Assembly (NCBI GenBank): GCA_964521625.1
Contig: CAZFSM010000003.1
Location: 143,801-207,800, forward strand
Reading direction: 5' to 3'
DNA from: an uncultured Veillonellaceae bacterium
GTDB taxonomy: Bacteria > Bacillota > Negativicutes > UBA1444
DNA: 64,000 nucleotides
Below the pieces are notes generated by a model. It searched no databases. It was not told the DNA's origin and saw only the letters and a program-made list of their open reading frames with translations. Below are positions 1 through 64,000 of the stretch, in pieces; the stretch's first letter is position 1, and each line of letters starts with the position of its first letter. Made by a program: the position numbers and the translations under genes.

Positions 1-506
1 GGTCGAACAGCGTGCAGTTTTTTGTCGGCAGGCAGTTTTGCCGCATCAGCTGGCAGTTTACGCACAATCAAAGCTTCACCAGGTTGCGATTTTTCAATCG
101 TGATATTAAATAATTTTTCCAACCCGCGCAGATTTACCAGCGATGTCCCCATAATCGGGGTCGCGCTGAGCTGGAAATCGAAACCGTCCTGTATGTATTC
201 GTTCAGTTGGAGAGATTCCATTTCAAACGCAGGTCTTGTCAACGTAACCGTCAACCCGGCCTTTGTGGTTTCGAGACTGACATTGCGCTGCAAATATTCG
301 GTCACCACCAACAGTGGCACCAAGGTTTCGTGCTTGCTGATATAGCCGGTCTGCTGGGTGTGAATCAGTGTTCCATCCTCTTGACGAATTGTTATTGGCA
401 CATAAGGATCGGCGAACTCCTGCGCCGGCGCCGCCAATAACGATTGAGACAGCAAACAACCAACTCCCAGCAAAAGAAACAATGTCACAAAAACAAACTT
501 TTTCAC
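1..506 (-). CDS. hypothetical secreted protein, 3' end beyond window start; GTG start at 506..504
   Basis: Own reverse-strand translation of 1..510 gives an uninterrupted frame from GTG at 506 to the window edge. N-terminus VKKFVFVTLFLLLGVGCLLSQSLLAAPAQE looks like a signal peptide, and AAAGGA lies 8 nt upstream. It is absent from the ORF track because there is no in-window stop. Same frame as the NlpC/P60 gene, 8 codons after its stop. Confidence 0.45.
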   Translation of the reverse strand, partial: MKKFVFVTLFLLLGVGCLLSQSLLAAPAQEFADPYVPITIRQEDGTLIHTQQTGYISKHETLVPLLVVTEYLQRNVSLETTKAGLTVTLTRPAFEMESLQLNEYIQDGFDFQLSATPIMGTSLVNLRGLEKLFNITIEKSQPGEALIVRKLPADAAKLPADKKLHAVR

Positions 507-530
507 AATCTCATCCTTTCTGTTTTCGAA

Positions 531-1211
531 TCAAAATAATCGCCGCGCCCCCAGATAACGTGAGCTCCAATAGGGATCTGCCAGCGATACCACTGCAACA
601 CCTGTACCGGAATTGGCGGCGATAAATTTTCCCTCGCCGACATAAATCCCATCGTGTGAAGCACCGGGTTCATAGGTTTCAAAAAACACCAGATCGCCGG
701 GTTGCAGCTCTGACTGCAAAACCTTGCGCCCCAATTCATACTGCACATCGGCGGTACGCGGCAGGTTAACGCCGATCTGGCGAAACACATACTGGACAAA
801 CCCTGAACAGTCAAACCCCGCCGGCGTCTCGCCGCCCCAGACATAAGGCACGCCGCCGAACCGCATCGCGATATTCAGCAGGCGAGTTACATCTTTTTTG
901 CCATAATTGCCGCCTTTACCATAGTCCATCAGAAAATGCCAGGTAATTTCGTCGACAACTCCGGTCTGGTTCAAACGGGCCTGCTTCTGATAAGTCATTA
1001 CCGCCCGGGAGGTTCGGGCATCAAATTCTCCCGTCGCTTTGGGCACATTGTAGCCGAGGTCGATCAGACGCAGCTGTACTGCTAATACCCGGTCGCTCTG
1101 GTCGCCCTCCCGCGCCGTTGCCGCCTCGACAATCGGCGTATGAGGCGCCGCCACCGCCAAAAACAGCCAAAAACATAAACCCGCAATTGCTCTACTCGTA
1201 AGTCGTTTCAT
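531..1211 (-). CDS. NlpC/P60 family peptidoglycan endopeptidase with N-terminal peptidoglycan-binding domain
   Basis: Track ORF 531..1256. The DCSGFVQYVF catalytic-Cys motif and GIYVGEGKFIAANS tail are typical of NlpC/P60. Upstream is the PG_binding_1-like LAVQLRLIDLGYNV. Likely start is MKRLTS (ATG 1211..1209), giving a signal peptide and overlapping the ybaK stop as ATGA. Confidence 0.8.
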   Translation of the reverse strand: MKRLTSRAIAGLCFWLFLAVAAPHTPIVEAATAREGDQSDRVLAVQLRLIDLGYNVPKATGEFDARTSRAVMTYQKQARLNQTGVVDEITWHFLMDYGKGGNYGKKDVTRLLNIAMRFGGVPYVWGGETPAGFDCSGFVQYVFRQIGVNLPRTADVQYELGRKVLQSELQPGDLVFFETYEPGASHDGIYVGEGKFIAANSGTGVAVVSLADPYWSSRYLGARRLF

Positions 1212-1708
1212 TCGTTCCCTTCCCCAATTTCGCCGACAACCCTGCCAATATCGCAAACCCCTGCGCCTGTAGCCTTCACCAAATCATCGGGGCGCAGAAA
1301 AATTTGCATCCCCCGCAAGCCCGCACTGATCGAGATGATTGACTGTGTTAGCGCAGAACGGTCCAGATAAACCGGATAATTCTTTTTGGCGCCTAATGGT
1401 GATACGCCACCCCGGATATAACCGGTCAATGGCAGCACTTCATTTAAGTGTACCATTTCAACTTTTTTATTGCCACTAGCCGACGCTAATGCTTTTAAAT
1501 CGATTTCCGCCTCGCCGGACACGATTCCCATAATCACGCCTGTTTTATCGCCTCTGGCCACCAAAGTCTTAAACACCTGCCCCGGAGGCAGACCTACTTT
1601 ATACGCCACATTGGCAGCGCTCAGGTCGGTTTCATCCACCGGATATTCTTTGATTTCATAGGCAATTTTCAGTTTGTCGAGCAAACGGGCAGCATTTGTC
1701 TTCTTCAT
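1208..1708 (-). CDS. ybaK: Cys-tRNA(Pro)/Cys-tRNA(Cys) deacylase YbaK
   Basis: 166 aa with a YbaK/ProX deacylase-like sequence throughout, including the GGVSPLG motif. Confidence 0.75.
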   Translation of the reverse strand: MKKTNAARLLDKLKIAYEIKEYPVDETDLSAANVAYKVGLPPGQVFKTLVARGDKTGVIMGIVSGEAEIDLKALASASGNKKVEMVHLNEVLPLTGYIRGGVSPLGAKKNYPVYLDRSALTQSIISISAGLRGMQIFLRPDDLVKATGAGVCDIGRVVGEIGEGNE

Positions 1709-1804
1709 AATGAATGATAATTCTTGATAGCCATTGCAAAGACCTGCCTGGATTTTGCAGCGGACCAGCAGGAAAGCCGGCTTTTTTTGTGCAATAATAC
1801 ATAT

Positions 1805-2728
1805 ATGGATAATAAACTGCTTTCATCCTGCCAGCTTTGCCCACGCCAGTGCGGCGTCAACCGCCTCGCCGGCGAAACCGGATTCTGCCGCGCCGGGCTA
1901 CTCCCCCGCGTTGCGTTGGCTTCGCTGCATCACTGGGAAGAACCCTGCATTTCCGGCGAGCGTGGTTCAGGCACTGTGTTTTTCGCTGGTTGCAACCTTG
2001 CCTGCAGCTATTGTCAAAACCATCGAATCAGCCAGCAAGATCATGGCGCGTCAGTTTCCCTGGAACGCTTGGCAAAAATCTTTTTGACCCAGCAGACAAG
2101 CGGCGCCCACAATCTGAATCTGGTCACGCCCACGCCCTACGCGCCGCAGATCATTGCCGCACTGGACCTGGCCCGCCAGTCTGGCTTTTCATTGCCGGTC
2201 GTCTATAATACTTCAGCCTACGAATCAGCCGAAACCATTCACGCACTGCAAGGCTGGGTGGATATCTATTTGCCGGACCTGAAATACTGTTCGGATGAAC
2301 TTGCAGTCAGCCTATCCGGTGCGCCGGACTATTTTTACCACGCAATGAACGCTATCGGGCTGATGCAGGCACAAGTCGGCGACTGTGAGTTCGATGAATC
2401 AGGCTTGTTGAAGCGCGGCGTGCTAATCCGCCACCTGGCTCTGCCCGGTCAGGCTGAAGATTCGCGGCGGATACTGGCAGCGATTCGCGAACGATTTGGC
2501 AGTGAGACCTGGTTCAGTTTAATGAATCAGTACACGCCGCCGGCTTCACCGCAGACTTTACCAGAGCTGCATCGTCAGCTGAGCGCAGCCGAGTATGATA
2601 CGCTTATCAAATATGCCTTGTCATTGGGACTGGAAAACGGTTTTGTACAAGATGACGGTAGCGCCAGCGAAAAATTCATCCCCGACTTCAATCTTGACGG
2701 AGTAGCAAAAAAAGGAGCGTTGCCATGA
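1805..2728 (+). CDS. radical SAM protein, PflX-like (pyruvate formate-lyase activating enzyme homolog)
   Basis: CNLACSYCQN radical-SAM CxxxCxxC motif. The long track N-terminus (from 1724) is probably an artefact. The internal start MDNKLLSSCQLCPRQCGVNR at 1805 gives the typical PflX N-terminal Cys cluster. Confidence 0.7.
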   Translation: MDNKLLSSCQLCPRQCGVNRLAGETGFCRAGLLPRVALASLHHWEEPCISGERGSGTVFFAGCNLACSYCQNHRISQQDHGASVSLERLAKIFLTQQTSGAHNLNLVTPTPYAPQIIAALDLARQSGFSLPVVYNTSAYESAETIHALQGWVDIYLPDLKYCSDELAVSLSGAPDYFYHAMNAIGLMQAQVGDCEFDESGLLKRGVLIRHLALPGQAEDSRRILAAIRERFGSETWFSLMNQYTPPASPQTLPELHRQLSAAEYDTLIKYALSLGLENGFVQDDGSASEKFIPDFNLDGVAKKGALP

Positions 2729-2913
2729 CCCAGCACCCGCCACGAATTTCCTGCCAAAAGTGCAAGTTTTTTTACGTCACATGGGACCGTTCCTTTCCTT
2801 ATGGCTGCAAAGCCATGGGGTTCAAAGGAAAAACTATGCCCTATCTAATGGTGTTTCAGGCCTCAGGCAAACCCTGCATGGCTTATGAAGAAAGGGAACC
2901 CGCGCCGAAATAA
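2725..2913 (+). CDS. small Cys-rich hypothetical protein (possible zinc-ribbon), translationally coupled to the radical SAM gene
   Basis: ATGA overlap with the upstream stop. Contains four Cys (CQKC...C...C). Confidence 0.35.
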   Translation: MTQHPPRISCQKCKFFYVTWDRSFPYGCKAMGFKGKTMPYLMVFQASGKPCMAYEEREPAPK

Positions 2914-2950
2914 GCAAGCTCAGGCAGACTGTGTAGGGCAACACTGAATA

Positions 2951-2996
2951 ATTCCGAGCATTGTTGTTTTTTACCTAAATTCGTATCGTCATGCAG
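2951..2996 (+). terminator. putative rho-independent terminator
   Basis: CAACACTG...CATTGTTG stem with one mismatch, followed by TTTTTT. Confidence 0.4.
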
Positions 2997-3209
2997 CAAC
3001 CACGTATCGGACTAAAAAGCTCCATCCGTCGCATTAGTCCTAAAATCAACTTCCTTGTTGATTTTCTTGCAAATTATCGCTGCATTACGACGAATTATAC
3101 GGCTCAAATCAAATATTCTCTTCATTATTTCAGTGTTGCCTCGCGTTTTCGTGATTAAATCAGCGTTTTCCAGAAATAATACACTTGTAAAATCAATAGG
3201 AGGTCTCTT

Positions 3210-4826
3210 ATGAAATTCTTTTTCACGTTCCTGTTTTTACTGTCGATCTGCGCTGCTACGCTATCTAGCGGAGCATTTGCCGCCACCGCCCCCTATTACA
3301 TCAACGGGCAACCGGCGCAGGGGAATTCCGAGGAATCCCTGAACGACGTCAAACAAATCACCGCCTGTGATTCCCTGACCGGTTACCAGCGTTTCACCGA
3401 TCATCCGCGCGGTTATTCTGTCTGTGTTCCTGCCGGTCTGGCGCCGGATTTTTCCCTGTCGGCGGTTCGTAGCCGCTTTGCCGACGGGCCGACGCAAATC
3501 GAATTTTACTATGACGATTTCAGTAACTCGATCTCCCACCCCACGGCCTACATGGTGTACGCGAACCGCTTCCTGCCGGATAGCCGGCGGCACGCGATCC
3601 AGCTGCAGGAAACATTCAATTGGAATGGTTTCACTGTCAACCGGATCAAGTGGACCCGCAGCCCGCTGGCGTCCTTGAAAGAAGACCGCAACCATTATGC
3701 CAGCCTGGAACTGTTGCGCTACCCGCAAGAGGCCTATACCATCCTGATTAAATCAGCCCTGCCGATCGATAACGATCTGGATATTCTGCGCAGCTTTCGC
3801 CTGGTCGAGCGGCGCGGTTCGCCAGGCGTCTTTCGCCAGGTGAAGCCGGCGCTTACCAAACTCAACCGGGAAACCCGCGAGTTCCGCGACCGTTATTTCG
3901 GCCCGGACAGCCCCTTGCGTTTCGGCCTGTTCGATTCAGACGCACCGGAACGACTGCGTGGCATCCGTGAACTGGAGTCGCGCCTGAATTATAAATTTTC
4001 GGTCGTGCTGCGCTATCAGACGCTGGATGAAGTCGCGGCCATCCCCGGACTCAAAATCGCCTACGAAGATGGACGTTATACCGAACTCACCCTCCACACC
4101 ATCCACGCCGATGCAGTCAACGCACTTTATGCCGGGGGCGTGCGGGGCAATCAAGACATCGTGTATAATATACTCGACGGAAAATACGACGGCTATTTCC
4201 GCGAATACGCCCAGGCGCTGAAAGACTTTGGCCACCCGGTACTGTTTCGTCTGAACAACGAAATGAACGGCGACTGGTGCTGGTATTCGGCGATGTATGC
4301 CGGCAAGGACACCGATATTTATAAAGCGCTGTGGCGGCACATCCACCGGCTGTTTGATGAAGTCGGCGTCGATAATGTGTTATGGGTCTGGAACCCGCAT
4401 GATGTATCGCTGCCGGATTTCAAATGGAACCACCCGCTGATGTACTATCCGGGCGATGACGTCGTCGATATCATCGGCATCACCGGCTACAACACAGGCA
4501 CTTACTTTCCCGGCGAAAAATGGCGCAGTTTCCATGATATTTACAAGCCGATCGATGTTGACTACAGCGACTGGTTTGACAAGCCGTTCATGATCACCGA
4601 GTTCGGTTCCAATTCCGTCGGCGGCGACAAAACGGCCTGGATCAGGCAAATGTTCCAGGAGCTGCCTGCCTACCCGCGGATTAAAGTTGCCGTCTGGTGG
4701 AGCGGCATCGATCTTGACACAGCGGGAAATCCTGGTCGGATTTATCTGCTTGACCAGACCGCCGACACCGCGGAGGCGTTCCGACAAGGATTGCAACAAT
4801 TACAACTACAACAAAAAAAGAAATAG
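3210..4826 (+). CDS. secreted glycoside hydrolase family 26-like protein (beta-mannanase-like catalytic domain) with N-terminal uncharacterised domain
   Basis: Signal peptide MKFFFTFLFLLSICAATLSSGAFA. AGGAGG RBS. C-terminal FRLNNEMNGDW (GH26 R-x-x-x-E-M-N acid/base-like) and MITEFGS (nucleophile-like) motifs. Confidence 0.5.
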   Translation: MKFFFTFLFLLSICAATLSSGAFAATAPYYINGQPAQGNSEESLNDVKQITACDSLTGYQRFTDHPRGYSVCVPAGLAPDFSLSAVRSRFADGPTQIEFYYDDFSNSISHPTAYMVYANRFLPDSRRHAIQLQETFNWNGFTVNRIKWTRSPLASLKEDRNHYASLELLRYPQEAYTILIKSALPIDNDLDILRSFRLVERRGSPGVFRQVKPALTKLNRETREFRDRYFGPDSPLRFGLFDSDAPERLRGIRELESRLNYKFSVVLRYQTLDEVAAIPGLKIAYEDGRYTELTLHTIHADAVNALYAGGVRGNQDIVYNILDGKYDGYFREYAQALKDFGHPVLFRLNNEMNGDWCWYSAMYAGKDTDIYKALWRHIHRLFDEVGVDNVLWVWNPHDVSLPDFKWNHPLMYYPGDDVVDIIGITGYNTGTYFPGEKWRSFHDIYKPIDVDYSDWFDKPFMITEFGSNSVGGDKTAWIRQMFQELPAYPRIKVAVWWSGIDLDTAGNPGRIYLLDQTADTAEAFRQGLQQLQLQQKKK

Positions 4827-4841
4827 AGGAGGCTGTCCCTA

Positions 4842-5738
4842 ATGTCCAAACTGGTTGAATGTGTCCCCAATTTTAGTGAAGGCCGGCGCCCGGAAGTCAT
4901 CGAAGCAATTGCCGACGAAGTCCGCAATGTCCCTGGCGTCAAACTGCTCGATGTGAAAGCCGACGCCAGCCACAATCGGGTGGTAGTGACTTTTGTCGGC
5001 GAACCCCAGGCGGTCAAGCAAGCCGCTTTTAATTGCTGCAAAAAAGCTGCCGAATTAATCGATATGGAAAAGCAGCACGGTGAACATCCACGCATCGGCG
5101 CTACCGACGTGATTCCCTTCATCCCGGTCAAAAACATGTCAATGGAAGAATGCGTTCAACTGGCCGATGAACTGGCTCAGGAAATTGCAACAAAACTGAA
5201 CATCCCCGTCTACCTATATGAAGAAGCGGCAAAGATTCCCGGCCGCAAAGCGTTGCCGGATATCCGTAAGGGCCAGTATGAAGGTCTGAAAACTGAAATC
5301 AGCAAACCGGAACGTCGCCCCGACTACGGCCCCGCTCAAATGCACCCGACTGCCGGCGCTACCGTCGTCGGCGCCCGTCAGTTCCTGATTGCCTACAATA
5401 TCAATCTGGATACCAGCGATGTCAGTATCGCCAAAAAGATCGCCAACTGCATCCGTGAAGCCAAGGGCGGCTATAAATATGTCCGGGCCATGGGTGTGAC
5501 CGTTCAGATTGGCGACCGGGATATCGCCCAGGTCACGATTAACATGGTCAATTATCAGGGGACGCCGCTGTTTCGGGTATTTGAAACTGTGAAATCGGAA
5601 GCGGCCCGTTATGGCGTAAATGTAATTGGCAGCGAAATCATCGGCCTATCGCCGATGCAGGCGTTGCTTGACGTAGCTGAGTTTTATCTGCGGCTCGATG
5701 GGTTCGACCGCAAACAGGTATTGGAGGACAATCTGTGA
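4842..5738 (+). CDS. ftcD: glutamate formimidoyltransferase (FtcD N-terminal domain homolog)
   Basis: MSKLVECVPNFSEGR N-terminus is characteristic of the formiminotransferase domain. 298 aa. Confidence 0.8.
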   Translation: MSKLVECVPNFSEGRRPEVIEAIADEVRNVPGVKLLDVKADASHNRVVVTFVGEPQAVKQAAFNCCKKAAELIDMEKQHGEHPRIGATDVIPFIPVKNMSMEECVQLADELAQEIATKLNIPVYLYEEAAKIPGRKALPDIRKGQYEGLKTEISKPERRPDYGPAQMHPTAGATVVGARQFLIAYNINLDTSDVSIAKKIANCIREAKGGYKYVRAMGVTVQIGDRDIAQVTINMVNYQGTPLFRVFETVKSEAARYGVNVIGSEIIGLSPMQALLDVAEFYLRLDGFDRKQVLEDNL

Positions 5739-6364
5739 TGTTGATGGAAAAAACCGTCCGCTCGTTTGTGACCGAACTGGCTTCCGATTCGCCGGCGCCG
5801 GGCGGCGGCAGTGCAGCAGCTCTGGCCGGTAGCCTTGGCGCGGCCTTGACTACAATGGTCTGCAACTTGTCGCTGGATGAAGAAAAGTTCAAACAGGTTC
5901 TGCCGGAGATTCAGGCAATTCGCAGCGAATCTGCCGCCTTGATGGAAAAGCTGATACTGGCGGTCGATGCAGATGCCCAGGCCTTCAACGAGGTGATGGA
6001 CGCCTATAAACTGCCCAAGACCAGTGACGAGGACAAAGCCAAACGACTGTCAACCATCCAGCAGTCAATGAAAAAAGCGGCTCTATTGCCGCTGGGTGTA
6101 GCGGGTGATTGTCTGGAGGCCCTCAAGCTAGCGCACCGCATCCTGCCGATCGGCAACGCCAATGCCGCCAGCGATGCTGCGGTATCCGGCCTGATGGCCT
6201 ATGCCGCGATTCAGGGAGCTTTGTACAATGTCAAAATCAACCTTGGTTTTATCAAAGACGTTGAGTTTTGCAATGAAACCCGAAAACAGATAGCCATAAT
6301 CACCACAGCGGCAAATATAGAAAATACCGCCCTGACAGCGGCCGCAGGAGAGATTTTCCCCTAA
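5735..6364 (+). CDS. formimidoyltetrahydrofolate cyclodeaminase / methenyl-THF cyclohydrolase family protein
   Basis: PAPGGGSAAALAGSLGAAL motif of the FTCD_C cyclodeaminase family. ATGA-coupled to the formiminotransferase gene. Confidence 0.75.
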   Translation: MMLMEKTVRSFVTELASDSPAPGGGSAAALAGSLGAALTTMVCNLSLDEEKFKQVLPEIQAIRSESAALMEKLILAVDADAQAFNEVMDAYKLPKTSDEDKAKRLSTIQQSMKKAALLPLGVAGDCLEALKLAHRILPIGNANAASDAAVSGLMAYAAIQGALYNVKINLGFIKDVEFCNETRKQIAIITTAANIENTALTAAAGEIFP

Positions 6365-6417
6365 ATCCTAAATAAAATCTCCAGTTCAAGTCGGTCAAGT
6401 CACCTCCGAACAAACAA

Positions 6418-6476
6418 AAAAAGCCGAATCAAGTTGCCACGCAGCGAAAGCTGCAGCGGAACTAGGTTCGGCTTTT
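6418..6476. terminator. bidirectional hairpin between convergent genes
   Basis: AAAAAAGCCGAA...TTCGGCTTTTAAAA inverted repeat with flanking A and T runs. Confidence 0.4.
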
Positions 6477-6483
6477 AAAATGA

Positions 6484-9400
6484 CTAATTTACTCTTTGTT
6501 TTTTCAGCCATTGGAGAAACTGATCCTCCGGCAACGGTCTGCTGATCCAATAACCCTGAACCATGTCGCAATGGCGCCCGGCAAGCACCTGCCACTGCGA
6601 TTCGGTTTCCACGCCTTCAGCCACAACCTGTAGTCCCAGTTCGTGGGCCAGTTCGATTATCGCGCCCAGAATTGCAGTACTGCCGTCCTCACCGGTTGCG
6701 TCATCGATAAACGACTTGTCGATTTTTACCACCTGGATTGGCAACCGCTTCAGATAAGTCAGCGATGAATAGCCAGTGCCGAAATCATCAAGAGCCACCC
6801 TAACTCCTAGCTCACGCAATTCCTGCAATTTTCTCGTACACAACTCAAAAGATTCCACCAGAGAGGTTTCCGTGATTTCCAGCTCCAATGCCTGCGGTGA
6901 TAGCTGTGTTTCCTGCAGCACGCAACGGACTTGGTCAACAAAGTTGTCACGAACCAATTGACGGGCCGATATATTTACTGAAACAAACAAGACATCCTCT
7001 TCCTGTCGCCGCAACGATCTGGCAAAAACACAGGCTGAACGCAACACCCACTCGCCAATCGGGATTATCAAACCGGTCTCCTCGGTCAGTGGAATGAAGT
7101 CCGCCGGTGACACCCGCCCCTGCTCAGGATTATCCCAACGCAACAAAGCTTCCATACCAACAACCTGTTCAGTTGTATTGACAATTGGTTGGTAATGCAA
7201 TGCAAATTCTTTATTTTCCAATGCAAACCGCAAATTATGCTCCATTTGCAGCTTGCGCAATGTGGTTTCGTGCATGGCCGCATCATAATACTTCCATGCA
7301 TTTTTGCCAGTTCGTTTTACGGCATGCATGGCGGTATCGGCACAACGCAGCAGATCGCCCGGCAGTATGCCATTGTCCGGATAACGGGAAATGCCGATAC
7401 TGGCAGAAAGCAAAAATCTCTGCCCACATTCCTCAAATGGCTGAGCGAACAAAGCGAGAATCCGCTCGGCAAAACTATCCACCTGCAAGTCCCGTTTAAG
7501 CAGAATGACGAATTCGTCACCGCCAAGCCTTGCCAACACCGAGGCACTGTCCACCACACCTGTCAGCCGTCGGCTCACTTCTTTCAAAAGTTCATCGCCG
7601 CAGGCGTGTCCGAACGAATCATTGATGTTCTTGAAGTTATCGATATTCACAAACAACACGGATCCGCCCCGCATCAGGGAGACACTATCCTGCAGCTGTT
7701 CTTGCAACGCTTCGAGAAACCGGGTCCGGTTGGCTAAGCCAGTCAAGGCATCGCTGTAGGCCAGCTGACGGATTTTGGCTTCGCGCAATTTCATTTCGGT
7801 AACATCCGTCAACGAACCTAGAATACGGATTGGCTGCTGCTGCTCGTCCAGCACCGCCTTGCCACGACTCAATACCCAAAAATAGCTTCCCTCTTTTGTT
7901 TTTAGCCGATACTCGGTCATGTAATATTCGGCGTGACCGGAAAGGTGATCCTCCAAGGCCTTGAACCGCTGCTCCCGGTCTTCCGGGTGAACCACAGCAT
8001 TAAAACTGGCAATGTTGATTCCCTCACTGCCAAATGAGAAACCCAGTCGCTCTTCCCAACGGTCAGACCATTGGACTTTTCCGGTCCGCAAATCCCAGTC
8101 ATAAATTACGTCGTTGACCGCATCCAGTGCCAGACGAAAACGCGCTTCACTTGCGGCCAGTTTCTGCTGGCTCTCTTCCAGTTCCGTTACTTTTTGCCGC
8201 AATGCCGCTTCCGAAACCGACAACTTCGAATACAACACCGATAATTCCTCGGTATGAGCCTGCAACTGTTCATGCTGATCCTGCAGTCGTTGATGCGCCG
8301 CCTCCAACGCCCGGTTAGTCGCTCGTTTTTCCGTCAAATCACGGACCATGATCATAACTTCGTCTTTTGTCATCGGCACGACCCGGCTCTCACGAAACGC
8401 GATTTCACCATTAATTTCAAGTTCGTATTCGAGAGTTTGCATTGACTGCGTTGCCAACGCGGCCTCGATCAACTGCATAAACCGATCGGCCAGTTCGGCG
8501 GGAATTGACTGGTAAATGCTCTGCCCGGTCCGCTCCGCATGAAGATTGAATTTGTCTGTTCCCTGCGGGATATAAATATCCCGATATATTCCTTCCCGGC
8601 TAATTCGCACGATCATATCCGGCGCTGACGTAAGCAGCGCTTTTGCCTTAGCCTCACTGGACAGCAACTCTTCGCCCTGGGCAATCAGTTCTTCATTTTG
8701 CGCTGTCAGTTGTTCATAGGCCGCCTGCAGTTCCATGTTCTGGTCGGCGATGGTCGCCGTCGCTGCAGCAATCCTAAGCTGCAGCCAACGCACGAAAAGG
8801 AATGCAAGCAACATAATCAGACCGGCAATACCCATCCCGACCGCTGCATACAGCGTCAGTTCCTGACGCGTCAAACCCCAAAGTGTCTGCGTTTCTCCCA
8901 GCCACTTATCTTTGATTCTCTGCAGTTCGCCGCTATGCTGCAACCGCCCCAGCGCCTGGTCGAGTATCCTCATCAGTTCCGGTTCGTCGGGATGGACCGC
9001 TATGGCAAACGGATTAATAAACAAACTTTCCCCATTGGTCTTAACCAATTTTTCCAAATCAATCTGCCGCAGCCAATACTTGCCAGCATAATAGTTAGCC
9101 GCCGCCGCATCGACTTTGCGATCTGCCACGGCCTGCAGCAATTCACGCTGGCTGTCAAACTCATAAAAGTTCAGATTCGGTCTGACCTTGCGGAGTAATT
9201 GACCCGCCACCTCGCCTTTTTGAACACCCACCCGCCTGTCGCGTAAATCATCGAAACCAATGATGTGAAAACTATCCACTGGAACAAATAAAACAACCCG
9301 GTCTTCAAAATAAGGCCGGGTAAATAAAAATTCCTGTTTGCGTTCCTCAGTAACGTTCATCCCTGGAATAATCTCGACCTGCCGGTTACGCAGCTTTTTC

Positions 9401-9666
9401 ACCGCATCATCCCAGCTGCCGAGAGACCATTCCACCCGCAGGCCCGTCTCCCGCTCCAGTGCCCGGATCAGGTCGGCTTCCATACCATCAGCTTCGCCTT
9501 TTGCATTGCGCATGATCTGCGGAGGATAGGCGGCATCATCGGCAGCCCGTATTGTCCTTGGCGCCGCCATGGCGAAGGAATTTACCATTATTAATAGAAA
9601 CGCAATCCCGACTATTCTTATCGAGAAAAACAAACTCTGTCTTTGCCACACGAGCTTTACCCTCAT
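6484..9666 (-). CDS. membrane sensor protein: periplasmic SBP_bac_3 domain + TM + coiled-coil/PAS domains + GGDEF + EAL (c-di-GMP cyclase/phosphodiesterase)
   Basis: 1060 aa. N-terminal solute-binding-protein family 3-like region, then hydrophobic helix. GGDEFVILL and RxGGDEF context present. EAL domain (QPIVNTTEQVVGMEALLRW...DDFGTGYSSL) present. Confidence 0.85.
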   Translation of the reverse strand: MRVKLVWQRQSLFFSIRIVGIAFLLIMVNSFAMAAPRTIRAADDAAYPPQIMRNAKGEADGMEADLIRALERETGLRVEWSLGSWDDAVKKLRNRQVEIIPGMNVTEERKQEFLFTRPYFEDRVVLFVPVDSFHIIGFDDLRDRRVGVQKGEVAGQLLRKVRPNLNFYEFDSQRELLQAVADRKVDAAAANYYAGKYWLRQIDLEKLVKTNGESLFINPFAIAVHPDEPELMRILDQALGRLQHSGELQRIKDKWLGETQTLWGLTRQELTLYAAVGMGIAGLIMLLAFLFVRWLQLRIAAATATIADQNMELQAAYEQLTAQNEELIAQGEELLSSEAKAKALLTSAPDMIVRISREGIYRDIYIPQGTDKFNLHAERTGQSIYQSIPAELADRFMQLIEAALATQSMQTLEYELEINGEIAFRESRVVPMTKDEVMIMVRDLTEKRATNRALEAAHQRLQDQHEQLQAHTEELSVLYSKLSVSEAALRQKVTELEESQQKLAASEARFRLALDAVNDVIYDWDLRTGKVQWSDRWEERLGFSFGSEGINIASFNAVVHPEDREQRFKALEDHLSGHAEYYMTEYRLKTKEGSYFWVLSRGKAVLDEQQQPIRILGSLTDVTEMKLREAKIRQLAYSDALTGLANRTRFLEALQEQLQDSVSLMRGGSVLFVNIDNFKNINDSFGHACGDELLKEVSRRLTGVVDSASVLARLGGDEFVILLKRDLQVDSFAERILALFAQPFEECGQRFLLSASIGISRYPDNGILPGDLLRCADTAMHAVKRTGKNAWKYYDAAMHETTLRKLQMEHNLRFALENKEFALHYQPIVNTTEQVVGMEALLRWDNPEQGRVSPADFIPLTEETGLIIPIGEWVLRSACVFARSLRRQEEDVLFVSVNISARQLVRDNFVDQVRCVLQETQLSPQALELEITETSLVESFELCTRKLQELRELGVRVALDDFGTGYSSLTYLKRLPIQVVKIDKSFIDDATGEDGSTAILGAIIELAHELGLQVVAEGVETESQWQVLAGRHCDMVQGYWISRPLPEDQFLQWLKKQRVN

Positions 9667-9727
9667 CGCAACAGCTATAGATATCCGATCTCTGTTATCA
9701 TAATATCAGTTTTTACCTGATTCTGCA

Positions 9728-9775
9728 AAAAAAAAACAGTAACCGACCTCTATGCTTTCGGGCCGATTACTGTCA
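9728..9775 (-). terminator. rho-independent terminator
   Basis: Minus-strand ACAGTAATCGGCC...GGTCGGTTACTGT stem followed by T10. Confidence 0.5.
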
Positions 9776-9803
9776 TTATTTCAGTGCGGATAGATACCCG
9801 TTG

Positions 9804-10292
9804 TTATTCTTCGACCAGACAGAAACCTCCCTGACAAAGAGCCAGATCGATATCGGGGCTTTGCTCCATCGGCAGATTGACCCGGGTCACCAGTTTGCAG
9901 TCCGGCCTCATGTAACGGACTTCATGCACGACCAGCCGGTACAGCACCAGCCCGGTAGTATCTTTTTCCGGAAAATACATTTTCATTTCTGGCATCGAGC
10001 CATACATCAAATCGAGCGTTGCCCGAAACACTGGCGATCCGGGGCGAGTTTCGTCGCGCAGTCTGCCAGTGATTGTCAACATTTCCTGATCCTTGCCGAC
10101 CACACACAATTCAATTCGCGGATTCTCCTTGAATTCGGCTACTTTCTTCGTATCAAAGCGGCTAAACAGCCAGATGTGTCCTTCCGGATCAACCCAAGGC
10201 TTCATCGGCCTGACTCTCGGTTGATTACCATCCACGCTGGCGAGAAAAGCCGTTTCCGTTTTCAGTAAACTGAGAACTTCTTGTTCATACAT
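9804..10292 (-). CDS. pyridoxamine 5'-phosphate oxidase family (FMN-binding split-barrel) protein
   Basis: Internal start MYEQEV with GGAGG RBS. The track N-terminal extension lacks an RBS. Split-barrel-like sequence. Confidence 0.55.
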   Translation of the reverse strand: MYEQEVLSLLKTETAFLASVDGNQPRVRPMKPWVDPEGHIWLFSRFDTKKVAEFKENPRIELCVVGKDQEMLTITGRLRDETRPGSPVFRATLDLMYGSMPEMKMYFPEKDTTGLVLYRLVVHEVRYMRPDCKLVTRVNLPMEQSPDIDLALCQGGFCLVEE

Positions 10293-10392
10293 AAATAGCA
10301 CCTCCAATCTTTTAATAATAAATATTCTCCGTTCTGTCAATAATTCCTGCTGAAATTTACAAAAGCCGGGCAAATCGCCCGGCCATGATTTA

Positions 10393-10644
10393 TTACGAAT
10401 GCACCTCTGCGAACAATTCACCCACATCATCAATCAATTCACGCAGCAGGCCTGATTCTTCAGCGCTTAATGTAATTCCCTTCGACATTTTAACATGATT
10501 TTCATCCCATTCGCGAATGTCCAGTTTTGCTGGCCGGTCATTCCAGCTGACCATGTTAACCTCCTTCTTCCACCCTTTCGTTCCCTCAGCCAGTACGCCG
10601 ATATGGCGCATGATCGAGAATCGGAACTCTTTGTTTTCTTCCAT
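10393..10644 (-). CDS. YdbC-like (PC4-type) small nucleic-acid-binding protein
   Basis: FRFSIMRHIGVL...VSWNDRPAKLDIREWDENHVKMSKGITL resembles the YdbC/PC4-like family as I recall it. Start MEENKEF with AAGGGAAG RBS. Confidence 0.4.
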   Translation of the reverse strand: MEENKEFRFSIMRHIGVLAEGTKGWKKEVNMVSWNDRPAKLDIREWDENHVKMSKGITLSAEESGLLRELIDDVGELFAEVHS

Positions 10645-10721
10645 TGTGGTCGCTTCCCTTCGTCGCGGCTTAGTACCGCATATATACGCCACCTCATAGT
10701 GACGCAAGATCCGTTGTCAGT

Positions 10722-11981
10722 TTACCTCGTTGGCCTTTCATATACGATCTGTCCGCGCTTGACCACCGTCGTTACGCAATTCATGCCGGCGTGATAGGGC
10801 AAGTATAAATGGGAGGGGTGTTCCAGGAGAAGAAAATCGCCTTGTTTCCCCGGTTCCAGACTGCCTACCCGGTCGGCCCGACCTACCGCCGCTGCCGCAT
10901 TGATCGTCAGCGCTGTCACGATTTCCGCCGGTGTCATCTGCATATAGAGCGCAGCCAGGGCAATCACCAGCGGGATCGATTCGCTAAAACAGCTGCCGGG
11001 ATTAAAATCAGTCGCCAGTGCAACCGGTACGCCGCTGTCAATCATGAACCGGGCCCGGGCATAGGGTTCCCGCAGGCAAAACGCGGTCGCCGGCAACAAT
11101 ACCGCAATAACGCCCGCCTCCCCCATCCGCTTTATCCCCGTATCGGAGGCATGTAACAAATGCTCTGCCGACAACGCACCGATTTCTGCCGCCAGTTCAG
11201 CGCCGCCGAGCGTAACGATTTCATCGGCATGGACCTTGGCCTTTAGCCCCAGCGCCTGCGCCGCAGTCAATAACCGACGCGACTGTTCCACTGAAAACAC
11301 GCCTTTTTCACAAAACACATCACAGAAATCGGCCAGTCGCCGTTCTGCGACCAAGGGCAGTACGTCACTGAGCAAGTAATCGACAAAAACATCGGTCCGG
11401 CCTTTATATTCGGCGGGAATTGCGTGCGCCCCCATGAAGGTGCTTACCACATCCAGCGGGTGCTGCTGGTCCAGCTCCGCCATCACGGCCAGTTGTTTCA
11501 GCTCCGTCGCCGCATCCAGGCCGTAGCCGCTTTTGCCTTCGACGGTAGTCACACCAAACGTCAGCATCGAATCCAGCCGCTGCCGACCGACTGCCAACAG
11601 TTCCTCCGCTGATGCCTGCCGGGTGGCCCGGACGCTGTTCACGATGCCGCCACCCCGTTCCATGATCTCCATATAGGTATCGCCGCGCAGGCGCCAGGAA
11701 AACTCTTCGGCCCGATGTCCGGCAAACAGGAAATGGGTATGCGGATCAACAAAACCGGGCAACACACAGCGACCAGCCGCATCAATCTCCTGGTCAGGTT
11801 TGACAGTCAACCCGGCAAGGATTTCGCGGGTCGTGCCCACCTGCCGGATGATCCCGTCTTCCAGCCAGAGCGCGCCATCTTCAATAATGCCGATATCCTG
11901 CATGGCAACGCCGCACTTCGGTCCACTACCACGACAGGTCACCAACTCTGCTGCATTTTTCAGCAGTAACGTCTTTGCCAT
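10722..11981 (-). CDS. hutI: imidazolonepropionase
   Basis: 419 aa amidohydrolase with the HutI-typical DPHTHFLFAG motif. Start 2 nt after the upstream ABC ATPase stop, so an operon. Confidence 0.85.
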   Translation of the reverse strand: MAKTLLLKNAAELVTCRGSGPKCGVAMQDIGIIEDGALWLEDGIIRQVGTTREILAGLTVKPDQEIDAAGRCVLPGFVDPHTHFLFAGHRAEEFSWRLRGDTYMEIMERGGGIVNSVRATRQASAEELLAVGRQRLDSMLTFGVTTVEGKSGYGLDAATELKQLAVMAELDQQHPLDVVSTFMGAHAIPAEYKGRTDVFVDYLLSDVLPLVAERRLADFCDVFCEKGVFSVEQSRRLLTAAQALGLKAKVHADEIVTLGGAELAAEIGALSAEHLLHASDTGIKRMGEAGVIAVLLPATAFCLREPYARARFMIDSGVPVALATDFNPGSCFSESIPLVIALAALYMQMTPAEIVTALTINAAAAVGRADRVGSLEPGKQGDFLLLEHPSHLYLPYHAGMNCVTTVVKRGQIVYERPTR

Positions 11982-11983
11982 GT

Positions 11984-12685
11984 TTATCCCCCCAGATAGG
12001 CCCGGCGAACCGCATCGTCACCACGCAGGTCAGCGGCGGCGCCAGATAATACAATATGCCCTGTTTCCAGCACATAGCCACGATGCGCCACACCCAATGC
12101 CTTGCGGGCGTTCTGTTCCACCAGCAAAATTGTGGTTCCCGTTTCGCTCAATTGTTTCAACACTTCAAAACAGCGGTTGACCAGAATCGGCATCAACCCC
12201 ATCGAGATTTCATCCACCAGCAATAGTTCCGGTTCGAGCATCAGGGCCCGGCCAATCGCCAGCATCTGCTGCTCCCCGCCGGACATGGTCCGCGCCGCTT
12301 GATTCATCCTTTCACCCAGCCGGGGGAAAATCGATACGACATGCTCCACCCGTCGCGGCAAGTCAGCCGGGGGCTCGACCCAACCGCCAATACGCAGGTT
12401 TTCCGCTACCGTCAGCTCACCAAACACCCGCCGCCCTTCCGGCACATAAGCGATTTTCAGGCCGGCGCGCTCCCACGGTTTACTTTTACTGATGTCTTTG
12501 CCTTTGAACAACAAACTGCCGGATGAAACCGGCACCAAGCCCATGATCACTTTCATCAGGGTGCTTTTGCCTGCGCCATTGGCACCGATAATACTGACGA
12601 ACTCACCAGTTTTTACATCGATCGATACATCATACAATACCTGCGAATGCCCGTAATGGGCGGATAAATTACGAATTTCCAGCAT
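11984..12685 (-). CDS. branched-chain/amino-acid ABC transporter ATP-binding protein, LivF-type
   Basis: Walker A GANGAGKST and LSGGEQQML signature; 233 aa. Confidence 0.85.
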   Translation of the reverse strand: MLEIRNLSAHYGHSQVLYDVSIDVKTGEFVSIIGANGAGKSTLMKVIMGLVPVSSGSLLFKGKDISKSKPWERAGLKIAYVPEGRRVFGELTVAENLRIGGWVEPPADLPRRVEHVVSIFPRLGERMNQAARTMSGGEQQMLAIGRALMLEPELLLVDEISMGLMPILVNRCFEVLKQLSETGTTILLVEQNARKALGVAHRGYVLETGHIVLSGAAADLRGDDAVRRAYLGG

Positions 12686-13452
12686 CAGTCGGCCTCCTCG
12701 GCTTCGCCCAGATAGGCGTCAATGACAGCCTGGTTGTTTTGCACTTCCTGCGGCGTCCCTTCGGCAATTTTCACCCCGTAGGACAGTACCGTCATTCGGT
12801 CGCATAATGCAGTGGCCACAGCCATATTATGTTCCACCAGCATGATCGTCGTGCCGGCAGCACGCAATTTATGCACCAGTGCCAAAAAATCCTGCGTCGC
12901 ATCTTTCGACAATCCGGCGCACGGTTCGTCCAGCATCAGAAGGACCGGCTCCAGCGCCAGCGCACGGGCGATTTCCAGCCGCCGCATATAACCCAGACTG
13001 AGGTCGCCGGCTTTAACTTTGGCGAATGCGGCAATATCAACCCGTTCCAGATATTCCATCACTTCGGCCATATTCTGCCGGGTATGGCTGCGCCGCAGAC
13101 TGGATAACAAGCTGGGGGATCGTTTCAGCGCAAAGGCAGCTAACAGATTATCTTCCACGGTCATATCCTTGAACACTTTGGTGATCTGAAAAGTACGGGC
13201 GATCCCCTTTCGCGCCACTGCATGGGCCGGCAAGCCTTGAATTGCCTCGCCATTTAGTAGGATTGTCCCTTCGGTCGGCGTATAAAAGCCGCATACCATA
13301 TTAAAGAAAGTCGTTTTGCCAGCGCCATTTGGCCCGATTAATCCCAGCGTTTCACCGCGGTGCAACGTCAGATCGACGCCGTCGACTGCTTTCAGGCCGC
13401 CAAAATACTTTTTTAGTCCACTGACTTTTAGCAATACTTCTGACTCAGCCAC
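12685..13452 (-). CDS. amino-acid ABC transporter ATP-binding protein, LivG-type
   Basis: GPNGAGKTT and LSLGYMRRLEIARAL. Probable GTG start at 13452 just after the permease stop. The track N-terminus overlaps the upstream permease. Confidence 0.8.
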   Translation of the reverse strand: MAESEVLLKVSGLKKYFGGLKAVDGVDLTLHRGETLGLIGPNGAGKTTFFNMVCGFYTPTEGTILLNGEAIQGLPAHAVARKGIARTFQITKVFKDMTVEDNLLAAFALKRSPSLLSSLRRSHTRQNMAEVMEYLERVDIAAFAKVKAGDLSLGYMRRLEIARALALEPVLLMLDEPCAGLSKDATQDFLALVHKLRAAGTTIMLVEHNMAVATALCDRMTVLSYGVKIAEGTPQEVQNNQAVIDAYLGEAEEAD

Positions 13453-14335
13453 GCCGCTCGCCTCCTTTGCCGCGTTTCCAAAGATCAGCCCATTTTCGGC
13501 GCAGGTAGCTGTCATCGCCTACCAACCCCTGCGGTTGGAATCGCATCATTAAAACCAGTAAACCGCCGTAAACCAACATGCGGTAATCGGAAACAAACCG
13601 GAACACTTCCGGCGAAAGAGTCAGGATAATCGCGCCAATCAAAGGTCCGCTGACCGTACCCAAGCCGCCAAGGACCGCCATCGAAAGGACGCCGACTGAA
13701 ACCGGGAACGAAAAATCCGTGGAAGAAATGAAGCCCATAAAGTGGGCATATACGCTCCCGGTCATGCCGGCGATAAAGGTACCGATGCCAAAGGCAAACA
13801 CTTTGTAATGATCGGGATTAATCCCCAGCGATGCGGCCGCCTCTTCCTCGTTGCGCACGCCGCCAAGCGCCAGGCCCAGCCAGGATGTCGGCAGGTGCCG
13901 CATGAACAGATAGACCAAAACATTCAGGATAACCAGCATAATCAATATCTCCGTATTACCGAACCGCAAGCCGAAAATTTCCGGCTTGGGTACCGCTAAT
14001 CCCAACGAGGCGCCGAATAGTTCCACGTATTGAAAAATCGCAACTACGACAAAATTGATGCCGATAGTGGTAACCGCCAAAAAATCTTCGCGCACCCTCA
14101 CGCTAAACAAGCCCAGCAAAACGCCGACCAAAGCCGCCACCAACCCGGCAGCAGGCAGTGCCAGCAAAAACGGCCAACCCGCCTTGGCAGTCAGCAATGC
14201 CGAAGTGTAAGCGCCGATTCCGTAGAAGGCCGCATGGCCGAGCGTCGGTTGTCCGGCAAACCCGGTAATAATATTCAGACTCATGGCCAGCAGCATCGCC
14301 AGCCCGATATTGATCGCAATGACCTGTTCGTACAT
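13445..14335 (-). CDS. amino-acid ABC transporter permease, LivM-type
   Basis: Polytopic membrane protein of the LivM/BPD family. Confidence 0.8.
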   Translation of the reverse strand: MYEQVIAINIGLAMLLAMSLNIITGFAGQPTLGHAAFYGIGAYTSALLTAKAGWPFLLALPAAGLVAALVGVLLGLFSVRVREDFLAVTTIGINFVVVAIFQYVELFGASLGLAVPKPEIFGLRFGNTEILIMLVILNVLVYLFMRHLPTSWLGLALGGVRNEEEAAASLGINPDHYKVFAFGIGTFIAGMTGSVYAHFMGFISSTDFSFPVSVGVLSMAVLGGLGTVSGPLIGAIILTLSPEVFRFVSDYRMLVYGGLLVLMMRFQPQGLVGDDSYLRRKWADLWKRGKGGERRG

Positions 14336-14345
14336 AGGAGCCCCC

Positions 14346-15218
14346 TTATGACGTACGGCGTCGGCCCAGTAGTCCCTGTGGCCGCCAGAGCAGAATCAGA
14401 ATCAACACGACGAATGCAATCGCATCGCGGGGCAGGAAAAAACCGATATAGCCACCGATCAGAGTTTCGGCCATACCGATGACCAGCGCCGCCAGGACAG
14501 TTCCCAGTGGATTGCCCAGTCCGCCCAACACGATCACGGCAAGCATTTTATATGCTGGAACATCGCCCATTGTCGGATAGACGGAATTATAGAGGATGCC
14601 GACCAAAATCCCGGCCACAGCGGCAAATCCATAGCCGAGAATAAAATTGAAGGCAACAACCCGGTTGGTATTGATCCCCATCGCCTTGGCAGTTTCCAGA
14701 TCCTGCGCCGTGGCCCGCCAGGCCAATCCGATCGGCGAGCGGTTAAGCAACAACCACAAGATCAGCAACAAAACAGCTGTAGCCGCCAAAATCAAAAACC
14801 AGGTCCCGTATAAAGTAAGATGCAAGGAGGGGAACTGAATGGAAGGCAATAGCGTACCAAAATTCAGTTCTCTGGCCTGCGGTCCCCCCACCAGCCGCAA
14901 GAAGTCCTGCAGGAAAATAAACAGGCCGATTCCGGCAATCAACGAAACATTGGGCGACTTATTCATCAATGGTGCGTAGAGAAATTTTTGTACTATAAAC
15001 CCGAAGGCAGCAGTCAGGACAACTCCCGCCACCAAGGCAAACAAGGGACTGCCGGTCTGCAGCAGAAAGAAAAACGCCACATAAGCACCGATCGCATAAG
15101 CGCCGGCGTTGGAAATATCGAGAATCCGCATGATGCCATACACCAGCGTCGCGCCCATCGCCGTCAGCGCATAAACGCTGCCGACCACAATCCCGTTGAT
15201 GATCTGCTGAACTAACAT
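14346..15218 (-). CDS. amino-acid ABC transporter permease, LivH-type
   Basis: Polytopic membrane protein of the LivH family. Confidence 0.8.
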   Translation of the reverse strand: MLVQQIINGIVVGSVYALTAMGATLVYGIMRILDISNAGAYAIGAYVAFFFLLQTGSPLFALVAGVVLTAAFGFIVQKFLYAPLMNKSPNVSLIAGIGLFIFLQDFLRLVGGPQARELNFGTLLPSIQFPSLHLTLYGTWFLILAATAVLLLILWLLLNRSPIGLAWRATAQDLETAKAMGINTNRVVAFNFILGYGFAAVAGILVGILYNSVYPTMGDVPAYKMLAVIVLGGLGNPLGTVLAALVIGMAETLIGGYIGFFLPRDAIAFVVLILILLWRPQGLLGRRRTS

Positions 15219-15308
15219 GATCTCCCTCCTGTCGACTAGGCAAAAAGAATACGGAAGGGGCCGGTTGCGCCAAACGCGCCCGGCGCCTTCCGCGCATGAA
15301 TCTGGATT

Positions 15309-16496
15309 TTATTTGTCAGGAGGCGTGATGATATCAGCGTCGGTGATTTCTCCATAATAGGTGAATGCACCGTTTTTAACAACCTGGACCTGAACGTTCT
15401 TTGTTACTTCGCCCAGTTTGTTGTAGCCTTTAATCAGGCCGGTCGCCGCTTCAAAGTCTTTAATCTTGTAAATTCCATCTTTGATTTTATCCGGTTCAGC
15501 GCCGTTTTTGCGCATAGATTCGGCCAGCACCATGAAACAGTCGTAAGTGGATGCCGCTACCATATCGGGCGCATGTTTGGCCATTTCGGTATAATCCTTG
15601 ATGAACTCCTGGGTCGCTTTCAACTTGGAATCGCGGTTCAGGTTGGTGGTGATGATGATGCCGTCCGCCGTTGCCCCGGAAACCTTGAGGAACTCCATCG
15701 TGGAGTCGATACCTTCGGTGCCGAGCATCTGGATACCGAGGTTCAGCTCTTTGGCCTGGCGGGCGATCTGGGCGCCGGTTCCTGAATAGGTCGGCATATA
15801 AATCAAGTCCGGTTTCAGTTGCTTGATTTTTGTCAGTACCGGATTGAACTCTTTTTCCACCATCGTGAATTTATCACGCGAAACCACTTTGCCGCCTTTG
15901 GACTCGAAATATGCGGCAAACGAGTCAGCCAGGGTCGTGCCGAAGTCATTGTCTACGTTGAGAATCGCCACGGTTTTCGCTTTCAGCATGTTCACTGCAA
16001 CAAAAGCGCCTGCTTTGCCCTGGGCCGTACCGACGAACGATTGACGGAACACGTAGTCGCCGCCTTTAGTGATATCAGGATGCAAGGCATAGGCAGCAAT
16101 CATCGGGATTTTGGCGTTTTCGAAAATCGGCGCGGCCGCGCGGGTCGTATGGCTATAGGAGCCGGAAACCGCAGCAACAACGCCGTCCTTAGTGGTCAGT
16201 TTTTGGGCAATACTCACCGCTTCCTGCGGTTTCAAGTTATCGTCATAGGCAACCAATTCAACCGGACGACCGTTGATGCCGCCGGTTTTATTGATTTTTT
16301 CTACGGCTAGTTTTGCCGCTTTGGTGACACTATCGCCATCCGCCGCTGCCGGGCCGGTTACCGGCGCAAAAAAACCAATCTTGATCGGGGCCTTATTCTC
16401 GGCAGCCGGCTTCTTGTCGCCGCCGCCACATCCGGATAGAATCAGGCTGAGCGCAAGGACACAAACAAGTAACGAGACTGTCATTTTGTTTTTCAT
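15309..16496 (-). CDS. ABC transporter substrate-binding lipoprotein, Leu/Ile/Val-binding protein family
   Basis: Lipobox LSGCGGG; Peripla_BP_6-like sequence. Confidence 0.8.
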   Translation of the reverse strand: MKNKMTVSLLVCVLALSLILSGCGGGDKKPAAENKAPIKIGFFAPVTGPAAADGDSVTKAAKLAVEKINKTGGINGRPVELVAYDDNLKPQEAVSIAQKLTTKDGVVAAVSGSYSHTTRAAAPIFENAKIPMIAAYALHPDITKGGDYVFRQSFVGTAQGKAGAFVAVNMLKAKTVAILNVDNDFGTTLADSFAAYFESKGGKVVSRDKFTMVEKEFNPVLTKIKQLKPDLIYMPTYSGTGAQIARQAKELNLGIQMLGTEGIDSTMEFLKVSGATADGIIITTNLNRDSKLKATQEFIKDYTEMAKHAPDMVAASTYDCFMVLAESMRKNGAEPDKIKDGIYKIKDFEAATGLIKGYNKLGEVTKNVQVQVVKNGAFTYYGEITDADIITPPDK

Positions 16497-16677
16497 AATA
16501 CCCCTCCTTGAAATCCTGTTACGTCGAAACTTAGATATTAGGATTTATTCCGCTTCGACACAATAAATCCTGCTATCTATAAAAATATTTGTTTCGTTTG
16601 ACTATCAATGCATTAACTTCTTCATCCAGAATCATCACTAGCAAAACTTTCTATCAATTCCAACTGTTGATTTTCCC

Positions 16678-16706
16678 TTGACAAGTTGTTTTGCTGCTGC
16701 TATTCT
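16678..16706 (+). promoter_or_regulatory. sigma-A type promoter: TTGACA, 17-nt spacer, TATTCT
   Basis: Consensus -35 at 16678..16683 and a -10 at 16701..16706 upstream of amtB. Confidence 0.5.
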
Positions 16707-16737
16707 TTACACAAAGAATTTATTATCTTTGGCAATG

Positions 16738-16768
16738 AAGCCTTCGCATTCGTGCGAAGGCTTTTTCT
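16738..16768 (+). terminator. intrinsic terminator inside the amtB-glnK 5' leader (putative attenuator)
   Basis: AAGCCTTCGCA-ttcg-TGCGAAGGCTT followed by TTTTTCT. Located about 25 nt after the predicted TSS and about 90 nt before the amtB start. Confidence 0.45.
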
Positions 16769-16855
16769 GTTCAAAAGCGGACAATGACGTCCTGTGGCTA
16801 TTAGCCCAGGCGTTTTCTTTTTATCGCAATTTATTTGAAGAAGGAAGGGAAAGTA

Positions 16856-18280
16856 ATGAAAAAGCATTTATCGTCACTCGCCAGTTTCGCTTTGGTTCTC
16901 CTCGCCGCCCTGCCTGTCGCCATGGCGGCGGACGCAACCCCGCCCGCAAAAATCGATACCGGCGACACGGCCTTCGTGTTGATCAGCGCGGCGCTTGTCC
17001 TTTTGATGACACCTGCTCTGGCACTTTTTTACGGCGGCATGTGCAGGACGAAAAACGTCCTCAGTACAATCATGCAAAGTTTCTTCATTATCGGCGTAAT
17101 CTCCGTGCAGTGGGTATTATTCGGTTATTCTTTAGCTTTCGGGCCCGACATCAATCATTTTATCGGCAACCTCGACTGGGTTGGCCTGACTGGAGTCGCC
17201 AACACGCCTAATGCCGATTATGCGGCGACCATTCCTCACTCCACGTTCATGATCTTTCAGGGCATGTTCGCCGTGATTACCCCCGCTCTGATTACCGGCG
17301 CTTTTGCCGAACGGATGAAGTTCTCCGCTTTTGCCATCTTCACCATCGTTTGGGCCACCTTGGTATATGATCCGGTTGCCCACTGGGTCTGGGGCGTCGG
17401 TGGCTGGTTGCGCGAAATGGGCGTACTCGACTTTGCCGGCGGCACTGTCGTCCACATCATTTCCGGCGTATCCGGACTGGTCATCGCTCTGATGATTGGC
17501 AAACGCAAAGGGTTCGGCAGTGAAGTGATGCTGCCGCATCACTTGCCAATGACGGTGCTCGGCGCCGGTTTGCTCTGGTTCGGTTGGTTTGGATTCAATG
17601 CCGGCAGTGCGCTCAGTGCCAATGAACTCGCCTCTAACGCTTTTGTCGTCACTCATGTTTCTGCTGCCGCAGCAACCGTTTCCTGGGTGCTGGTCGAATG
17701 GATGATGCACGGCAAACCGACCGTTCTCGGCGCAGCCAGCGGTTGCATTGCCGGTTTGGTTTCGATCACGCCGGCTGCCGGTTTTGTCAGCCCGCTTTCC
17801 GCGGTGGCCATCGGTTTGCTCGGCGGTGTGATCTGTTATCTAGCAGTCAGCGTAGTCAAAGCAAAGCTTGGTTACGACGATTCACTTGACGCATTTGGCG
17901 TGCATGGTGTCGGCGGCGCCTGGGGCGCTCTGGCAACCGGCCTGTTCGCTTCCAAAGCGGTGAACGAAGCCGGCGCTGACGGATTGTTTTTTGGTAACGC
18001 TGCCCAATTCACGACTCAATTGATCGGAGTTGCCGTCAGTTGCCTGTTTGCTGCTGTCATGACTTTCGTTATAATTAAAGCCATGGGGCTGATGATGGAT
18101 ATTCGGGTCAGCGAAACGCAGGAAATGCAAGGACTGGATATCACCGAACATGGCGAACGCGGCTATTCCTACCAGGACCTTGTCACTGGTTCTCCGGTCA
18201 GCTTTGCTTCAGTCGGGCTTGGATCCATCGCCGTGGCCCCAAACGATTATGGCCTAACGGCAAATAAGCAGGAGGGTTAG
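16856..18280 (+). CDS. amtB: ammonium transporter
   Basis: Amt family throughout, including the conserved D..FVLISAALV motif. Second ATG at 16856 carries the GAAGGAAGGGAAAG RBS. Confidence 0.9.
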   Translation: MKKHLSSLASFALVLLAALPVAMAADATPPAKIDTGDTAFVLISAALVLLMTPALALFYGGMCRTKNVLSTIMQSFFIIGVISVQWVLFGYSLAFGPDINHFIGNLDWVGLTGVANTPNADYAATIPHSTFMIFQGMFAVITPALITGAFAERMKFSAFAIFTIVWATLVYDPVAHWVWGVGGWLREMGVLDFAGGTVVHIISGVSGLVIALMIGKRKGFGSEVMLPHHLPMTVLGAGLLWFGWFGFNAGSALSANELASNAFVVTHVSAAAATVSWVLVEWMMHGKPTVLGAASGCIAGLVSITPAAGFVSPLSAVAIGLLGGVICYLAVSVVKAKLGYDDSLDAFGVHGVGGAWGALATGLFASKAVNEAGADGLFFGNAAQFTTQLIGVAVSCLFAAVMTFVIIKAMGLMMDIRVSETQEMQGLDITEHGERGYSYQDLVTGSPVSFASVGLGSIAVAPNDYGLTANKQEG

Positions 18281-18283
18281 CCG

Positions 18284-18661
18284 ATGAAAACAATGACGAA
18301 GATTGAAATTATCACGCGGCCAGAAAAGCTTGAGGCGCTCAAAGATGCGATGAACAAGATCGGCGTGACCGGTATGACCGTCACCCAAGTTCTAGGTTAT
18401 GGTCTGCAGAAAGGACATCGTGAAGTCTACCGAGGGACTGAATACAACGTCAACCTTGTACCGAAAGTCAAAATCGAAATCGTCGTTTGCGAAGTTCCTG
18501 TCGACAGTGTAATCGAAACCGCGAAAACAGTGTGTCGCACCGGCAATGTCGGTGATGGAAAAATATTCGTTTATGGCATCGACAATGCCGTCCGTATCCG
18601 GACCGGCGAAGAAGGTGACAGCGCCATCATTGACCCCGCCGATATCCATAAATTGAAATAA
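18284..18661 (+). CDS. glnK: nitrogen regulatory protein P-II
   Basis: 112-aa PII core with the T-loop region YRGTEY. nrgAB-like order downstream of amtB. Confidence 0.9.
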   Translation: MKTMTKIEIITRPEKLEALKDAMNKIGVTGMTVTQVLGYGLQKGHREVYRGTEYNVNLVPKVKIEIVVCEVPVDSVIETAKTVCRTGNVGDGKIFVYGIDNAVRIRTGEEGDSAIIDPADIHKLK

Positions 18662-18676
18662 TCATCTCCCTTCTCC

Positions 18677-18721
18677 CTCTTCCCCTTCCCCCTCTTCCCC
18701 TTCCCCCTCTTCCCCTTCCCC
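18677..18721. repeat. perfect 3 x 15-nt tandem repeat (CTCTTCCCCTTCCCC), pyrimidine-only on the plus strand
   Basis: Seen directly in sequence between the glnK stop and its terminator. Confidence 0.7.
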
Positions 18722-18727
18722 CCACAA

Positions 18728-18768
18728 GAAACCCTCTGCCAATTTTGGCAGAGGGTTTCTTGTTTTTT
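18728..18768 (+). terminator. rho-independent terminator of amtB-glnK
   Basis: 13-bp perfect stem GAAACCCTCTGCC/GGCAGAGGGTTTC with loop AATTTT, then TTGTTTTTT. Confidence 0.75.
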
Positions 18769-18791
18769 CCATGACATTATTTTTCCTTATG

Positions 18792-19556
18792 TCAATTCGC
18801 CCCGTCACGCTTAAAAATCACTCCGGTTACTAGCCCGTCGGTTTCCATGACCCGCTGCATCGCCAGCATACGATTGCTGCGATCATAGCCGGCAAGTTCA
18901 TCCACCTTTTTTAGCCGCTGGCTATACCAATCGTAGGTGTTTACTTTATTAAACGTGACGCAGGGGCTGAACACATTAATAAACGAAAACCCGCGATGTC
19001 GAACGCCGGCTTCAATTAAATCGGCCAATTCATTCAGGTCTTTGGAAAAACCCTGAGCGACAAACCCGGCGCCGGCCGACAGCGCCAATTCCAACGCAGA
19101 AACCGGGGTTTCGGTTGAACCATGGGGGCTGGTCTTGGTGACAAAACCACGGTCGCTGCGCGGCGAAACTTGTCCTTTGGTCAATCCATACACGTGATTG
19201 TCCATCACAATATAGGTAATGTCGACATTACGCCGCATCGCGTGTATGGTATGTCCGAGGCCGATGGCAAACCCGTCGCCGTCGCCGCCGCAGGCCAGCA
19301 CAGTCAGTGCCGGGTTAGCCAGTTTCACCCCCTGGGCTAGTGGCAACGACCGACCATGCGTTGAATGAAACCCATAAGCGTTTACATAACCGGGCAAACG
19401 GCTGGAACAGCCGATACCCGACACAATCACCACTTCGTGCGGCATTACGCCAAGATTCCCCAGCGCGCGCTGAATTGCCGCCTGCACTGAAAAATCACCG
19501 CAACCAGGACACCAGTTCTGCTTCACGGCAAATTGAAAATCGGCAGCCGAAGTCAT
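18792..19556 (-). CDS. korB: 2-oxoacid:ferredoxin oxidoreductase beta subunit (TPP-binding)
   Basis: CPGCGDF...GIGCSSR...GGDGD motifs. Start MTSAADF, ATGA-coupled to the alpha subunit. Confidence 0.85.
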   Translation of the reverse strand: MTSAADFQFAVKQNWCPGCGDFSVQAAIQRALGNLGVMPHEVVIVSGIGCSSRLPGYVNAYGFHSTHGRSLPLAQGVKLANPALTVLACGGDGDGFAIGLGHTIHAMRRNVDITYIVMDNHVYGLTKGQVSPRSDRGFVTKTSPHGSTETPVSALELALSAGAGFVAQGFSKDLNELADLIEAGVRHRGFSFINVFSPCVTFNKVNTYDWYSQRLKKVDELAGYDRSNRMLAMQRVMETDGLVTGVIFKRDGAN

Positions 19557-21301
19557 TTCAGCACCTCCCTGCATCCCGCAACAATTTCGGTTGGGCGAAA
19601 TGGATTTCCGTCGTATTTGAGTACGGAACGGATCGACCGCGGATGGCGGCAATGCAATTGGATCAAGGATGACAGCTGCGCCGTGGCGTTATGTTCCACA
19701 ACCACCACCTGCGTCGCAGCGTCGAGAAGAGGTTGTAGCAATTTTGCCGGAAACGGCTGCAGCAAACGGATCTGTACCTGATTGACGGTCACGCCATCCT
19801 GCCTTAGCCGAAATGCCGCCTCCGCCACCGCGCCCGTAGCACCGCCGATAGTAATCAACAATAACTGTGAATGCACAGTAGGAGCATCAACCCGAATCGG
19901 TCCAGGAAATCGCTCGATGACCGTAGTCATTTTCCGCTGCCGCTTGTCTGTTTGGGCAATGCGGTTAGCGCTCGATTCGGCCGGTCTGCCTGTTTCATCA
20001 TGTTCCAGACCGGTGACATGGTGTATGCCATTTTGTGTTCCCGGCAACACACGTGGCGAAATCCCGTCCGCTGTAACTTGATAGCGTTTATAGTATTGGT
20101 TTTTTTGCAGTTCGGGCAGGGCTTCCGCGGCAATCACTTTACCCCTGTGTAACGACGCCGTGCTCGACTTCACCAAATCCATCGTCTGGGCGCCTGACGA
20201 CAGTTGCATGTCAGACAACAAGATGACCGGGCATTGGTATTCATCCGCCAGATTGAAGGCTTCCTCCGTATCCTGCGCCGCTGTCGCCACCGAATCAAGC
20301 GCCATCACAATCTTGGCCGCATCGCCATGAGGGGCGTAACAGGCCGCTAAAATATCTGACTGTTCATGTTTGGACGGCAACCCGGTGGAGGGTCCGCCAC
20401 GCTGCACATCGATGACGACGAGAGGCGTTTCGGTCATCGCTGCCAACCCAATCGATTCGACCATCAATGAAAATCCCGGACCTGCTGTAGCGGTAAAAGC
20501 CCTGGTCCCCGCATAATTAGCGCCAATCGCCATCATACAGGCGGCAATTTCGTCTTCGGCCTGAATCATGGCGCCGCCCCGCTCCGGCAATTCTTTCACC
20601 ATTATTTCCATGATTTCCGATGCCGGCGTGATCGGATAGGCTGACATAAATCGGGCTCCTGCTTCAAGCGCGCCACGGGCAATTGTTTCGTTGCCCGTCA
20701 GATAGTCGCGCCTGGTTCCATCGCCAGTTGCCAGCTGGAACAGATCGGCCCCTTCGGCGCTTAAGGTTTTTCCATAAGCCCAGCCCGCCTGAAAAGCCTG
20801 ACGGTTTTGCTTGGTCACTTCGCTGGTCTTGGCTTCAAATACTTCCTGCAGCGGCCCTTGCCAACCGGACGACTCCTGACCCAGCAGCGCTACAGTCAGA
20901 CCCACCGCCACCACATTGCGCATTTTTGCATTCCCCGCCTGTACCGCAATTTCCGTCAGCGGAGCGCTGATCAAACGGACTTTGCTCCCTGCGGGCAGGG
21001 TCGCAGCAAACTGCGTATCCGCCACAATCAACCCACTCTCCTGAATTTCGCCGGCGCAAAGCCCGATCGTCTCCTGATCGAGCGCAATCAGCAGATTGAT
21101 GCTATCGGCAATAGAAGCGATCGGCTCGCTACTAATGCGCAGATTATAATTAGTATGTCCGCCGCGAATCCGCGATGAAAATACCCGATAGCCATATAGA
21201 TGAAAGCCGGACTGCGTCAACCCTCGAGCCATCAGATCACCGGCGCTTTCAATCCCTTCTCCCTGCTGTCCGCCGATTTTCCAGGAAACTTGCTGCAACA
21301 T
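19553..21301 (-). CDS. korA: 2-oxoacid (2-oxoglutarate):ferredoxin oxidoreductase alpha subunit
   Basis: 582 aa KorA-like sequence (pyruvate-flavodoxin oxidoreductase domains I/III). Confidence 0.85.
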   Translation of the reverse strand: MLQQVSWKIGGQQGEGIESAGDLMARGLTQSGFHLYGYRVFSSRIRGGHTNYNLRISSEPIASIADSINLLIALDQETIGLCAGEIQESGLIVADTQFAATLPAGSKVRLISAPLTEIAVQAGNAKMRNVVAVGLTVALLGQESSGWQGPLQEVFEAKTSEVTKQNRQAFQAGWAYGKTLSAEGADLFQLATGDGTRRDYLTGNETIARGALEAGARFMSAYPITPASEIMEIMVKELPERGGAMIQAEDEIAACMMAIGANYAGTRAFTATAGPGFSLMVESIGLAAMTETPLVVIDVQRGGPSTGLPSKHEQSDILAACYAPHGDAAKIVMALDSVATAAQDTEEAFNLADEYQCPVILLSDMQLSSGAQTMDLVKSSTASLHRGKVIAAEALPELQKNQYYKRYQVTADGISPRVLPGTQNGIHHVTGLEHDETGRPAESSANRIAQTDKRQRKMTTVIERFPGPIRVDAPTVHSQLLLITIGGATGAVAEAAFRLRQDGVTVNQVQIRLLQPFPAKLLQPLLDAATQVVVVEHNATAQLSSLIQLHCRHPRSIRSVLKYDGNPFRPTEIVAGCREVLK

Positions 21302-21324
21302 TTAACCCATCTCCTCAAAAGAAA

Positions 21325-21369
21325 AAGGAGGTCTGGGCACTCCGCGCATTGACGGTTCCAGACCTCTTT
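21325..21369 (-). terminator. hairpin terminator after tctC
   Basis: GAGGTCTGG...CCAGACCTC stem with T-run on the minus strand. Confidence 0.45.
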
Positions 21370-21381
21370 CCTTCAACAAAT

Positions 21382-22368
21382 TTATTTTTTCCCCATACCC
21401 GCTTGGGTCAGAAGAGCCTTGAACAAGATAGCTTGTTCGGCAATGAATTTCTGGTAATCCGCGCTCGACATATAGGCAATGCCGAAATTGCCTTTGTCCA
21501 TGAATTCAATGTATTTCGGATCTTCCGTAGCTTTCTTGAATGCATCATGCAATGTTTGCGCCACAGCATCCGGGGTCTTGTTAGGAACACCCAGTCCGCG
21601 CCATGTCATGATGTTTACGTCCACACCTTTTTCCTTGGCTGTAGGGATGTCGGGGAATGCCTTAACCCGGTCTTTACCCATAATTGCCAGGAATTTAAGC
21701 TTGCCAGCCTTGACATGCTGACTGACTTCCGCTGCACTGACGGTAACAGCGTCAATATGCCCACCAAGCAAATCGGTGATTGCCGGCGCAGCGCCGCCCG
21801 GATAGGGCATGAGATTGAATTTGACTCCGGCTTTTTCCTGAAGGTTTAGTGCCGCCAGATGCCAGATCGCTCCAGGTGCGTTAGCACCCACCTTGACTTT
21901 TCCAGGGTTAGCTTTGGCAGCAGCGATGAACTCTTCGAAGGTCTTGTATGGACTATCCGCTTTGACGGTCAACGCCGACACATCGGAGTTCAGCAGCAAG
22001 AGTGCCTTGAAATCATTCGGATTCCAGTTTACGGCGCCCATCACTGGATTCATGACCAATTCGACTGTGATCATTGTTACGGTATATCCATCCGGAGCTG
22101 CATTGAAACCGTCAGTCATCCCAGTGGCGCCGTTGGCGCCGACCTTGTTGATCACGTTAATCGGTTGCTTTAGAATAGGTTCGGTCGATTTGGCAATGCC
22201 CCGCGCCACAGCATCAGTGCCACCGCCGGCGGCATAGGGAACAATCAATGAAATTGGCTTAGTCGGGAATTTGGGTGCTTCAGCCTTCTTGTCGCCGCTG
22301 CAACCTGCAACAGCCAGTGATGCAAAAGCCAGGATTAGCAGAACTGCCAATATTTTTCGAGACATCAA
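21382..22368 (-). CDS. tctC: tripartite tricarboxylate transporter substrate-binding protein (Bug/TctC family) lipoprotein
   Basis: Lipobox VAGCSG; TctC-family sequence. Confidence 0.8.
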   Translation of the reverse strand: MMSRKILAVLLILAFASLAVAGCSGDKKAEAPKFPTKPISLIVPYAAGGGTDAVARGIAKSTEPILKQPINVINKVGANGATGMTDGFNAAPDGYTVTMITVELVMNPVMGAVNWNPNDFKALLLLNSDVSALTVKADSPYKTFEEFIAAAKANPGKVKVGANAPGAIWHLAALNLQEKAGVKFNLMPYPGGAAPAITDLLGGHIDAVTVSAAEVSQHVKAGKLKFLAIMGKDRVKAFPDIPTAKEKGVDVNIMTWRGLGVPNKTPDAVAQTLHDAFKKATEDPKYIEFMDKGNFGIAYMSSADYQKFIAEQAILFKALLTQAGMGKK

Positions 22369-22461
22369 TTATCATACCCCCCTTTTTTTATCGCCCAGGC
22401 ATCTGAGTTCTGCCACTACTGTGAATTCCTGCCCCGATAACAAGCAAATTCACCTCCCTTT

Positions 22462-22902
22462 TTAAGGCAAAGGCACATTCAACAGGTGGGCAAACAGATA
22501 GTACAATACTCCAGTGGTCATCAGCGAACTCACCGTCAGCTTTTTCCACCAAGTTTTACCATCACCGGACATACGAGCCATATACATTCCCACACCAAAC
22601 AAAAACACCGGCGTGGTTGCCAAAAATCCTAACTGCGGCATAATATACAAATACGCCGCCATAGCAGCGATGCCGACCCAGAAAACGCTGCGAGGTCCCG
22701 CAACAACCTCCGACTCGCTGCGATCCATGACCGTCTGAATCAACAATGCAACTGAAAAGAAAACCAACAGACCGGCGACGAGCTCAGGAAAAAAGGCGGG
22801 TCCCAATGTTAGCTCTTCCACGGGATATTTGCCAGCCGACCTGAACACATATCCAGCCAGTAGCAGCATCAGCACACAAATCAGATAATTATTGTTCCGC
22901 AT
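22462..22902 (-). CDS. tctB: tripartite tricarboxylate transporter TctB family small membrane protein
   Basis: 146 aa, 4 TM, positioned between tctA and tctC. Confidence 0.65.
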   Translation of the reverse strand: MRNNNYLICVLMLLLAGYVFRSAGKYPVEELTLGPAFFPELVAGLLVFFSVALLIQTVMDRSESEVVAGPRSVFWVGIAAMAAYLYIMPQLGFLATTPVFLFGVGMYMARMSGDGKTWWKKLTVSSLMTTGVLYYLFAHLLNVPLP

Positions 22903-22912
22903 ATTGCGCCCC

Positions 22913-24427
22913 CTACTCTTTGGGAACTTCTACACCGAGTCGCTTCGCGATCCGGTTCTGATACCAATCCTGGACCCATGGCCAAACCAGAGTCAGTAGA
23001 CCAACTGCCAACAACCCCAGGGAAATCGGCCGGGTGATAAAAATACTCCAGTCAGAATTCGACATCAACAGCGACCGCCGTAAGTTCTCTTCCGTCATCG
23101 GCCCCAACAATACGCCCAGAATCAGCGGCGCCGTGGGAATGTGCGATTTCTTCATAAAATAGCCCAGAAAACCAAAAACCACTACGGTGTAAGCAGGAAC
23201 CATCGTGCCTTCGGACGCAAAGGTCCCCACCATGCAAAGAATCAGGATCGTAGGCCATAAGATCGGTTTCGGCACCGAGGTCATCTTGGCAAAGTATTTT
23301 GCGCCAAACAACCCAATCGGCAATACCCAAAGATTGGAGATAAACAATCCCAGAAACAGGCCCCACACGATATCCGGATGCTCGGCGAACAACATCGGCC
23401 CCGGGCGTAATCCTTGCAAAATCAAAGCGCCCATCATAATCCCGGTGACTGGGTCACCGGGCACGCCAAGTGTGAGCATCGGGACCAGATCGCCGCCTAC
23501 TACCGAATTGTTGCCGGCTTCAGATGCTGTTATCCCTTCGATTGAACCGTGGCCAAATTCTTCCGGATGCTTGGACCACATTTTTGCCTGTGCCCAGGAA
23601 ATGAACGCGGCGATGTTCGCTCCGGCTGCCGGCATAATTCCGATAAACACGCCGAAAATACAACCAATAATCGTCGGCTTGATCATCTGGCGCAATTCAT
23701 CCTTAGTTAATGACATGTCGTTGACTTCGAACTTTTCCATCACTTCGTTCTTGTCTCCGCCATCCATTTGATACAAAACTTCAGCCAAAGCTGCAGTTCC
23801 AATCATCACTGCCAAAAAAGATACGCCACCGATCAAATCCATCGAACCAAAAGTAAATCTCTCATATCCCGTCATAGGGTCCTGACCGACAACCGCCAGC
23901 AACAAGCCAATCATGCCAGATATGAAGGCTTTAAAAACCGATCCTTCAGACAGGCTGGAAATTACCGCCAAACCAAATACCGCCACCGAAAAATATTCCG
24001 GCGCGCTAAATTTTAGGGCAAATTCCGCCAGCGGCGGCGCTACCAGCATGAGAACCGCCGTGCCGAAAAGACCTGCAACTACCGATGCAATGCAGGCGAT
24101 AGAAATTGCCTTGCCGGCCATGCCTTTCTTGGCCATGGGATAACCGTCAAACGTCGTGCTGACAGCGGAGGGGGTCCCCGGCGTAGCCAGCAGAATTGCC
24201 GGAATCGCGCCGCCAAACATGGCGCCGACATAGATACCCGACAGAAGGAGCAAGGCGCTGACCGGCGAAATGCCAAAGGTAAGCGGCAACAATAAGGCCA
24301 CGGCCATTGTGGCGCTGAGTCCCGGCAGGCAGGATACCGCAATTCCTGCCACTGCGCCAAAAAGAATAAAAAATTGCACTTCAAAGTTAGCTATAGCATG
24401 TAGTCCGAGGAAAAAAGCATCATACAT
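22913..24427 (-). CDS. tctA: tripartite tricarboxylate transporter permease TctA
   Basis: 504 aa polytopic TctA-family sequence. Confidence 0.85.
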   Translation of the reverse strand: MYDAFFLGLHAIANFEVQFFILFGAVAGIAVSCLPGLSATMAVALLLPLTFGISPVSALLLLSGIYVGAMFGGAIPAILLATPGTPSAVSTTFDGYPMAKKGMAGKAISIACIASVVAGLFGTAVLMLVAPPLAEFALKFSAPEYFSVAVFGLAVISSLSEGSVFKAFISGMIGLLLAVVGQDPMTGYERFTFGSMDLIGGVSFLAVMIGTAALAEVLYQMDGGDKNEVMEKFEVNDMSLTKDELRQMIKPTIIGCIFGVFIGIMPAAGANIAAFISWAQAKMWSKHPEEFGHGSIEGITASEAGNNSVVGGDLVPMLTLGVPGDPVTGIMMGALILQGLRPGPMLFAEHPDIVWGLFLGLFISNLWVLPIGLFGAKYFAKMTSVPKPILWPTILILCMVGTFASEGTMVPAYTVVVFGFLGYFMKKSHIPTAPLILGVLLGPMTEENLRRSLLMSNSDWSIFITRPISLGLLAVGLLTLVWPWVQDWYQNRIAKRLGVEVPKE

Positions 24428-24570
24428 AGGCTAGTCGTCACCCCAAAAATGAAATTAAAAACTAAATGGATTTATTCGCCCAATATTTCCAAATTCCTCT
24501 TGCTTTCGCAATTTTCCGAATATCGTTTTTACTCCGTTCAAAGTTCTCATTTGATCGACATGGCAAACAA

Positions 24571-24603
24571 AAAAATACTCCTGCGGATTTCTGCGCAGGA
24601 ATA
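24571..24603 (-). terminator. hairpin terminator after ABC permease
   Basis: TCCTGCG...CGCAGGA with flanking A7/T-run. Confidence 0.4.
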
Positions 24604-24667
24604 TTAATAGGGACAAGATATTTGCATCTAGTACTGCATAATCAAACAAAGCCTTGAGCTCGCATTT

Positions 24668-25459
24668 TCATTTCCATGGAATCAAAATCCGCTCCAGCCA
24701 CTCCAACACTCGGTTAAAAGCCAAACCCAACAGCGATAGCACCAAAACCCCCACCATCAATTTTGTCGTCAGCATCAGATCGCCATAATGAAGCACCATG
24801 GCGCCGATTCCTTCTTTAGCGGCAATCATCTCGGCCGCTACCAGCAACAAAAGGGAAGTACCGGCCGCCAGTTTCAATCCGGCAAAAATCACCGGCAAGG
24901 CCGCTGGCAGAATCACCTTACGGATGATGTTCAACTGGGAAGTTCGGTAACTGACCGCCACTTTAATTAACAAAGGATCGATGTTCTTGACGCCGGAATA
25001 GGTATTGATCACCACCGGAAAAAAAACACCCAGGCTGATAATTGAGATCTTCGACACCTCGCCGATCCCCAGCCAGAGGATAATCAGCGGCAACAACGCA
25101 ATCTTCGGCACCGGATACAACGAATAAATCAGCGGATTTCCCACTGCTTCAGCAAGCTTGGAAAATCCGGTCAAGAGCCCGATCAAAATGCCGGCTATGC
25201 TCCCGACGGCAAACCCCCAGCCGATCCGCTGCAGGCTGGCCTGCAGGTTTACGGCAATTTCGCCGCTGGTTGTCATTTCCCAACCAGTTGCCAAAATCGT
25301 GGTCGGTGACGGCAAGTAAAGGTCTGAAACCAGCCCGGTCATACACAGTGCCTGCCACAACAGCAGCAACACCAATATGCCGACAGGTCCCGCCCAGCGC
25401 GGCGCTTTCTGTTCCATAAACGCCAGTCGGAATTTTACTTCTCGTTCAAAGGAAGCCAT
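24668..25459 (-). CDS. ABC transporter permease, NitT/TauT (SsuC-like) family
   Basis: Start MASFEREV with GGAGG RBS, 4 nt after the ATPase stop. BPD_transp_1 signature region. Confidence 0.8.
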   Translation of the reverse strand: MASFEREVKFRLAFMEQKAPRWAGPVGILVLLLLWQALCMTGLVSDLYLPSPTTILATGWEMTTSGEIAVNLQASLQRIGWGFAVGSIAGILIGLLTGFSKLAEAVGNPLIYSLYPVPKIALLPLIILWLGIGEVSKISIISLGVFFPVVINTYSGVKNIDPLLIKVAVSYRTSQLNIIRKVILPAALPVIFAGLKLAAGTSLLLLVAAEMIAAKEGIGAMVLHYGDLMLTTKLMVGVLVLSLLGLAFNRVLEWLERILIPWK

Positions 25460-25463
25460 GCTT

Positions 25464-26240
25464 TCACACCTCCCTGAGCGCCTCTTCCGCGTCTTTGCGG
25501 ATGAGGGTCCAGATGTGGTCGCAGTAGCCGTTGAAACGGGTGAGATGCTCGACGCCGTCACGTCCCCGGCGCGGCAGTTCAATCGTTAAAATACTGTTGA
25601 TCCGTCCAGGTCGTCTCGACAAAACGACAACCCGATCCGCCAGATAGACCGCTTCCTGAATGTTATGGGTAACATAGAGCGTGCTGAGACGATGCTGCTC
25701 CCATATCCGCAGCAACTCTTCCTGCATCAGGGTGCGCGTCTGGGCATCGAGGGCCGAAAACGGTTCGTCCATCAACAGCAAATCCGGCTGAATCGCCAAT
25801 GTACGGGCGATTCCCGCCCGTTGACGCATCCCGCCGGACAATTGATGCGGATAGGAGTTTTCAAACCCGACCAACCCAACCAGTTCGATGTGGTAACGGA
25901 TGCGTTCCTGTCGTTCTTCGAGTGACAGGGCCATTTCCTCCAAGCCAAAGCCGATATTTTCCCGCACGGTACGCCAGGGGAACAGACCGACTTCCTGAAA
26001 CACCATTCCGACCGAAGGATCGCGGTCTTCCGCCAAGCCTTCGACGAAAATCCGGCCACACGAAGGCGCCAGCAATCCGCCCACCATGTTTAGCAGCGTC
26101 GATTTGCCACAACCGCTGGGTCCTACCAGCACAACAAACTCTTCTTCTTCGATACGCAGGCAGATGTTTTCCAGTGCGGTGACCGGACTCCCGTCCGGCC
26201 CCGCATACTGTTTTCCGACCTGGTCAACAACAATTCTCAT
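25464..26240 (-). CDS. ABC transporter ATP-binding protein, NitT/TauT (SsuB-like) family
   Basis: GPSGCGKST Walker A and LSGGMRQR signature. Confidence 0.85.
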   Translation of the reverse strand: MRIVVDQVGKQYAGPDGSPVTALENICLRIEEEEFVVLVGPSGCGKSTLLNMVGGLLAPSCGRIFVEGLAEDRDPSVGMVFQEVGLFPWRTVRENIGFGLEEMALSLEERQERIRYHIELVGLVGFENSYPHQLSGGMRQRAGIARTLAIQPDLLLMDEPFSALDAQTRTLMQEELLRIWEQHRLSTLYVTHNIQEAVYLADRVVVLSRRPGRINSILTIELPRRGRDGVEHLTRFNGYCDHIWTLIRKDAEEALREV

Positions 26241-27319
26241 TATTTTGCGGCGCCAAGCTTCTGCAGCGCCTCTTCCCAGATTTTACTGTCGACAACCTGG
26301 GCAGCCTGAACCGATTTCTCGATCATTTTATGGTTGAAATACCAGTCGATCTGGGTCTGGATATCGCTGGTCAGTAATTTACCATCCCGGTCCATGTATG
26401 GAAGCCCCAGCTTAATATCCTCCGCAGGCGCACCGGTATATTTGGCAATAATCCCAATAACTTCCTCGAAGTTGGCCCCTGGCGCCAATTTGCCGTCCTT
26501 CTTCACCAGCACAGCGTCATAGTAGTAGCGGCTGGACTTGATGTAAGCCGCCAGAAAACGCATCGCAACATCCCGGTTCTGCATAAAGTCCGGGGCGAAG
26601 AATATCGCTGATGTCTGGTAATCGATCGCATCGCCGACCTGGACCACGACTTTGCCATGTCCGGCTTTCTCGACCTTGGTGATATTGGGCTCGTTCAGGA
26701 TAACCGCGTCAACCTGTTTTCCCTGCAACGCCGCCATGACTGAACTGAGTTTGCCCAGAGGCACGACTTCCACGTCTGTCAGTTTCAGTCCTTTGGTTTC
26801 CAGCAGTCGACCCAGCATATAATGGAAGGTGGAACCGGTCTGGGTAATGCCGATCCGTTTCCCCTTCAAATCTTCCAGTTTCTTGGCACCGCCTTCCCAC
26901 AAGTCGGTGCGCATCAACAGCGCCGAAGAAGAATAGCCCTTCTGTTCACGCCCCTTGTCCGCAACAATTGACAGCTTTTGCCCGCCTGCCACCATGTTGA
27001 ACAAGCTGGCGGTAATTCCAGTAGCGCCAACCTGGACTTTATTCGAGGCTGTAGCCACCGCAATCGGGTGGGCAGCATCAAACCACTGCGGATCGATTTC
27101 AATTCCCTGTTCTTTAAAATAGCCTTTTTCCATGCCGATAAAAATCGGTGCGGTACTGGTCAGTTTCAAAATCCCGACCGAAACTTTCGTGGCCTGTGCC
27201 GGCGCCGCCGGAGCGACCGGTTTCGCCGGTTCTACCGATTTGCCGCAACCAACCAGCAAACTCGCTAAAACAAATAGTATCAGAATCCCAAAGATCAATC
27301 CTTTTTGCTGTTTGTTCAC
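26240..27319 (-). CDS. ABC transporter substrate-binding lipoprotein, NMT1/THI5/SsuA-like
   Basis: Lipobox LLVGCGKS; periplasmic-binding-like sequence. Confidence 0.7.
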   Translation of the reverse strand: MNKQQKGLIFGILILFVLASLLVGCGKSVEPAKPVAPAAPAQATKVSVGILKLTSTAPIFIGMEKGYFKEQGIEIDPQWFDAAHPIAVATASNKVQVGATGITASLFNMVAGGQKLSIVADKGREQKGYSSSALLMRTDLWEGGAKKLEDLKGKRIGITQTGSTFHYMLGRLLETKGLKLTDVEVVPLGKLSSVMAALQGKQVDAVILNEPNITKVEKAGHGKVVVQVGDAIDYQTSAIFFAPDFMQNRDVAMRFLAAYIKSSRYYYDAVLVKKDGKLAPGANFEEVIGIIAKYTGAPAEDIKLGLPYMDRDGKLLTSDIQTQIDWYFNHKMIEKSVQAAQVVDSKIWEEALQKLGAAK

Positions 27320-27671
27320 GCTAAAACTCCCTTTCTACCTTTCTACACTGCTGCCTGTTTATTTACCAAACGAGCTGCGGGCTCATTTGTCCTTGATTAT
27401 ATTACAACAAATTCGTTGCGGCAATAAAGCGAATTCAAAATGCTATGGTAGCATCGCAACACCACAGTGTCCAAAATACAGTACGGCAGATCAAAAAAAC
27501 GTCTACAATCGTCAACATTTTCCTGAGCAAAGCGAAAACCAGAAGGAATAATTCTGCCAAACCCGAATTAATTTCAATATTGCAAAACAACACTAGAATT
27601 GCACCTGCAGGAAAAGATGAGTCCGCATTCACCGCTGAAGTCTATAGTGTTTTTAGAGAGCACTAATAAAT

Positions 27672-27687
27672 TGGCACGATTATTGCA
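27672..27687 (+). promoter_or_regulatory. sigma-54 (RpoN) -24/-12 promoter TGGCACGATTATTGCA
   Basis: Perfect match to the TGGCACG-N4-TTGCW consensus, 83 nt upstream of the MCP-like gene at 27770, in a 450-bp AT-rich intergenic region. Confidence 0.6.
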
Positions 27688-27769
27688 AATAAAATAATAG
27701 TTGTATTTTTTGCCAAAATATTTCATAAGACGAACATGTGCGATTATATTTTAGGGAGGAGAACGATAC

Positions 27770-28615
27770 ATGTCCACTGAAGACAATGCGGTGTTGGAAA
27801 AATTTCTGCATGTGATGCCTCTATTGGGTGCTATGTTCTCGGCCGACATCGGTGTTGCCGTCACTGATCGGGAAAAATATCTGCTATACAAACCCGGGCG
27901 GCAATTGGACCTGAAGATCAGCGCCGGCACCCCACTTAAGGCCGGCACGGCCATCGTTCGCGCCATGAATGAAAATCGCCGCGTATCCGTTCGGGGAGAC
28001 AAAGCTACGTTTGGTTTACCGTACATTGCCACCGCAGTGCCAATTCAGGATAGCAATGGATCGGTCGTCGGCGGCGCCGTCATCATTGAATCGGTCGACC
28101 AGCAGGACAAGCTGACAGAAATGGCGGTCAAACTGGCTGACAGCACCAACACCCTCGCCAGCACCTCGCAGGAAATTTCTGCCCAGACTGAAGAAATCAG
28201 TGCGGTAAGTCGCGCTATGTCATTAGCTGCCAGTCAATCGCAAAACCGCCTGCAAGAAACCGATCAGGTGGTCGGATTGATCAAAGCCATCGCCGGTCAG
28301 ACCAATATGCTTGGCTTAAACGCCGCGATCGAAGCGGCCCGCGTCGGCGAGCAGGGGCGGGGTTTTGGCGTTGTTGCCGAAGAAATCCGCAAATTGGCCG
28401 CCTCGACGGGAGATTCCATCAAGCAAATTGAAGCGACCCTGCGGACGATTCGTGATGACAGCCGGAAGAACTACGAGCAGGCTTGCCGAATCGATGAAGT
28501 CATGCCGCAAATCGCGCAAGCGATCACGCAAGTGGCCGGCACAGTGCAGGAAGTTAATGAGATGGCCCGCAATCTGAATCAAATGGCCGCCGATCTGACT
28601 AAAAACCAGGCTTAA
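27770..28615 (+). CDS. soluble chemoreceptor-like protein: PAS-like N-terminal sensor + methyl-accepting chemotaxis (MCP) signalling domain (paralog 1)
   Basis: Highly conserved MCP core [34 protein letters not shown]. No TM segments. AGGGAGGAG RBS. Confidence 0.8.
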
Positions 28616-30002
28616 AACCACGGCAGAGAAAAACCAGTATACTGCGTTGAATATATCGATCTGAATACGATAATGGCGGCAAAGGACTGACTTCGACAAA
28701 AAGTTGCTCCAATGCCGCTTTGTGTTGTTCATCGCCAAAAAACACCGCGTCCTCACCGGCCTGAAGCGGCGATTCGCCTCGCCAATAATCATACTGGGAA
28801 AACCGCGAAGGTGTGAGCACCTGGACCATCGGCCGCCCCGGCAAATAGTACCAGGCGAGCGACGCCAATTTGTAGTCGGCCGCCAACACGTGTTTCGCAG
28901 TCAAGAGCTCCGGTCCGGCCGATCGGAACATCACATCATAGCCTAGCACCTGTCGTTTCATCACAAGTTGCGGCGGCAGAAAGCTAAAAGCCTCCGGTAT
29001 CTTTAGCAGAAGGATCAAGACAGCGCCCACGACAATCCCCGCGCGGTAAATATTTCTATACCGGAGGCACTCAAGCCACCGGGCAATCAAAACGATGCCT
29101 GTGACGTAGGCGGGCGCCGCCCAGTTGCCTTCCGGTCGCTTAAACAAGGCCGAATAGGCGAAAAACACCAATACAGTCAGGCAGGGCCAGAGTAAAAAAA
29201 CCTGCTTTTCATCAGCCAGAATTTTTCTCCAGGAACGAAACAAAACATACAACAATACTAAGAAAAACAGCGGATTCAGGGCGACAGTCTGAACGCCCAG
29301 ATATTCGAAGAAACTGCCCGGATTCAAAGTCTGCGCTGCCGCAAAGCCATGATTCAATTGAAATTGAAAAGAAACCCATTCATGGCGGTAATTCCAGAGG
29401 AGAACCGGCGAAAACACCAGCAAAGCCGTTCCGATCGAAAACCACACTGCTCGGTTGCCCAGCTGCCGACGATAAGAGGAAAACAGCAAAAAACCCAGTA
29501 CACCCGGCAATAGCAACACCGCCGTATATTTCGACAGCAACGCAAATCCGGCAGTCACGCCCGCCAGATAGTAATAACCCCGCCGATCACCAAACAACGT
29601 CCTCTGCAGGAACCAGAGCGTCGCCGTCCAGCCCAGGATCAGCGGCGCATCCGGCGTAGCCAGGCTAAACCCGAGCTGGGCCAGTGGCGACAATAAAAAA
29701 ATCAGCAAGGCACGATCTGCCACAGTAGCATTGAACAAATCTTTGGCCATCTGCCAAATCCCGAATCCCGTCAAGGTCATGCAGCCTAGCGGAACCAAAC
29801 GGATCAGCCATTCGGCATCGCCAAACACAGTCACCAACTTGATCAACCAGGCAATCATCGGCGGATGATCAAAATAAGAAAGCTGCAGATGCTTTGACCA
29901 GACCCAGTAGTAGGCCTCGTCAAAATGCAGCGGCAGCGTCATGTTATAAATCAGGTTAAATAGCACGACAAAGGCAAAAAAAGCAGCCGTAGACCGCTTC
30001 AT
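28599..30002 (-). CDS. glycosyltransferase family 39 (ArnT/PMT-like, GT-C) membrane protein
   Basis: Polytopic, with N-terminal DEAYYW-type loop ([27 protein letters not shown]) typical of GT39/83. Start [13 protein letters not shown]-coupled to the upstream GT2. Confidence 0.75.
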
Positions 30003-30724
30003 GAGGAAATGCTGGAGTCCAGGCGAAGCTTCCACACCATCAGCACCGCTTCAAGAAATATCTTGCGCGACATCTTGGATTTTCCTGCCGTTCGGTCTTC
30101 AAAAACGATCGGTGTCTCGAAGACGTGAAACCCTTGGCAACTGGCCCGATAGGTCATTTCGATCTGAAACGAATAGCCGTTGGATTTAATCGAATCCAAA
30201 TCGATGGCTTCCAGCACTTCCCGCCGGAAACACTTAAACCCGCCGGTCAAATCACGCAGAGAAAGTCCCAGGATTGTCCGGGCATACAAACTGCCGCCGC
30301 GACTGATAAATTTGCGCAGCAAACCCCAGTTTTTCACGCCGCCGCCTGCCACGTAACGACTGCCCAGCACCAGATCATGCGTCTTGATCGCAGCCAAAAA
30401 GTCCGGCAGATATTTCGGGTCATGCGAAAAATCGGCATCCATTTCAAAAATATAATCATAATCGCGAGCCAGCGCCCATTTGAAACCGGCGATATAGGCA
30501 GTGCCCAATCCCAGCTTACCGGCCCGTTTCAGCAAAAACAGCTTTCCTGGATACGTAGACTCCATCAAGCTTTCGACGATCTCATAGGTTCGGTCCGGCG
30601 AATTGTCATCGACAACCAGCACATGCGCCGCCGGGTCGGTCTGCGTGATCAGCTCCAATAATTTTTCGATATTGTCCCGCTCATTATATGTCGGAATAAT
30701 GATCAGATGTCCGGCCACGGTCAC
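29999..30724 (-). CDS. polyprenol-phosphate sugar synthase (GT2, Dpm1/Ppm1/ArnC-like), catalytic domain only
   Basis: IIPTYNE, VVDDNSPD and DADFSHDP motifs of GT2 polyprenyl-phosphate glycosyltransferases; 241 aa. Confidence 0.8.
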   Translation of the reverse strand: MTVAGHLIIIPTYNERDNIEKLLELITQTDPAAHVLVVDDNSPDRTYEIVESLMESTYPGKLFLLKRAGKLGLGTAYIAGFKWALARDYDYIFEMDADFSHDPKYLPDFLAAIKTHDLVLGSRYVAGGGVKNWGLLRKFISRGGSLYARTILGLSLRDLTGGFKCFRREVLEAIDLDSIKSNGYSFQIEMTYRASCQGFHVFETPIVFEDRTAGKSKMSRKIFLEAVLMVWKLRLDSSISS

Positions 30725-31182
30725 CCTTCCCTTCCATTCGTTTCGCCCGGTTCAGCCGTATCCGTCTTTTCGCCGAACGTGAACCGGGAATTCATAATGA
30801 AGTTTAAAATACTGACCAAGCCGATTGAAAACAGCTGGGCCAGCGTCTTATCCATCGCCAGCGCCTCGACAAACAGTCGCAACAATAACAGGTTCACGCC
30901 AAGATTCAGTACACTGACCGCCAAAAAGCGGAAATACTTGTTGCGGCGGCTACGAAAAGCCGCCTGTCCTTTGAAAGTCCAACGAAAATTCCAATAAAAA
31001 TTATTGGTCACGGCAAATAAAAAAGATACCACCGCCGCCATTAGATAATATAAACCGCTGTTTACCGCCAGCGCATAAACAGCCATGTTGACCAAAGTTC
31101 CTGACAACCCGACAACTGAAAACTTGATAAAACGTTTCACCCAATAATACCCTGCCTTGTTTTTTGACAAATTCTTTTTCAA
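30721..31182 (-). CDS. GtrA-family small membrane protein (putative polyprenyl-phosphate-sugar flippase)
   Basis: FIKFSVVGLSGTLVNM and 4 TM. Overlaps the GT2 start. Confidence 0.7.
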   Translation of the reverse strand: MKKNLSKNKAGYYWVKRFIKFSVVGLSGTLVNMAVYALAVNSGLYYLMAAVVSFLFAVTNNFYWNFRWTFKGQAAFRSRRNKYFRFLAVSVLNLGVNLLLLRLFVEALAMDKTLAQLFSIGLVSILNFIMNSRFTFGEKTDTAEPGETNGREG

Positions 31183-31255
31183 TTATAACACAGCAAGCCG
31201 GTCGAAGCGAAAGCCGCAGGCAAATCAACTGAACCGCCAAACGGCGAACCTGCCG

Positions 31256-31284
31256 TTGATAATATTTCTCCACAGAAGTATAAT
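31256..31284 (+). promoter_or_regulatory. sigma-A promoter: TTGATA, 17-nt spacer, TATAAT
   Basis: Consensus elements about 160 nt upstream of the TM1266-like gene. Confidence 0.5.
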
Positions 31285-31374
31285 GAGATATGATTCAACG
31301 CCTGCGGAACAGGGTGTAAACCTGACGCCAAGGGATGAGCACAGTGATGCATTTTTGTGTCATTCGGTTCATCC

Positions 31375-31406
31375 GCTCTGTGCGTCTGGCACAGAGCTTT
31401 ATTTTT
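31375..31406 (+). terminator. intrinsic terminator in the 5' leader of the hydF-containing operon (putative attenuator or riboswitch expression platform)
   Basis: Perfect 9-bp stem GCTCTGTGC-gtctg-GCACAGAGC followed by TTTATTTTT. Upstream GCACAG (about 31337) could form an alternative antiterminator with the left arm. Confidence 0.5.
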
Positions 31407-31440
31407 GCCCTGAACTATATTTTTATAACGGAGGTCACTC

Positions 31441-31695
31441 ATGAATCAACGACTTGGCTTCATCGGCATCGTGATCGAGGATCCGGACAAAGCGCCGGAA
31501 ATCAACAATATTTTAAGCCGTCACGGCCAGATCATCGCCGGCCGGATGGGAATTCCCCGCATCCACCACAATGAAGCCGGCATTTCTGTCATCACGCTCA
31601 TCGTACAAGGCACGACTGATGAACTCGGCGCGCTCACCGGCCAACTCGGCAATATCAGCGGTGTACAGGTCCGCTCGGCATTGAGCAGCAAATAA
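31441..31695 (+). CDS. TM1266-like small ACT-type protein (putative iron-only hydrogenase system regulator family)
   Basis: 84 aa with MNQRLGFIGIVIEDPDKAPEINNILSRHGQIIAGRMGIP. Genomic association with hydF. GGAGG RBS. Confidence 0.5.
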   Translation: MNQRLGFIGIVIEDPDKAPEINNILSRHGQIIAGRMGIPRIHHNEAGISVITLIVQGTTDELGALTGQLGNISGVQVRSALSSK

Positions 31696-31717
31696 GATGA
31701 CTGTGCAGGAGGGTGCC

Positions 31718-33148
31718 ATGTACCGAATGGAAACCGACTTTCTCGGTGAGAAACCAGTCCCCGCCGTCGCCTATTACGGTATCCATACTGTCCGCGCGCT
31801 GGAAAATTTCGCGGTGTCCCGGCAACTTGTCCATCCCGAACTGATCCGCGCCATCGCCACCGTCAAGCAGGCGGCGGCGGAAATGAACCTGCATCTGGGT
31901 CTGCTCGACCCCCAGGTCGGTTCGGCGATATTTCAGGCAGCCGGCGAAATAGCCGAAGGCCGCTTTGCTGACCAGTTTCCGCTTGACGCGTTGCAGGGAG
32001 GCGCCGGAACCTCAACCAACATGAATGTAAATGAAGTCATCGCCAACCGCGCCTGCGAACTGCTCGGCAGCCAGAAGGGCGACTACGCCGTGGTGCATCC
32101 ATTGGACCAGGTCAATCTGTCGCAATCCACCAACGACGTCTATCCCACCGCGCTGCGGATAGCCGCCATCCGGTTGCTGCAGGGCCTGGCCGAAGCCTGC
32201 GCCCAGTTGCAGGGTGCGCTGCAAAAAAAAGAGGCCGAATTTGCCGGTGTGCTTAAACTAGGCCGCACTGAGATGCAAGATGCCGTGCCGGTCACGCTGG
32301 GCCAGGAGTTTTCCGCCTGGGCCGAAGCGATCGCCCGCGACCGCTGGCGCCTCTATAAAGTCGAAGAACGGCTGCGCGAAGTCAACCTCGGCGGCACGGC
32401 AGTCGGCACCGGTCTTAATGCAGAACGAAAATATGTATTTGGTGTCGTAGAACGGCTGCGCTCGCTGACCGGCATCGGCCTGGCCCGCGACGAAAACATG
32501 ATCGACACGACCCAGAACGCTGACGTTTTTGTCGAAGTATCCGGTCTGCTCAAGGCCTGCGCTACAACATTGATCAAGATCAGCAACGACCTGCGGCTGC
32601 TTTCCTCTGGTCCGCGCGGCGGTTTCGGCGAGATCCGCCTACCCGATTTGCAAGCCGGTTCCTCGATCATGCCAGGCAAGGTCAATCCAGTCATGCCGGA
32701 AATGGTGGCCCAGATCGCCTACCAGACCATCGCCCGCGATCTGGCGATCACTCTGGCCGCACAAGGCGGTCAGCTCGAACTGAACGCCTTCCTGCCGCTC
32801 ATCGCCGCCAATCTATTGCCGGCGATGGAAGAGCTGACCAATGCGATGCGATTGTTCGCCGAACGCTGCATTAACGGCATTGAAGCCAATAACGAACGTT
32901 GCCGGTTTCACCTGGAAAACAGCGTGGCACTGATCACGGCGCTGGCGCCGCTAATCGGTTACGACCGGGCGGCGAGCCTCGCCAAACAGGCTCTGCAGGC
33001 CGACTCACCCGTCAAACAGTCTCTGCTTGATTCTGGCCTGTTTACAACTGAAGAACTGGATAATTTGCTGCGACCGGAAGCCCTGACCCGCCCGGGGATG
33101 GTAAAACGACCGACCGCCGCCAAACCGAAGGAGGCCGCCCATGAATGA
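31718..33148 (+). CDS. aspartate ammonia-lyase family (class II fumarase/aspartase superfamily) protein
   Basis: GSSIMPGKVNP signature loop. QGGAGTSTNMN is aspartase-like rather than the fumarase C QTGSGTQ. Start MYRMETDFLGEK. Confidence 0.8.
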   Translation: MYRMETDFLGEKPVPAVAYYGIHTVRALENFAVSRQLVHPELIRAIATVKQAAAEMNLHLGLLDPQVGSAIFQAAGEIAEGRFADQFPLDALQGGAGTSTNMNVNEVIANRACELLGSQKGDYAVVHPLDQVNLSQSTNDVYPTALRIAAIRLLQGLAEACAQLQGALQKKEAEFAGVLKLGRTEMQDAVPVTLGQEFSAWAEAIARDRWRLYKVEERLREVNLGGTAVGTGLNAERKYVFGVVERLRSLTGIGLARDENMIDTTQNADVFVEVSGLLKACATTLIKISNDLRLLSSGPRGGFGEIRLPDLQAGSSIMPGKVNPVMPEMVAQIAYQTIARDLAITLAAQGGQLELNAFLPLIAANLLPAMEELTNAMRLFAERCINGIEANNERCRFHLENSVALITALAPLIGYDRAASLAKQALQADSPVKQSLLDSGLFTTEELDNLLRPEALTRPGMVKRPTAAKPKEAAHE

Positions 33149-34373
33149 AACACCTCGTGGCAACCGCCTGCATATCGCACTGTTCGGTCGCCGCAACGCC
33201 GGCAAGTCCAGCCTGATCAACGCTCTGACCAATCAGTCGCTGGCGATCGTCTCCGCCGTTGCCGGCACCACCACCGACCCTGTCTACAAATCGATGGAAA
33301 TCCTGCCGCTCGGCCCGGTGGTCGTGATCGACACCGCAGGGCTGGATGACGTCGGCGAACTGGGAATGCTGCGCATCGAAAAATCGCTGGAAGTACTGCG
33401 CAAAACCGATCTGGTTTTGCTTGTCGTCGACGCGACCGCCGGCATCGCCGGGCCGGAACGCGAACTGGCCGGCAAATGCCGGGCGCAAAATATCCCGTTC
33501 ATCCTGGTATTCAATAAATCTGATTTACAAACAGCGACGCCGGATGTGCTGGAAAGTTTCAAAACCGAGCTGGCGGCAGCCGCCGCCGTGACAGTCAGCG
33601 CCGAGCTGCGACAAGGCATCGGCGAACTGAAAATCGCCATGGTCCGTCATGCCCCGGCCCGCTGGGATAACCAGACCATCGTCGGCGATCTGCTGCAGCC
33701 CGGCGACATTGCCGTACTGTGCGTCCCGATCGACCTGGCCGCGCCGGCTGGCCGGCTGATTCTGCCGCAGGTCCAGATGATCCGCGACATTCTCGACCAC
33801 GACGCGCTGGCTTACACGGTAAAAGAACGCGAGTTGAAAGAATGCATCGCCAGTCTGAATCGCAAACCCAAGATCGTGATCACCGACTCCCAGGTCTTTC
33901 TCAAAGCCGACGCCGACACGCCGCCGGATGTACTGCTCACTTCGTTTTCGATCCTGTTCGCCCGCTACAAGGGCGACCTGGAAACGATGGTGCGCGGCGC
34001 CCGGGCGATCGACCACCTAAAGCCGGGCGACAAAGTGTTGATCAGCGAATCCTGCACGCATCACCGGGTGGAAGACGATATCGGCACGGTCAAAATCCCC
34101 CGCTGGCTCAGGCAACATGTCGGCGGCGATCTGGTCGTCGATCATTCCAGCGGTCTCAGTTTCCCGAAAAACCTCAGCGAATACAAACTGGTGCTGCATT
34201 GCGGCGCCTGCATGACCAACCGGCGCGAAATGCTGGCCCGCATCGTCGAGGTGCAGCAGGCTGGCGTTCCCATCGTCAACTACGGCGTGGCGATTGCCGC
34301 GCTGATGGGTATCCTGCGCCGCGCTTTGTCACCATTCCCGCTGTTGCAGGACATTCTCGACGAAGAAGAATAA
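33141..34373 (+). CDS. hydF: [FeFe]-hydrogenase H-cluster maturation GTPase HydF
   Basis: N-terminal GTPase G1 GRRNAGKSSLINAL. C-terminal CTHH...HCGAC, matching the CxHx(46-53)HCxxC FeS motif of HydF. 410 aa. Confidence 0.85.
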   Translation: MNETPRGNRLHIALFGRRNAGKSSLINALTNQSLAIVSAVAGTTTDPVYKSMEILPLGPVVVIDTAGLDDVGELGMLRIEKSLEVLRKTDLVLLVVDATAGIAGPERELAGKCRAQNIPFILVFNKSDLQTATPDVLESFKTELAAAAAVTVSAELRQGIGELKIAMVRHAPARWDNQTIVGDLLQPGDIAVLCVPIDLAAPAGRLILPQVQMIRDILDHDALAYTVKERELKECIASLNRKPKIVITDSQVFLKADADTPPDVLLTSFSILFARYKGDLETMVRGARAIDHLKPGDKVLISESCTHHRVEDDIGTVKIPRWLRQHVGGDLVVDHSSGLSFPKNLSEYKLVLHCGACMTNRREMLARIVEVQQAGVPIVNYGVAIAALMGILRRALSPFPLLQDILDEEE

Positions 34374-34388
34374 CCGGTAAAACAAAAA

Positions 34389-34434
34389 AGAACGACCTTG
34401 AAGCAATCGCCAGCAACAAGGTCGTCCTTTTTTC
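34389..34434. terminator. bidirectional hairpin between convergent hydF and the HD-GYP regulator
   Basis: AAAAAAGAACGACCTTG...CAAGGTCGTCCTTTTTT. Confidence 0.5.
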
Positions 34435-35498
34435 TATTCATACGCTGCAATGATTTTTTCCTCAACCAACAGGAAGGCATCTACAATTCGCGAATCAAAC
34501 TGAGTCCCGCTACCATCCAGGATGATCTTTATCGCGGCATCATGGTTGACGGCATCTTTGTAGCAACGTTTTGATCGCAATGCGTCATACACATCCGCCA
34601 CTGCCATGACACGGGCAGATAGCGGGATTTTTTCGCCGCTCAGTCCATCGGGATAGCCCGAACCGTCCCATTTTTCATGATGTGATCTGGCAATCTCTAT
34701 GCCCAGTGAAATAAAAGCGTTGTGTGGATAGCGGGATTGAACCATTGCCAAGGTTTTGGCCCCGATCAATGTATGCTGCTTCATGATTTCAAATTCCTCC
34801 GTTGAAAGCTTGCCGGGCTTGAGCAAAATTGCGTCGGCAATTCCTACCTTGCCCACATCATGCAACGGACTTGCCTGTTCCATGTATTTGACAAATTGCA
34901 TATCGACCGGATAGTTTTCGTCGTTCTGACCGTACAATGCCTCCGCGAGCAGCTTGCAACAAGACTGTACCCGGTCGAGATGCTGTCCGGTTGCATCGTC
35001 TCTGGACTCAGCCAATTTGGCCAGAGCAAAGATCGTACCCATCTGGGCTTCGGTGATTTCACGCACCTGCTCCTGCACCATGGCCTCCAGGTACTGTTGA
35101 TAACGATAGAGTTTTAAGTGAGTTTCGACACGCGCCTCGACTTCGATCAGTTCAAATGGTTTTGTCACGTAGTCAACGCCACCGGCTGCAAAGGCTTTCA
35201 CTTTGTCAGCCGCATCATCCATTGCGCTGAGAAAAATCACCGGAATAGACCGCCATTCCGGAGTTTTTTTTATGTGCGCACAAACTTCCAGCCCGCTCAT
35301 CCCTGGCATATTGATATCCAACAATATTAAATCCGGCTTACTGATCCGCATAATCTGCAACGCCAGGTCACCGCTCAGTGCAATTCTTACATTGTAGCCC
35401 TTGCCCCAAAACATGCGCGCCAAAACTTCCACATTTATCGGTACGTCATCTACGATCAATAAAGTTGGCAGCGTCTTGCTCGACGGTTCATTTAACAT
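34434..35498 (-). CDS. response regulator with HD-GYP c-di-GMP phosphodiesterase domain
   Basis: REC domain (LIVDD...DINMPGMSG) plus HD and HHEKWDGSGYP motifs. Confidence 0.85.
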   Translation of the reverse strand: MLNEPSSKTLPTLLIVDDVPINVEVLARMFWGKGYNVRIALSGDLALQIMRISKPDLILLDINMPGMSGLEVCAHIKKTPEWRSIPVIFLSAMDDAADKVKAFAAGGVDYVTKPFELIEVEARVETHLKLYRYQQYLEAMVQEQVREITEAQMGTIFALAKLAESRDDATGQHLDRVQSCCKLLAEALYGQNDENYPVDMQFVKYMEQASPLHDVGKVGIADAILLKPGKLSTEEFEIMKQHTLIGAKTLAMVQSRYPHNAFISLGIEIARSHHEKWDGSGYPDGLSGEKIPLSARVMAVADVYDALRSKRCYKDAVNHDAAIKIILDGSGTQFDSRIVDAFLLVEEKIIAAYE

Positions 35499-38400
35499 CT
35501 TGCGCCCCCCCCGCCAACAACTTTAGCAATGCAGGAAAATCGAAGCTCTTTGCGCATTTGCGCAATTCATTGACCATTTCGATATCACTGCCTTCCATTT
35601 CATCAAGCAACGCCAGTATCCGATAATATTCCCCGCCGGCAGCAGCCTTTCGCAGCATTTCCAGCAAAGCCGGATCTATCTTGTCCAGACGTATCGACCT
35701 ATCGCCAGCAAATATTGTTTCCGGATACGCCGGTCGTATTACCGGCCGCGGTGCAACGTATTCATATTGCAATCCCAATAGTTGCCGAATCTTTTCCAGC
35801 AGTTCGCGTTCCTGAAACGGCTTGCTGACAAATTCGGCCGCACCCGCAGCGATTACCTTCTCACGTTCATCACCAAACACACTGGCAGTAACAACAATAA
35901 CGGGAACTTGGCGATTGATCGCCTGCATCTGGCGCATTGCCTCATATCCGTCCATCCGAGGCATTTTCAGATCCATCAACACAATATCCGGTTGCCGTTC
36001 TCGGAACAAAGCCACACCGGTTTGTCCATCGAGTGCACTTCGGGTAAAAAAACCCAGAGTGCTAAGAATTCGTTCCAGCAATTCACAGTTCACCGCTTCA
36101 TCGTCCACAATCAACACTTTCCATTGCCGACCGTCTTTGACAATGCCGGATATACGCCGAGTTTCCTGTAGCGACTCCAATTCATCATCATTTGCCGTAC
36201 GCAGCCAAATATCGAAAGAAAAGACGCACCCTTTCCCCTCCTGACTGACAAGCGAAATATCGCCACCCATCATGCGAATGTACTCCCTGCAAATCGCCAG
36301 TCCGAGACCAGTACCGACCCCACTCTCCTGTCCACGCCTGGTCTGGGTGAAGGGTTGGAATAACTGCCGCTGCTCCGCTTCGGCAATACCCGGACCTGTA
36401 TCTTCAACACTGATCAACAAATGCAATTTCTTGTCGCTTTCGCTTTCAACTGCCACTTTTAATGCAATATGGCCAATTGCGGTAAATTTCACGGCATTGC
36501 TGAGCAGATTGATCAATACCTGTCGTAACCGGCCTGCGTCCGCCACAACCATTCTCGGCACTTCGCCAATGCACTCCACAGAAAATCCCAGCCCTTTTTC
36601 GGTCGTGCGCAAACGAAACATCTGGTCAATTTCGCGCAGCATTGTGTGCAAGTCAAAAACCAACGGTTGCAAAACAGTCCGCCCGGCCTCCATTTTAGAA
36701 ATTTCCAATATATTATTTATCAGGCCTAATAAGTGGCGACCGGCATTATTGATGTTTTCGAGATAGCCATATTGCTGTCCGTTCAGTTCCGCCTCGCGTT
36801 GCAACAATTGCGAAAAACCAAGAATCGCATTCATCGGAGTGCGGATTTCGTGCGAAACATTTGCAACAAATGCACCTTTTGCTTTATTTGCGGCTTCTGC
36901 AGCTTCCTTGGCCTGAACCAGTTCTTCGTTCATGGCTGTCATTTCTTCGTTCAGCGCCATAAGTTGACTGGTTCGCTCGTTAACCTTAACTTCCAGTCCG
37001 TCTTTGGCCTGAAGCAGCAATTCTCCCGCCTGTCTGATATCCGTTATGTCTCTGATAACGCCAACCAGGAAATCAACGCCATCGCCCCCGCGGTAAAGAG
37101 TTTTTTTCGTGACAATGGTATGGATTGTCCCGTCTGCACCGGTAATTTTTTCTTCATTAGTATTTTCCTGGCCGGTAACAAATACCAGTTCATCCTTTTC
37201 CCAAAACACATCTGCTTCCGCCTTGGGAAAAAAATCATAATCGCTTTTGCCGATCAAATCTTGTCGGCTTGTTCCGATCAATTCACACAATGCAGTGTTC
37301 AGCAATATCCAGTTATGCTGGCGGTCTTTGACAAAAATCGGATCGGCAATCGTATCAATGATCTTGTCGAGGAAGTTGCGCGACTCCTCCAGGGCAACTT
37401 TGGCCTTCCTGCGATCGGTAATGTCGCGGATCGATTCGATTGCACCAACAACCTGGCTGTCGCTATTGTAAAGCAGGCGGGTAACGCCCCACAGTTCCCG
37501 GACCGGTCCGCCCTGGACCGGCACCTCGGCCTCGGCCGTCAACAATTCACCATCAAGCTGAACATTATTATACTTTTGTGCAAGTTCCGCCTCAGTTTTG
37601 AACGCCAAGTCAATCAATATCGGCCGCCGCTCGCCATAAAACGGCAACGCATACTCATAATCGCCCTTGCCGAGCATATCTGCGGCCTTGACGCCGGTCA
37701 GTCTTTCCATAGCCCGGTTCCATGTCGTAATTTTTCCTGCACAGTCGACTGCAAAGGTTGCATCAGGAAAAAATTCGATGATTTCCTTCAAGCGCAGTTC
37801 CGACTGCACAAGCGCTTCTTCCGCTTGTTTACGTTCCGTTATGTCTTCCAGCGTCTCCACTGCACCTAATATATTACCACGGGCATCTTTTATTGCGGTG
37901 GCGGTAAAATACAGCCACCGACCAGACTGTCCCAGTGCCGGGAAAAAGTCGATCGCCTCATAAGCGTCCTCGATCAGTTTGGATTTGCGATATTTTCCGG
38001 CATACATCGCCTCAATCGCCGCATTATCTTTTTGAATGAGCAGGTCAGCCATACACGGACGCTCCGACTGATAAAAAGCATGCCAGTGTCGATTGCCGGC
38101 AAGCACGGACTCGGACTTAACGCCGCTGAGTTCCTCCAACGCCTTATTCCAGTGGGTAACGTTATGATTTTGATCAATCACAAATTGCGGTATTGGCGAT
38201 CCATCCAGCAAGGTCTGTAATTTATGCACCATTTCGGCCAATAGGTTTTCCGAATCGCGCAACGCGGCTTCGATATGTTTACGACTGGTAATATCCCGGA
38301 TGATAACAAGCGCATTTTGATTGGATCCGGCAACGATTCTCGCCTCGTAAAAATCACTTTCTTCGTTTGCCTGATACTGATATTCAATTATCCTAACTGT

Positions 38401-39477
38401 TTTGTCCGCTAATGCGCGCTTGAGCTGCGCCATCAGGCTTTGGGCAATATCCGCCGGAAAAATCGCATCGATATTTCGGCCACCATATCCCCAGTCCGCC
38501 TTACCTTCCTTTAAAGCCCCCTCACGCACCTCTTGCACAATACCATCGCTGCGAACCGAAAGAATCAGGTCGGGAATCGCCTCAAGAACTGCATGCAACT
38601 CGCCTGTTCTGCGTTGAACAGCCTTTTTCAGGCCAAAACTCCAGACAGCGAGGATAATCAGCAATACAACAACAGCGCCTAGCGCCAGCAACGCCCCTCT
38701 GCCAATTTCGCTTTTTTGCAATGCCTCGCCCAGCCAACGTTTGTCGATTGCAGCGTACTCATCGGCAGAAACCCCGGCAAACCCCGCTTCGATTATCTGC
38801 ATCAAAGCAACACTATCTTTTTTTACGGCACGGTGGAACTGTCCGGTATTGACTGGCGCTGTGACTCTAAATTCATCCTGCAGGCCCAGTTTGTTCAGAT
38901 AATATAGTGCCGGCGGCTTATCCATCAGAAAAACTACGATTTCTCGCCGTTTCGCCGCTTGGATCATCACTTCGTAACTATCGAAAAAAACCAGATCGTG
39001 TATATTGTGGCGAAACAGAAGATTCATCGCGTCATCGCCACTTTTCACGCCTACTTTAAACCCTTTCAAACTATTCATCGTTTCGATTCCGCTAATGTTC
39101 CGGTTAAAAAAAATAGCCACATCCAATGTGGCATAGGGTTGGGAAAAATCATAAATTCTCCGCCGTTCATCGTTGGCAAAAATGGTGTCAATAACGTCAA
39201 AATCGCCATTCTCCATGGCAGTAAGGGCTTTGCCCCAATCCATGGCGGTAAGCTCAATTTTTCGCCCGGTCTTTCGGCTCCACAATTCCCACTGATCTAT
39301 CAAGATTCCCTGCAACTTCCCGTTTTGATCACGGAATGAATATGGGGGATAGTTGTCATCCATGACGACTTTTATCATCACGTCTGGCGACGCAGCCGTT
39401 GCATCAGCGCCCACAACGAACAGGCACAACAATACCAACAACATAACGCCAACCCAGCCCTGCTTCGTCCGGTTCAT
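35488..39477 (-). CDS. hybrid sensor histidine kinase: two periplasmic SBP_bac_3 domains, TM, several PAS domains, HisKA, HATPase, two REC domains
   Basis: 1329 aa. H-box VSHEIRTPMNAILGF. G-box region. Two REC domains (LIVDDEAVN...; DIVLMDLKMPRMDG). Overlaps the downstream HD-GYP regulator by 11 nt. Confidence 0.85.
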   Translation of the reverse strand: MNRTKQGWVGVMLLVLLCLFVVGADATAASPDVMIKVVMDDNYPPYSFRDQNGKLQGILIDQWELWSRKTGRKIELTAMDWGKALTAMENGDFDVIDTIFANDERRRIYDFSQPYATLDVAIFFNRNISGIETMNSLKGFKVGVKSGDDAMNLLFRHNIHDLVFFDSYEVMIQAAKRREIVVFLMDKPPALYYLNKLGLQDEFRVTAPVNTGQFHRAVKKDSVALMQIIEAGFAGVSADEYAAIDKRWLGEALQKSEIGRGALLALGAVVVLLIILAVWSFGLKKAVQRRTGELHAVLEAIPDLILSVRSDGIVQEVREGALKEGKADWGYGGRNIDAIFPADIAQSLMAQLKRALADKTVRIIEYQYQANEESDFYEARIVAGSNQNALVIIRDITSRKHIEAALRDSENLLAEMVHKLQTLLDGSPIPQFVIDQNHNVTHWNKALEELSGVKSESVLAGNRHWHAFYQSERPCMADLLIQKDNAAIEAMYAGKYRKSKLIEDAYEAIDFFPALGQSGRWLYFTATAIKDARGNILGAVETLEDITERKQAEEALVQSELRLKEIIEFFPDATFAVDCAGKITTWNRAMERLTGVKAADMLGKGDYEYALPFYGERRPILIDLAFKTEAELAQKYNNVQLDGELLTAEAEVPVQGGPVRELWGVTRLLYNSDSQVVGAIESIRDITDRRKAKVALEESRNFLDKIIDTIADPIFVKDRQHNWILLNTALCELIGTSRQDLIGKSDYDFFPKAEADVFWEKDELVFVTGQENTNEEKITGADGTIHTIVTKKTLYRGGDGVDFLVGVIRDITDIRQAGELLLQAKDGLEVKVNERTSQLMALNEEMTAMNEELVQAKEAAEAANKAKGAFVANVSHEIRTPMNAILGFSQLLQREAELNGQQYGYLENINNAGRHLLGLINNILEISKMEAGRTVLQPLVFDLHTMLREIDQMFRLRTTEKGLGFSVECIGEVPRMVVADAGRLRQVLINLLSNAVKFTAIGHIALKVAVESESDKKLHLLISVEDTGPGIAEAEQRQLFQPFTQTRRGQESGVGTGLGLAICREYIRMMGGDISLVSQEGKGCVFSFDIWLRTANDDELESLQETRRISGIVKDGRQWKVLIVDDEAVNCELLERILSTLGFFTRSALDGQTGVALFRERQPDIVLMDLKMPRMDGYEAMRQMQAINRQVPVIVVTASVFGDEREKVIAAGAAEFVSKPFQERELLEKIRQLLGLQYEYVAPRPVIRPAYPETIFAGDRSIRLDKIDPALLEMLRKAAAGGEYYRILALLDEMEGSDIEMVNELRKCAKSFDFPALLKLLAGGAQDVK

Positions 39478-39579
39478 CCCTGCACCCTCCCATGTTTGAA
39501 TTGGGGTGTCTTATTTCCGCTTATCTAATATTGTACCATTGGGGAATCGTTTTGGGTAATGACGAAATTGCCAAGCACC

Positions 39580-39622
39580 AAATAAACAACAAAACCAGCC
39601 GGAGTACGACTGGTTTTGTTGT
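39580..39622. terminator. strong hairpin terminator
   Basis: 15-bp perfect stem AAACAACAAAACCAG/CTGGTTTTGTTGTTT. Confidence 0.6.
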
Positions 39623-39644
39623 TTATTCTCAATCGAAAATCGGC

Positions 39645-40826
39645 TTACGGTTTAACAGTGGTCTTATAGACCATTTTGCCGTCTTTCATCTCGATGATTA
39701 CCGCACTCTTTACAGCGTCGTGGTTCTCGTTGAGGGTGGTGGCGCCGGTAACCGCCGGGAAATCTTTGGTGGCGACGAGAGCGGCAGTGATTTTCGCAGA
39801 ATCGGCTGCGCCGGCCCGTTTGATTGCGTCGACCAGGACGTAGGCGGCATCATAGCCGAGAACTGCCATCGCGTCAGGCATTACACCATATTCTTTTTTG
39901 TAGGCATCAACGAATTTTTTCGAGGCCGGGCTGGAATCTTCCGGTGAGTAGTGATTGGTGAAGTAGGTGTTGTTCATGCCGGCAGCGCTGCCGATTTCAA
40001 CCAGTTTGGGCGAATCCCAGCCGTCGCCGCCGACGATCGGCATCATTAGGCCAATTTCACGGGCTTGTTTGGCAATCATGCCGACTTCTTCATAGTAACC
40101 AGGCAAGTAGATGACTTCCGGGCTCATGCCTTTGATCTTGGTCAGGATGGCTTTGAAGTCTTTGTCTTTTTGCAGATATGCTTCTTCGCCGGCAATCGTG
40201 CCGCCGCCTTTGGTATAAGCTTCCTTGAAGAATTTGGCCAGGCCTTTGCTGTAGTCGCTGGAGTTGTCAATCATGACAACCGCTTTTTTCAGTTTCAGGT
40301 CTTTCAGCACGAAATTCGCGCCAACCGTACCTTGGAACGGATCGATGAAACAGACGCGGAAGGTGTAGGGTTTGGCTTTGCCGGTTTTTTCATCAACCGT
40401 AACTTTGGGGTTGGTTGTCGCTGCAGCGACGAAAGGAATCTTGCTGGCTTCGTTAACTGCCGAACCGGCAATGCCGTTGGAGCTGGTGGTGAAACCGACT
40501 ACGGCAACCACTTTGTCCTGGGTGATGACTTTGGTCATCGCATTGGCTGATTCGGAAGGTTCGCCTTTGTTGTCAGCCGTCACGGTGGTGATTTGTTTGC
40601 CGAGCACGCCGCCGGCTGCATTGATTTCTTTGAAGGCCAGTTTGGTTCCGTTATTGGCGGCGGTGCCGAATGAAGCGGTGCCACCGGTCAATTCATAGAC
40701 AACACCGATTTTGATATCCTTGGATTCTGCCGGTTTCGCCGCAGGCGCTCCGCCACCGCAACCGGTCACCGCGAACGCAACAAGAACCAATAAGGCCAAG
40801 GCAAACTTCAGACTACTTTTTTTCAC
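39645..40826 (-). CDS. orphan ABC substrate-binding lipoprotein, Leu/Ile/Val-binding protein family
   Basis: GTG start (VKKSSLKF) with AAGGAGGG RBS. Lipobox VTGCGGG. Confidence 0.7.
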   Translation of the reverse strand: MKKSSLKFALALLVLVAFAVTGCGGGAPAAKPAESKDIKIGVVYELTGGTASFGTAANNGTKLAFKEINAAGGVLGKQITTVTADNKGEPSESANAMTKVITQDKVVAVVGFTTSSNGIAGSAVNEASKIPFVAAATTNPKVTVDEKTGKAKPYTFRVCFIDPFQGTVGANFVLKDLKLKKAVVMIDNSSDYSKGLAKFFKEAYTKGGGTIAGEEAYLQKDKDFKAILTKIKGMSPEVIYLPGYYEEVGMIAKQAREIGLMMPIVGGDGWDSPKLVEIGSAAGMNNTYFTNHYSPEDSSPASKKFVDAYKKEYGVMPDAMAVLGYDAAYVLVDAIKRAGAADSAKITAALVATKDFPAVTGATTLNENHDAVKSAVIIEMKDGKMVYKTTVKP

Positions 40827-40966
40827 AAAAACACCCTCCTTAAATATTATCAACTACAATTTTAATTGTCTGATCCCCTATACTCTGGTTAAGGCCCCCC
40901 TTCACCGTTGGTTGTTGCTGTGTTTGACGAAAACTGCAATTTTGATCCATAATTGAAAAAAGAAGC

Positions 40967-41026
40967 TTTGGGCAAAATACCCGCTGGATATTTTACCAAA
41001 AGCTTCTTTGCTTTTGCTATAATCAC
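40967..41026 (-). terminator. long hairpin terminator after rocA-like gene
   Basis: AAGAAGCTTTGG...CCAAAAGCTTCTT with nested AAAATA/TATTTT, followed by a T-run on the minus strand. Confidence 0.45.
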
Positions 41027-41110
41027 GCAATCATTTGTCTTCCCCAAATGCCCTTGAAGATGATTATAGACCTCAATATGCAATTTTACAAGTGGTTTTT
41101 GATAAAAATG

Positions 41111-42658
41111 TTACATTTTTTCTGCAACAACCTTCGCTTGCATGAATAATAGTAAATAATCGGCGCCACCAGCCTTGGAATCGGTACCCGACATATTGAA
41201 GCCGCCGAAGGGTTGCACGCCGACCAACGCACCGGTGCATTTGCGATTGAGATACAGGTTGCCGACATGGAAATCGCGGCGGGCCTGTTCCAATTTGGCC
41301 CGGTTGCGGGAGTAAACCGCCCCGGTCAGGCCGTACTCGGTGTCGTTGGCGATACGCAGCGCATCGGCAAAATCTTCGGCCTGGGTAATCGCCACCACTG
41401 GGCCAAAAATTTCTTCCTGGGCAATCCGTGATTTCGCCGGTGCGTCGGCAAACACAGTCGGCTCGATGAACCAGCCTTTTTCGCCTGCCGTATTGCCGCC
41501 GGCAACCAATCTGGCTTCGCTTTTACCGATTTCAATATAGTCGAGGATTTTTTTGTAGGCGCTTTCATCAACCACCGGACCCATGTTGACGCCGTATTTG
41601 GCGGCTGGCCCCACGGTCAGCGCTTTGGTTTTCGCCGCCACTTTGGCCACAACTTCATCATAAACACTCTTGACTATAATCGCCCGTGAACAGGCCGAGC
41701 ATTTCTGGCCCTGGAAACCAAACGCCGAGGCGACAATGCCGTTGGCCGCTTCTTCCAAATCGGCTTCCTCATCGACCACGATTGCATCCTTGCCGCCCAT
41801 TTCCGCCACAACCCGCTTGATCCAGATCTGGCCTGGCGCAACATCAGCCGCCAACTTATTGATACGCAGACCGACTTCCTTGGAGCCGGTGAAGTTGATG
41901 AACCGTACCTGCGGGTGCGATACCAGCACATCGCCGATGCTGCCGCCGCTGCCGGGCAGATAGTTGATCACACCGGCCGGCGCACCAGCCGCTTCGAACA
42001 GTTCCATCAATTTAGCCGCAATCACCGGTGTGCTGCTGGCTGGTTTCATGATGACCGTATTGCCTGCCACCACCGCAGCGGCAACCATGCCGGCCAGAAT
42101 CGCCAGCGGGAAATTCCAGGGCGGAATGACGACACCGACGCCGAGCGGGATATAGAAGCACTCGTTCTGTTCGCCGGGCACGGCGATGACAGGCATGCCC
42201 GCCGCATAGCGGAGCATTTCCCGTCCATAGTATTCCATGAAATCGATCGCCTCGGCCGTATCGGCATCGGCTTCGGCCCAGTTCTTGCCGGCTTCCTCGA
42301 CCAGCCAGGCCGAGTATTCGAATTTACGCCGACGCAGAATCGCCGCCGCCTTGAACAGCAGGCGGGCCCGCACTTCCGGCGCTACATGTTTCCAGCTGGA
42401 AAAAGCTTCTTGCGCTGCTTTGACGGCCTGGTCAGCCAGTTCAGCATTGGCCCGGGCCACAGTGCCGATGACTTCCGAGAAGCAGGAGGGGTTCACCGAG
42501 GTGATGCGGGCTTCGGTGTCAATCGCTTTGCCAGCAATCTTCAGCGGATAGTGGCGGCCTTTTTCGGACGCAACCAGTTGCAGCGCCGCCTCCATGGCCG
42601 CTTTGTTCTCGGGGATGCTAAAATTCGTGAACGGTTCGGGTTGATACGCTGTCTGCAT
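41111..42658 (-). CDS. rocA: 1-pyrroline-5-carboxylate (L-glutamate gamma-semialdehyde) dehydrogenase, RocA-type
   Basis: N-terminus [14 protein letters not shown]...KGRHYPL closely resembles B. subtilis RocA. ALDH family. Confidence 0.85.
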
Positions 42659-42689
42659 AATATAAGCCCTCCTCAATATTTCATCTTAA

Positions 42690-43847
42690 CTATACTACCG
42701 ATGGTTCGATAAACAGGTCGCCGCGGGCAAACCGGCCGGCGTCCAGTAATTCAACCGGCAAAGCGGTTTTCAGGCCCAGCAGCTGTTCGGCGACGATCTG
42801 GCCGGTAATCGGCGCGATCATGAAGCCATGGCCGCTGAAGCCTGCCGCCACATGAAAGCCTTCCACGTCACCGGCCGGCCCGAGGATCGGCTGGCGATCC
42901 GGCGACATATCGTACAACCCGGCCCATTGCCGCACTACATTGAGTCCGGCCAGCGGCGGCAGGATCTTGACGATCCGGCGGGCCATCTCACCGAGGAACT
43001 GCCAACTGGACTCGGTGTTGAAGCTCTCCGGTTCATCGGGGTGGCCGATACCCATGATAAAACTGCCATGCGGACTTTGCTGGCAATACAGGTTGTGGTG
43101 GAAACTCATCACCATCGAGTCCTGCATCGGTTCGACCGGTTCGGTCACGAGTATTTCATGCCGCTCGGGATAAATCGGCAGTTCGACGCCAACCATCCGG
43201 CCCAGCTGTTTGGAATAACCACCAGCCGCCACGACTACCCGTGGGGTACTGATAGTACCCCACCGGGTCTTGACCCCGGTGATCCGGCAACATTCCGCCT
43301 CGATTCCGGTCACTTCGTTATCGGTGCGGATCTCCACGCCATGGCGCTGCGCCGCTTTCGCATAGGCGGCCGTCGCCTTGAACGGGTTGCAGTGGCCGTC
43401 TTTGGCGCAGAAGGTCGCGCCGAGCAGCCCGGCCGTGTTCAGATGCGGCACGATCTCTTTCGCTTCGTCCGGCGTCACCCAACGGGACGGAATCCCCAGC
43501 GAATTTTGCAATAGCAGGTTTTTTTTGAACTGGGCCGCCATCTTTTCCGTATAGGCCAGCAACAGATAGCCGCCCTGTTTCAGTTCGATATCGACATCGA
43601 CGTCCAGCAGCTGCGGCAGCTGTTCCAGCATCCGGGTGCTTTCCCGCGACAGCAGGCAATTGGTTTCGGTTCCCCACTGCATCCGCATGCCGGCGCCGCA
43701 GCGTCCGGTGGCCCCACTGGCCAGGTAGCCGCGTTCCAAAAGCACCACTTTGCCTGCGCCGAGCCGGGCCAGGTTATAGGCAGTAGCGCAGCCGACGATT
43801 CCGCCGCCGATTACCACTACATCCGCTGTATCATTCATCCGCGCCAC
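42690..43847 (-). CDS. FAD-dependent oxidoreductase (sarcosine oxidase beta / archaeal-type L-proline dehydrogenase beta subunit-like)
   Basis: VVVIGGGIVGCATAY dinucleotide fold; DAO-family length. Confidence 0.8.
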   Translation of the reverse strand: MARMNDTADVVVIGGGIVGCATAYNLARLGAGKVVLLERGYLASGATGRCGAGMRMQWGTETNCLLSRESTRMLEQLPQLLDVDVDIELKQGGYLLLAYTEKMAAQFKKNLLLQNSLGIPSRWVTPDEAKEIVPHLNTAGLLGATFCAKDGHCNPFKATAAYAKAAQRHGVEIRTDNEVTGIEAECCRITGVKTRWGTISTPRVVVAAGGYSKQLGRMVGVELPIYPERHEILVTEPVEPMQDSMVMSFHHNLYCQQSPHGSFIMGIGHPDEPESFNTESSWQFLGEMARRIVKILPPLAGLNVVRQWAGLYDMSPDRQPILGPAGDVEGFHVAAGFSGHGFMIAPITGQIVAEQLLGLKTALPVELLDAGRFARGDLFIEPSVV

Positions 43848-44118
43848 CTCCGGAGAGCGCCCCCAGGCTGATGGTCGCCACCGGTTGGCGAAACGTCGGC
43901 AGCGCGATTTCAGCCAGCGGTTTGCCTGTGGTTTTGGCCAGTTCCTGCGCCACCAGCGGCATACAAGTCCGGCCCTGGCATGGCCCCATGCCGCAACGGC
44001 AACTGCGTTTGACCTCTTCGGTGCTCAGGTTTCCCTCGCCAATACTCTGGCGAATTTCCGACAATGTTATATCCTCACACCGGCAAATGATGATCTCTTC
44101 GCCGAGATTCTCGCTCAT
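43831..44118 (-). CDS. BFD-like [2Fe-2S]-binding small protein
   Basis: CRCEDIT...CRCGMGPCQGRTC Cys pattern; 95 aa. Confidence 0.6.
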   Translation of the reverse strand: MSENLGEEIIICRCEDITLSEIRQSIGEGNLSTEEVKRSCRCGMGPCQGRTCMPLVAQELAKTTGKPLAEIALPTFRQPVATISLGALSGGGADE

Positions 44119-44609
44119 AGCGCCACTTCCTTTCGCCGCCGGATATTCCGCACATCCATCGCAACCGTTTTATCCACCGCCAGCCACAGCACCGTCGTCC
44201 GGTTGGCCTGCTGCTGCACCCGTTGCACAGTCGCCGCACCAACCGATTTTCCCGCCCGGTCGATCGCCTCGACGACTTCGCCGCTGGCCGGCAACGGGGC
44301 GAATTCATACGGTATTTTTAGCAATGCTGCCTCAGGCGACCAGTCATAGTCGATGACAAAAATCGCCAGGCCTGGGCACCGCGTGACACAGAGTCCGCAG
44401 CCGTTGCATTTTGCTTCGTCAAACACCGGCCGCTCGCTAATGCTTCCCGGCATTGTGATCGCGCCGCGCGGACAGGCTTCGGCGCAGGGATTGCAGGGAA
44501 TCTGCTGAAAACACTCGACAACTGCCACCGGCCCTTGTTTCAGCCGTTCATCCGCCGGCAACACGGCCCGCAAATCTTCGGTCGTTGGAATTCCGTCCAC
44601 TGCCAGCAT
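44115..44609 (-). CDS. 2x[4Fe-4S] ferredoxin-domain protein (PDH1 gamma-like)
   Basis: CNPCAEACP and CNGCGLCVTRCP motifs. Probable start MLAVDG, ATGA-coupled. Confidence 0.6.
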   Translation of the reverse strand: MLAVDGIPTTEDLRAVLPADERLKQGPVAVVECFQQIPCNPCAEACPRGAITMPGSISERPVFDEAKCNGCGLCVTRCPGLAIFVIDYDWSPEAALLKIPYEFAPLPASGEVVEAIDRAGKSVGAATVQRVQQQANRTTVLWLAVDKTVAMDVRNIRRRKEVAL

Positions 44610-44610
44610 C

Positions 44611-45699
44611 TTACCCCACCTCTCCCAGCATGACTTTGCACAGGCCATTGCAGACTTTGGCGCTGACCGGAGCGCTGCGCAGCGCATTCAACTGTGACTT
44701 CGCCTCGTGATAGAGGGCGGCAAAGTTTTCGCTCTGGTAACGCAGGGCAAAGGCCGCTGCCAGTCCCGCCAGTTTCCCTTCGACCATCGCCGCCGATGCC
44801 TCTTCGACGCCGGCCACATCGCCCGCCACATAGATATTGTGATGGGTCGTCAATAAATCGGCATTACGCCAGGGAACATAGCCGCCGAGTTCCGGCACGA
44901 ACTCCATCTTGCAACCGGCCTGCCAGAGCAGCTCGGTCAATGGGCAGAGGCCGACAGCCAGGCACAACCCGTCCACGGCGAAGTCCCCTTCCGTACCGGG
45001 GATCTGCGCCCATTTTTCGTCCAGCTGGCAGACGGTAACGCCGCCCAGCCGGTCAGTGCCATAGGCGCGTTTGATCGTGTGGCCGGTATAGATCGGCACG
45101 CCGCAGCGCTGGATTTTCGATGCATGGACCCAGTAGGCGCCGATTTTGGGCGCCGCCTCGATGATCGCCGCCACTTCGACTCCCGCCTGCAGTAGTTGGT
45201 AGGCGACAATCACGCCGATATTGCCAGCGCCGACCATTAGCACCCGCTCGGCTGGCTTGACACCGTAAACATTCATCAGGGTCTGCACCGCGCCGGCCCC
45301 GTAAATGCCGGGCAGGTCGTTGTTGGGAAACGCCAGCGTCTTTTCCGATGCACCGGTCGCCACAATCAACTTCTTCGGTTTCACCAGACAAAACGAGTCG
45401 CCCTGTTTAACCGACAGCACCCCGTCAGGGTAATAGCCTAGGGCGGTGGCGTTCTTCCATACGGTGACATTGGACAGCGGCGCCAATTGATCCATCAGTT
45501 TATGGGCGATTTCGAAGCCCCGTTCGCCGGCGTATTCTTCGCGCGAACCAAAAAATTTATGCGTCTGTTTGATCAGCTGGCCGCCCAGTTCAGTCCCCCG
45601 TTCCAGCAGCAACACCTGCGCCCCCATTTCGGCCGCCTGGATCGCCGCCATCAGGCCAGCCGGACCAGCACCGATTATGGCGATATCTGTATGCCTCAT
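44611..45699 (-). CDS. FAD/NAD(P)-binding pyridine-nucleotide-disulfide oxidoreductase family protein (PDH1 alpha / HcnB-like)
   Basis: IAIIGAGPAG and VLMVGAGNIG dinucleotide motifs. Confidence 0.8.
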   Translation of the reverse strand: MRHTDIAIIGAGPAGLMAAIQAAEMGAQVLLLERGTELGGQLIKQTHKFFGSREEYAGERGFEIAHKLMDQLAPLSNVTVWKNATALGYYPDGVLSVKQGDSFCLVKPKKLIVATGASEKTLAFPNNDLPGIYGAGAVQTLMNVYGVKPAERVLMVGAGNIGVIVAYQLLQAGVEVAAIIEAAPKIGAYWVHASKIQRCGVPIYTGHTIKRAYGTDRLGGVTVCQLDEKWAQIPGTEGDFAVDGLCLAVGLCPLTELLWQAGCKMEFVPELGGYVPWRNADLLTTHHNIYVAGDVAGVEEASAAMVEGKLAGLAAAFALRYQSENFAALYHEAKSQLNALRSAPVSAKVCNGLCKVMLGEVG

Positions 45700-46001
45700 A
45701 CCAGCTTTCCCTTCCCTTCCTGGGTTTCCACCTGCATGCCGGCGCGCAGGGGTTCGACGCAGACCCGGACATTGGGCACGCCGTCCACTGTCATCAGACA
45801 GGAAGAGCAGTTGCCAATCGCGCAGAACAAACCGCGCGGACGATGAAACCGACTACTGTGACGCAGCGAACGGACTCCCGCCGCATGCAGCGCCGCCGCA
45901 ATCGGTTCGCCAGCCAGTCCTTCCACCGCTTTCCCATCAAAAATAAACTGTACTGTTTCCCGTACAGGAAACTCCAGAATCGGATGATTCTCGACACGCA
46001 C
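45696..46001 (-). CDS. [2Fe-2S] ferredoxin-like small subunit (HcnA / sarcosine oxidase alpha N-terminal domain-like)
   Basis: CAIGNCSSC...C Cys pattern. GTG start with GGAGGTG RBS. Confidence 0.65.
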   Translation of the reverse strand: MRVENHPILEFPVRETVQFIFDGKAVEGLAGEPIAAALHAAGVRSLRHSSRFHRPRGLFCAIGNCSSCLMTVDGVPNVRVCVEPLRAGMQVETQEGKGKLV

Positions 46002-46026
46002 TGATCAGTCACCTCCGTTTGACCCT

Positions 46027-46043
46027 TGATTATGAAAAGGTAT
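46027..46043 (-). promoter_or_regulatory. sigma-54 -24/-12 promoter (minus strand reads TGGCACGGTTCGTGCAA)
   Basis: GG and GC with correct 10-bp spacing. One mismatch to TTGCW. Located 26 nt upstream of the first gene of the oxidoreductase operon. Confidence 0.55.
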
Positions 46044-46055
46044 ATATTGCACGAA

Positions 46056-46105
46056 CCGTGCCAACCGGATAAAAAAATCGGCAATGCCCTATAGCACAGC
46101 CGATT
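46056..46105. promoter_or_regulatory. inverted repeat AATCGGC-N16-GCCGATT plus direct CCGATTG repeat; candidate regulator site
   Basis: Seen in sequence immediately upstream of the sigma-54 promoter. Close spacing is atypical for an enhancer. Confidence 0.25.
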
Positions 46106-46174
46106 GCGAGATTTCACCCGATTGGTTTTGTTGTTTAGGAATACCCCCCTGCCTCAAAAGCCCCGGCAAAACTG

Positions 46175-47674
46175 TCAGTTTTTCGTCATTTTTGTCGATT
46201 CTCCGACAGTCAATTGCAAACTTTTCATTTTATAATACAGCGTACTGCGAGGAATCCCCAGTTTTTTTGCGGCCAACACCTTATTGAAATTGACTTCCGC
46301 CAATACCCGGACAATCAGGTCCCTTTCGACAGCCTCGGTCGTGTCAGTGAGCGTCTGCCCTGCCACTGGTCGTCGTTGCACGTCGCCGTGCAGTGCGGCG
46401 GCGGATTCCGCGGCGAGATTGGCCGGCAGATTGGCCAGTGTCATTATTTCGCCGTCACATAGGATCACCATGCGTTCCAGTGCATTATACAGTTCGCGCA
46501 CATTACCCGGCCACTCATAGTCGAGCAAGGCCGCCATCACCGCCGGTTCCAGCCGGCGGATCTGCTTGCCGTGCAACTGGCTGAAATGTTGAATTCCCCG
46601 GTGAACCAGCTCCGGAATGTCATCGCGACGTTCCCGCAGCGACGGCAAGGGAATCGTTACCACATTCAAACGGTAATACAAGTCTTCGCGGAACTCCCCC
46701 CGCGCGATCATCGTCTCCAGGTCGCGGTGCGTTGCCGCAATCACCCGGATATCGACGTGGACCGGTTTGCCACCGACCCGGTTAAACCGTTGTTCCTGCA
46801 GGACCCGCAGCAGTTTCACCTGCATTTCTTTCGGCATCTCGCCGATTTCATCGAGAAACAACGTGCCTGTATGCGCCTGTTCCAGATAGCCGGATTTCCC
46901 TTTTTTGTCGGCCCCGGTGAACGAACCCGCCTCGTAGCCAAACAGTTCGCTTTCGAACAAATTGACCGGAATGGCGCCACAATTAATCGCCACGAACTGT
47001 CCCGGCCTATGGCTGGCCTGATGGATGGCGCGCGCAAACAACTCTTTGCCGCTGCCGCTCTCGCCACGCAGCATGACCGAAACATTGGCGGCAGCAACGC
47101 GACGGGCCACACGAACCGCTTCCATTACCAACGGACTATGCCCGTAAATCGGCGAGAATTCGTCCGCCGTGGCCTGCATCTTGTCAATTTCCTGGCGCAA
47201 ACTCCGCACCTCATTGCCGGCTTCCGACAGTTGCTGGTTCAGGTTGACCACTTCGGTGATGTCCCGCTCGGCGGAAACGCCGCCGACAATCTTGCCGTCC
47301 AGACGTACCGGCTGGGCATTGATCAAGACATGAGTGCCGGGGCAGGGTTTATGATACGCTTCGCGAACTAGCAGTCCGTCGTGCATCGCCTGCGTAACCA
47401 TCAGGTTGGAAAAAAACTTGCCAATCGGCTGCCCGATAATTTCAGCCTCTGCAATCCCGTATAACAGTTCGGCTCTGCGATTCCAGCCGACCACCCGATT
47501 TTCGGCATCAATCACACAGACGGCTTCCTCCAGCACATCGAGTAGCTCGTTCCAGCGAGCCGCCTGCAGCAAATTCTCCAGCAGCAGCTCCTGAAAAAGC
47601 TGTTTCAATTCCTCAGGCGAACTGGTTTCTATTCTATCCTGCAACAATTCCCCGGCCTGCTTCCCCATCCTCAA
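46175..47674 (-). CDS. sigma-54-dependent transcriptional activator with N-terminal PAS domain (RocR-like)
   Basis: GESGSGKE Walker A. GAFTGA-like ESELFGYEAGSFTGA. C-terminal Fis HTH. 499 aa. Confidence 0.85.
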   Translation of the reverse strand: MRMGKQAGELLQDRIETSSPEELKQLFQELLLENLLQAARWNELLDVLEEAVCVIDAENRVVGWNRRAELLYGIAEAEIIGQPIGKFFSNLMVTQAMHDGLLVREAYHKPCPGTHVLINAQPVRLDGKIVGGVSAERDITEVVNLNQQLSEAGNEVRSLRQEIDKMQATADEFSPIYGHSPLVMEAVRVARRVAAANVSVMLRGESGSGKELFARAIHQASHRPGQFVAINCGAIPVNLFESELFGYEAGSFTGADKKGKSGYLEQAHTGTLFLDEIGEMPKEMQVKLLRVLQEQRFNRVGGKPVHVDIRVIAATHRDLETMIARGEFREDLYYRLNVVTIPLPSLRERRDDIPELVHRGIQHFSQLHGKQIRRLEPAVMAALLDYEWPGNVRELYNALERMVILCDGEIMTLANLPANLAAESAAALHGDVQRRPVAGQTLTDTTEAVERDLIVRVLAEVNFNKVLAAKKLGIPRSTLYYKMKSLQLTVGESTKMTKN

Positions 47675-47949
47675 CCGCCTCCGTTATCCCCTGCTCATAA
47701 TAAAAAAAGCTACCGAACCCCTAATAGGAGTGTCGAGCAGCTCTGCTCTGTCAGTGACGAAAAACTGACACTATTATTTAGTATTATACGTGGCGGATGA
47801 TCAATTGGCAAGTCGAGCGTCGCTTACTTAATAATAGCCATCATCACCGGATCTACCTTGATCATGACCGCAACGGAACGAATGAAGGGTTTACACTGCT
47901 AACAGAGAATTAGTTAAGAATCGAATCCGAGAAAAGAGGAGTCCTATTT

Positions 47950-48675
47950 GTGAAAAAGTTGCTAACCGTGATGATCATGTTTTGTTTGGTAGGAATGGGC
48001 GTAGGACAAGCAGCAGTTCCAGCCAAAGACTACAATGAAACCGCCAGCCAAGTTCTTAAAAGCGCTGTTACAAGCGATGACGCAGAGCAAGTAAAACAGT
48101 CCTTTGCTATGGGAGCCGACCCCAATTACTTACAAGGTCGCTCGGATGCACCATTCAACCGCGCAATAATGAAATCTAAATCCACGGCTATTGTTCAATG
48201 TTTTATTGATAATGGGGTTGATGTTAATTTCAAAGCAGTGGGTAACGGCAGCTATCCGTCCGCTCTGGCAACGGCAATGAGTGAACGGCGTTTGGATATG
48301 GTTGAAATGTTGCTTAATGCCGGGGCGGACCCCAATCTAAGCTTCGATAGCGAAGTTAACGAAGGCAGCTTTATTACTGATGTGCAAGAACAGACTATCG
48401 TTTTTTGGGCAGTACGATCAGATAAACCGATTGATTTAAATATTTTAAAATTATTAATCGAAAAAGGCGCCAACATAAATAAAGCAGATAGTTTGGGAAA
48501 TACGCCTTTAATGACTGCCTGTGAACTAGGCAAAATTGAAAGTGTCAAACTTTTATTGACAAACGGCGCAAATCCCAATCAAGCCAACAAAAAATCAAAA
48601 AAACCTTTGGATTTTGCAATAAAATCAGGCCATCTGGCGCTAATAAATCTATTAAGTCCCCTCACGAAAAATTAG
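47950..48675 (+). CDS. secreted ankyrin-repeat protein
   Basis: GTG start with GAGGAG RBS. Signal peptide MKKLLTVMIMFCLVGMGVGQA. Several repeats of the G-x-TPL/D-x-N-x-x-D ankyrin consensus. Gene visibly AT-rich relative to flanks. Confidence 0.75.
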   Translation: MKKLLTVMIMFCLVGMGVGQAAVPAKDYNETASQVLKSAVTSDDAEQVKQSFAMGADPNYLQGRSDAPFNRAIMKSKSTAIVQCFIDNGVDVNFKAVGNGSYPSALATAMSERRLDMVEMLLNAGADPNLSFDSEVNEGSFITDVQEQTIVFWAVRSDKPIDLNILKLLIEKGANINKADSLGNTPLMTACELGKIESVKLLLTNGANPNQANKKSKKPLDFAIKSGHLALINLLSPLTKN

Positions 48676-48768
48676 CTGCGATTAGAAGCATCAAGGCACT
48701 CGTAAATTGGCAGTAATGGCAGCCACTTTTACATCATCACCCATCAGCTCCAGCCGCGCGACCAAAAC

Positions 48769-48806
48769 AAATCCGGGCAGAATCTCCTGCAGAGATTCTG
48801 CCCGGA
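48769..48806. terminator. bidirectional perfect hairpin between ankyrin gene and gdhA
   Basis: CCGGGCAGAATCTCCTGCAGAGATTCTGCCCGG perfect palindrome. Confidence 0.6.
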
Positions 48807-48861
48807 TTTGTATACGTTCCGCTTGGTCAGTTGGCAATACCGTGATCAGGCAGCCAGAAAA

Positions 48862-50121
48862 TCAGGGGAACACCCCGCGCAGTTTTTTCGCTTTGACGAC
48901 ACGGCCGAGGGCCAACATATAGGCTGCCATTCGGAAGGAAACTTTTTTCTGTTCATGTAGTTCCCATATCTCGGCAAATGCCTTGTTCATGATTTTTTCC
49001 AGATTGAGGTTTATGTACTCCTCATCCCACATGAACGACTCGTTATTCTGCACCCACTCAAAATAGGAAACAACCACGCCGCCCGCATTAGTAAGAATAT
49101 CAGGCAGAACGATCACGCCTTTTTGCTGGAGCACTTCATCGGCCTCATTGGTTGTCGGTCCGTTAGCGCCTTCGAGGATGATCCGGGCGCGGATCTTTTC
49201 AACATTATGCAAATTGATCTGGTTTTCCAGTGCCGCCAGGAACAGGACATCGACGTCAAGCGTCAACAGGTCGGCTTGGGGAATCACCTCGAGCCCCGGC
49301 TCCGAATAACCGAGCAGGGATTTTTTATTCTGCTCGGCATAAGCAATCGCCGCCGGCACATCAATGCCGTCTTTTTTGTATAGCGCGCAAAATGCATCGC
49401 CAATCGCCACGATCTTGAATCCTTTGTCATACATCAACTTGGCGCCAGTGCTACCGACATTACCAAAACCCTGGACAGCCAGTCGCGTATCCGCCGGGTT
49501 TTCGCCGCTTTTCTGCATGTAGTTCAACAAGGTGATCATCGCGCCGCGTCCGGTTGCCTCACGCCGACCCAGTGAACCGCCAATTTCAAGCGGCTTGCCG
49601 GTAACAACACCGGGAATGGCATACCCTTTCAACATGCTGAACGTATCCATGATCCAGGCCATCACCTGCGCGTCAGTGTTAACATCTGGCGCCGGAATAT
49701 CCTTGTCCGGTCCGATAATTGGCATAATCATCGTGGTATAGCGGCGGGTCATCTTGCGCAACTCTGATTCACTCAGTTTGCTCGGGTCGCAGGTAACGCC
49801 GCCTTTGGCTCCGCCATAAGGGATGCCCACCACGGCGCACTTCCAGGTCATCCAGGCCGCCAACGCCTTGACTTCATCCAGATTGGTGTCCGGGTGAAAA
49901 CGAATGCCGCCTTTGCACGGGCCACGCGTACTGCTGTGCTGCACCCGGTAACCCTGGAATACTTCCGTGTGGCCATCATCCATTACGACCGGCACGGAAA
50001 CCAATAGTTCCCGCTCAGGCGTCCGCAATGTGACATAATCGTTGTAGGTTAGTCCCAGATTTTTAGCTGCTTCGTCCAGTACGCCCAACATGCTTTCATA
50101 CGGATTGTAATTATGGGTCAT
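48862..50121 (-). CDS. gdhA: NAD(P)-dependent glutamate dehydrogenase
   Basis: GGxRFHP and GIPYGGAKGG motifs of Glu/Leu/Phe/Val dehydrogenases. Confidence 0.9.
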   Translation of the reverse strand: MTHNYNPYESMLGVLDEAAKNLGLTYNDYVTLRTPERELLVSVPVVMDDGHTEVFQGYRVQHSSTRGPCKGGIRFHPDTNLDEVKALAAWMTWKCAVVGIPYGGAKGGVTCDPSKLSESELRKMTRRYTTMIMPIIGPDKDIPAPDVNTDAQVMAWIMDTFSMLKGYAIPGVVTGKPLEIGGSLGRREATGRGAMITLLNYMQKSGENPADTRLAVQGFGNVGSTGAKLMYDKGFKIVAIGDAFCALYKKDGIDVPAAIAYAEQNKKSLLGYSEPGLEVIPQADLLTLDVDVLFLAALENQINLHNVEKIRARIILEGANGPTTNEADEVLQQKGVIVLPDILTNAGGVVVSYFEWVQNNESFMWDEEYINLNLEKIMNKAFAEIWELHEQKKVSFRMAAYMLALGRVVKAKKLRGVFP

Positions 50122-50261
50122 TTCTCCACTCCCTTTATTTTGGTTTCATTGAATGCATCACTGCAATTTTTTCCTACCTGTTTAATCAGATTATAACATT
50201 GTTGAACATTGTATACAAGATACAGTTGAGATAATTCTGTCATTGAAATAAAAATAATAAA

Positions 50262-50294
50262 AATCCCCAGAAAATTTCCTGGGGATTTTTATTA
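50262..50294. terminator. bidirectional hairpin (ATCCCCAG...CTGGGGAT) with flanking A/T runs
   Basis: Seen in sequence between pcp and gdhA. Confidence 0.6.
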
Positions 50295-50321
50295 CACTGT
50301 AAAATATTCTGAAGAAACTGT

Positions 50322-50969
50322 TTAGCAGATCGTCCCGCCGGTCTGTTTGATGTCGCTTTCCGCCGACACAGCTGCCGCCAATGCGACTTCCAGTCCTTTG
50401 ACAATCGTCTCCACCGCCATACTCGGCTGGCCGCCCAACCGGGCCGCCTGTTCCGGCAGGTAAGGAATGTGCACGAACCCGCCGCGGACCCCATTGCCGC
50501 GCTCGGCCAGGCAGTGCATCAGGCCATAGAACAAGTGATTACAGACGAACGTGCCCGCCGAGTTCGATACAGCAGCCGGAATGCCGGCCTGCTTCATCGC
50601 CGCCACCATCGCCTTGATCGGCAAACTGCTCCAATAAGCGACTGGCGCCCCGGAGACAATCGCTTCGTCAACCGGTTGGAACCCGCCATTGTCAGGAATC
50701 CGGAAATCGTCCATGTTGATCGCCACCCGCTCCGGCGTGATTTCCAGACGGCCGCCGGCCTGTCCCACTGCCAGCACCAACACGGGCTCGGTCTCGGCAA
50801 TGAATTTTTCAATTGCTTCAATCGAGGCAAACCGGGTCACCGGCAATTCTTTCGTAACAACCTTATAGCCGCCAACCTGACGTCCATCGAGCAATTTGAT
50901 CGCTTCCAGCGCCGGATTGACCGGCTCACCGCCAAACGGGCCAAACCCGGTGACTAAAATATTCCGCAT
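50322..50969 (-). CDS. pcp: pyroglutamyl-peptidase I (pyrrolidone-carboxylate peptidase)
   Basis: NILVTGFGPFGGEPVNP N-terminus and catalytic region typical of Pcp. Confidence 0.85.
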   Translation of the reverse strand: MRNILVTGFGPFGGEPVNPALEAIKLLDGRQVGGYKVVTKELPVTRFASIEAIEKFIAETEPVLVLAVGQAGGRLEITPERVAINMDDFRIPDNGGFQPVDEAIVSGAPVAYWSSLPIKAMVAAMKQAGIPAAVSNSAGTFVCNHLFYGLMHCLAERGNGVRGGFVHIPYLPEQAARLGGQPSMAVETIVKGLEVALAAAVSAESDIKQTGGTIC

Positions 50970-50992
50970 GGTCTTGCCTCCTTATTTCTTGT

Positions 50993-51925
50993 TTATTTGC
51001 CGGGAAAGGCCAGGAAATACATCAGCAGGATATTGATGATCAGCATGGGTACCGCCGTCATCACCTGCGCCCGGATTACCCCGTTCTTATCCTGCATTTC
51101 CAGCAGCGCCGCCGGCACCACGTTGAAATTGGCAGCCATCGGCGTCAGCAATGTCCCGCAGTAACCGGACAGCATGGCAATCACACCGGCAATTGCCGGA
51201 TCCGCGCCATGCATTTTGATGACCAGCGGAATGCCAATGCCGGTAGTAATGACCGCAAACGCGGCAAAGGCATTGCCCATGATCATCGTAAACAGTGCCA
51301 TGCCCACACAATAGGCCACTACGGTAGCGAAGCGGATATCAACCGGCACGACGGTGGACACCATATCAGCCACCACTTGCCCGACTCCCGCTTTGGCAAA
51401 CAGAAAACCGAGCGCCGCCAGAAACTGTGACAGAATGATTGCCCAGCCCACGGCGTCCAAAAGCCGCCGCCCTTCTTGAAATGCCTGCACCGGCATTATC
51501 CGGGTCAAAGCAAACGCCATAACCAGAGCGACGACCGAACCAATGCCCAGGCCTACCAAGGCCCCCATCTTCGGCGCCAGCCAGGCGACGAGGAACGTAA
51601 CCACGGGAACGGCCAGCGCCGGACCAAACAGCCACCAACCGATCCGGTCGGCCATCTGGCGACGGAAATCTGCCGCAGCACTCCAATATTCGCCCATCCC
51701 CATCCATTTCGCGCCGGCGATCGCCGCCATCACGACGACAAGCCCGCCGACCACCGCTGGGGGAATCTCTTTACCCCAAATAAACGTTATGCCGTAAAGA
51801 CCCCAGAACGTTGCGGTTCCCGCTTTGGTCAGACCTGATTGTTTTTTGTCCAGCACCGTCAATACAGTGAATGCCAACAGAAAAATGCCGGTAATGGCAT
51901 ATATTTGATCCAATGTAACCATCAT
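50993..51925 (-). CDS. DUF979-family membrane protein (Pcp-associated)
   Basis: Polytopic membrane protein, 310 aa. Conserved neighbourhood with pcp as I recall it. Confidence 0.55.
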   Translation of the reverse strand: MMVTLDQIYAITGIFLLAFTVLTVLDKKQSGLTKAGTATFWGLYGITFIWGKEIPPAVVGGLVVVMAAIAGAKWMGMGEYWSAAADFRRQMADRIGWWLFGPALAVPVVTFLVAWLAPKMGALVGLGIGSVVALVMAFALTRIMPVQAFQEGRRLLDAVGWAIILSQFLAALGFLFAKAGVGQVVADMVSTVVPVDIRFATVVAYCVGMALFTMIMGNAFAAFAVITTGIGIPLVIKMHGADPAIAGVIAMLSGYCGTLLTPMAANFNVVPAALLEMQDKNGVIRAQVMTAVPMLIINILLMYFLAFPGK

Positions 51926-52602
51926 TTCTGTTCACCTGCCTCATTTGAGCCTGCAGCGCGAATCGCACGGTCCATGAGCAGATAACGGACTCCGGCGACA
52001 ATAGCGGCTGCCACAGCTGTGGGAATCGCATATTCAGCCATTTTCATCAGGTCCACTTTATAGCCGGCATTCTCCAAAACACCTTTGATCAGCAGCAAGC
52101 CGCCGGCCGCCGGAAACAACAGCTGACCGAAGAAGTTACCGTAGTTTTCCGATGAAGCCGACATGCCGCGAATCCGCTCCAGCCAGGCTGCGCTTTTCGC
52201 GCCTTCCCGCGCTGCCGCCGCTTCAGTCATCGGCGCAATAATCGGACGGATAAAGCTGGGATGCCCGCCCAGCTGCAGTCCCAGTCCCACCGTGACCTGA
52301 CGGAAGATCTGATAAGCAATCATCACGCGTCCGGCAGTCAAGGTCTTCATGCTGCGAATTAAATCCTCAGCTTTTTCCCGCAAGCCGAACCGTTCCAAGA
52401 TGCCGATGACCGGCAACACCAGAATCAGCAGCGACATGTAGCGGTTGGTGACAAAGGCCTGGCCAATCGCCTCCAAAATCTGCACCGGTGACAGTCCTGC
52501 CACCAAGCCCGTGGCAAATCCCGCTGCCAGAACGACCAACAATGGATTGAACCTGAATAACAAACCGATGATAACGATGGCAACCCCAATGAGTTTAATC
52601 AA
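51922..52602 (-). CDS. DUF969-family membrane protein (Pcp-associated)
   Basis: 226-aa membrane protein overlapping the DUF979 gene start. Confidence 0.55.
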   Translation of the reverse strand: MIKLIGVAIVIIGLLFRFNPLLVVLAAGFATGLVAGLSPVQILEAIGQAFVTNRYMSLLILVLPVIGILERFGLREKAEDLIRSMKTLTAGRVMIAYQIFRQVTVGLGLQLGGHPSFIRPIIAPMTEAAAAREGAKSAAWLERIRGMSASSENYGNFFGQLLFPAAGGLLLIKGVLENAGYKVDLMKMAEYAIPTAVAAAIVAGVRYLLMDRAIRAAGSNEAGEQK

Positions 52603-52643
52603 GATTCCTGCCTCCTTTTACTTTTGTTTTATCTGTTTGACGG

Positions 52644-53336
52644 TTATTGCACCCGGTCGGTATAGCCAGCCAGCGCTTCCAGGTCATTGATGACAATCTT
52701 CTTGTTTTTCATACTGATCAAGTGTTCCGCCATGAATTTCTTCAATACGCGGGTTACGGTAATGCGCGAGCAGCCAACATTGTGCGCTAGCTCCCCCTGG
52801 GTGAACAAAGTCGAAATCATCCGGGGATCCTGGCCGGGTTCCAGCGTATCCGAGCAGGCCGACAAGCGAATCAAGGCATCGGCGATCCGGCCGGTAGCGT
52901 CATTAAAGGTGTTGTTGGTCAACTGCAACAGAATAATCCGGTACTTGCGGGTTATGCTGTTAATAATGCAAGGATACACCTGGGGATTTTTTTCAATCGC
53001 TGTTTGCAGCAATTCCCTGTTGATATAGGATACTTCGGCGTCTTCCTTGGCCCGGACCAAAAAATTTAGCCCGCCGCCGCAGAACAGATTCATTTCGCCA
53101 AATATTTCCCCTGGTCGCATCGTGTACAGCAATCTTTCCGAGCCCTGAAAACTGAGGATACTTTTGGCGACCTTGCCTCTGACAACGATGGCAAAGCTGG
53201 AACGGGCCAGTTCACAGTCAATCGTCTGTTTTTTCTTATACTGTCGGATCACGCCGCGCTCAGACAACTCATTCAGAAAGTAGTGCCGCATCGCAATCTG
53301 CTTTTTTTCATCAAAGACATCTTCGTACACGAGCAT
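52644..53336 (-). CDS. Crp/Fnr family transcriptional regulator
   Basis: cNMP-binding fold (GEIFGEM) plus C-terminal HTH (GCSRITVTRVLKKF). Confidence 0.8.
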   Translation of the reverse strand: MLVYEDVFDEKKQIAMRHYFLNELSERGVIRQYKKKQTIDCELARSSFAIVVRGKVAKSILSFQGSERLLYTMRPGEIFGEMNLFCGGGLNFLVRAKEDAEVSYINRELLQTAIEKNPQVYPCIINSITRKYRIILLQLTNNTFNDATGRIADALIRLSACSDTLEPGQDPRMISTLFTQGELAHNVGCSRITVTRVLKKFMAEHLISMKNKKIVINDLEALAGYTDRVQ

Positions 53337-53566
53337 CCCTCCTGTATTAGCTCGATTCGGGACCAGAGAGACGCATTCCTGCTTGCGTTGTGTGATTTAT
53401 TTGACTATTAATTCGTATTATAAGATAGCTACTACTTTAAAAATGTATCACCGACTACATAATGGCATTTCGGAGGATAAAAAAACGAAGGAAACGGCCG
53501 CTTTCTATAACCCAAAGCACTGCCGATCCCTTCGTATTGTCTGTAATGAATTGCTTCGCAGCTATC

Positions 53567-55108
53567 TCAGCCTTGCGCCTGCAGATCGCCGACGATGGCT
53601 TCCACCTGGTTCACGATTGTTTCACCGACCAACAATCGGTACACTGTCGCAATATCCTCGGCCGGAACCCGGTCTTCGTCCAGATGCGGCACTTCCGCCC
53701 GGACAGCCTGATGCGCGGCCCGCACGCCAACGCCCGGGTCCAGTGGTTTCAAGAAGTCGAGTCCCTGCGCTGCGACCAACATCTCAATCGCAATAACATG
53801 GCGGACGTTTTCGAGAATCTCGCGCGACTGCCTAGCCGCAATCGTGCCCATGCTGACATGGTCCTCCTGATTGGCCGAAGTAGGAATCGAGTCGACGCAG
53901 GCGGGGTGAGCCAGCACTTTGTTCTCTGAAACGAGAGCCGCCGCCGTGTATTGGGTGATCATCAGGCCGGAATCGACGCCGGGATAAGCCGTAAGAAACG
54001 GCGGCAAATCGCTGAGATGCGCATCCAGCATCCGGTTCACCCGCCGCTCGGAAATGCTGCCGATCTCCGCCAGCGCCGTCTTCAGATAATCCATCACGAG
54101 AGCCACCGGTTGTCCATGGAAATTGCCTCCAGAGATCACTTCGCCCGTGTCGGGGAAAATCAACGGATTATCGGTAGCCGAATTCATCTCGATCACAATC
54201 GTTTCCTGGGCCCGGCGCACTGCGTCTTTGGACGCGCCATGCACCTGCGGCACGCAGCGCAGTGAATAGGCATCCTGCACCTTGCCGCAATGCTCGTGCG
54301 ATTCCATGATCCGACTATCAGATGTTAATCTCAGCAGATTGCCGCTGGTCGCCAGCTGGCCCGGATGCGGCCGTATTCGGCTAATCCGCTCGTCATAGGC
54401 GGCGCGGGTTCCCCGCAACGCTTCCAGCGACATCGCAGCCGCGATGTCAGCCGCTTTCATCAGCAGCGCGGCATCGTGGACAACCAAAGCGCCAACTGCC
54501 GTCATGATCTGGGTGCCGTTAATCAGCGCCAACCCTTCTTTAGCGGCAAACGCCACCGGCGACAAGCCAACCGCCGCCAGTGCTGCGGCTCCTGTCACCA
54601 ATTTTCCGGCGACGAACGCCTTGCCTTCGCCCATCAGCACCAGGGCGATGTGTGATAACGGTGACAAATCACCGCTGGCGCCCACTGATCCCTTGCTGGG
54701 TACTGCCGGATACACACCCCGGTTGAGCAGTTCCAGCAACATATCGACCGTAGCCGGCCGGATGCCCGAATAGCCTTTAACCAGTGAATTGGCCCGCATC
54801 AGCATGGCAGTCCGTACCACATCCTCAGGCAGGCACTCGCCGACTCCCGCAGCATGACTCAAAATCAAGTTTCGCTGCAAAGCTTCGCGCTCTTCCGGCG
54901 AAATCCAGATTTGGCTGAGATTGCCGAAACCGGTGGAAATGCCGTAAACCGGTGTGGTGGAATCCAGTAACTTTTCGACGATGGCGCGACTGGCTGCCAA
55001 CTGTTGCCGCCCGGCCGCACTGATTTCAACTGTTTCCCGTTGTCTTGCCACCCGAACGACTTCAGAGAGAGTCAGCGAGTTTCCGTCAATACTTATCATT
55101 TCGCCCAT
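53567..55108 (-). CDS. hutH: histidine ammonia-lyase
   Basis: ASG (GSVGASGDL) MIO-forming motif; 513 aa; HAL family. Confidence 0.9.
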   Translation of the reverse strand: MGEMISIDGNSLTLSEVVRVARQRETVEISAAGRQQLAASRAIVEKLLDSTTPVYGISTGFGNLSQIWISPEEREALQRNLILSHAAGVGECLPEDVVRTAMLMRANSLVKGYSGIRPATVDMLLELLNRGVYPAVPSKGSVGASGDLSPLSHIALVLMGEGKAFVAGKLVTGAAALAAVGLSPVAFAAKEGLALINGTQIMTAVGALVVHDAALLMKAADIAAAMSLEALRGTRAAYDERISRIRPHPGQLATSGNLLRLTSDSRIMESHEHCGKVQDAYSLRCVPQVHGASKDAVRRAQETIVIEMNSATDNPLIFPDTGEVISGGNFHGQPVALVMDYLKTALAEIGSISERRVNRMLDAHLSDLPPFLTAYPGVDSGLMITQYTAAALVSENKVLAHPACVDSIPTSANQEDHVSMGTIAARQSREILENVRHVIAIEMLVAAQGLDFLKPLDPGVGVRAAHQAVRAEVPHLDEDRVPAEDIATVYRLLVGETIVNQVEAIVGDLQAQG

Positions 55109-55137
55109 CCTTTATCCATACTAAATTGGGTTGAGGT

Positions 55138-55812
55138 TTACTTCAGGGCATAAAATCCCGCCTGCAAACCGGAGGCCCATAAAATCTCCACTGTGGAAAA
55201 CCCGACCTGGCGCAATAGTTGCAGGTGCTCTTCAATGGGTATCGGCAATAGTTCGACGCCATAGCGACTGATGTGTTTTTCTACCTCTTCGGCCGGTTTG
55301 CCGCTGGCCAGCTGATGCTGCCGCCAGCGCTCTAGTCCGATCACCGTTGCCGCGTCGGAACAGGGCCGGATGGTTTCAAATGTCACATAGACGCCGCCCG
55401 GCTTTAGCGCCGCAAAGCAATTCTCAGTCGCCTGCCGGCGCTGCTCTTTAGTCAGATAGTGATGCGACATGATTGCCGTGACCACGTCGACCGGCGTTGC
55501 CAGTGACAAGGTTTCACTGCCGGACTGTATATATTGGGCTGCAACTCCCTGCATCTTTTCTCTGGCGATGTCCAGCATCGCCGCCGAGGGATCACAAAGA
55601 ATAAACTTCAGCCCGGCAAAACGCGCTACCGCTTTGGCCGCCAGGTTGCCGGTGCCGCAGCCCGTGTCCAGCCATAACGCAGGTTCCGGCATCACCGTGT
55701 GGACTATGTCCAGCGTTTCCAAATGAAATTGCGAATAACGGGGAATCGTTTTTTCGACATTGGCATCGTATAGCGCCGCTGACTGCGAAGTCGTGTTATC
55801 GCGATTTGTCAT
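55138..55812 (-). CDS. class I SAM-dependent methyltransferase
   Basis: LDTGCGTGN motif I. Start MTNRDN with GGGAGGT RBS. Confidence 0.65.
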   Translation of the reverse strand: MTNRDNTTSQSAALYDANVEKTIPRYSQFHLETLDIVHTVMPEPALWLDTGCGTGNLAAKAVARFAGLKFILCDPSAAMLDIAREKMQGVAAQYIQSGSETLSLATPVDVVTAIMSHHYLTKEQRRQATENCFAALKPGGVYVTFETIRPCSDAATVIGLERWRQHQLASGKPAEEVEKHISRYGVELLPIPIEEHLQLLRQVGFSTVEILWASGLQAGFYALK

Positions 55813-55832
55813 ATTACCTCCCGGTTGTCCGC

Positions 55833-56408
55833 TCATGGCGCTATCGCCAGGGCGTAGAAAAACGCCACAATTCCGCCGACGCCGCTGATCGCCCCCGCAT
55901 ACCAATACACATGGTTCTTGCTGATCGAGGACAACGACGAGAACAAGATGCCAATTTGCAGCAAAATCAAGGCCCGGCCAAAATTGCCGCCATAGACCTG
56001 ATAGTTGTCACGGGCGTCTTCCAACTTCTTGGCATCGGCCATGATCTCGGCTTTTTCTTTTTTATAACGGGCTATTTCCTTGTCGTATTCGGCTGTTTTT
56101 TCCCGGAAGCTTTTTTCAATGGCCGGCGTTGTCTGTTGGATCAGCCCCATCATATCGCGCTGGGTTTGATAGGCTGTCTCCTTGATGCTTTTCGCCTGGT
56201 AGTAAGCCCACTGGTCTGAAGCCTGACTCTGCGCCAACACCATTTTTGTGCTGTAAGCTCCAGCCTTGAATGAAGCCAATGTCGCACAAACTGCTAAAAA
56301 CAGGGTAGTGATGGCAATCAGCGTTGGGATATGGTCCTTCCATGTTTTTGCGGCCGGCGTGCTGGTGGTTTCTTTAATTCCCTGCGTTTCCTTGGTTGTC
56401 TCGGACAT
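55833..56408 (-). CDS. DUF4337-like membrane-anchored coiled-coil protein
   Basis: N-terminal TM (LIAITTLFLAVCATLASF), coiled-coil middle and C-terminal TM. Family assignment from memory. Confidence 0.35.
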   Translation of the reverse strand: MSETTKETQGIKETTSTPAAKTWKDHIPTLIAITTLFLAVCATLASFKAGAYSTKMVLAQSQASDQWAYYQAKSIKETAYQTQRDMMGLIQQTTPAIEKSFREKTAEYDKEIARYKKEKAEIMADAKKLEDARDNYQVYGGNFGRALILLQIGILFSSLSSISKNHVYWYAGAISGVGGIVAFFYALAIAP

Positions 56409-56483
56409 GTTGCTGTTTCATCCTTTCTGTTTGCTGATCATAAATTTTCTTTCATTTATAGTTGCGGTTCAAACTCCTTCGTT

Positions 56484-57335
56484 TTATTTATATGGTTTGC
56501 GCAGTTCGGCCAGTTCCTGGCGGCGGGCGATAAAGTTCTGCTTTATTGCTTCCAGGCGTTCTGCATGTTCTGTCATGCCTGCCGGTGAGTAACGATAGTG
56601 CTCCGGCGAATTCCACTGGCAATCCAGCGTCTGTCCCGGTTGCCCAGCGGTCCCGACCGTGCCGACGGCGCCACACATTACACAAGCAATCGCGCCGGTA
56701 TTTTTCAACCGCAGCAAGCCACTGCCACAGGCAGCACACACAATCTCGGCCGGATCCTGTCCAGCCTGCAACAGCTTGTCGCCAGCCGGCGGCGCTGAAT
56801 CAGCCAGTAACCGCAACACCATTTTTGTAGCCTGGTCCAAAGTCTCCGACCGCACCACTTCGCCGGGATTTGCTGCATGAACCGGCAATACCCCGACCAC
56901 ATCGAGATGCAGGAATCGGGCCACACTGACCGTCGCTTCCACTCCATAACCTTGCCAGCCTTCGACGCCGTAAGGTACCGCGACCACGCAGCGGCGGCCT
57001 GTGTAAGCGTCCGCCTCAGTCATCACACTGATCAGGCGATCATTGACCAGTTTCAGCCGGGTATGCATGCCCAGGAAGTACACCGGCGATGCCAGGATCA
57101 CCGCGTCCGCCTGCCTCACCTGTCGCAGCAGCTCATTAAATTCATCGTTAATTATACAGGAAACGCCCTTATCCAGACAAGCATAACAAGCTTTGCACGG
57201 CTCTATCGCAAGGTCCGGCAGACGCAGCAGCTTTTTTTCCAACGAATCCGGCAGCGCCGCCAACATCGCTTTGGCCAGAATCTCTGAATTACCGGTCTTG
57301 CGGGCCGAGGACACGATCGCCAACACTTTCATCTG
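56484..57335 (-). CDS. iron-sulfur flavoprotein (Isf-like NADPH-dependent FMN reductase family) with C-terminal Cys-rich extension
   Basis: MKVLAIVSSARKTGNS flavodoxin-like start. CKACYACLDKGVSC (Cx2Cx2Cx6C) Isf motif. Confidence 0.6.
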   Translation of the reverse strand, partial: QMKVLAIVSSARKTGNSEILAKAMLAALPDSLEKKLLRLPDLAIEPCKACYACLDKGVSCIINDEFNELLRQVRQADAVILASPVYFLGMHTRLKLVNDRLISVMTEADAYTGRRCVVAVPYGVEGWQGYGVEATVSVARFLHLDVVGVLPVHAANPGEVVRSETLDQATKMVLRLLADSAPPAGDKLLQAGQDPAEIVCAACGSGLLRLKNTGAIACVMCGAVGTVGTAGQPGQTLDCQWNSPEHYRYSPAGMTEHAERLEAIKQNFIARRQELAELRKPYK

Positions 57336-57351
57336 ATTCTCCCCCTGACAT

Positions 57352-58557
57352 TTATTGTGTTTTTGGCTTGCCAATCCAGGCATCGACCGGGTAACCCCGT
57401 TCTTCCCAGTATCCTTTGTGCGGCGCCGCGATCAACTCCATGCCGATCAGCCACTTCACCGCCTTGTAGGCGAACATCTGCGGCACAACCAGTCGTACCG
57501 GGCCGCCCAGGTCGGAAGGAATTTCGCTGCCGTCCAGTAAAACGGCCGCCATCACGTCATCCAGGCGCGCCTGATCGATCGACAACGTATCGGTGTATAT
57601 CGTTTCAGCGGAAAAAAACTTGATATAGCGAGCCTCCGGTTTTACGCCGACCCGGTCGAGCAGCTCCGACAGCCGGACCCCTTCATAGGTAATCTGGAAG
57701 ACCGACCAGCCCTCGACGCAGTGAAAATCGCTCACCTGGACCCTGCGCGGCAGTTTGAGAAACTCTTCCCAGCGCAAAACCATCGGTTTATCGACCAGGC
57801 CGCCAATCTTAAACTGCCAGCCGGCAGAATCGGCGCAGGGAGTTTCCCGTTCAATTTTGTAGACCTTGAACTTTCCGGTATAGCCGCCGCCTTTTGGGGG
57901 AAGCGATTCTGGCAAGGGTACCGGCCTGGGCTGCATCTTGTTGCATTGGGTGAAGAACGCCATTGTTTCGGTTTTAGTCCGTGCCGCCTGTTGACCAATC
58001 CAGCGCCAGGCCACCACAATGCCGCCAAATAGGGCGGCCCCGGCAAGATAACGGAGAAAGCCCCGTCGGTTTTGCGTCGGTGCTGCGGTGTTTGCGATGG
58101 TTGAAGCCGTTGCAATCCCTGATTCACGACTCTGCCGCCAGCGACTGACTAAGGAAAAGACCAGATGCGGCGTCCCCGTCAGTGCAGCAACGCCAGCCAG
58201 CCAAAGGTGCGCTTGATAAAAAAAATTGCTGCCCGGTCCGACCCAGCCAACTAAAAGCAAGGCAAGCAACCCGACGCCGCTCAGCGCCAGTAAGGTCGAA
58301 ACCGCCATCAATAGCGCCAGGTAACCGCGCCGATTCAGCCCCTCGTTTTTCCCCTGACGAAATGACCAAAAAAAGGGGGTATTGGTCAGCAGGAGCAAAA
58401 CGAACAGCACTCCACTCACTTCATGCAGCGAACGCAACAGAAAACGGAATTCCGCCACCGCCCCCCGCCAGGTTTCACCGTGCAGCAGCCCCGCAGTCAA
58501 GAGCAGTACCACAAAAACAACACCTATCACCTGATGCAGCAACCGTTGAATATTCAT
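57352..58557 (-). CDS. molybdopterin-dependent oxidoreductase (sulfite-oxidase/YedY/MsrP family) fused to an N-terminal polytopic membrane domain
   Basis: Oxidored_molyb-like C-terminal half (SDFHCVEGWS). Internal Tat-like RRGFLRYLAGAALFGG. N-terminal approx. 190 aa with 4-5 hydrophobic helices. Confidence 0.65.
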   Translation of the reverse strand: MNIQRLLHQVIGVVFVVLLLTAGLLHGETWRGAVAEFRFLLRSLHEVSGVLFVLLLLTNTPFFWSFRQGKNEGLNRRGYLALLMAVSTLLALSGVGLLALLLVGWVGPGSNFFYQAHLWLAGVAALTGTPHLVFSLVSRWRQSRESGIATASTIANTAAPTQNRRGFLRYLAGAALFGGIVVAWRWIGQQAARTKTETMAFFTQCNKMQPRPVPLPESLPPKGGGYTGKFKVYKIERETPCADSAGWQFKIGGLVDKPMVLRWEEFLKLPRRVQVSDFHCVEGWSVFQITYEGVRLSELLDRVGVKPEARYIKFFSAETIYTDTLSIDQARLDDVMAAVLLDGSEIPSDLGGPVRLVVPQMFAYKAVKWLIGMELIAAPHKGYWEERGYPVDAWIGKPKTQ

Positions 58558-58802
58558 CCCGCGTCACGCCCCTTCATCCCGGTTTGGTGATGCCTGATAT
58601 TTTTTCTGTAATTATTTATATTTCAGCTTTTCAAACCATAATCCCTTTGTTTAAAAGTGTTTCATTCGTTTTGTTTTTGGTTGTAAACTTTTCCCTGTTA
58701 AAGCAAAAAAATCTGTGATAGTATAATTAAGTTGATTAAGTTTTCTGCATATTTTTATCGAACAATATAAAAAGACACAATAAAATAGCAGGAGGGGATC
58801 CA

Positions 58803-59660
58803 ATGGCTGAGTATCCAGACAAAAACCGGTCGGCATCAGAACTACTGGAAATGGCGGCTGAACTGTCACCCTATTTCAACGACATGATCGCAGGCGACAT
58901 CGGCGTCTCTGTGATCAGAGACGGCAAATACATCGCCTATGTACCGGCCAGTTCACTCGACTTCAAAAATAAAATCGGCGACCCTGTCAAGGGTAAGGTC
59001 AGTCTGGATTGTCTACAAACCGGACAAAATATAACCCAGGTCATAACCCGTGAAAAATCTGCTTATGGCGCTGCCTATGTCGCCTGCGCCATGCCATTCA
59101 AGGACGGAAATTCAGTCGTGGGCTGCGTCACCACAACCCAAACGGTGGAAAAGCAGGACAAAATCATCTCTATCGGCGGTGAATTGGCTGCCTCCTCGCA
59201 GGAACTCAATGCCGGCATGGAAGAGCTGGCTGCCAGCGCCCAGGAAGTGGCGGGAACCACTGGCGAACTGACCCGACTCAGTCAGGAGGTCGCCCAGGCG
59301 GCCCGGCAGATGGATGAAGTGGTTTCCTTTATCAAGAACATTGCCGGCCAGACCAATCTGCTAGGGCTTAATGCCGCCATTGAAGCGGCCCGGGTCGGCG
59401 AACAGGGCCGCGGATTTGGCGTAGTCGCGGAAGAAGTGCGAAAATTGGCCACCTCCAGTGCTGAATCAGTTAAAACCATCACGAAGTCATTGCAACAGGT
59501 TCTGGCTTCGATCGATTCCCTTTCCAGCAAACTTTCCGTCATCGACCGCAATGTGGCCGAACAATCGACGGCTGTCAGCGAAATGACGAAATTCAGCCAG
59601 AATCTCGCTGTGCTGGCCAATGAACTGTCGCAGGTTTCCTCCACACTGTTTGATGATTAA
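58803..59660 (+). CDS. soluble chemoreceptor-like protein, PAS-like sensor + MCP signalling domain (paralog 2)
   Basis: [34 protein letters not shown] core; AGGAGGGG RBS. Confidence 0.8.
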
Positions 59661-59814
59661 CTTCGCGAAAACGCCTTAAGCTCTCTTTATCTACATGGTT
59701 TATTATAAACCCGCTGCCCCTTTGGCGCAGCGGGTTTATCTCTTGTCATCCAAACTAAAATGCGGTAGAATGTCAACGTGCGTCGAGCAAATGTTCATTG
59801 GTAAAGGAGTAATC

Positions 59815-60984
59815 ATGATGCGTCCATTTTCTAAACTGACAGCGGGGCTGGTTGGACAGCCGATGCTGGAAATCCTGACCACCGTCACCGCGATGGAAGC
59901 CACCGGACAAAAAGTCTACCGCTTTGAAGTCGGCGATTCCGATTTCGATGCGTATTCACACATCATCGATGCAACTAAAACGGCCCTGGATGCAGGGCAT
60001 ACCCGTTACGTCAATTCCATGGGAATCGAACCCTTGCGCCAGTCGATCCGGACGTATATCGAACAGGGCTGGGGCTTCAAACCCGACCTTGACCAGATCG
60101 TCGTTGCGCCGTCGAATAGCCTGATCGATTTTGTCGTACGCTGCGTCGCCGATCCCGGCGACGAAGTCATCTTCACAGATCCCGGATTCCCTTCGTACTT
60201 TGCCGTCACCAACTATCTGGGGATTCGCGATGTGCGGGTACCGGTTTATGAATCCAATGGGTTCCGGCTCAATCCGGACGACCTGGAAGCACGAATCACC
60301 GACAAGACCCGCCTGATCATCGTCAATACACCGCAAAACCCGACTGGCGCCGTGATGACCGCCGACGAAGCGGCGCGGATCGCTGCGATTGCCAAGAAAC
60401 ATCAACTCTGGGTCCTCAGTGACGAAATGTACTCGGAGAACTTGTACGACGGAGCAACTCACCATTCGCCGTCCGTCTTTGATCAATGCCGCGAACAAAC
60501 GATCATTTTGCATGGTTTCTCCAAAGGCTTCTCCATGTCCGGTTGGCGTCTGGGGTACGCCGTGGGACCGGCAGCACTCATGGCCAAACTGGGGCTGATG
60601 TTCCAAACGATTTACACTTGCGTTCCACCGTTCATTCAATATGCAGGAGTCAGTGCGCTTGCCAGCGACCGCAGTTTGCTGCGGGAACGAATCGAAAAAT
60701 ACCGGCAGCTGCGCGATGTGATGGTCGGGGCGTTGAACGAGATCCCCGGCGTTTCCTGCCCCACACCCAAAGGCGCTATCTATCTGTTTCCCAACATCAA
60801 GGGAACGGGCCTCTCCAGCCAGGCTTTTGCCAAAACCGTACTGGAAAAGGCCGGGGTCGCCACTGTGCCGGGAACCTGCTTTGGCCCCGGCGGAGAGGGC
60901 TATGTCCGGCTGTGTTATCTGCGTGAAGAATCGCTGATCCGTGAAGCCTGCGCCAAAATGAAGCAGGCGCTGACGCTCAAATAG
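59815..60984 (+). CDS. pyridoxal-phosphate-dependent aminotransferase, class I/II
   Basis: HGFSKGFSMSGWRLGY PLP-lysine region. Start MMRPFS with AAAGGAG RBS. Confidence 0.8.
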   Translation: MMRPFSKLTAGLVGQPMLEILTTVTAMEATGQKVYRFEVGDSDFDAYSHIIDATKTALDAGHTRYVNSMGIEPLRQSIRTYIEQGWGFKPDLDQIVVAPSNSLIDFVVRCVADPGDEVIFTDPGFPSYFAVTNYLGIRDVRVPVYESNGFRLNPDDLEARITDKTRLIIVNTPQNPTGAVMTADEAARIAAIAKKHQLWVLSDEMYSENLYDGATHHSPSVFDQCREQTIILHGFSKGFSMSGWRLGYAVGPAALMAKLGLMFQTIYTCVPPFIQYAGVSALASDRSLLRERIEKYRQLRDVMVGALNEIPGVSCPTPKGAIYLFPNIKGTGLSSQAFAKTVLEKAGVATVPGTCFGPGGEGYVRLCYLREESLIREACAKMKQALTLK

Positions 60985-60995
60985 GAGTCAGGCTT

Positions 60996-61853
60996 TCAAG
61001 CGGGCTCTTCTGTATTCTGCAACATCCGCGACGCTGCCGAAGACAGGTCTCCCGCCATTGTCGCAAGCGTTCTGCTTGCGACCGCCATCTCGTTTACCGA
61101 GGAACTTTGGCCGTTTGCCGTCGCGCCCACCTCACTGATCTTTAGGGTTAATAGCGTGATGGCCTCTTTGATTTGATGCAAAGAAGAAGTCACGCTCTTT
61201 ACCGAGCTCGCACTGGCAACGGCCAGTTTTCTCACCTCATTTGCCACCACTGCGAACCCGCGCCCCTGTTCGCCGACCCGGGCGGCTTCGATAGCGGCAT
61301 TCAGTCCCAGGAGGTTAGTCTGCTCGGCCATCTTCTTAATCAGCGCAGCAATCTCATCCGTCTGCGTAACGATCAACTCCAGTTCCTGGCTTAATATGCA
61401 GATATCCCGGCTTGACGAAGTCAATGCCTGGGAGCTGTTTGACAACTCATCCATCCCGGCAGTGAACTGCTGTGATGACGCCGCCAATTCTCCCGCGATA
61501 TTATGCACGATTTCTTGGTCACCGGTCAGCTGATTGACCAGTACACAACCCACGACCGTCCCTTTTTCCTTCAACGGGAGCCCACATACATAGTATGCCC
61601 TTCCGCCGATAGCTTTCGAACTGTCCACGTTTCGGACGATGCGCATTCCTGTTGCCTGACAGGCCAGCACCACGGGTCCTCTTGCTTCTTCTCCAATTTT
61701 TATCCCCAGGTCAATTTGGCGACCGGGTTCATACGCCGCGTAACAGCCCGCTTTTATCACGGTTATACTGACGTCGTTGGGCATCATCGCATTAAGATAA
61801 GGTGCCACCTCAACCACCATGTCCAGAATTTCGCGGGCCGAATGTTTGCTCAT
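60996..61853 (-). CDS. soluble chemoreceptor-like protein, PAS-like sensor + MCP signalling domain (paralog 3)
   Basis: [34 protein letters not shown] core. Start [10 protein letters not shown] (the track N-terminal extension runs into a hairpin). Confidence 0.75.
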
Positions 61854-61879
61854 CGAATCAACCTCTTCACTCGTATTAT

Positions 61880-61915
61880 TCCATAACGGTCGAAAGACCT
61901 GCTTCCCGGCAGGTC
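61880..61915. terminator. perfect 15-bp hairpin GGTCGAAAGACCTGC/GCAGGTCTTTCGACC
   Basis: Seen in sequence between the amidohydrolase stop and the paralog-3 start. Confidence 0.5.
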
Positions 61916-61942
61916 TTTCGACCGTTATCCTATAATCCCTTA

Positions 61943-63166
61943 TTAAATGCACATCTCGGTTTGCATTTGCGTTTTGACAACAACCCTGCCGTCTTTAATC
62001 ACGTAAAGTTTTTCAGCCATATCGATGATTGCTTCGTTGACTTTCAACGTATCCAGCAACACCATGTCCGCCTTGTTGCCAACCGCCAATCCGTAATCTT
62101 TCAACCCCATCGCTTTTGCCAGATTGGTTGTCAGCATCGGCAGTACTGTAGGCAAATCGTCGGCCCCCCCCAGATGCCCTGCGGCAACTCCCAGCATCGC
62201 GGTCAGGAATGGGTCCCCGTTGCCCAGCGGGCAGAATGCGTTGCGAATATTGTTCGCCGCCAATCCGACATTGACGCCACCATCCCGCAATGCTCTAACC
62301 GGCGGCATTCCACGCCGGACATTGTGAGTATCCATCCTCCCACCCAGGTGAAGGTCGGTCGGCGGCAAACACATGACTGTCAGACCGGCTTTAGCAATTT
62401 GCTCGATAATCGGGTCTCTCAGTTCCGGTGGAAAAACGCCCAGGCTATTCATGTGGCCGACGGAAACCCGTCCCTGGTAGCCTTCTGCAATGGTTTTCTC
62501 GCAAAGATATTGAATGTTCGTTCCTTCCATGGATTCCTTCTGGTCGATATGCACGTCAAGCGGCAAATCATTCTGCTTAGCCAGATCAAAAATAAAATCG
62601 ATATGTTGTTTGGCTGACAGGTCGTTATGCGGAATCCCGCCAATCACATCCGCGCCCATTTTGACGGCTTCCCGCATCATGTCTTCTGTTCCGGGCGCTT
62701 TGAATATCCCTTCCTGCGGGAATGCAACAATCTGCATGTCCACGATGCCTTTGAACTTTTCCTTGATCTCCAGAGCCATTTCAAAACCGGCAAACCCGCC
62801 GACCGGATCAAACTCTGCCTGCGCGCGGAAATGAGTAACGCCATGCCTCATCAACATACGCAGCAACGTTTCAGCCCGTTCACGCAGGAATTCCTTGGTG
62901 AACGTCGGTTTAAGCTTGATGGAAATCGCCATCGCCTCAACAAAAGTACCGGAACGATTCGGCATGAGATCTGCAATCAATGTTTTGTCAACATGCAGAT
63001 GACCTTCAATCAAGCCGGGAATAAGAACTCTACCTTCTCCTTCGATAACCGCAATGGCTTCTTTGTGTATTTGGGGTGCAATAGCACTGATCTTTCCCGC
63101 TTCAACCCCTACATCCACCAACGGCTGGTCATCAGCAATTCGAACCTGCCTAATCAACAAATCCAT
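61943..63166 (-). CDS. amidohydrolase-family protein (cytosine deaminase-like, COG0402-type)
   Basis: Metal-binding HxH (EGHLHVDK) and the [10 protein letters not shown] and VGHMNSL regions of amidohydrolase_1/3 proteins. Confidence 0.7.
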
Positions 63167-63234
63167 AAAAACACTCCCTCTCTGTTTTCATTCCCGCATT
63201 TAATCCCGCAAATTTCCCGCCCACATGGACTCCG

Positions 63235-64000
63235 TTATGCAAACAGAATAGAACAACCCATCAATAAAGCCAAACAACCGATCACCCAGGGTGCATTTCC
63301 TTTGGAGACTTGTTCGATTGGAATCTGGAACCCCGCCGAATGGGCCTGCATAGTGATGTTAACAAGACTGACCTGACTACCCAGGCCGACTCCCATCACT
63401 GCAAACCCCATCGCCATTGGCGACATTTTCAGCGCCATCGCCACCGGCAAAATCATCGCCAAGACCGTGCCGACATAAGCTCCGGCAGGCGCACCGATCA
63501 GGAATCCTGCCAACACCGCGGCTGGATTGGTAAGAGCAACCGGCGCCAGTTTGGCTATGCTTGCGATTGTCGCAAAGGCTCCGGCTTTTTCAACGATATA
63601 AATGAAACTGAGGAAAATCCCGACCCCGAACAACCGGGTCAGAATGAAGCTGGATCCATCGACCAACGCATTAAATGCTTGATTCATATTCATTTTTGTA
63701 CAGAGGCCGATTAGAATTATTGTAACCATAGTATAAACCAATGGGCTGAAGGCTGGGAAAGCAAGCATTTTATTGAGTGAGGGACCTGCCATAACAGCAA
63801 TCAGAAGGAATATGGCCGGAATCGTAGTTTTCCAGAGCTGAGCATCTGTCATTTCGTCCTGACCGGTACTGACCTCCGCTTTAAATAATACGCCTCGCTT
63901 TTTGGCCCCATAGTAGCCGATTGCCAGGGACAACACAAAGAAGAAGATCCAGAATGGCTGCATGAAACTGACATATTCAACCGGGTTGACTCCCGTAAGT
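63235..64000 (-). CDS. polytopic membrane (transport) protein, 5' part beyond window end
   Basis: Frame stays open to the window edge upstream of the track Met. Multiple hydrophobic helices. Confidence 0.45.
   Translation of the reverse strand, partial: LTGVNPVEYVSFMQPFWIFFFVLSLAIGYYGAKKRGVLFKAEVSTGQDEMTDAQLWKTTIPAIFLLIAVMAGPSLNKMLAFPAFSPLVYTMVTIILIGLCTKMNMNQAFNALVDGSSFILTRLFGVGIFLSFIYIVEKAGAFATIASIAKLAPVALTNPAAVLAGFLIGAPAGAYVGTVLAMILPVAMALKMSPMAMGFAVMGVGLGSQVSLVNITMQAHSAGFQIPIEQVSKGNAPWVIGCLALLMGCSILFA

Follow-up and report, generated by a model that had tools for sequence, protein, structure and literature searches.

In our reading, to which we assign a probability of roughly three in four, the operon described here encodes the alpha-beta-gamma-delta L-proline dehydrogenase (L-ProDH) of archaea in a bacterial form, with the alpha subunit split in two, and is transcribed, together with a gene for a delta-1-pyrroline-5-carboxylate (P5C) dehydrogenase, from a sigma-54 promoter that a PrdR-like activator controls. 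It lies in a 64-kb stretch of DNA (the window) whose source is an uncultured anaerobic member of the Sporomusa family. ORF and domain searches across the window placed an activator gene with PAS and sigma-54 interaction domains, a -24/-12 promoter, six coupled genes and a terminator in succession on the minus strand (Table 1). Conversion of proline to P5C and then to glutamate is probably the role of the operon, a reading supported by the recurrence of its core beside P5C dehydrogenases or aldehyde:ferredoxin oxidoreductase, prolidases and PrdR-like activators. The initial annotation considered such a system uncharacterised in bacteria, in keeping with our literature search, which found no bacterial characterisation of such a complex in an incomplete collection. 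New here are the PrdR-like nature of the activator and the conserved TGTCA-N6-TGACA sites on both sides of its gene.

Table 1. Operon features and flanking elements, by window position
Feature	Position	Strand	Basis
Sigma-70-like promoter of activator gene, TTGCCA-17-TATAAT, 11/12 matches	47783..47811	-	Consensus scan; pattern match only
Palindrome TGTCAGTTTTTCGTCACTGACA, between sigma-70-like promoter and activator start codon	47749..47770	-	Predicted activator site
Sigma-54 enhancer-binding activator, 499 aa	46175..47674	-	PAS + Sigma54_activat (AAA+) + HTH_8, Pfam
Two tandem predicted activator sites, TGTCGGAGAATCGACA and TGACGAAAAACTGACA, starts 20 bp apart	46173..46208	-	
Terminator of activator gene, hairpin then T7	46071..46105	-	Folding energy, -16.5 kcal/mol
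Sigma-54 (-24/-12) promoter, TGGCAC-GGTTC-GTGCA (TGGCACGGTTCGTGCA)	46048..46063	-	Motif match
Small [2Fe-2S] subunit, Fer2_4, 101 aa	45696..46001	-	Pfam
Alpha flavoprotein, Pyr_redox_2, two dinucleotide-binding motifs, 362 aa	44611..45699	-	Pfam
Gamma subunit, 2x[4Fe-4S] ferredoxin-like, 164 aa	44115..44609	-	Pfam
Delta subunit, BFD-like [2Fe-2S] / SO_alpha_A3 (sarcosine-oxidase A3) domain, 95 aa	43831..44118	-	Pfam
Beta subunit, DAO-family FAD dehydrogenase, 382 aa	42690..43838	-	Domain and homology search
rocA, L-glutamate gamma-semialdehyde (P5C) dehydrogenase, 515 aa	41111..42658	-	NCBIfam
Strong operon terminator, hairpin then T6	40956..41009	-	Folding energy, -27.7 kcal/mol
LivJ-type periplasmic amino-acid-binding protein gene, Peripla_BP_6	39645..40853	-	Pfam and NCBIfam; separate transcript

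Subunits of the dehydrogenase

Domains were assigned to the window proteins with Pfam and NCBIfam profile searches, which together with the ORFs showed the genes first listed to be real, on the minus strand and of the domain types proposed. Four of the lengths given earlier stood, and the DAO protein was shortened from 385 to 382 aa because its homologues have 382 residues, which places its start at ATG 43838 and not at the GTG of the ORF (43847). The longest ORF for gamma encodes 190 aa, and the real start is ATG 44609, giving a protein that matches its homologues in length. The span originally drawn, 42690-47674, holds the activator and the five dehydrogenase genes but leaves out rocA, although this gene had been listed as a member and is part of the transcription unit that extends from the sigma-54 promoter to the terminator. 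Its ORF opens at 42676, and the likely start is ATG 42658 with the ribosome-binding site GAGGAGG. The five dehydrogenase genes are translationally coupled in the window: ATGA overlaps join the small subunit to alpha and gamma to delta, a single nucleotide separates alpha from gamma, and delta overlaps beta by 8 nt. A gap of 31 nt lies between beta and rocA.

Each of the five dehydrogenase proteins has a colinear counterpart in the alpha-beta-gamma-delta L-ProDH loci of Pyrococcus horikoshii and Thermococcus guaymasensis, with identities of 36-53% per subunit. The small subunit corresponds to residues 1-100 of the archaeal alpha (53% identity to the N-termini of both), and the alpha flavoprotein to residues 118-477 (51-53% identity, compared to 28% with the alpha of the alpha4beta4 enzyme). 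The initial description of the enzyme as archaeal PDH1-type, a name we take to denote the alpha4beta4 enzyme of P. horikoshii (PDB 1Y56), was thus right as to an archaeal multisubunit proline dehydrogenase but not as to the type, which is alpha-beta-gamma-delta. Every subunit of the proposed four-subunit set has its colinear counterpart, but there are five polypeptides as the archaeal alpha is split. Gamma and delta are 41% and 51-53% identical to their archaeal counterparts, and delta also aligns with residues 410-490 of PH1363, whose C-terminal domain is its equivalent. All 16 Fe-S cysteine ligands were kept across 79-84 bacterial and archaeal sequences: C60, C65, C68 and C81 of the small subunit (invariant in 79 sequences), the eight cysteines of gamma (invariant in 81) and C12, C14, C47 and C52 of delta (conserved at at least 99%). 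The GxGPAG and GAGNIG...E/D181 motifs of the alpha flavoprotein, for FAD and NAD(H), were conserved as well.

Beta is presumed from homology to be the proline-oxidising subunit. It shares 43% identity with the T. guaymasensis alpha-beta-gamma-delta beta, and its best PDB match is 1Y56_B, the P. horikoshii L-ProDH beta, known from both biochemistry and structure (3.8e-81, 276 bits), far ahead of SoxB (1e-47, 166 bits). In the source annotations, homologues of beta are nevertheless named "sarcosine oxidase subunit beta", and the soxA and soxB subfamilies are the best NCBIfam families. These names would fit a dehydrogenase whose substrate is sarcosine or some other N-methyl amino acid, with RocA oxidising a different aldehyde or merely adjoining the complex. 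Sporomusa species use N-methyl compounds, growing on sarcosine and betaine. The Bacillus thuringiensis sox locus, which encodes SoxB, two 2Fe-2S proteins and SoxA, depends on sigma-54 and SoxR, and genetics show that growth on sarcosine requires it (PMC4941409). We consider this reading very unlikely: the score for soxB is 203 bits where the cut-off is 529, those of the soxA pieces are 50, 169 and 36 bits where it is 1164, and the alpha pieces span only positions 16-598 of the soxA model, while the folate-binding C-terminal half, SoxD and SoxG are all absent. The histidine region of SoxB aligns with a conserved N/D-P-F motif that the archaeal ProDH beta also has, two families of P5C dehydrogenase and Xaa-Pro dipeptidases would be senseless neighbours for a sarcosine enzyme, and the B. 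thuringiensis locus lacks a gamma ferredoxin and carries hydroxyproline-type accessory genes.

Genomic context and the substrate

We compared 82 loci from anaerobic bacteria. The five-gene core was complete in all 75 that were untruncated, and the DAO-type beta was always present. A P5C dehydrogenase stands beside the core in 24 of the 82 loci, from two unrelated families: RocA-type in 12 and TIGR01236-type in the other 12 (787 bits, cut-off 614). This context and the sequences support the coupling to P5C dehydrogenase proposed initially. The window RocA exceeds both relevant cut-offs (TIGR01237, 765 bits against 660; NF002852, 839 against 648). In 25 loci the core adjoins a tungsten-type aldehyde:ferredoxin oxidoreductase with a ferredoxin, and other recurrent neighbours are Xaa-Pro dipeptidase (prolidase), other dipeptidases, sodium-dependent transporters and proC. 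The LivJ-type gene beyond the operon terminator, whose hairpin had no meaningful match among Rfam families, ends at its own terminator (39623-39580) and is a conserved neighbour in Sporomusaceae, placed likewise in Pelosinus and Sporomusa; homologues (clustering threshold at least 28% identity) occur in 10 loci overall, and near the core in the same orientation in 8. Glutamate dehydrogenase, which had been reported to follow the operon, is in fact upstream of the activator (50121-48862), past an opposite-strand ankyrin gene, and was not found beside the operon in relatives.

Against proline stands the identity of beta to archaeal betas, which at only 36-43% leaves room for a shift of substrate. 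An enzyme of the same type might act mainly on another cyclic imino acid (D-proline, hydroxyproline or L-pipecolate), as LhpBEF or the opine dehydrogenases do on theirs. A separately encoded small 2Fe-2S protein is also found in the three-subunit bacterial enzymes HcnABC, LhpBEF and OoxAB, clostridial PrdR systems handle D-proline, and pipecolate is oxidised by the archaeal alpha4beta4 enzyme too (PMC4141209). However, proline racemase, hydroxyproline epimerase, Pyr4H2C deaminase and ketoglutarate-semialdehyde dehydrogenase were absent from the window and from the recurrent neighbours, and the linked aldehyde dehydrogenase is a P5C dehydrogenase equivalog that scores 375 bits with the ketoglutarate-semialdehyde dehydrogenase model (cut-off 770). 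Gamma and delta are the signature of the L-proline enzyme, to which they are 41-53% identical. Among 1422 plasmid records that match beta, the best 25 share at most 37% identity and include no Agrobacterium record, and all 1422 fall below 60%. That another cyclic imino acid is the main substrate is, on this evidence, unlikely.

RocA also serves ornithine and arginine catabolism, and in Bacillus it belongs to the arginine regulon; the alpha of Thermococcus profundus has an NADH dehydrogenase activity of its own. RocA might belong to such a route and the flavoprotein complex have an unrelated redox role, for example as an NADH:ferredoxin-type oxidoreductase. We regard this as extremely improbable, given the constant presence of beta, the translational coupling of the five genes and the lack of arginase, ornithine aminotransferase and ornithine cyclodeaminase in the unit.

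Promoter, activator and proposed working

The near-consensus sigma-54 promoter noted initially lies 47 nt 5' of the first start codon and is kept in orthologous loci of Pelosinus (TGGCACGGTTATTGCA) and Sporomusa (TGGCACGATACTTGCA). The pattern TGGCAC-N5-KTGCW occurs just twice in the 64 kb, this promoter included, where 0.13 occurrences would be expected, and such a promoter lies at most 200 nt from the first gene in 31 of the 82 loci. The rpoN gene is not within the window. The activator had been called RocR-like; its domain layout fits but its best family is PrdR, at 547.7 bits, which is below the family cut-off of 795. Of the 577 model positions, the match takes in 134-575, and the activator has no counterpart to the first ~130 residues. 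PrdR is also the best family for operon-adjacent activators in Negativicutes, Peptococcaceae and Clostridia (up to 793 bits), and on these profile matches the window activator is PrdR-like.

The palindrome in front of the activator gene is likely an autoregulatory binding site for the activator; a TGTCA-N6-TGACA site lies 41-150 nt 5' of the activator start in 10 of 10 orthologous Negativicutes loci. The tandem sites overlap the stop codon of the activator gene and the codons just before it, and are presumed to be the upstream activating sequence of the operon. Across 11 loci, activator sites occur at 4.4 per kb within 350 nt 5' of the promoter, compared to 0.09 per kb elsewhere. Directly 5' of the sigma-54 promoter is the activator gene's terminator, and Pelosinus has an equivalent hairpin and T-run.

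We propose that a sigma-70-type promoter of its own drives the activator gene and that the activator, judging by the conserved placement of the palindrome, probably represses itself there. When proline is present, as the relationship to PrdR suggests, the activator would occupy the tandem sites where its own gene ends and, about 125 bp further downstream, open the sigma-54 promoter. Going by homology to archaeal enzymes of known function and by the genome context, beta, with its FAD, would oxidise L-proline to P5C. On the way to the alpha flavoprotein with its NAD(H)-type motif, electrons would cross four Fe-S clusters: two [4Fe-4S] in gamma and one [2Fe-2S] each in delta and the small subunit. 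The P5C/proline couple is at about -0.12 V, which makes NAD+ an unfavourable acceptor, and the electron-transfer end of the model is therefore weak. P5C would open spontaneously to glutamate semialdehyde, which RocA, given its equivalog-level family membership, would oxidise with NAD+ to glutamate.

Comparison with known systems

The dye-linked alpha-beta-gamma-delta L-ProDH of Thermococcales, to which the second P. horikoshii complex belongs, has the gene order (alpha, gamma, delta, beta) and per-subunit domains of the window operon and shares its 16 cysteine ligands and two alpha nucleotide-binding motifs; in T. profundus the order is pdhA-pdhF-pdhX-pdhB (PMC4364671). The window operon differs in its split alpha, its mesophilic bacterial host, its P5C dehydrogenase (absent from the two archaeal loci examined) and its expression from a predicted sigma-54 promoter with a PrdR-like activator. 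The alpha4beta4 L-ProDH of P. horikoshii (PH1363/PH1364) provides the closest solved structure to the window beta, but has a more distant alpha and neither a gamma ferredoxin nor a separate delta. To our knowledge, sigma-54 promoters and PrdR-like regulation are absent from archaea.

In clostridia, PrdR responds to proline and activates the D-proline reductase operon with sigma-54; its target is a reductive proline pathway, whereas that of the window activator would be oxidative. A TGT-N10-ACA class of motifs is reported for PrdR and its relatives among activators (PMC6615313), and the predicted window sites belong to it. In the wider family, the B. thuringiensis sox locus is likewise from a Firmicute and combines a sigma-54 promoter, a PAS-type activator acting on an inverted repeat, autoregulation, a DAO-type beta, separate 2Fe-2S proteins and a Pyr_redox flavoprotein (PMC4428206, PMC4941409). 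Unlike the window operon, it (SoxB, SoxC, SoxD, SoxA) lacks the 2x[4Fe-4S] gamma, has a divergent two-operon layout and adjoins proline-racemase-like, DapA-like and generic aldehyde dehydrogenase genes in place of a P5C dehydrogenase; its link to sarcosine comes from genetics.

PutA, or separate PRODH and P5C dehydrogenase, carries out the overall chemistry proposed here, with a RocA/PutC-type second enzyme. The first step there uses a TIM-barrel Pro_dh domain, which a Pfam search found nowhere in the window transcription unit, whereas here it would fall to an unrelated DAO-fold Fe-S flavoprotein complex. If this is true, a strict anaerobe has a PutA-independent route from proline to glutamate.

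Operon layout and cofactor sites

All six genes that the initial annotation had grouped into this operon, together with the activator and the promoter, were confirmed and lie on the minus strand, and the interval it gave ended short of rocA. The junctions among the first five genes, referred to here as the core, are overlaps or 1 nt, and rocA follows beta after 31 nt with its own GAGGAGG site. Rfam searches of the window and of the gap between rocA and the binding-protein gene gave no RNA element; the hairpin in that gap is a plain terminator. The G+C content of positions 42001-46000, which hold the operon, is 59-60% versus about 50-54% across most of the window, within which a similar value occurs only at 32001-34000 (60%).

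Features of the operon and its control region, from 5' to 3' on the minus strand
Feature	Position in window	Strand
Sigma-70-like promoter of the activator gene (pattern scan)	47811-47783	-
22-bp palindrome	47770-47749	-
Activator, PAS / sigma-54-interaction / HTH_8, 499 aa	47674-46175	-
Two tandem 16-bp palindromes over the activator's last codons	46208-46193 and 46188-46173	-
Hairpin, then T7	46105-46071	-
-24/-12 promoter, TGGCAC-GGTTC-GTGCA	46063-46048	-
Fer2_4 [2Fe-2S] protein, 101 aa	first operon gene	-
Pyr_redox_2 flavoprotein (alpha), 362 aa	second operon gene, 44611-45699	-
2x[4Fe-4S] protein (gamma), 164 aa	ATG 44609	-
BFD / SO_alpha_A3 protein (delta), 95 aa	fourth operon gene	-
DAO-family flavoprotein (beta), 382 aa	ATG 43838	-
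P5C dehydrogenase (rocA), 515 aa	ATG 42658	-
Closing hairpin (-27.7 kcal/mol), then T6, terminator	41009-40956	-
LivJ-type binding-protein gene, separate unit 3' of the operon		

The Fe-S ligand cysteines occupy columns that are 99-100% conserved among 79-84 bacterial and archaeal sequences; the small protein and delta have four each, gamma eight. In alpha, the FAD and NAD(H) motifs, GxGPAG and an NAD(H)-kind GAGNIG...E/D, are both conserved. Among 77 sequences, two alpha cysteines are highly conserved, C246 in 96% and C263 in 90%, although no classical redox-active disulfide motif is present. In many of the loci compared with the window (L016, L018, L020, L022, L023, L026 and others) a single ORF encodes a gamma-delta fusion (gamma 254-281 aa), and in a few (L051, L074) alpha is fused to gamma (alpha 510-536 aa), so the subunit boundaries of the complex are fluid.

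Kinship to archaeal L-proline dehydrogenases

The best match of beta among solved structures was 1Y56 chain B, from P. horikoshii L-proline dehydrogenase (3.8e-81), with sarcosine oxidase beta chains ranking after it at about 1e-47; no solved structure of the alpha-beta-gamma-delta type was found. Use of the 1Y56_B sequence as a query brought in Thermococcales paralogues, and the Thermococcales loci carry both enzyme types side by side, an alpha4beta4 pair and an alpha-gamma-delta-beta quartet. In these archaeal loci the quartet alpha (478-479 aa) combines Fer2_4 and Pyr_redox_2, gamma is a di-cluster ferredoxin of 168 aa and delta a BFD/A3 protein of 88-96 aa. The published gene order in T. 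profundus is pdhA-pdhF-pdhX-pdhB (PMC4364671), and the window order of 2Fe-2S/alpha, gamma, delta and beta is that of the archaeal loci L085 and L086.

By BLASTP, the window proteins matched the quartet end to end: the 2Fe-2S protein aligned with archaeal alpha residues 1-100 (53% identity, 1e-35), the flavoprotein with alpha residues 118-477 (51-53%, 1e-125 to 5e-130), gamma with gamma (41%, 2e-34), delta with delta (51-53%, 1e-26 to 2e-32) and beta with beta (36-43%, 1e-75 to 3e-100). In contrast, the alpha4beta4 type (PH1363/PH1364, 1Y56) consists of two subunits, with an alpha of about 490 aa that carries the A3 domain and without a ferredoxin subunit, whereas the window has separate gamma and delta genes and its flavoprotein shares only 28% identity with the alpha4beta4 alpha by the same method. 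On the strength of the end-to-end quartet alignment and this low identity, the window encodes the alpha-beta-gamma-delta type, differing from the archaeal quartet in that alpha is split into two ORFs. The description of the operon as archaeal in type is upheld. The label "PDH1" given with it does not fit, since in P. horikoshii that name presumably denotes the alpha4beta4 enzyme.

Three related systems, LhpBEF, opine dehydrogenase and HcnABC, were set apart by subunit set, neighbouring genes and plasmid-borne beta relatives. Each has three subunits without a 2x[4Fe-4S] protein and lies among hydroxyproline, opine or cyanogenesis genes; the window encodes a gamma ferredoxin and a separate delta, and no epimerase, deaminase, KGSADH or opine-transport genes were found near the operon. 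The plasmid-borne beta relatives were all below 60% identity, with the 25 best-ranked at 30-37%.

Distribution, genome context and substrate

A look-up by exact sequence gave no hit for the window beta, and the organism was placed through the Sporomusaceae MAG SM1-B11.1, one protein of which is 97% identical to it. Homologues in Pelosinus, Sporomusa, Anaerospora and Lucifera share 68-73% identity with the window beta. A synteny search in relatives found the whole module of activator, five genes, rocA and binding protein conserved in Pelosinus and Sporomusa sphaeroides, within neighbourhoods that otherwise differ. A genome scan with a 12-sequence alignment, taking one genome per species, yielded at least 599 matched stretches that encode a beta relative, and the best 80 of these, with one locus each from Pelosinus and Sporomusa sphaeroides, gave 82 loci. 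The best 80 of the at least 599 all come from anaerobic bacteria, mostly Firmicutes, and span Negativicutes, Clostridia, Tissierellia, Peptococcaceae, Halanaerobiales and others; their non-Firmicute labels are Thermotogae, Calditrichales and Atribacterota bins and two Proteobacteria bins. A typical Firmicute-like operon occurs in bins labelled Caulobacteraceae and Betaproteobacteria (L025, L073), labels that probably reflect binning error rather than real distribution. The core is complete in 75 of the 82 loci (best 80 of at least 599, plus two), and the remainder end at contig ends.

The case for proline as the substrate was built on genome context. The window RocA scored 765 bits against TIGR01237 (cut-off 659.65) and 838.9 against NF002852 (cut-off 648). 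Among the 82 loci (again the best 80 of at least 599, plus two), the core is adjoined by a RocA-type P5C dehydrogenase (TIGR01237) in 12, by a TIGR01236-type P5C dehydrogenase (787 bits, cut-off 614) in another 12 and by a ferredoxin with an aldehyde:ferredoxin-oxidoreductase-like (AOR-like) protein in 25; an aldehyde-oxidising enzyme lies next to the complex in 48. The two P5C dehydrogenases are non-homologous and have been recruited independently. If P5C, or glutamate semialdehyde, were the product, aldehyde-oxidising neighbours and two independent recruitments of P5C dehydrogenase would be predicted, as found.

Within Negativicutes, loci L012 and L013 carry the TIGR01236-type enzyme at the position held by the RocA-type in L001, L003, L005-L011 and L014, a swap that is a non-orthologous displacement. 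In 25 loci from Clostridia and relatives (among the best 80 of at least 599, plus two), beta is followed by a poly-ferredoxin of about 130 aa and then by an AOR-like protein of about 720 aa (L028:11179-13777; L015, L020, L022, L026, L036, L038, L048, L049, L054, L057, L060, L061, L064, L082 and others); the AOR assignment is a partial NCBIfam match of 106 bits over the N-terminal third only. The arrangement suggests that in these loci ferredoxin may serve as the acceptor when glutamate semialdehyde is oxidised.

An M24 Xaa-Pro-dipeptidase-like peptidase and a sodium-dependent transporter each lie near the core in 9 of the 82 loci, and M19 and PepD dipeptidases and proC are other recurrent neighbours (all among the best 80 of at least 599, plus two). 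In Sedimentibacter-like loci (L050, L052, L062, L069, L075, L079) the genes after the complex encode an M24 Xaa-Pro-dipeptidase-like protein, an M19 dipeptidase, a signal-peptidase-like protein and PepD, sometimes with a 700-aa PrdR-like activator inserted among the peptidase genes. Judged by gene content, this set resembles a peptide-to-proline-to-P5C module. Among the genes seen around the complex there was no proline racemase, hydroxyproline epimerase or Pyr4H2C deaminase.

The linkage of the complex to P5C dehydrogenase and prolidase genes argues against the main alternative, that the substrate is sarcosine or N-methyl amino acids, a reading to which the database names of homologues and B. 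thuringiensis genetics point. The features of a Sox enzyme are also missing from the window. SoxABDG has a SoxA of about 1000 aa with a folate-binding C-terminal half, plus SoxD and SoxG, whereas the window pieces cover only soxA model positions 16-598, and neither SoxD or SoxG ORFs nor the folate-binding SoxA half were seen. Beta scored 203 bits against the soxB model (cut-off 529), and sarcosine oxidase family models were missed by wide margins. Oxidation of other imino acids would be compatible with a beta only 36-43% identical to the archaeal betas; with no pointer to it in the genome context, we regard it as quite improbable.

Glutamate dehydrogenase, which the initial annotation had placed in the neighbourhood of the operon, was rejected as part of the module because it occurs near the operon in only three other loci (best 80 of at least 599, plus two), far from the core and with low identity. 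In the window it belongs to an upstream run of glutamate-family catabolic genes (48862-55108, minus strand) that also encodes a pyroglutamyl peptidase, membrane proteins with DUF979 and DUF969, a regulator of the Crp family and an ammonia lyase of the aromatic-amino-acid (histidine) type. Between the activator and glutamate dehydrogenase genes, on the opposite strand (47950-48675, plus), lies a gene for an ankyrin-repeat protein of 241 aa that starts with a signal-like sequence, which is unusual for a bacterium. A run of five ORFs at 11984-16496 (minus strand) may be a branched-chain-type ABC transporter cluster, since one ORF (15309-16496) encodes a Peripla_BP_6 binding protein; this protein shares 30% identity with the orphan binding protein beside the operon, and the run is a possible source of the latter's permease and ATPase.

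Regulation, electron acceptor and relation to known systems

The proposed sigma-54 promoter with an adjacent enhancer-binding protein was borne out by the consensus match, conservation in orthologous loci and palindromes upstream. The promoter departs from the consensus TGGCAC-N5-TTGCW at one position; the 64 kb contain two matches, this one included, against an expectation of 0.13. The element lies at the same position in Pelosinus and Sporomusa, and 31 of the 82 loci (best 80 of at least 599, plus two) have it no more than 200 nt from the first gene; some others carry it 5' of an upstream transporter gene. No rpoN gene is present within the 64-kb window, and the operon is not among the entries of the Clostridiales sigma-54 regulon paper. 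The spacing of a sigma-54-like sequence before the binding-protein gene (TGGATCAAAATTGCA) falls one base short, and that candidate was rejected. The window has a second, perfect promoter of the sigma-54 type, TGGCACGATTATTGCA (27672-27687, plus strand), about 85 nt upstream of a gene whose 281-aa product carries an MCP signalling domain (27770-28615); no activator gene was recognised beside this promoter.

The best family match of the activator was PrdR (NF041552), at 547.7 bits against a cut-off of 795 and over model positions 134-575 only, the N-terminal 130 or so positions being absent. By this comparison the activator is PrdR-like and not a PrdR equivalog. PrdR is the proline-responsive activator of clostridial proline reductase. 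Operon-adjacent activators in Sporomusa, Desulfovirgula, Peptococcaceae, Tissierellia, Acidaminobacter, Sedimentibacter and Alkaliphilus all matched PrdR best, the Alkaliphilus protein with 793 bits.

The tandem palindromes lie 110-145 bp upstream of the sigma-54 promoter. In the window and in 10 of 10 Negativicutes loci, the extreme 3' end of the activator gene holds one or two copies of TGTCA-N6-TGACA, paired copies starting about 20 bp apart, and a further copy lies 41-150 nt before the activator start codon. The motif reaches 4.4 per kb over the 350 nt preceding the promoter, versus 0.09 per kb elsewhere. The palindrome falls in the TGT-N10-ACA site class reported for PrdR and related activators (PMC6615313), and the layout of the sites resembles that of B. 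thuringiensis SoxR, which activates sigma-54 promoters and represses its own (PMC4941409).

The Thermococcales type is defined by an L-proline-specific dehydrogenase activity of beta that yields P5C and by an NADH dehydrogenase activity of alpha. Beyond the directly established genes, cofactor-binding motifs, transcription signals and homology, the P5C dehydrogenases, prolidases and PrdR-like activators of the genome context suggest that beta would oxidise L-proline to P5C. Electrons would cross the Fe-S proteins to alpha, RocA would make glutamate, and proline would be the inducer. The proline/P5C couple lies far above NAD+/NADH, so simple NAD+ reduction by proline would be unfavourable. In view of the cofactor load, the NAD(H) site of alpha and the ferredoxin/AOR genes next to the complex in other species, it is conceivable, though in our estimate unlikely, that the complex is a flavin-based electron-confurcating proline dehydrogenase in which reduced ferredoxin drives uphill NAD+ reduction (proline + Fd(red) + 2 NAD+ -> P5C + Fd(ox) + 2 NADH). 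Such a reaction would explain why a two-electron oxidation in strict anaerobes still involves two flavoproteins and four Fe-S clusters, why an NAD(H) site has been kept in alpha, and why ferredoxin and a ferredoxin-reducing aldehyde oxidoreductase are the next genes in 25 other loci (best 80 of at least 599, plus two). It would also supply the physiological acceptor of the archaeal enzymes, which titles cited in PMC8704557 describe only as "dye-linked".

If proline is the substrate, many strict anaerobes oxidise it with an Fe-S flavoprotein complex and not with PutA/PRODH, and a complex type so far known only from hyperthermophilic archaea extends to bacteria. The "sarcosine oxidase" annotation on many beta homologues would be corrected, and the PrdR family of proline-responsive sigma-54 activators would reach from reductive (Stickland) to oxidative proline use. 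Pelosinus and Sporomusa offer genetically tractable mesophiles in which to find the physiological electron acceptor of the enzyme class. Our incomplete coverage of the literature found no characterised bacterial member. The enzyme class itself is already known, having been biochemically characterised in Thermococcales; what is new is the widespread five-polypeptide bacterial form, joined to P5C oxidation and PrdR-like sigma-54 control. The finding is a solid annotation correction and not a new kind of system.
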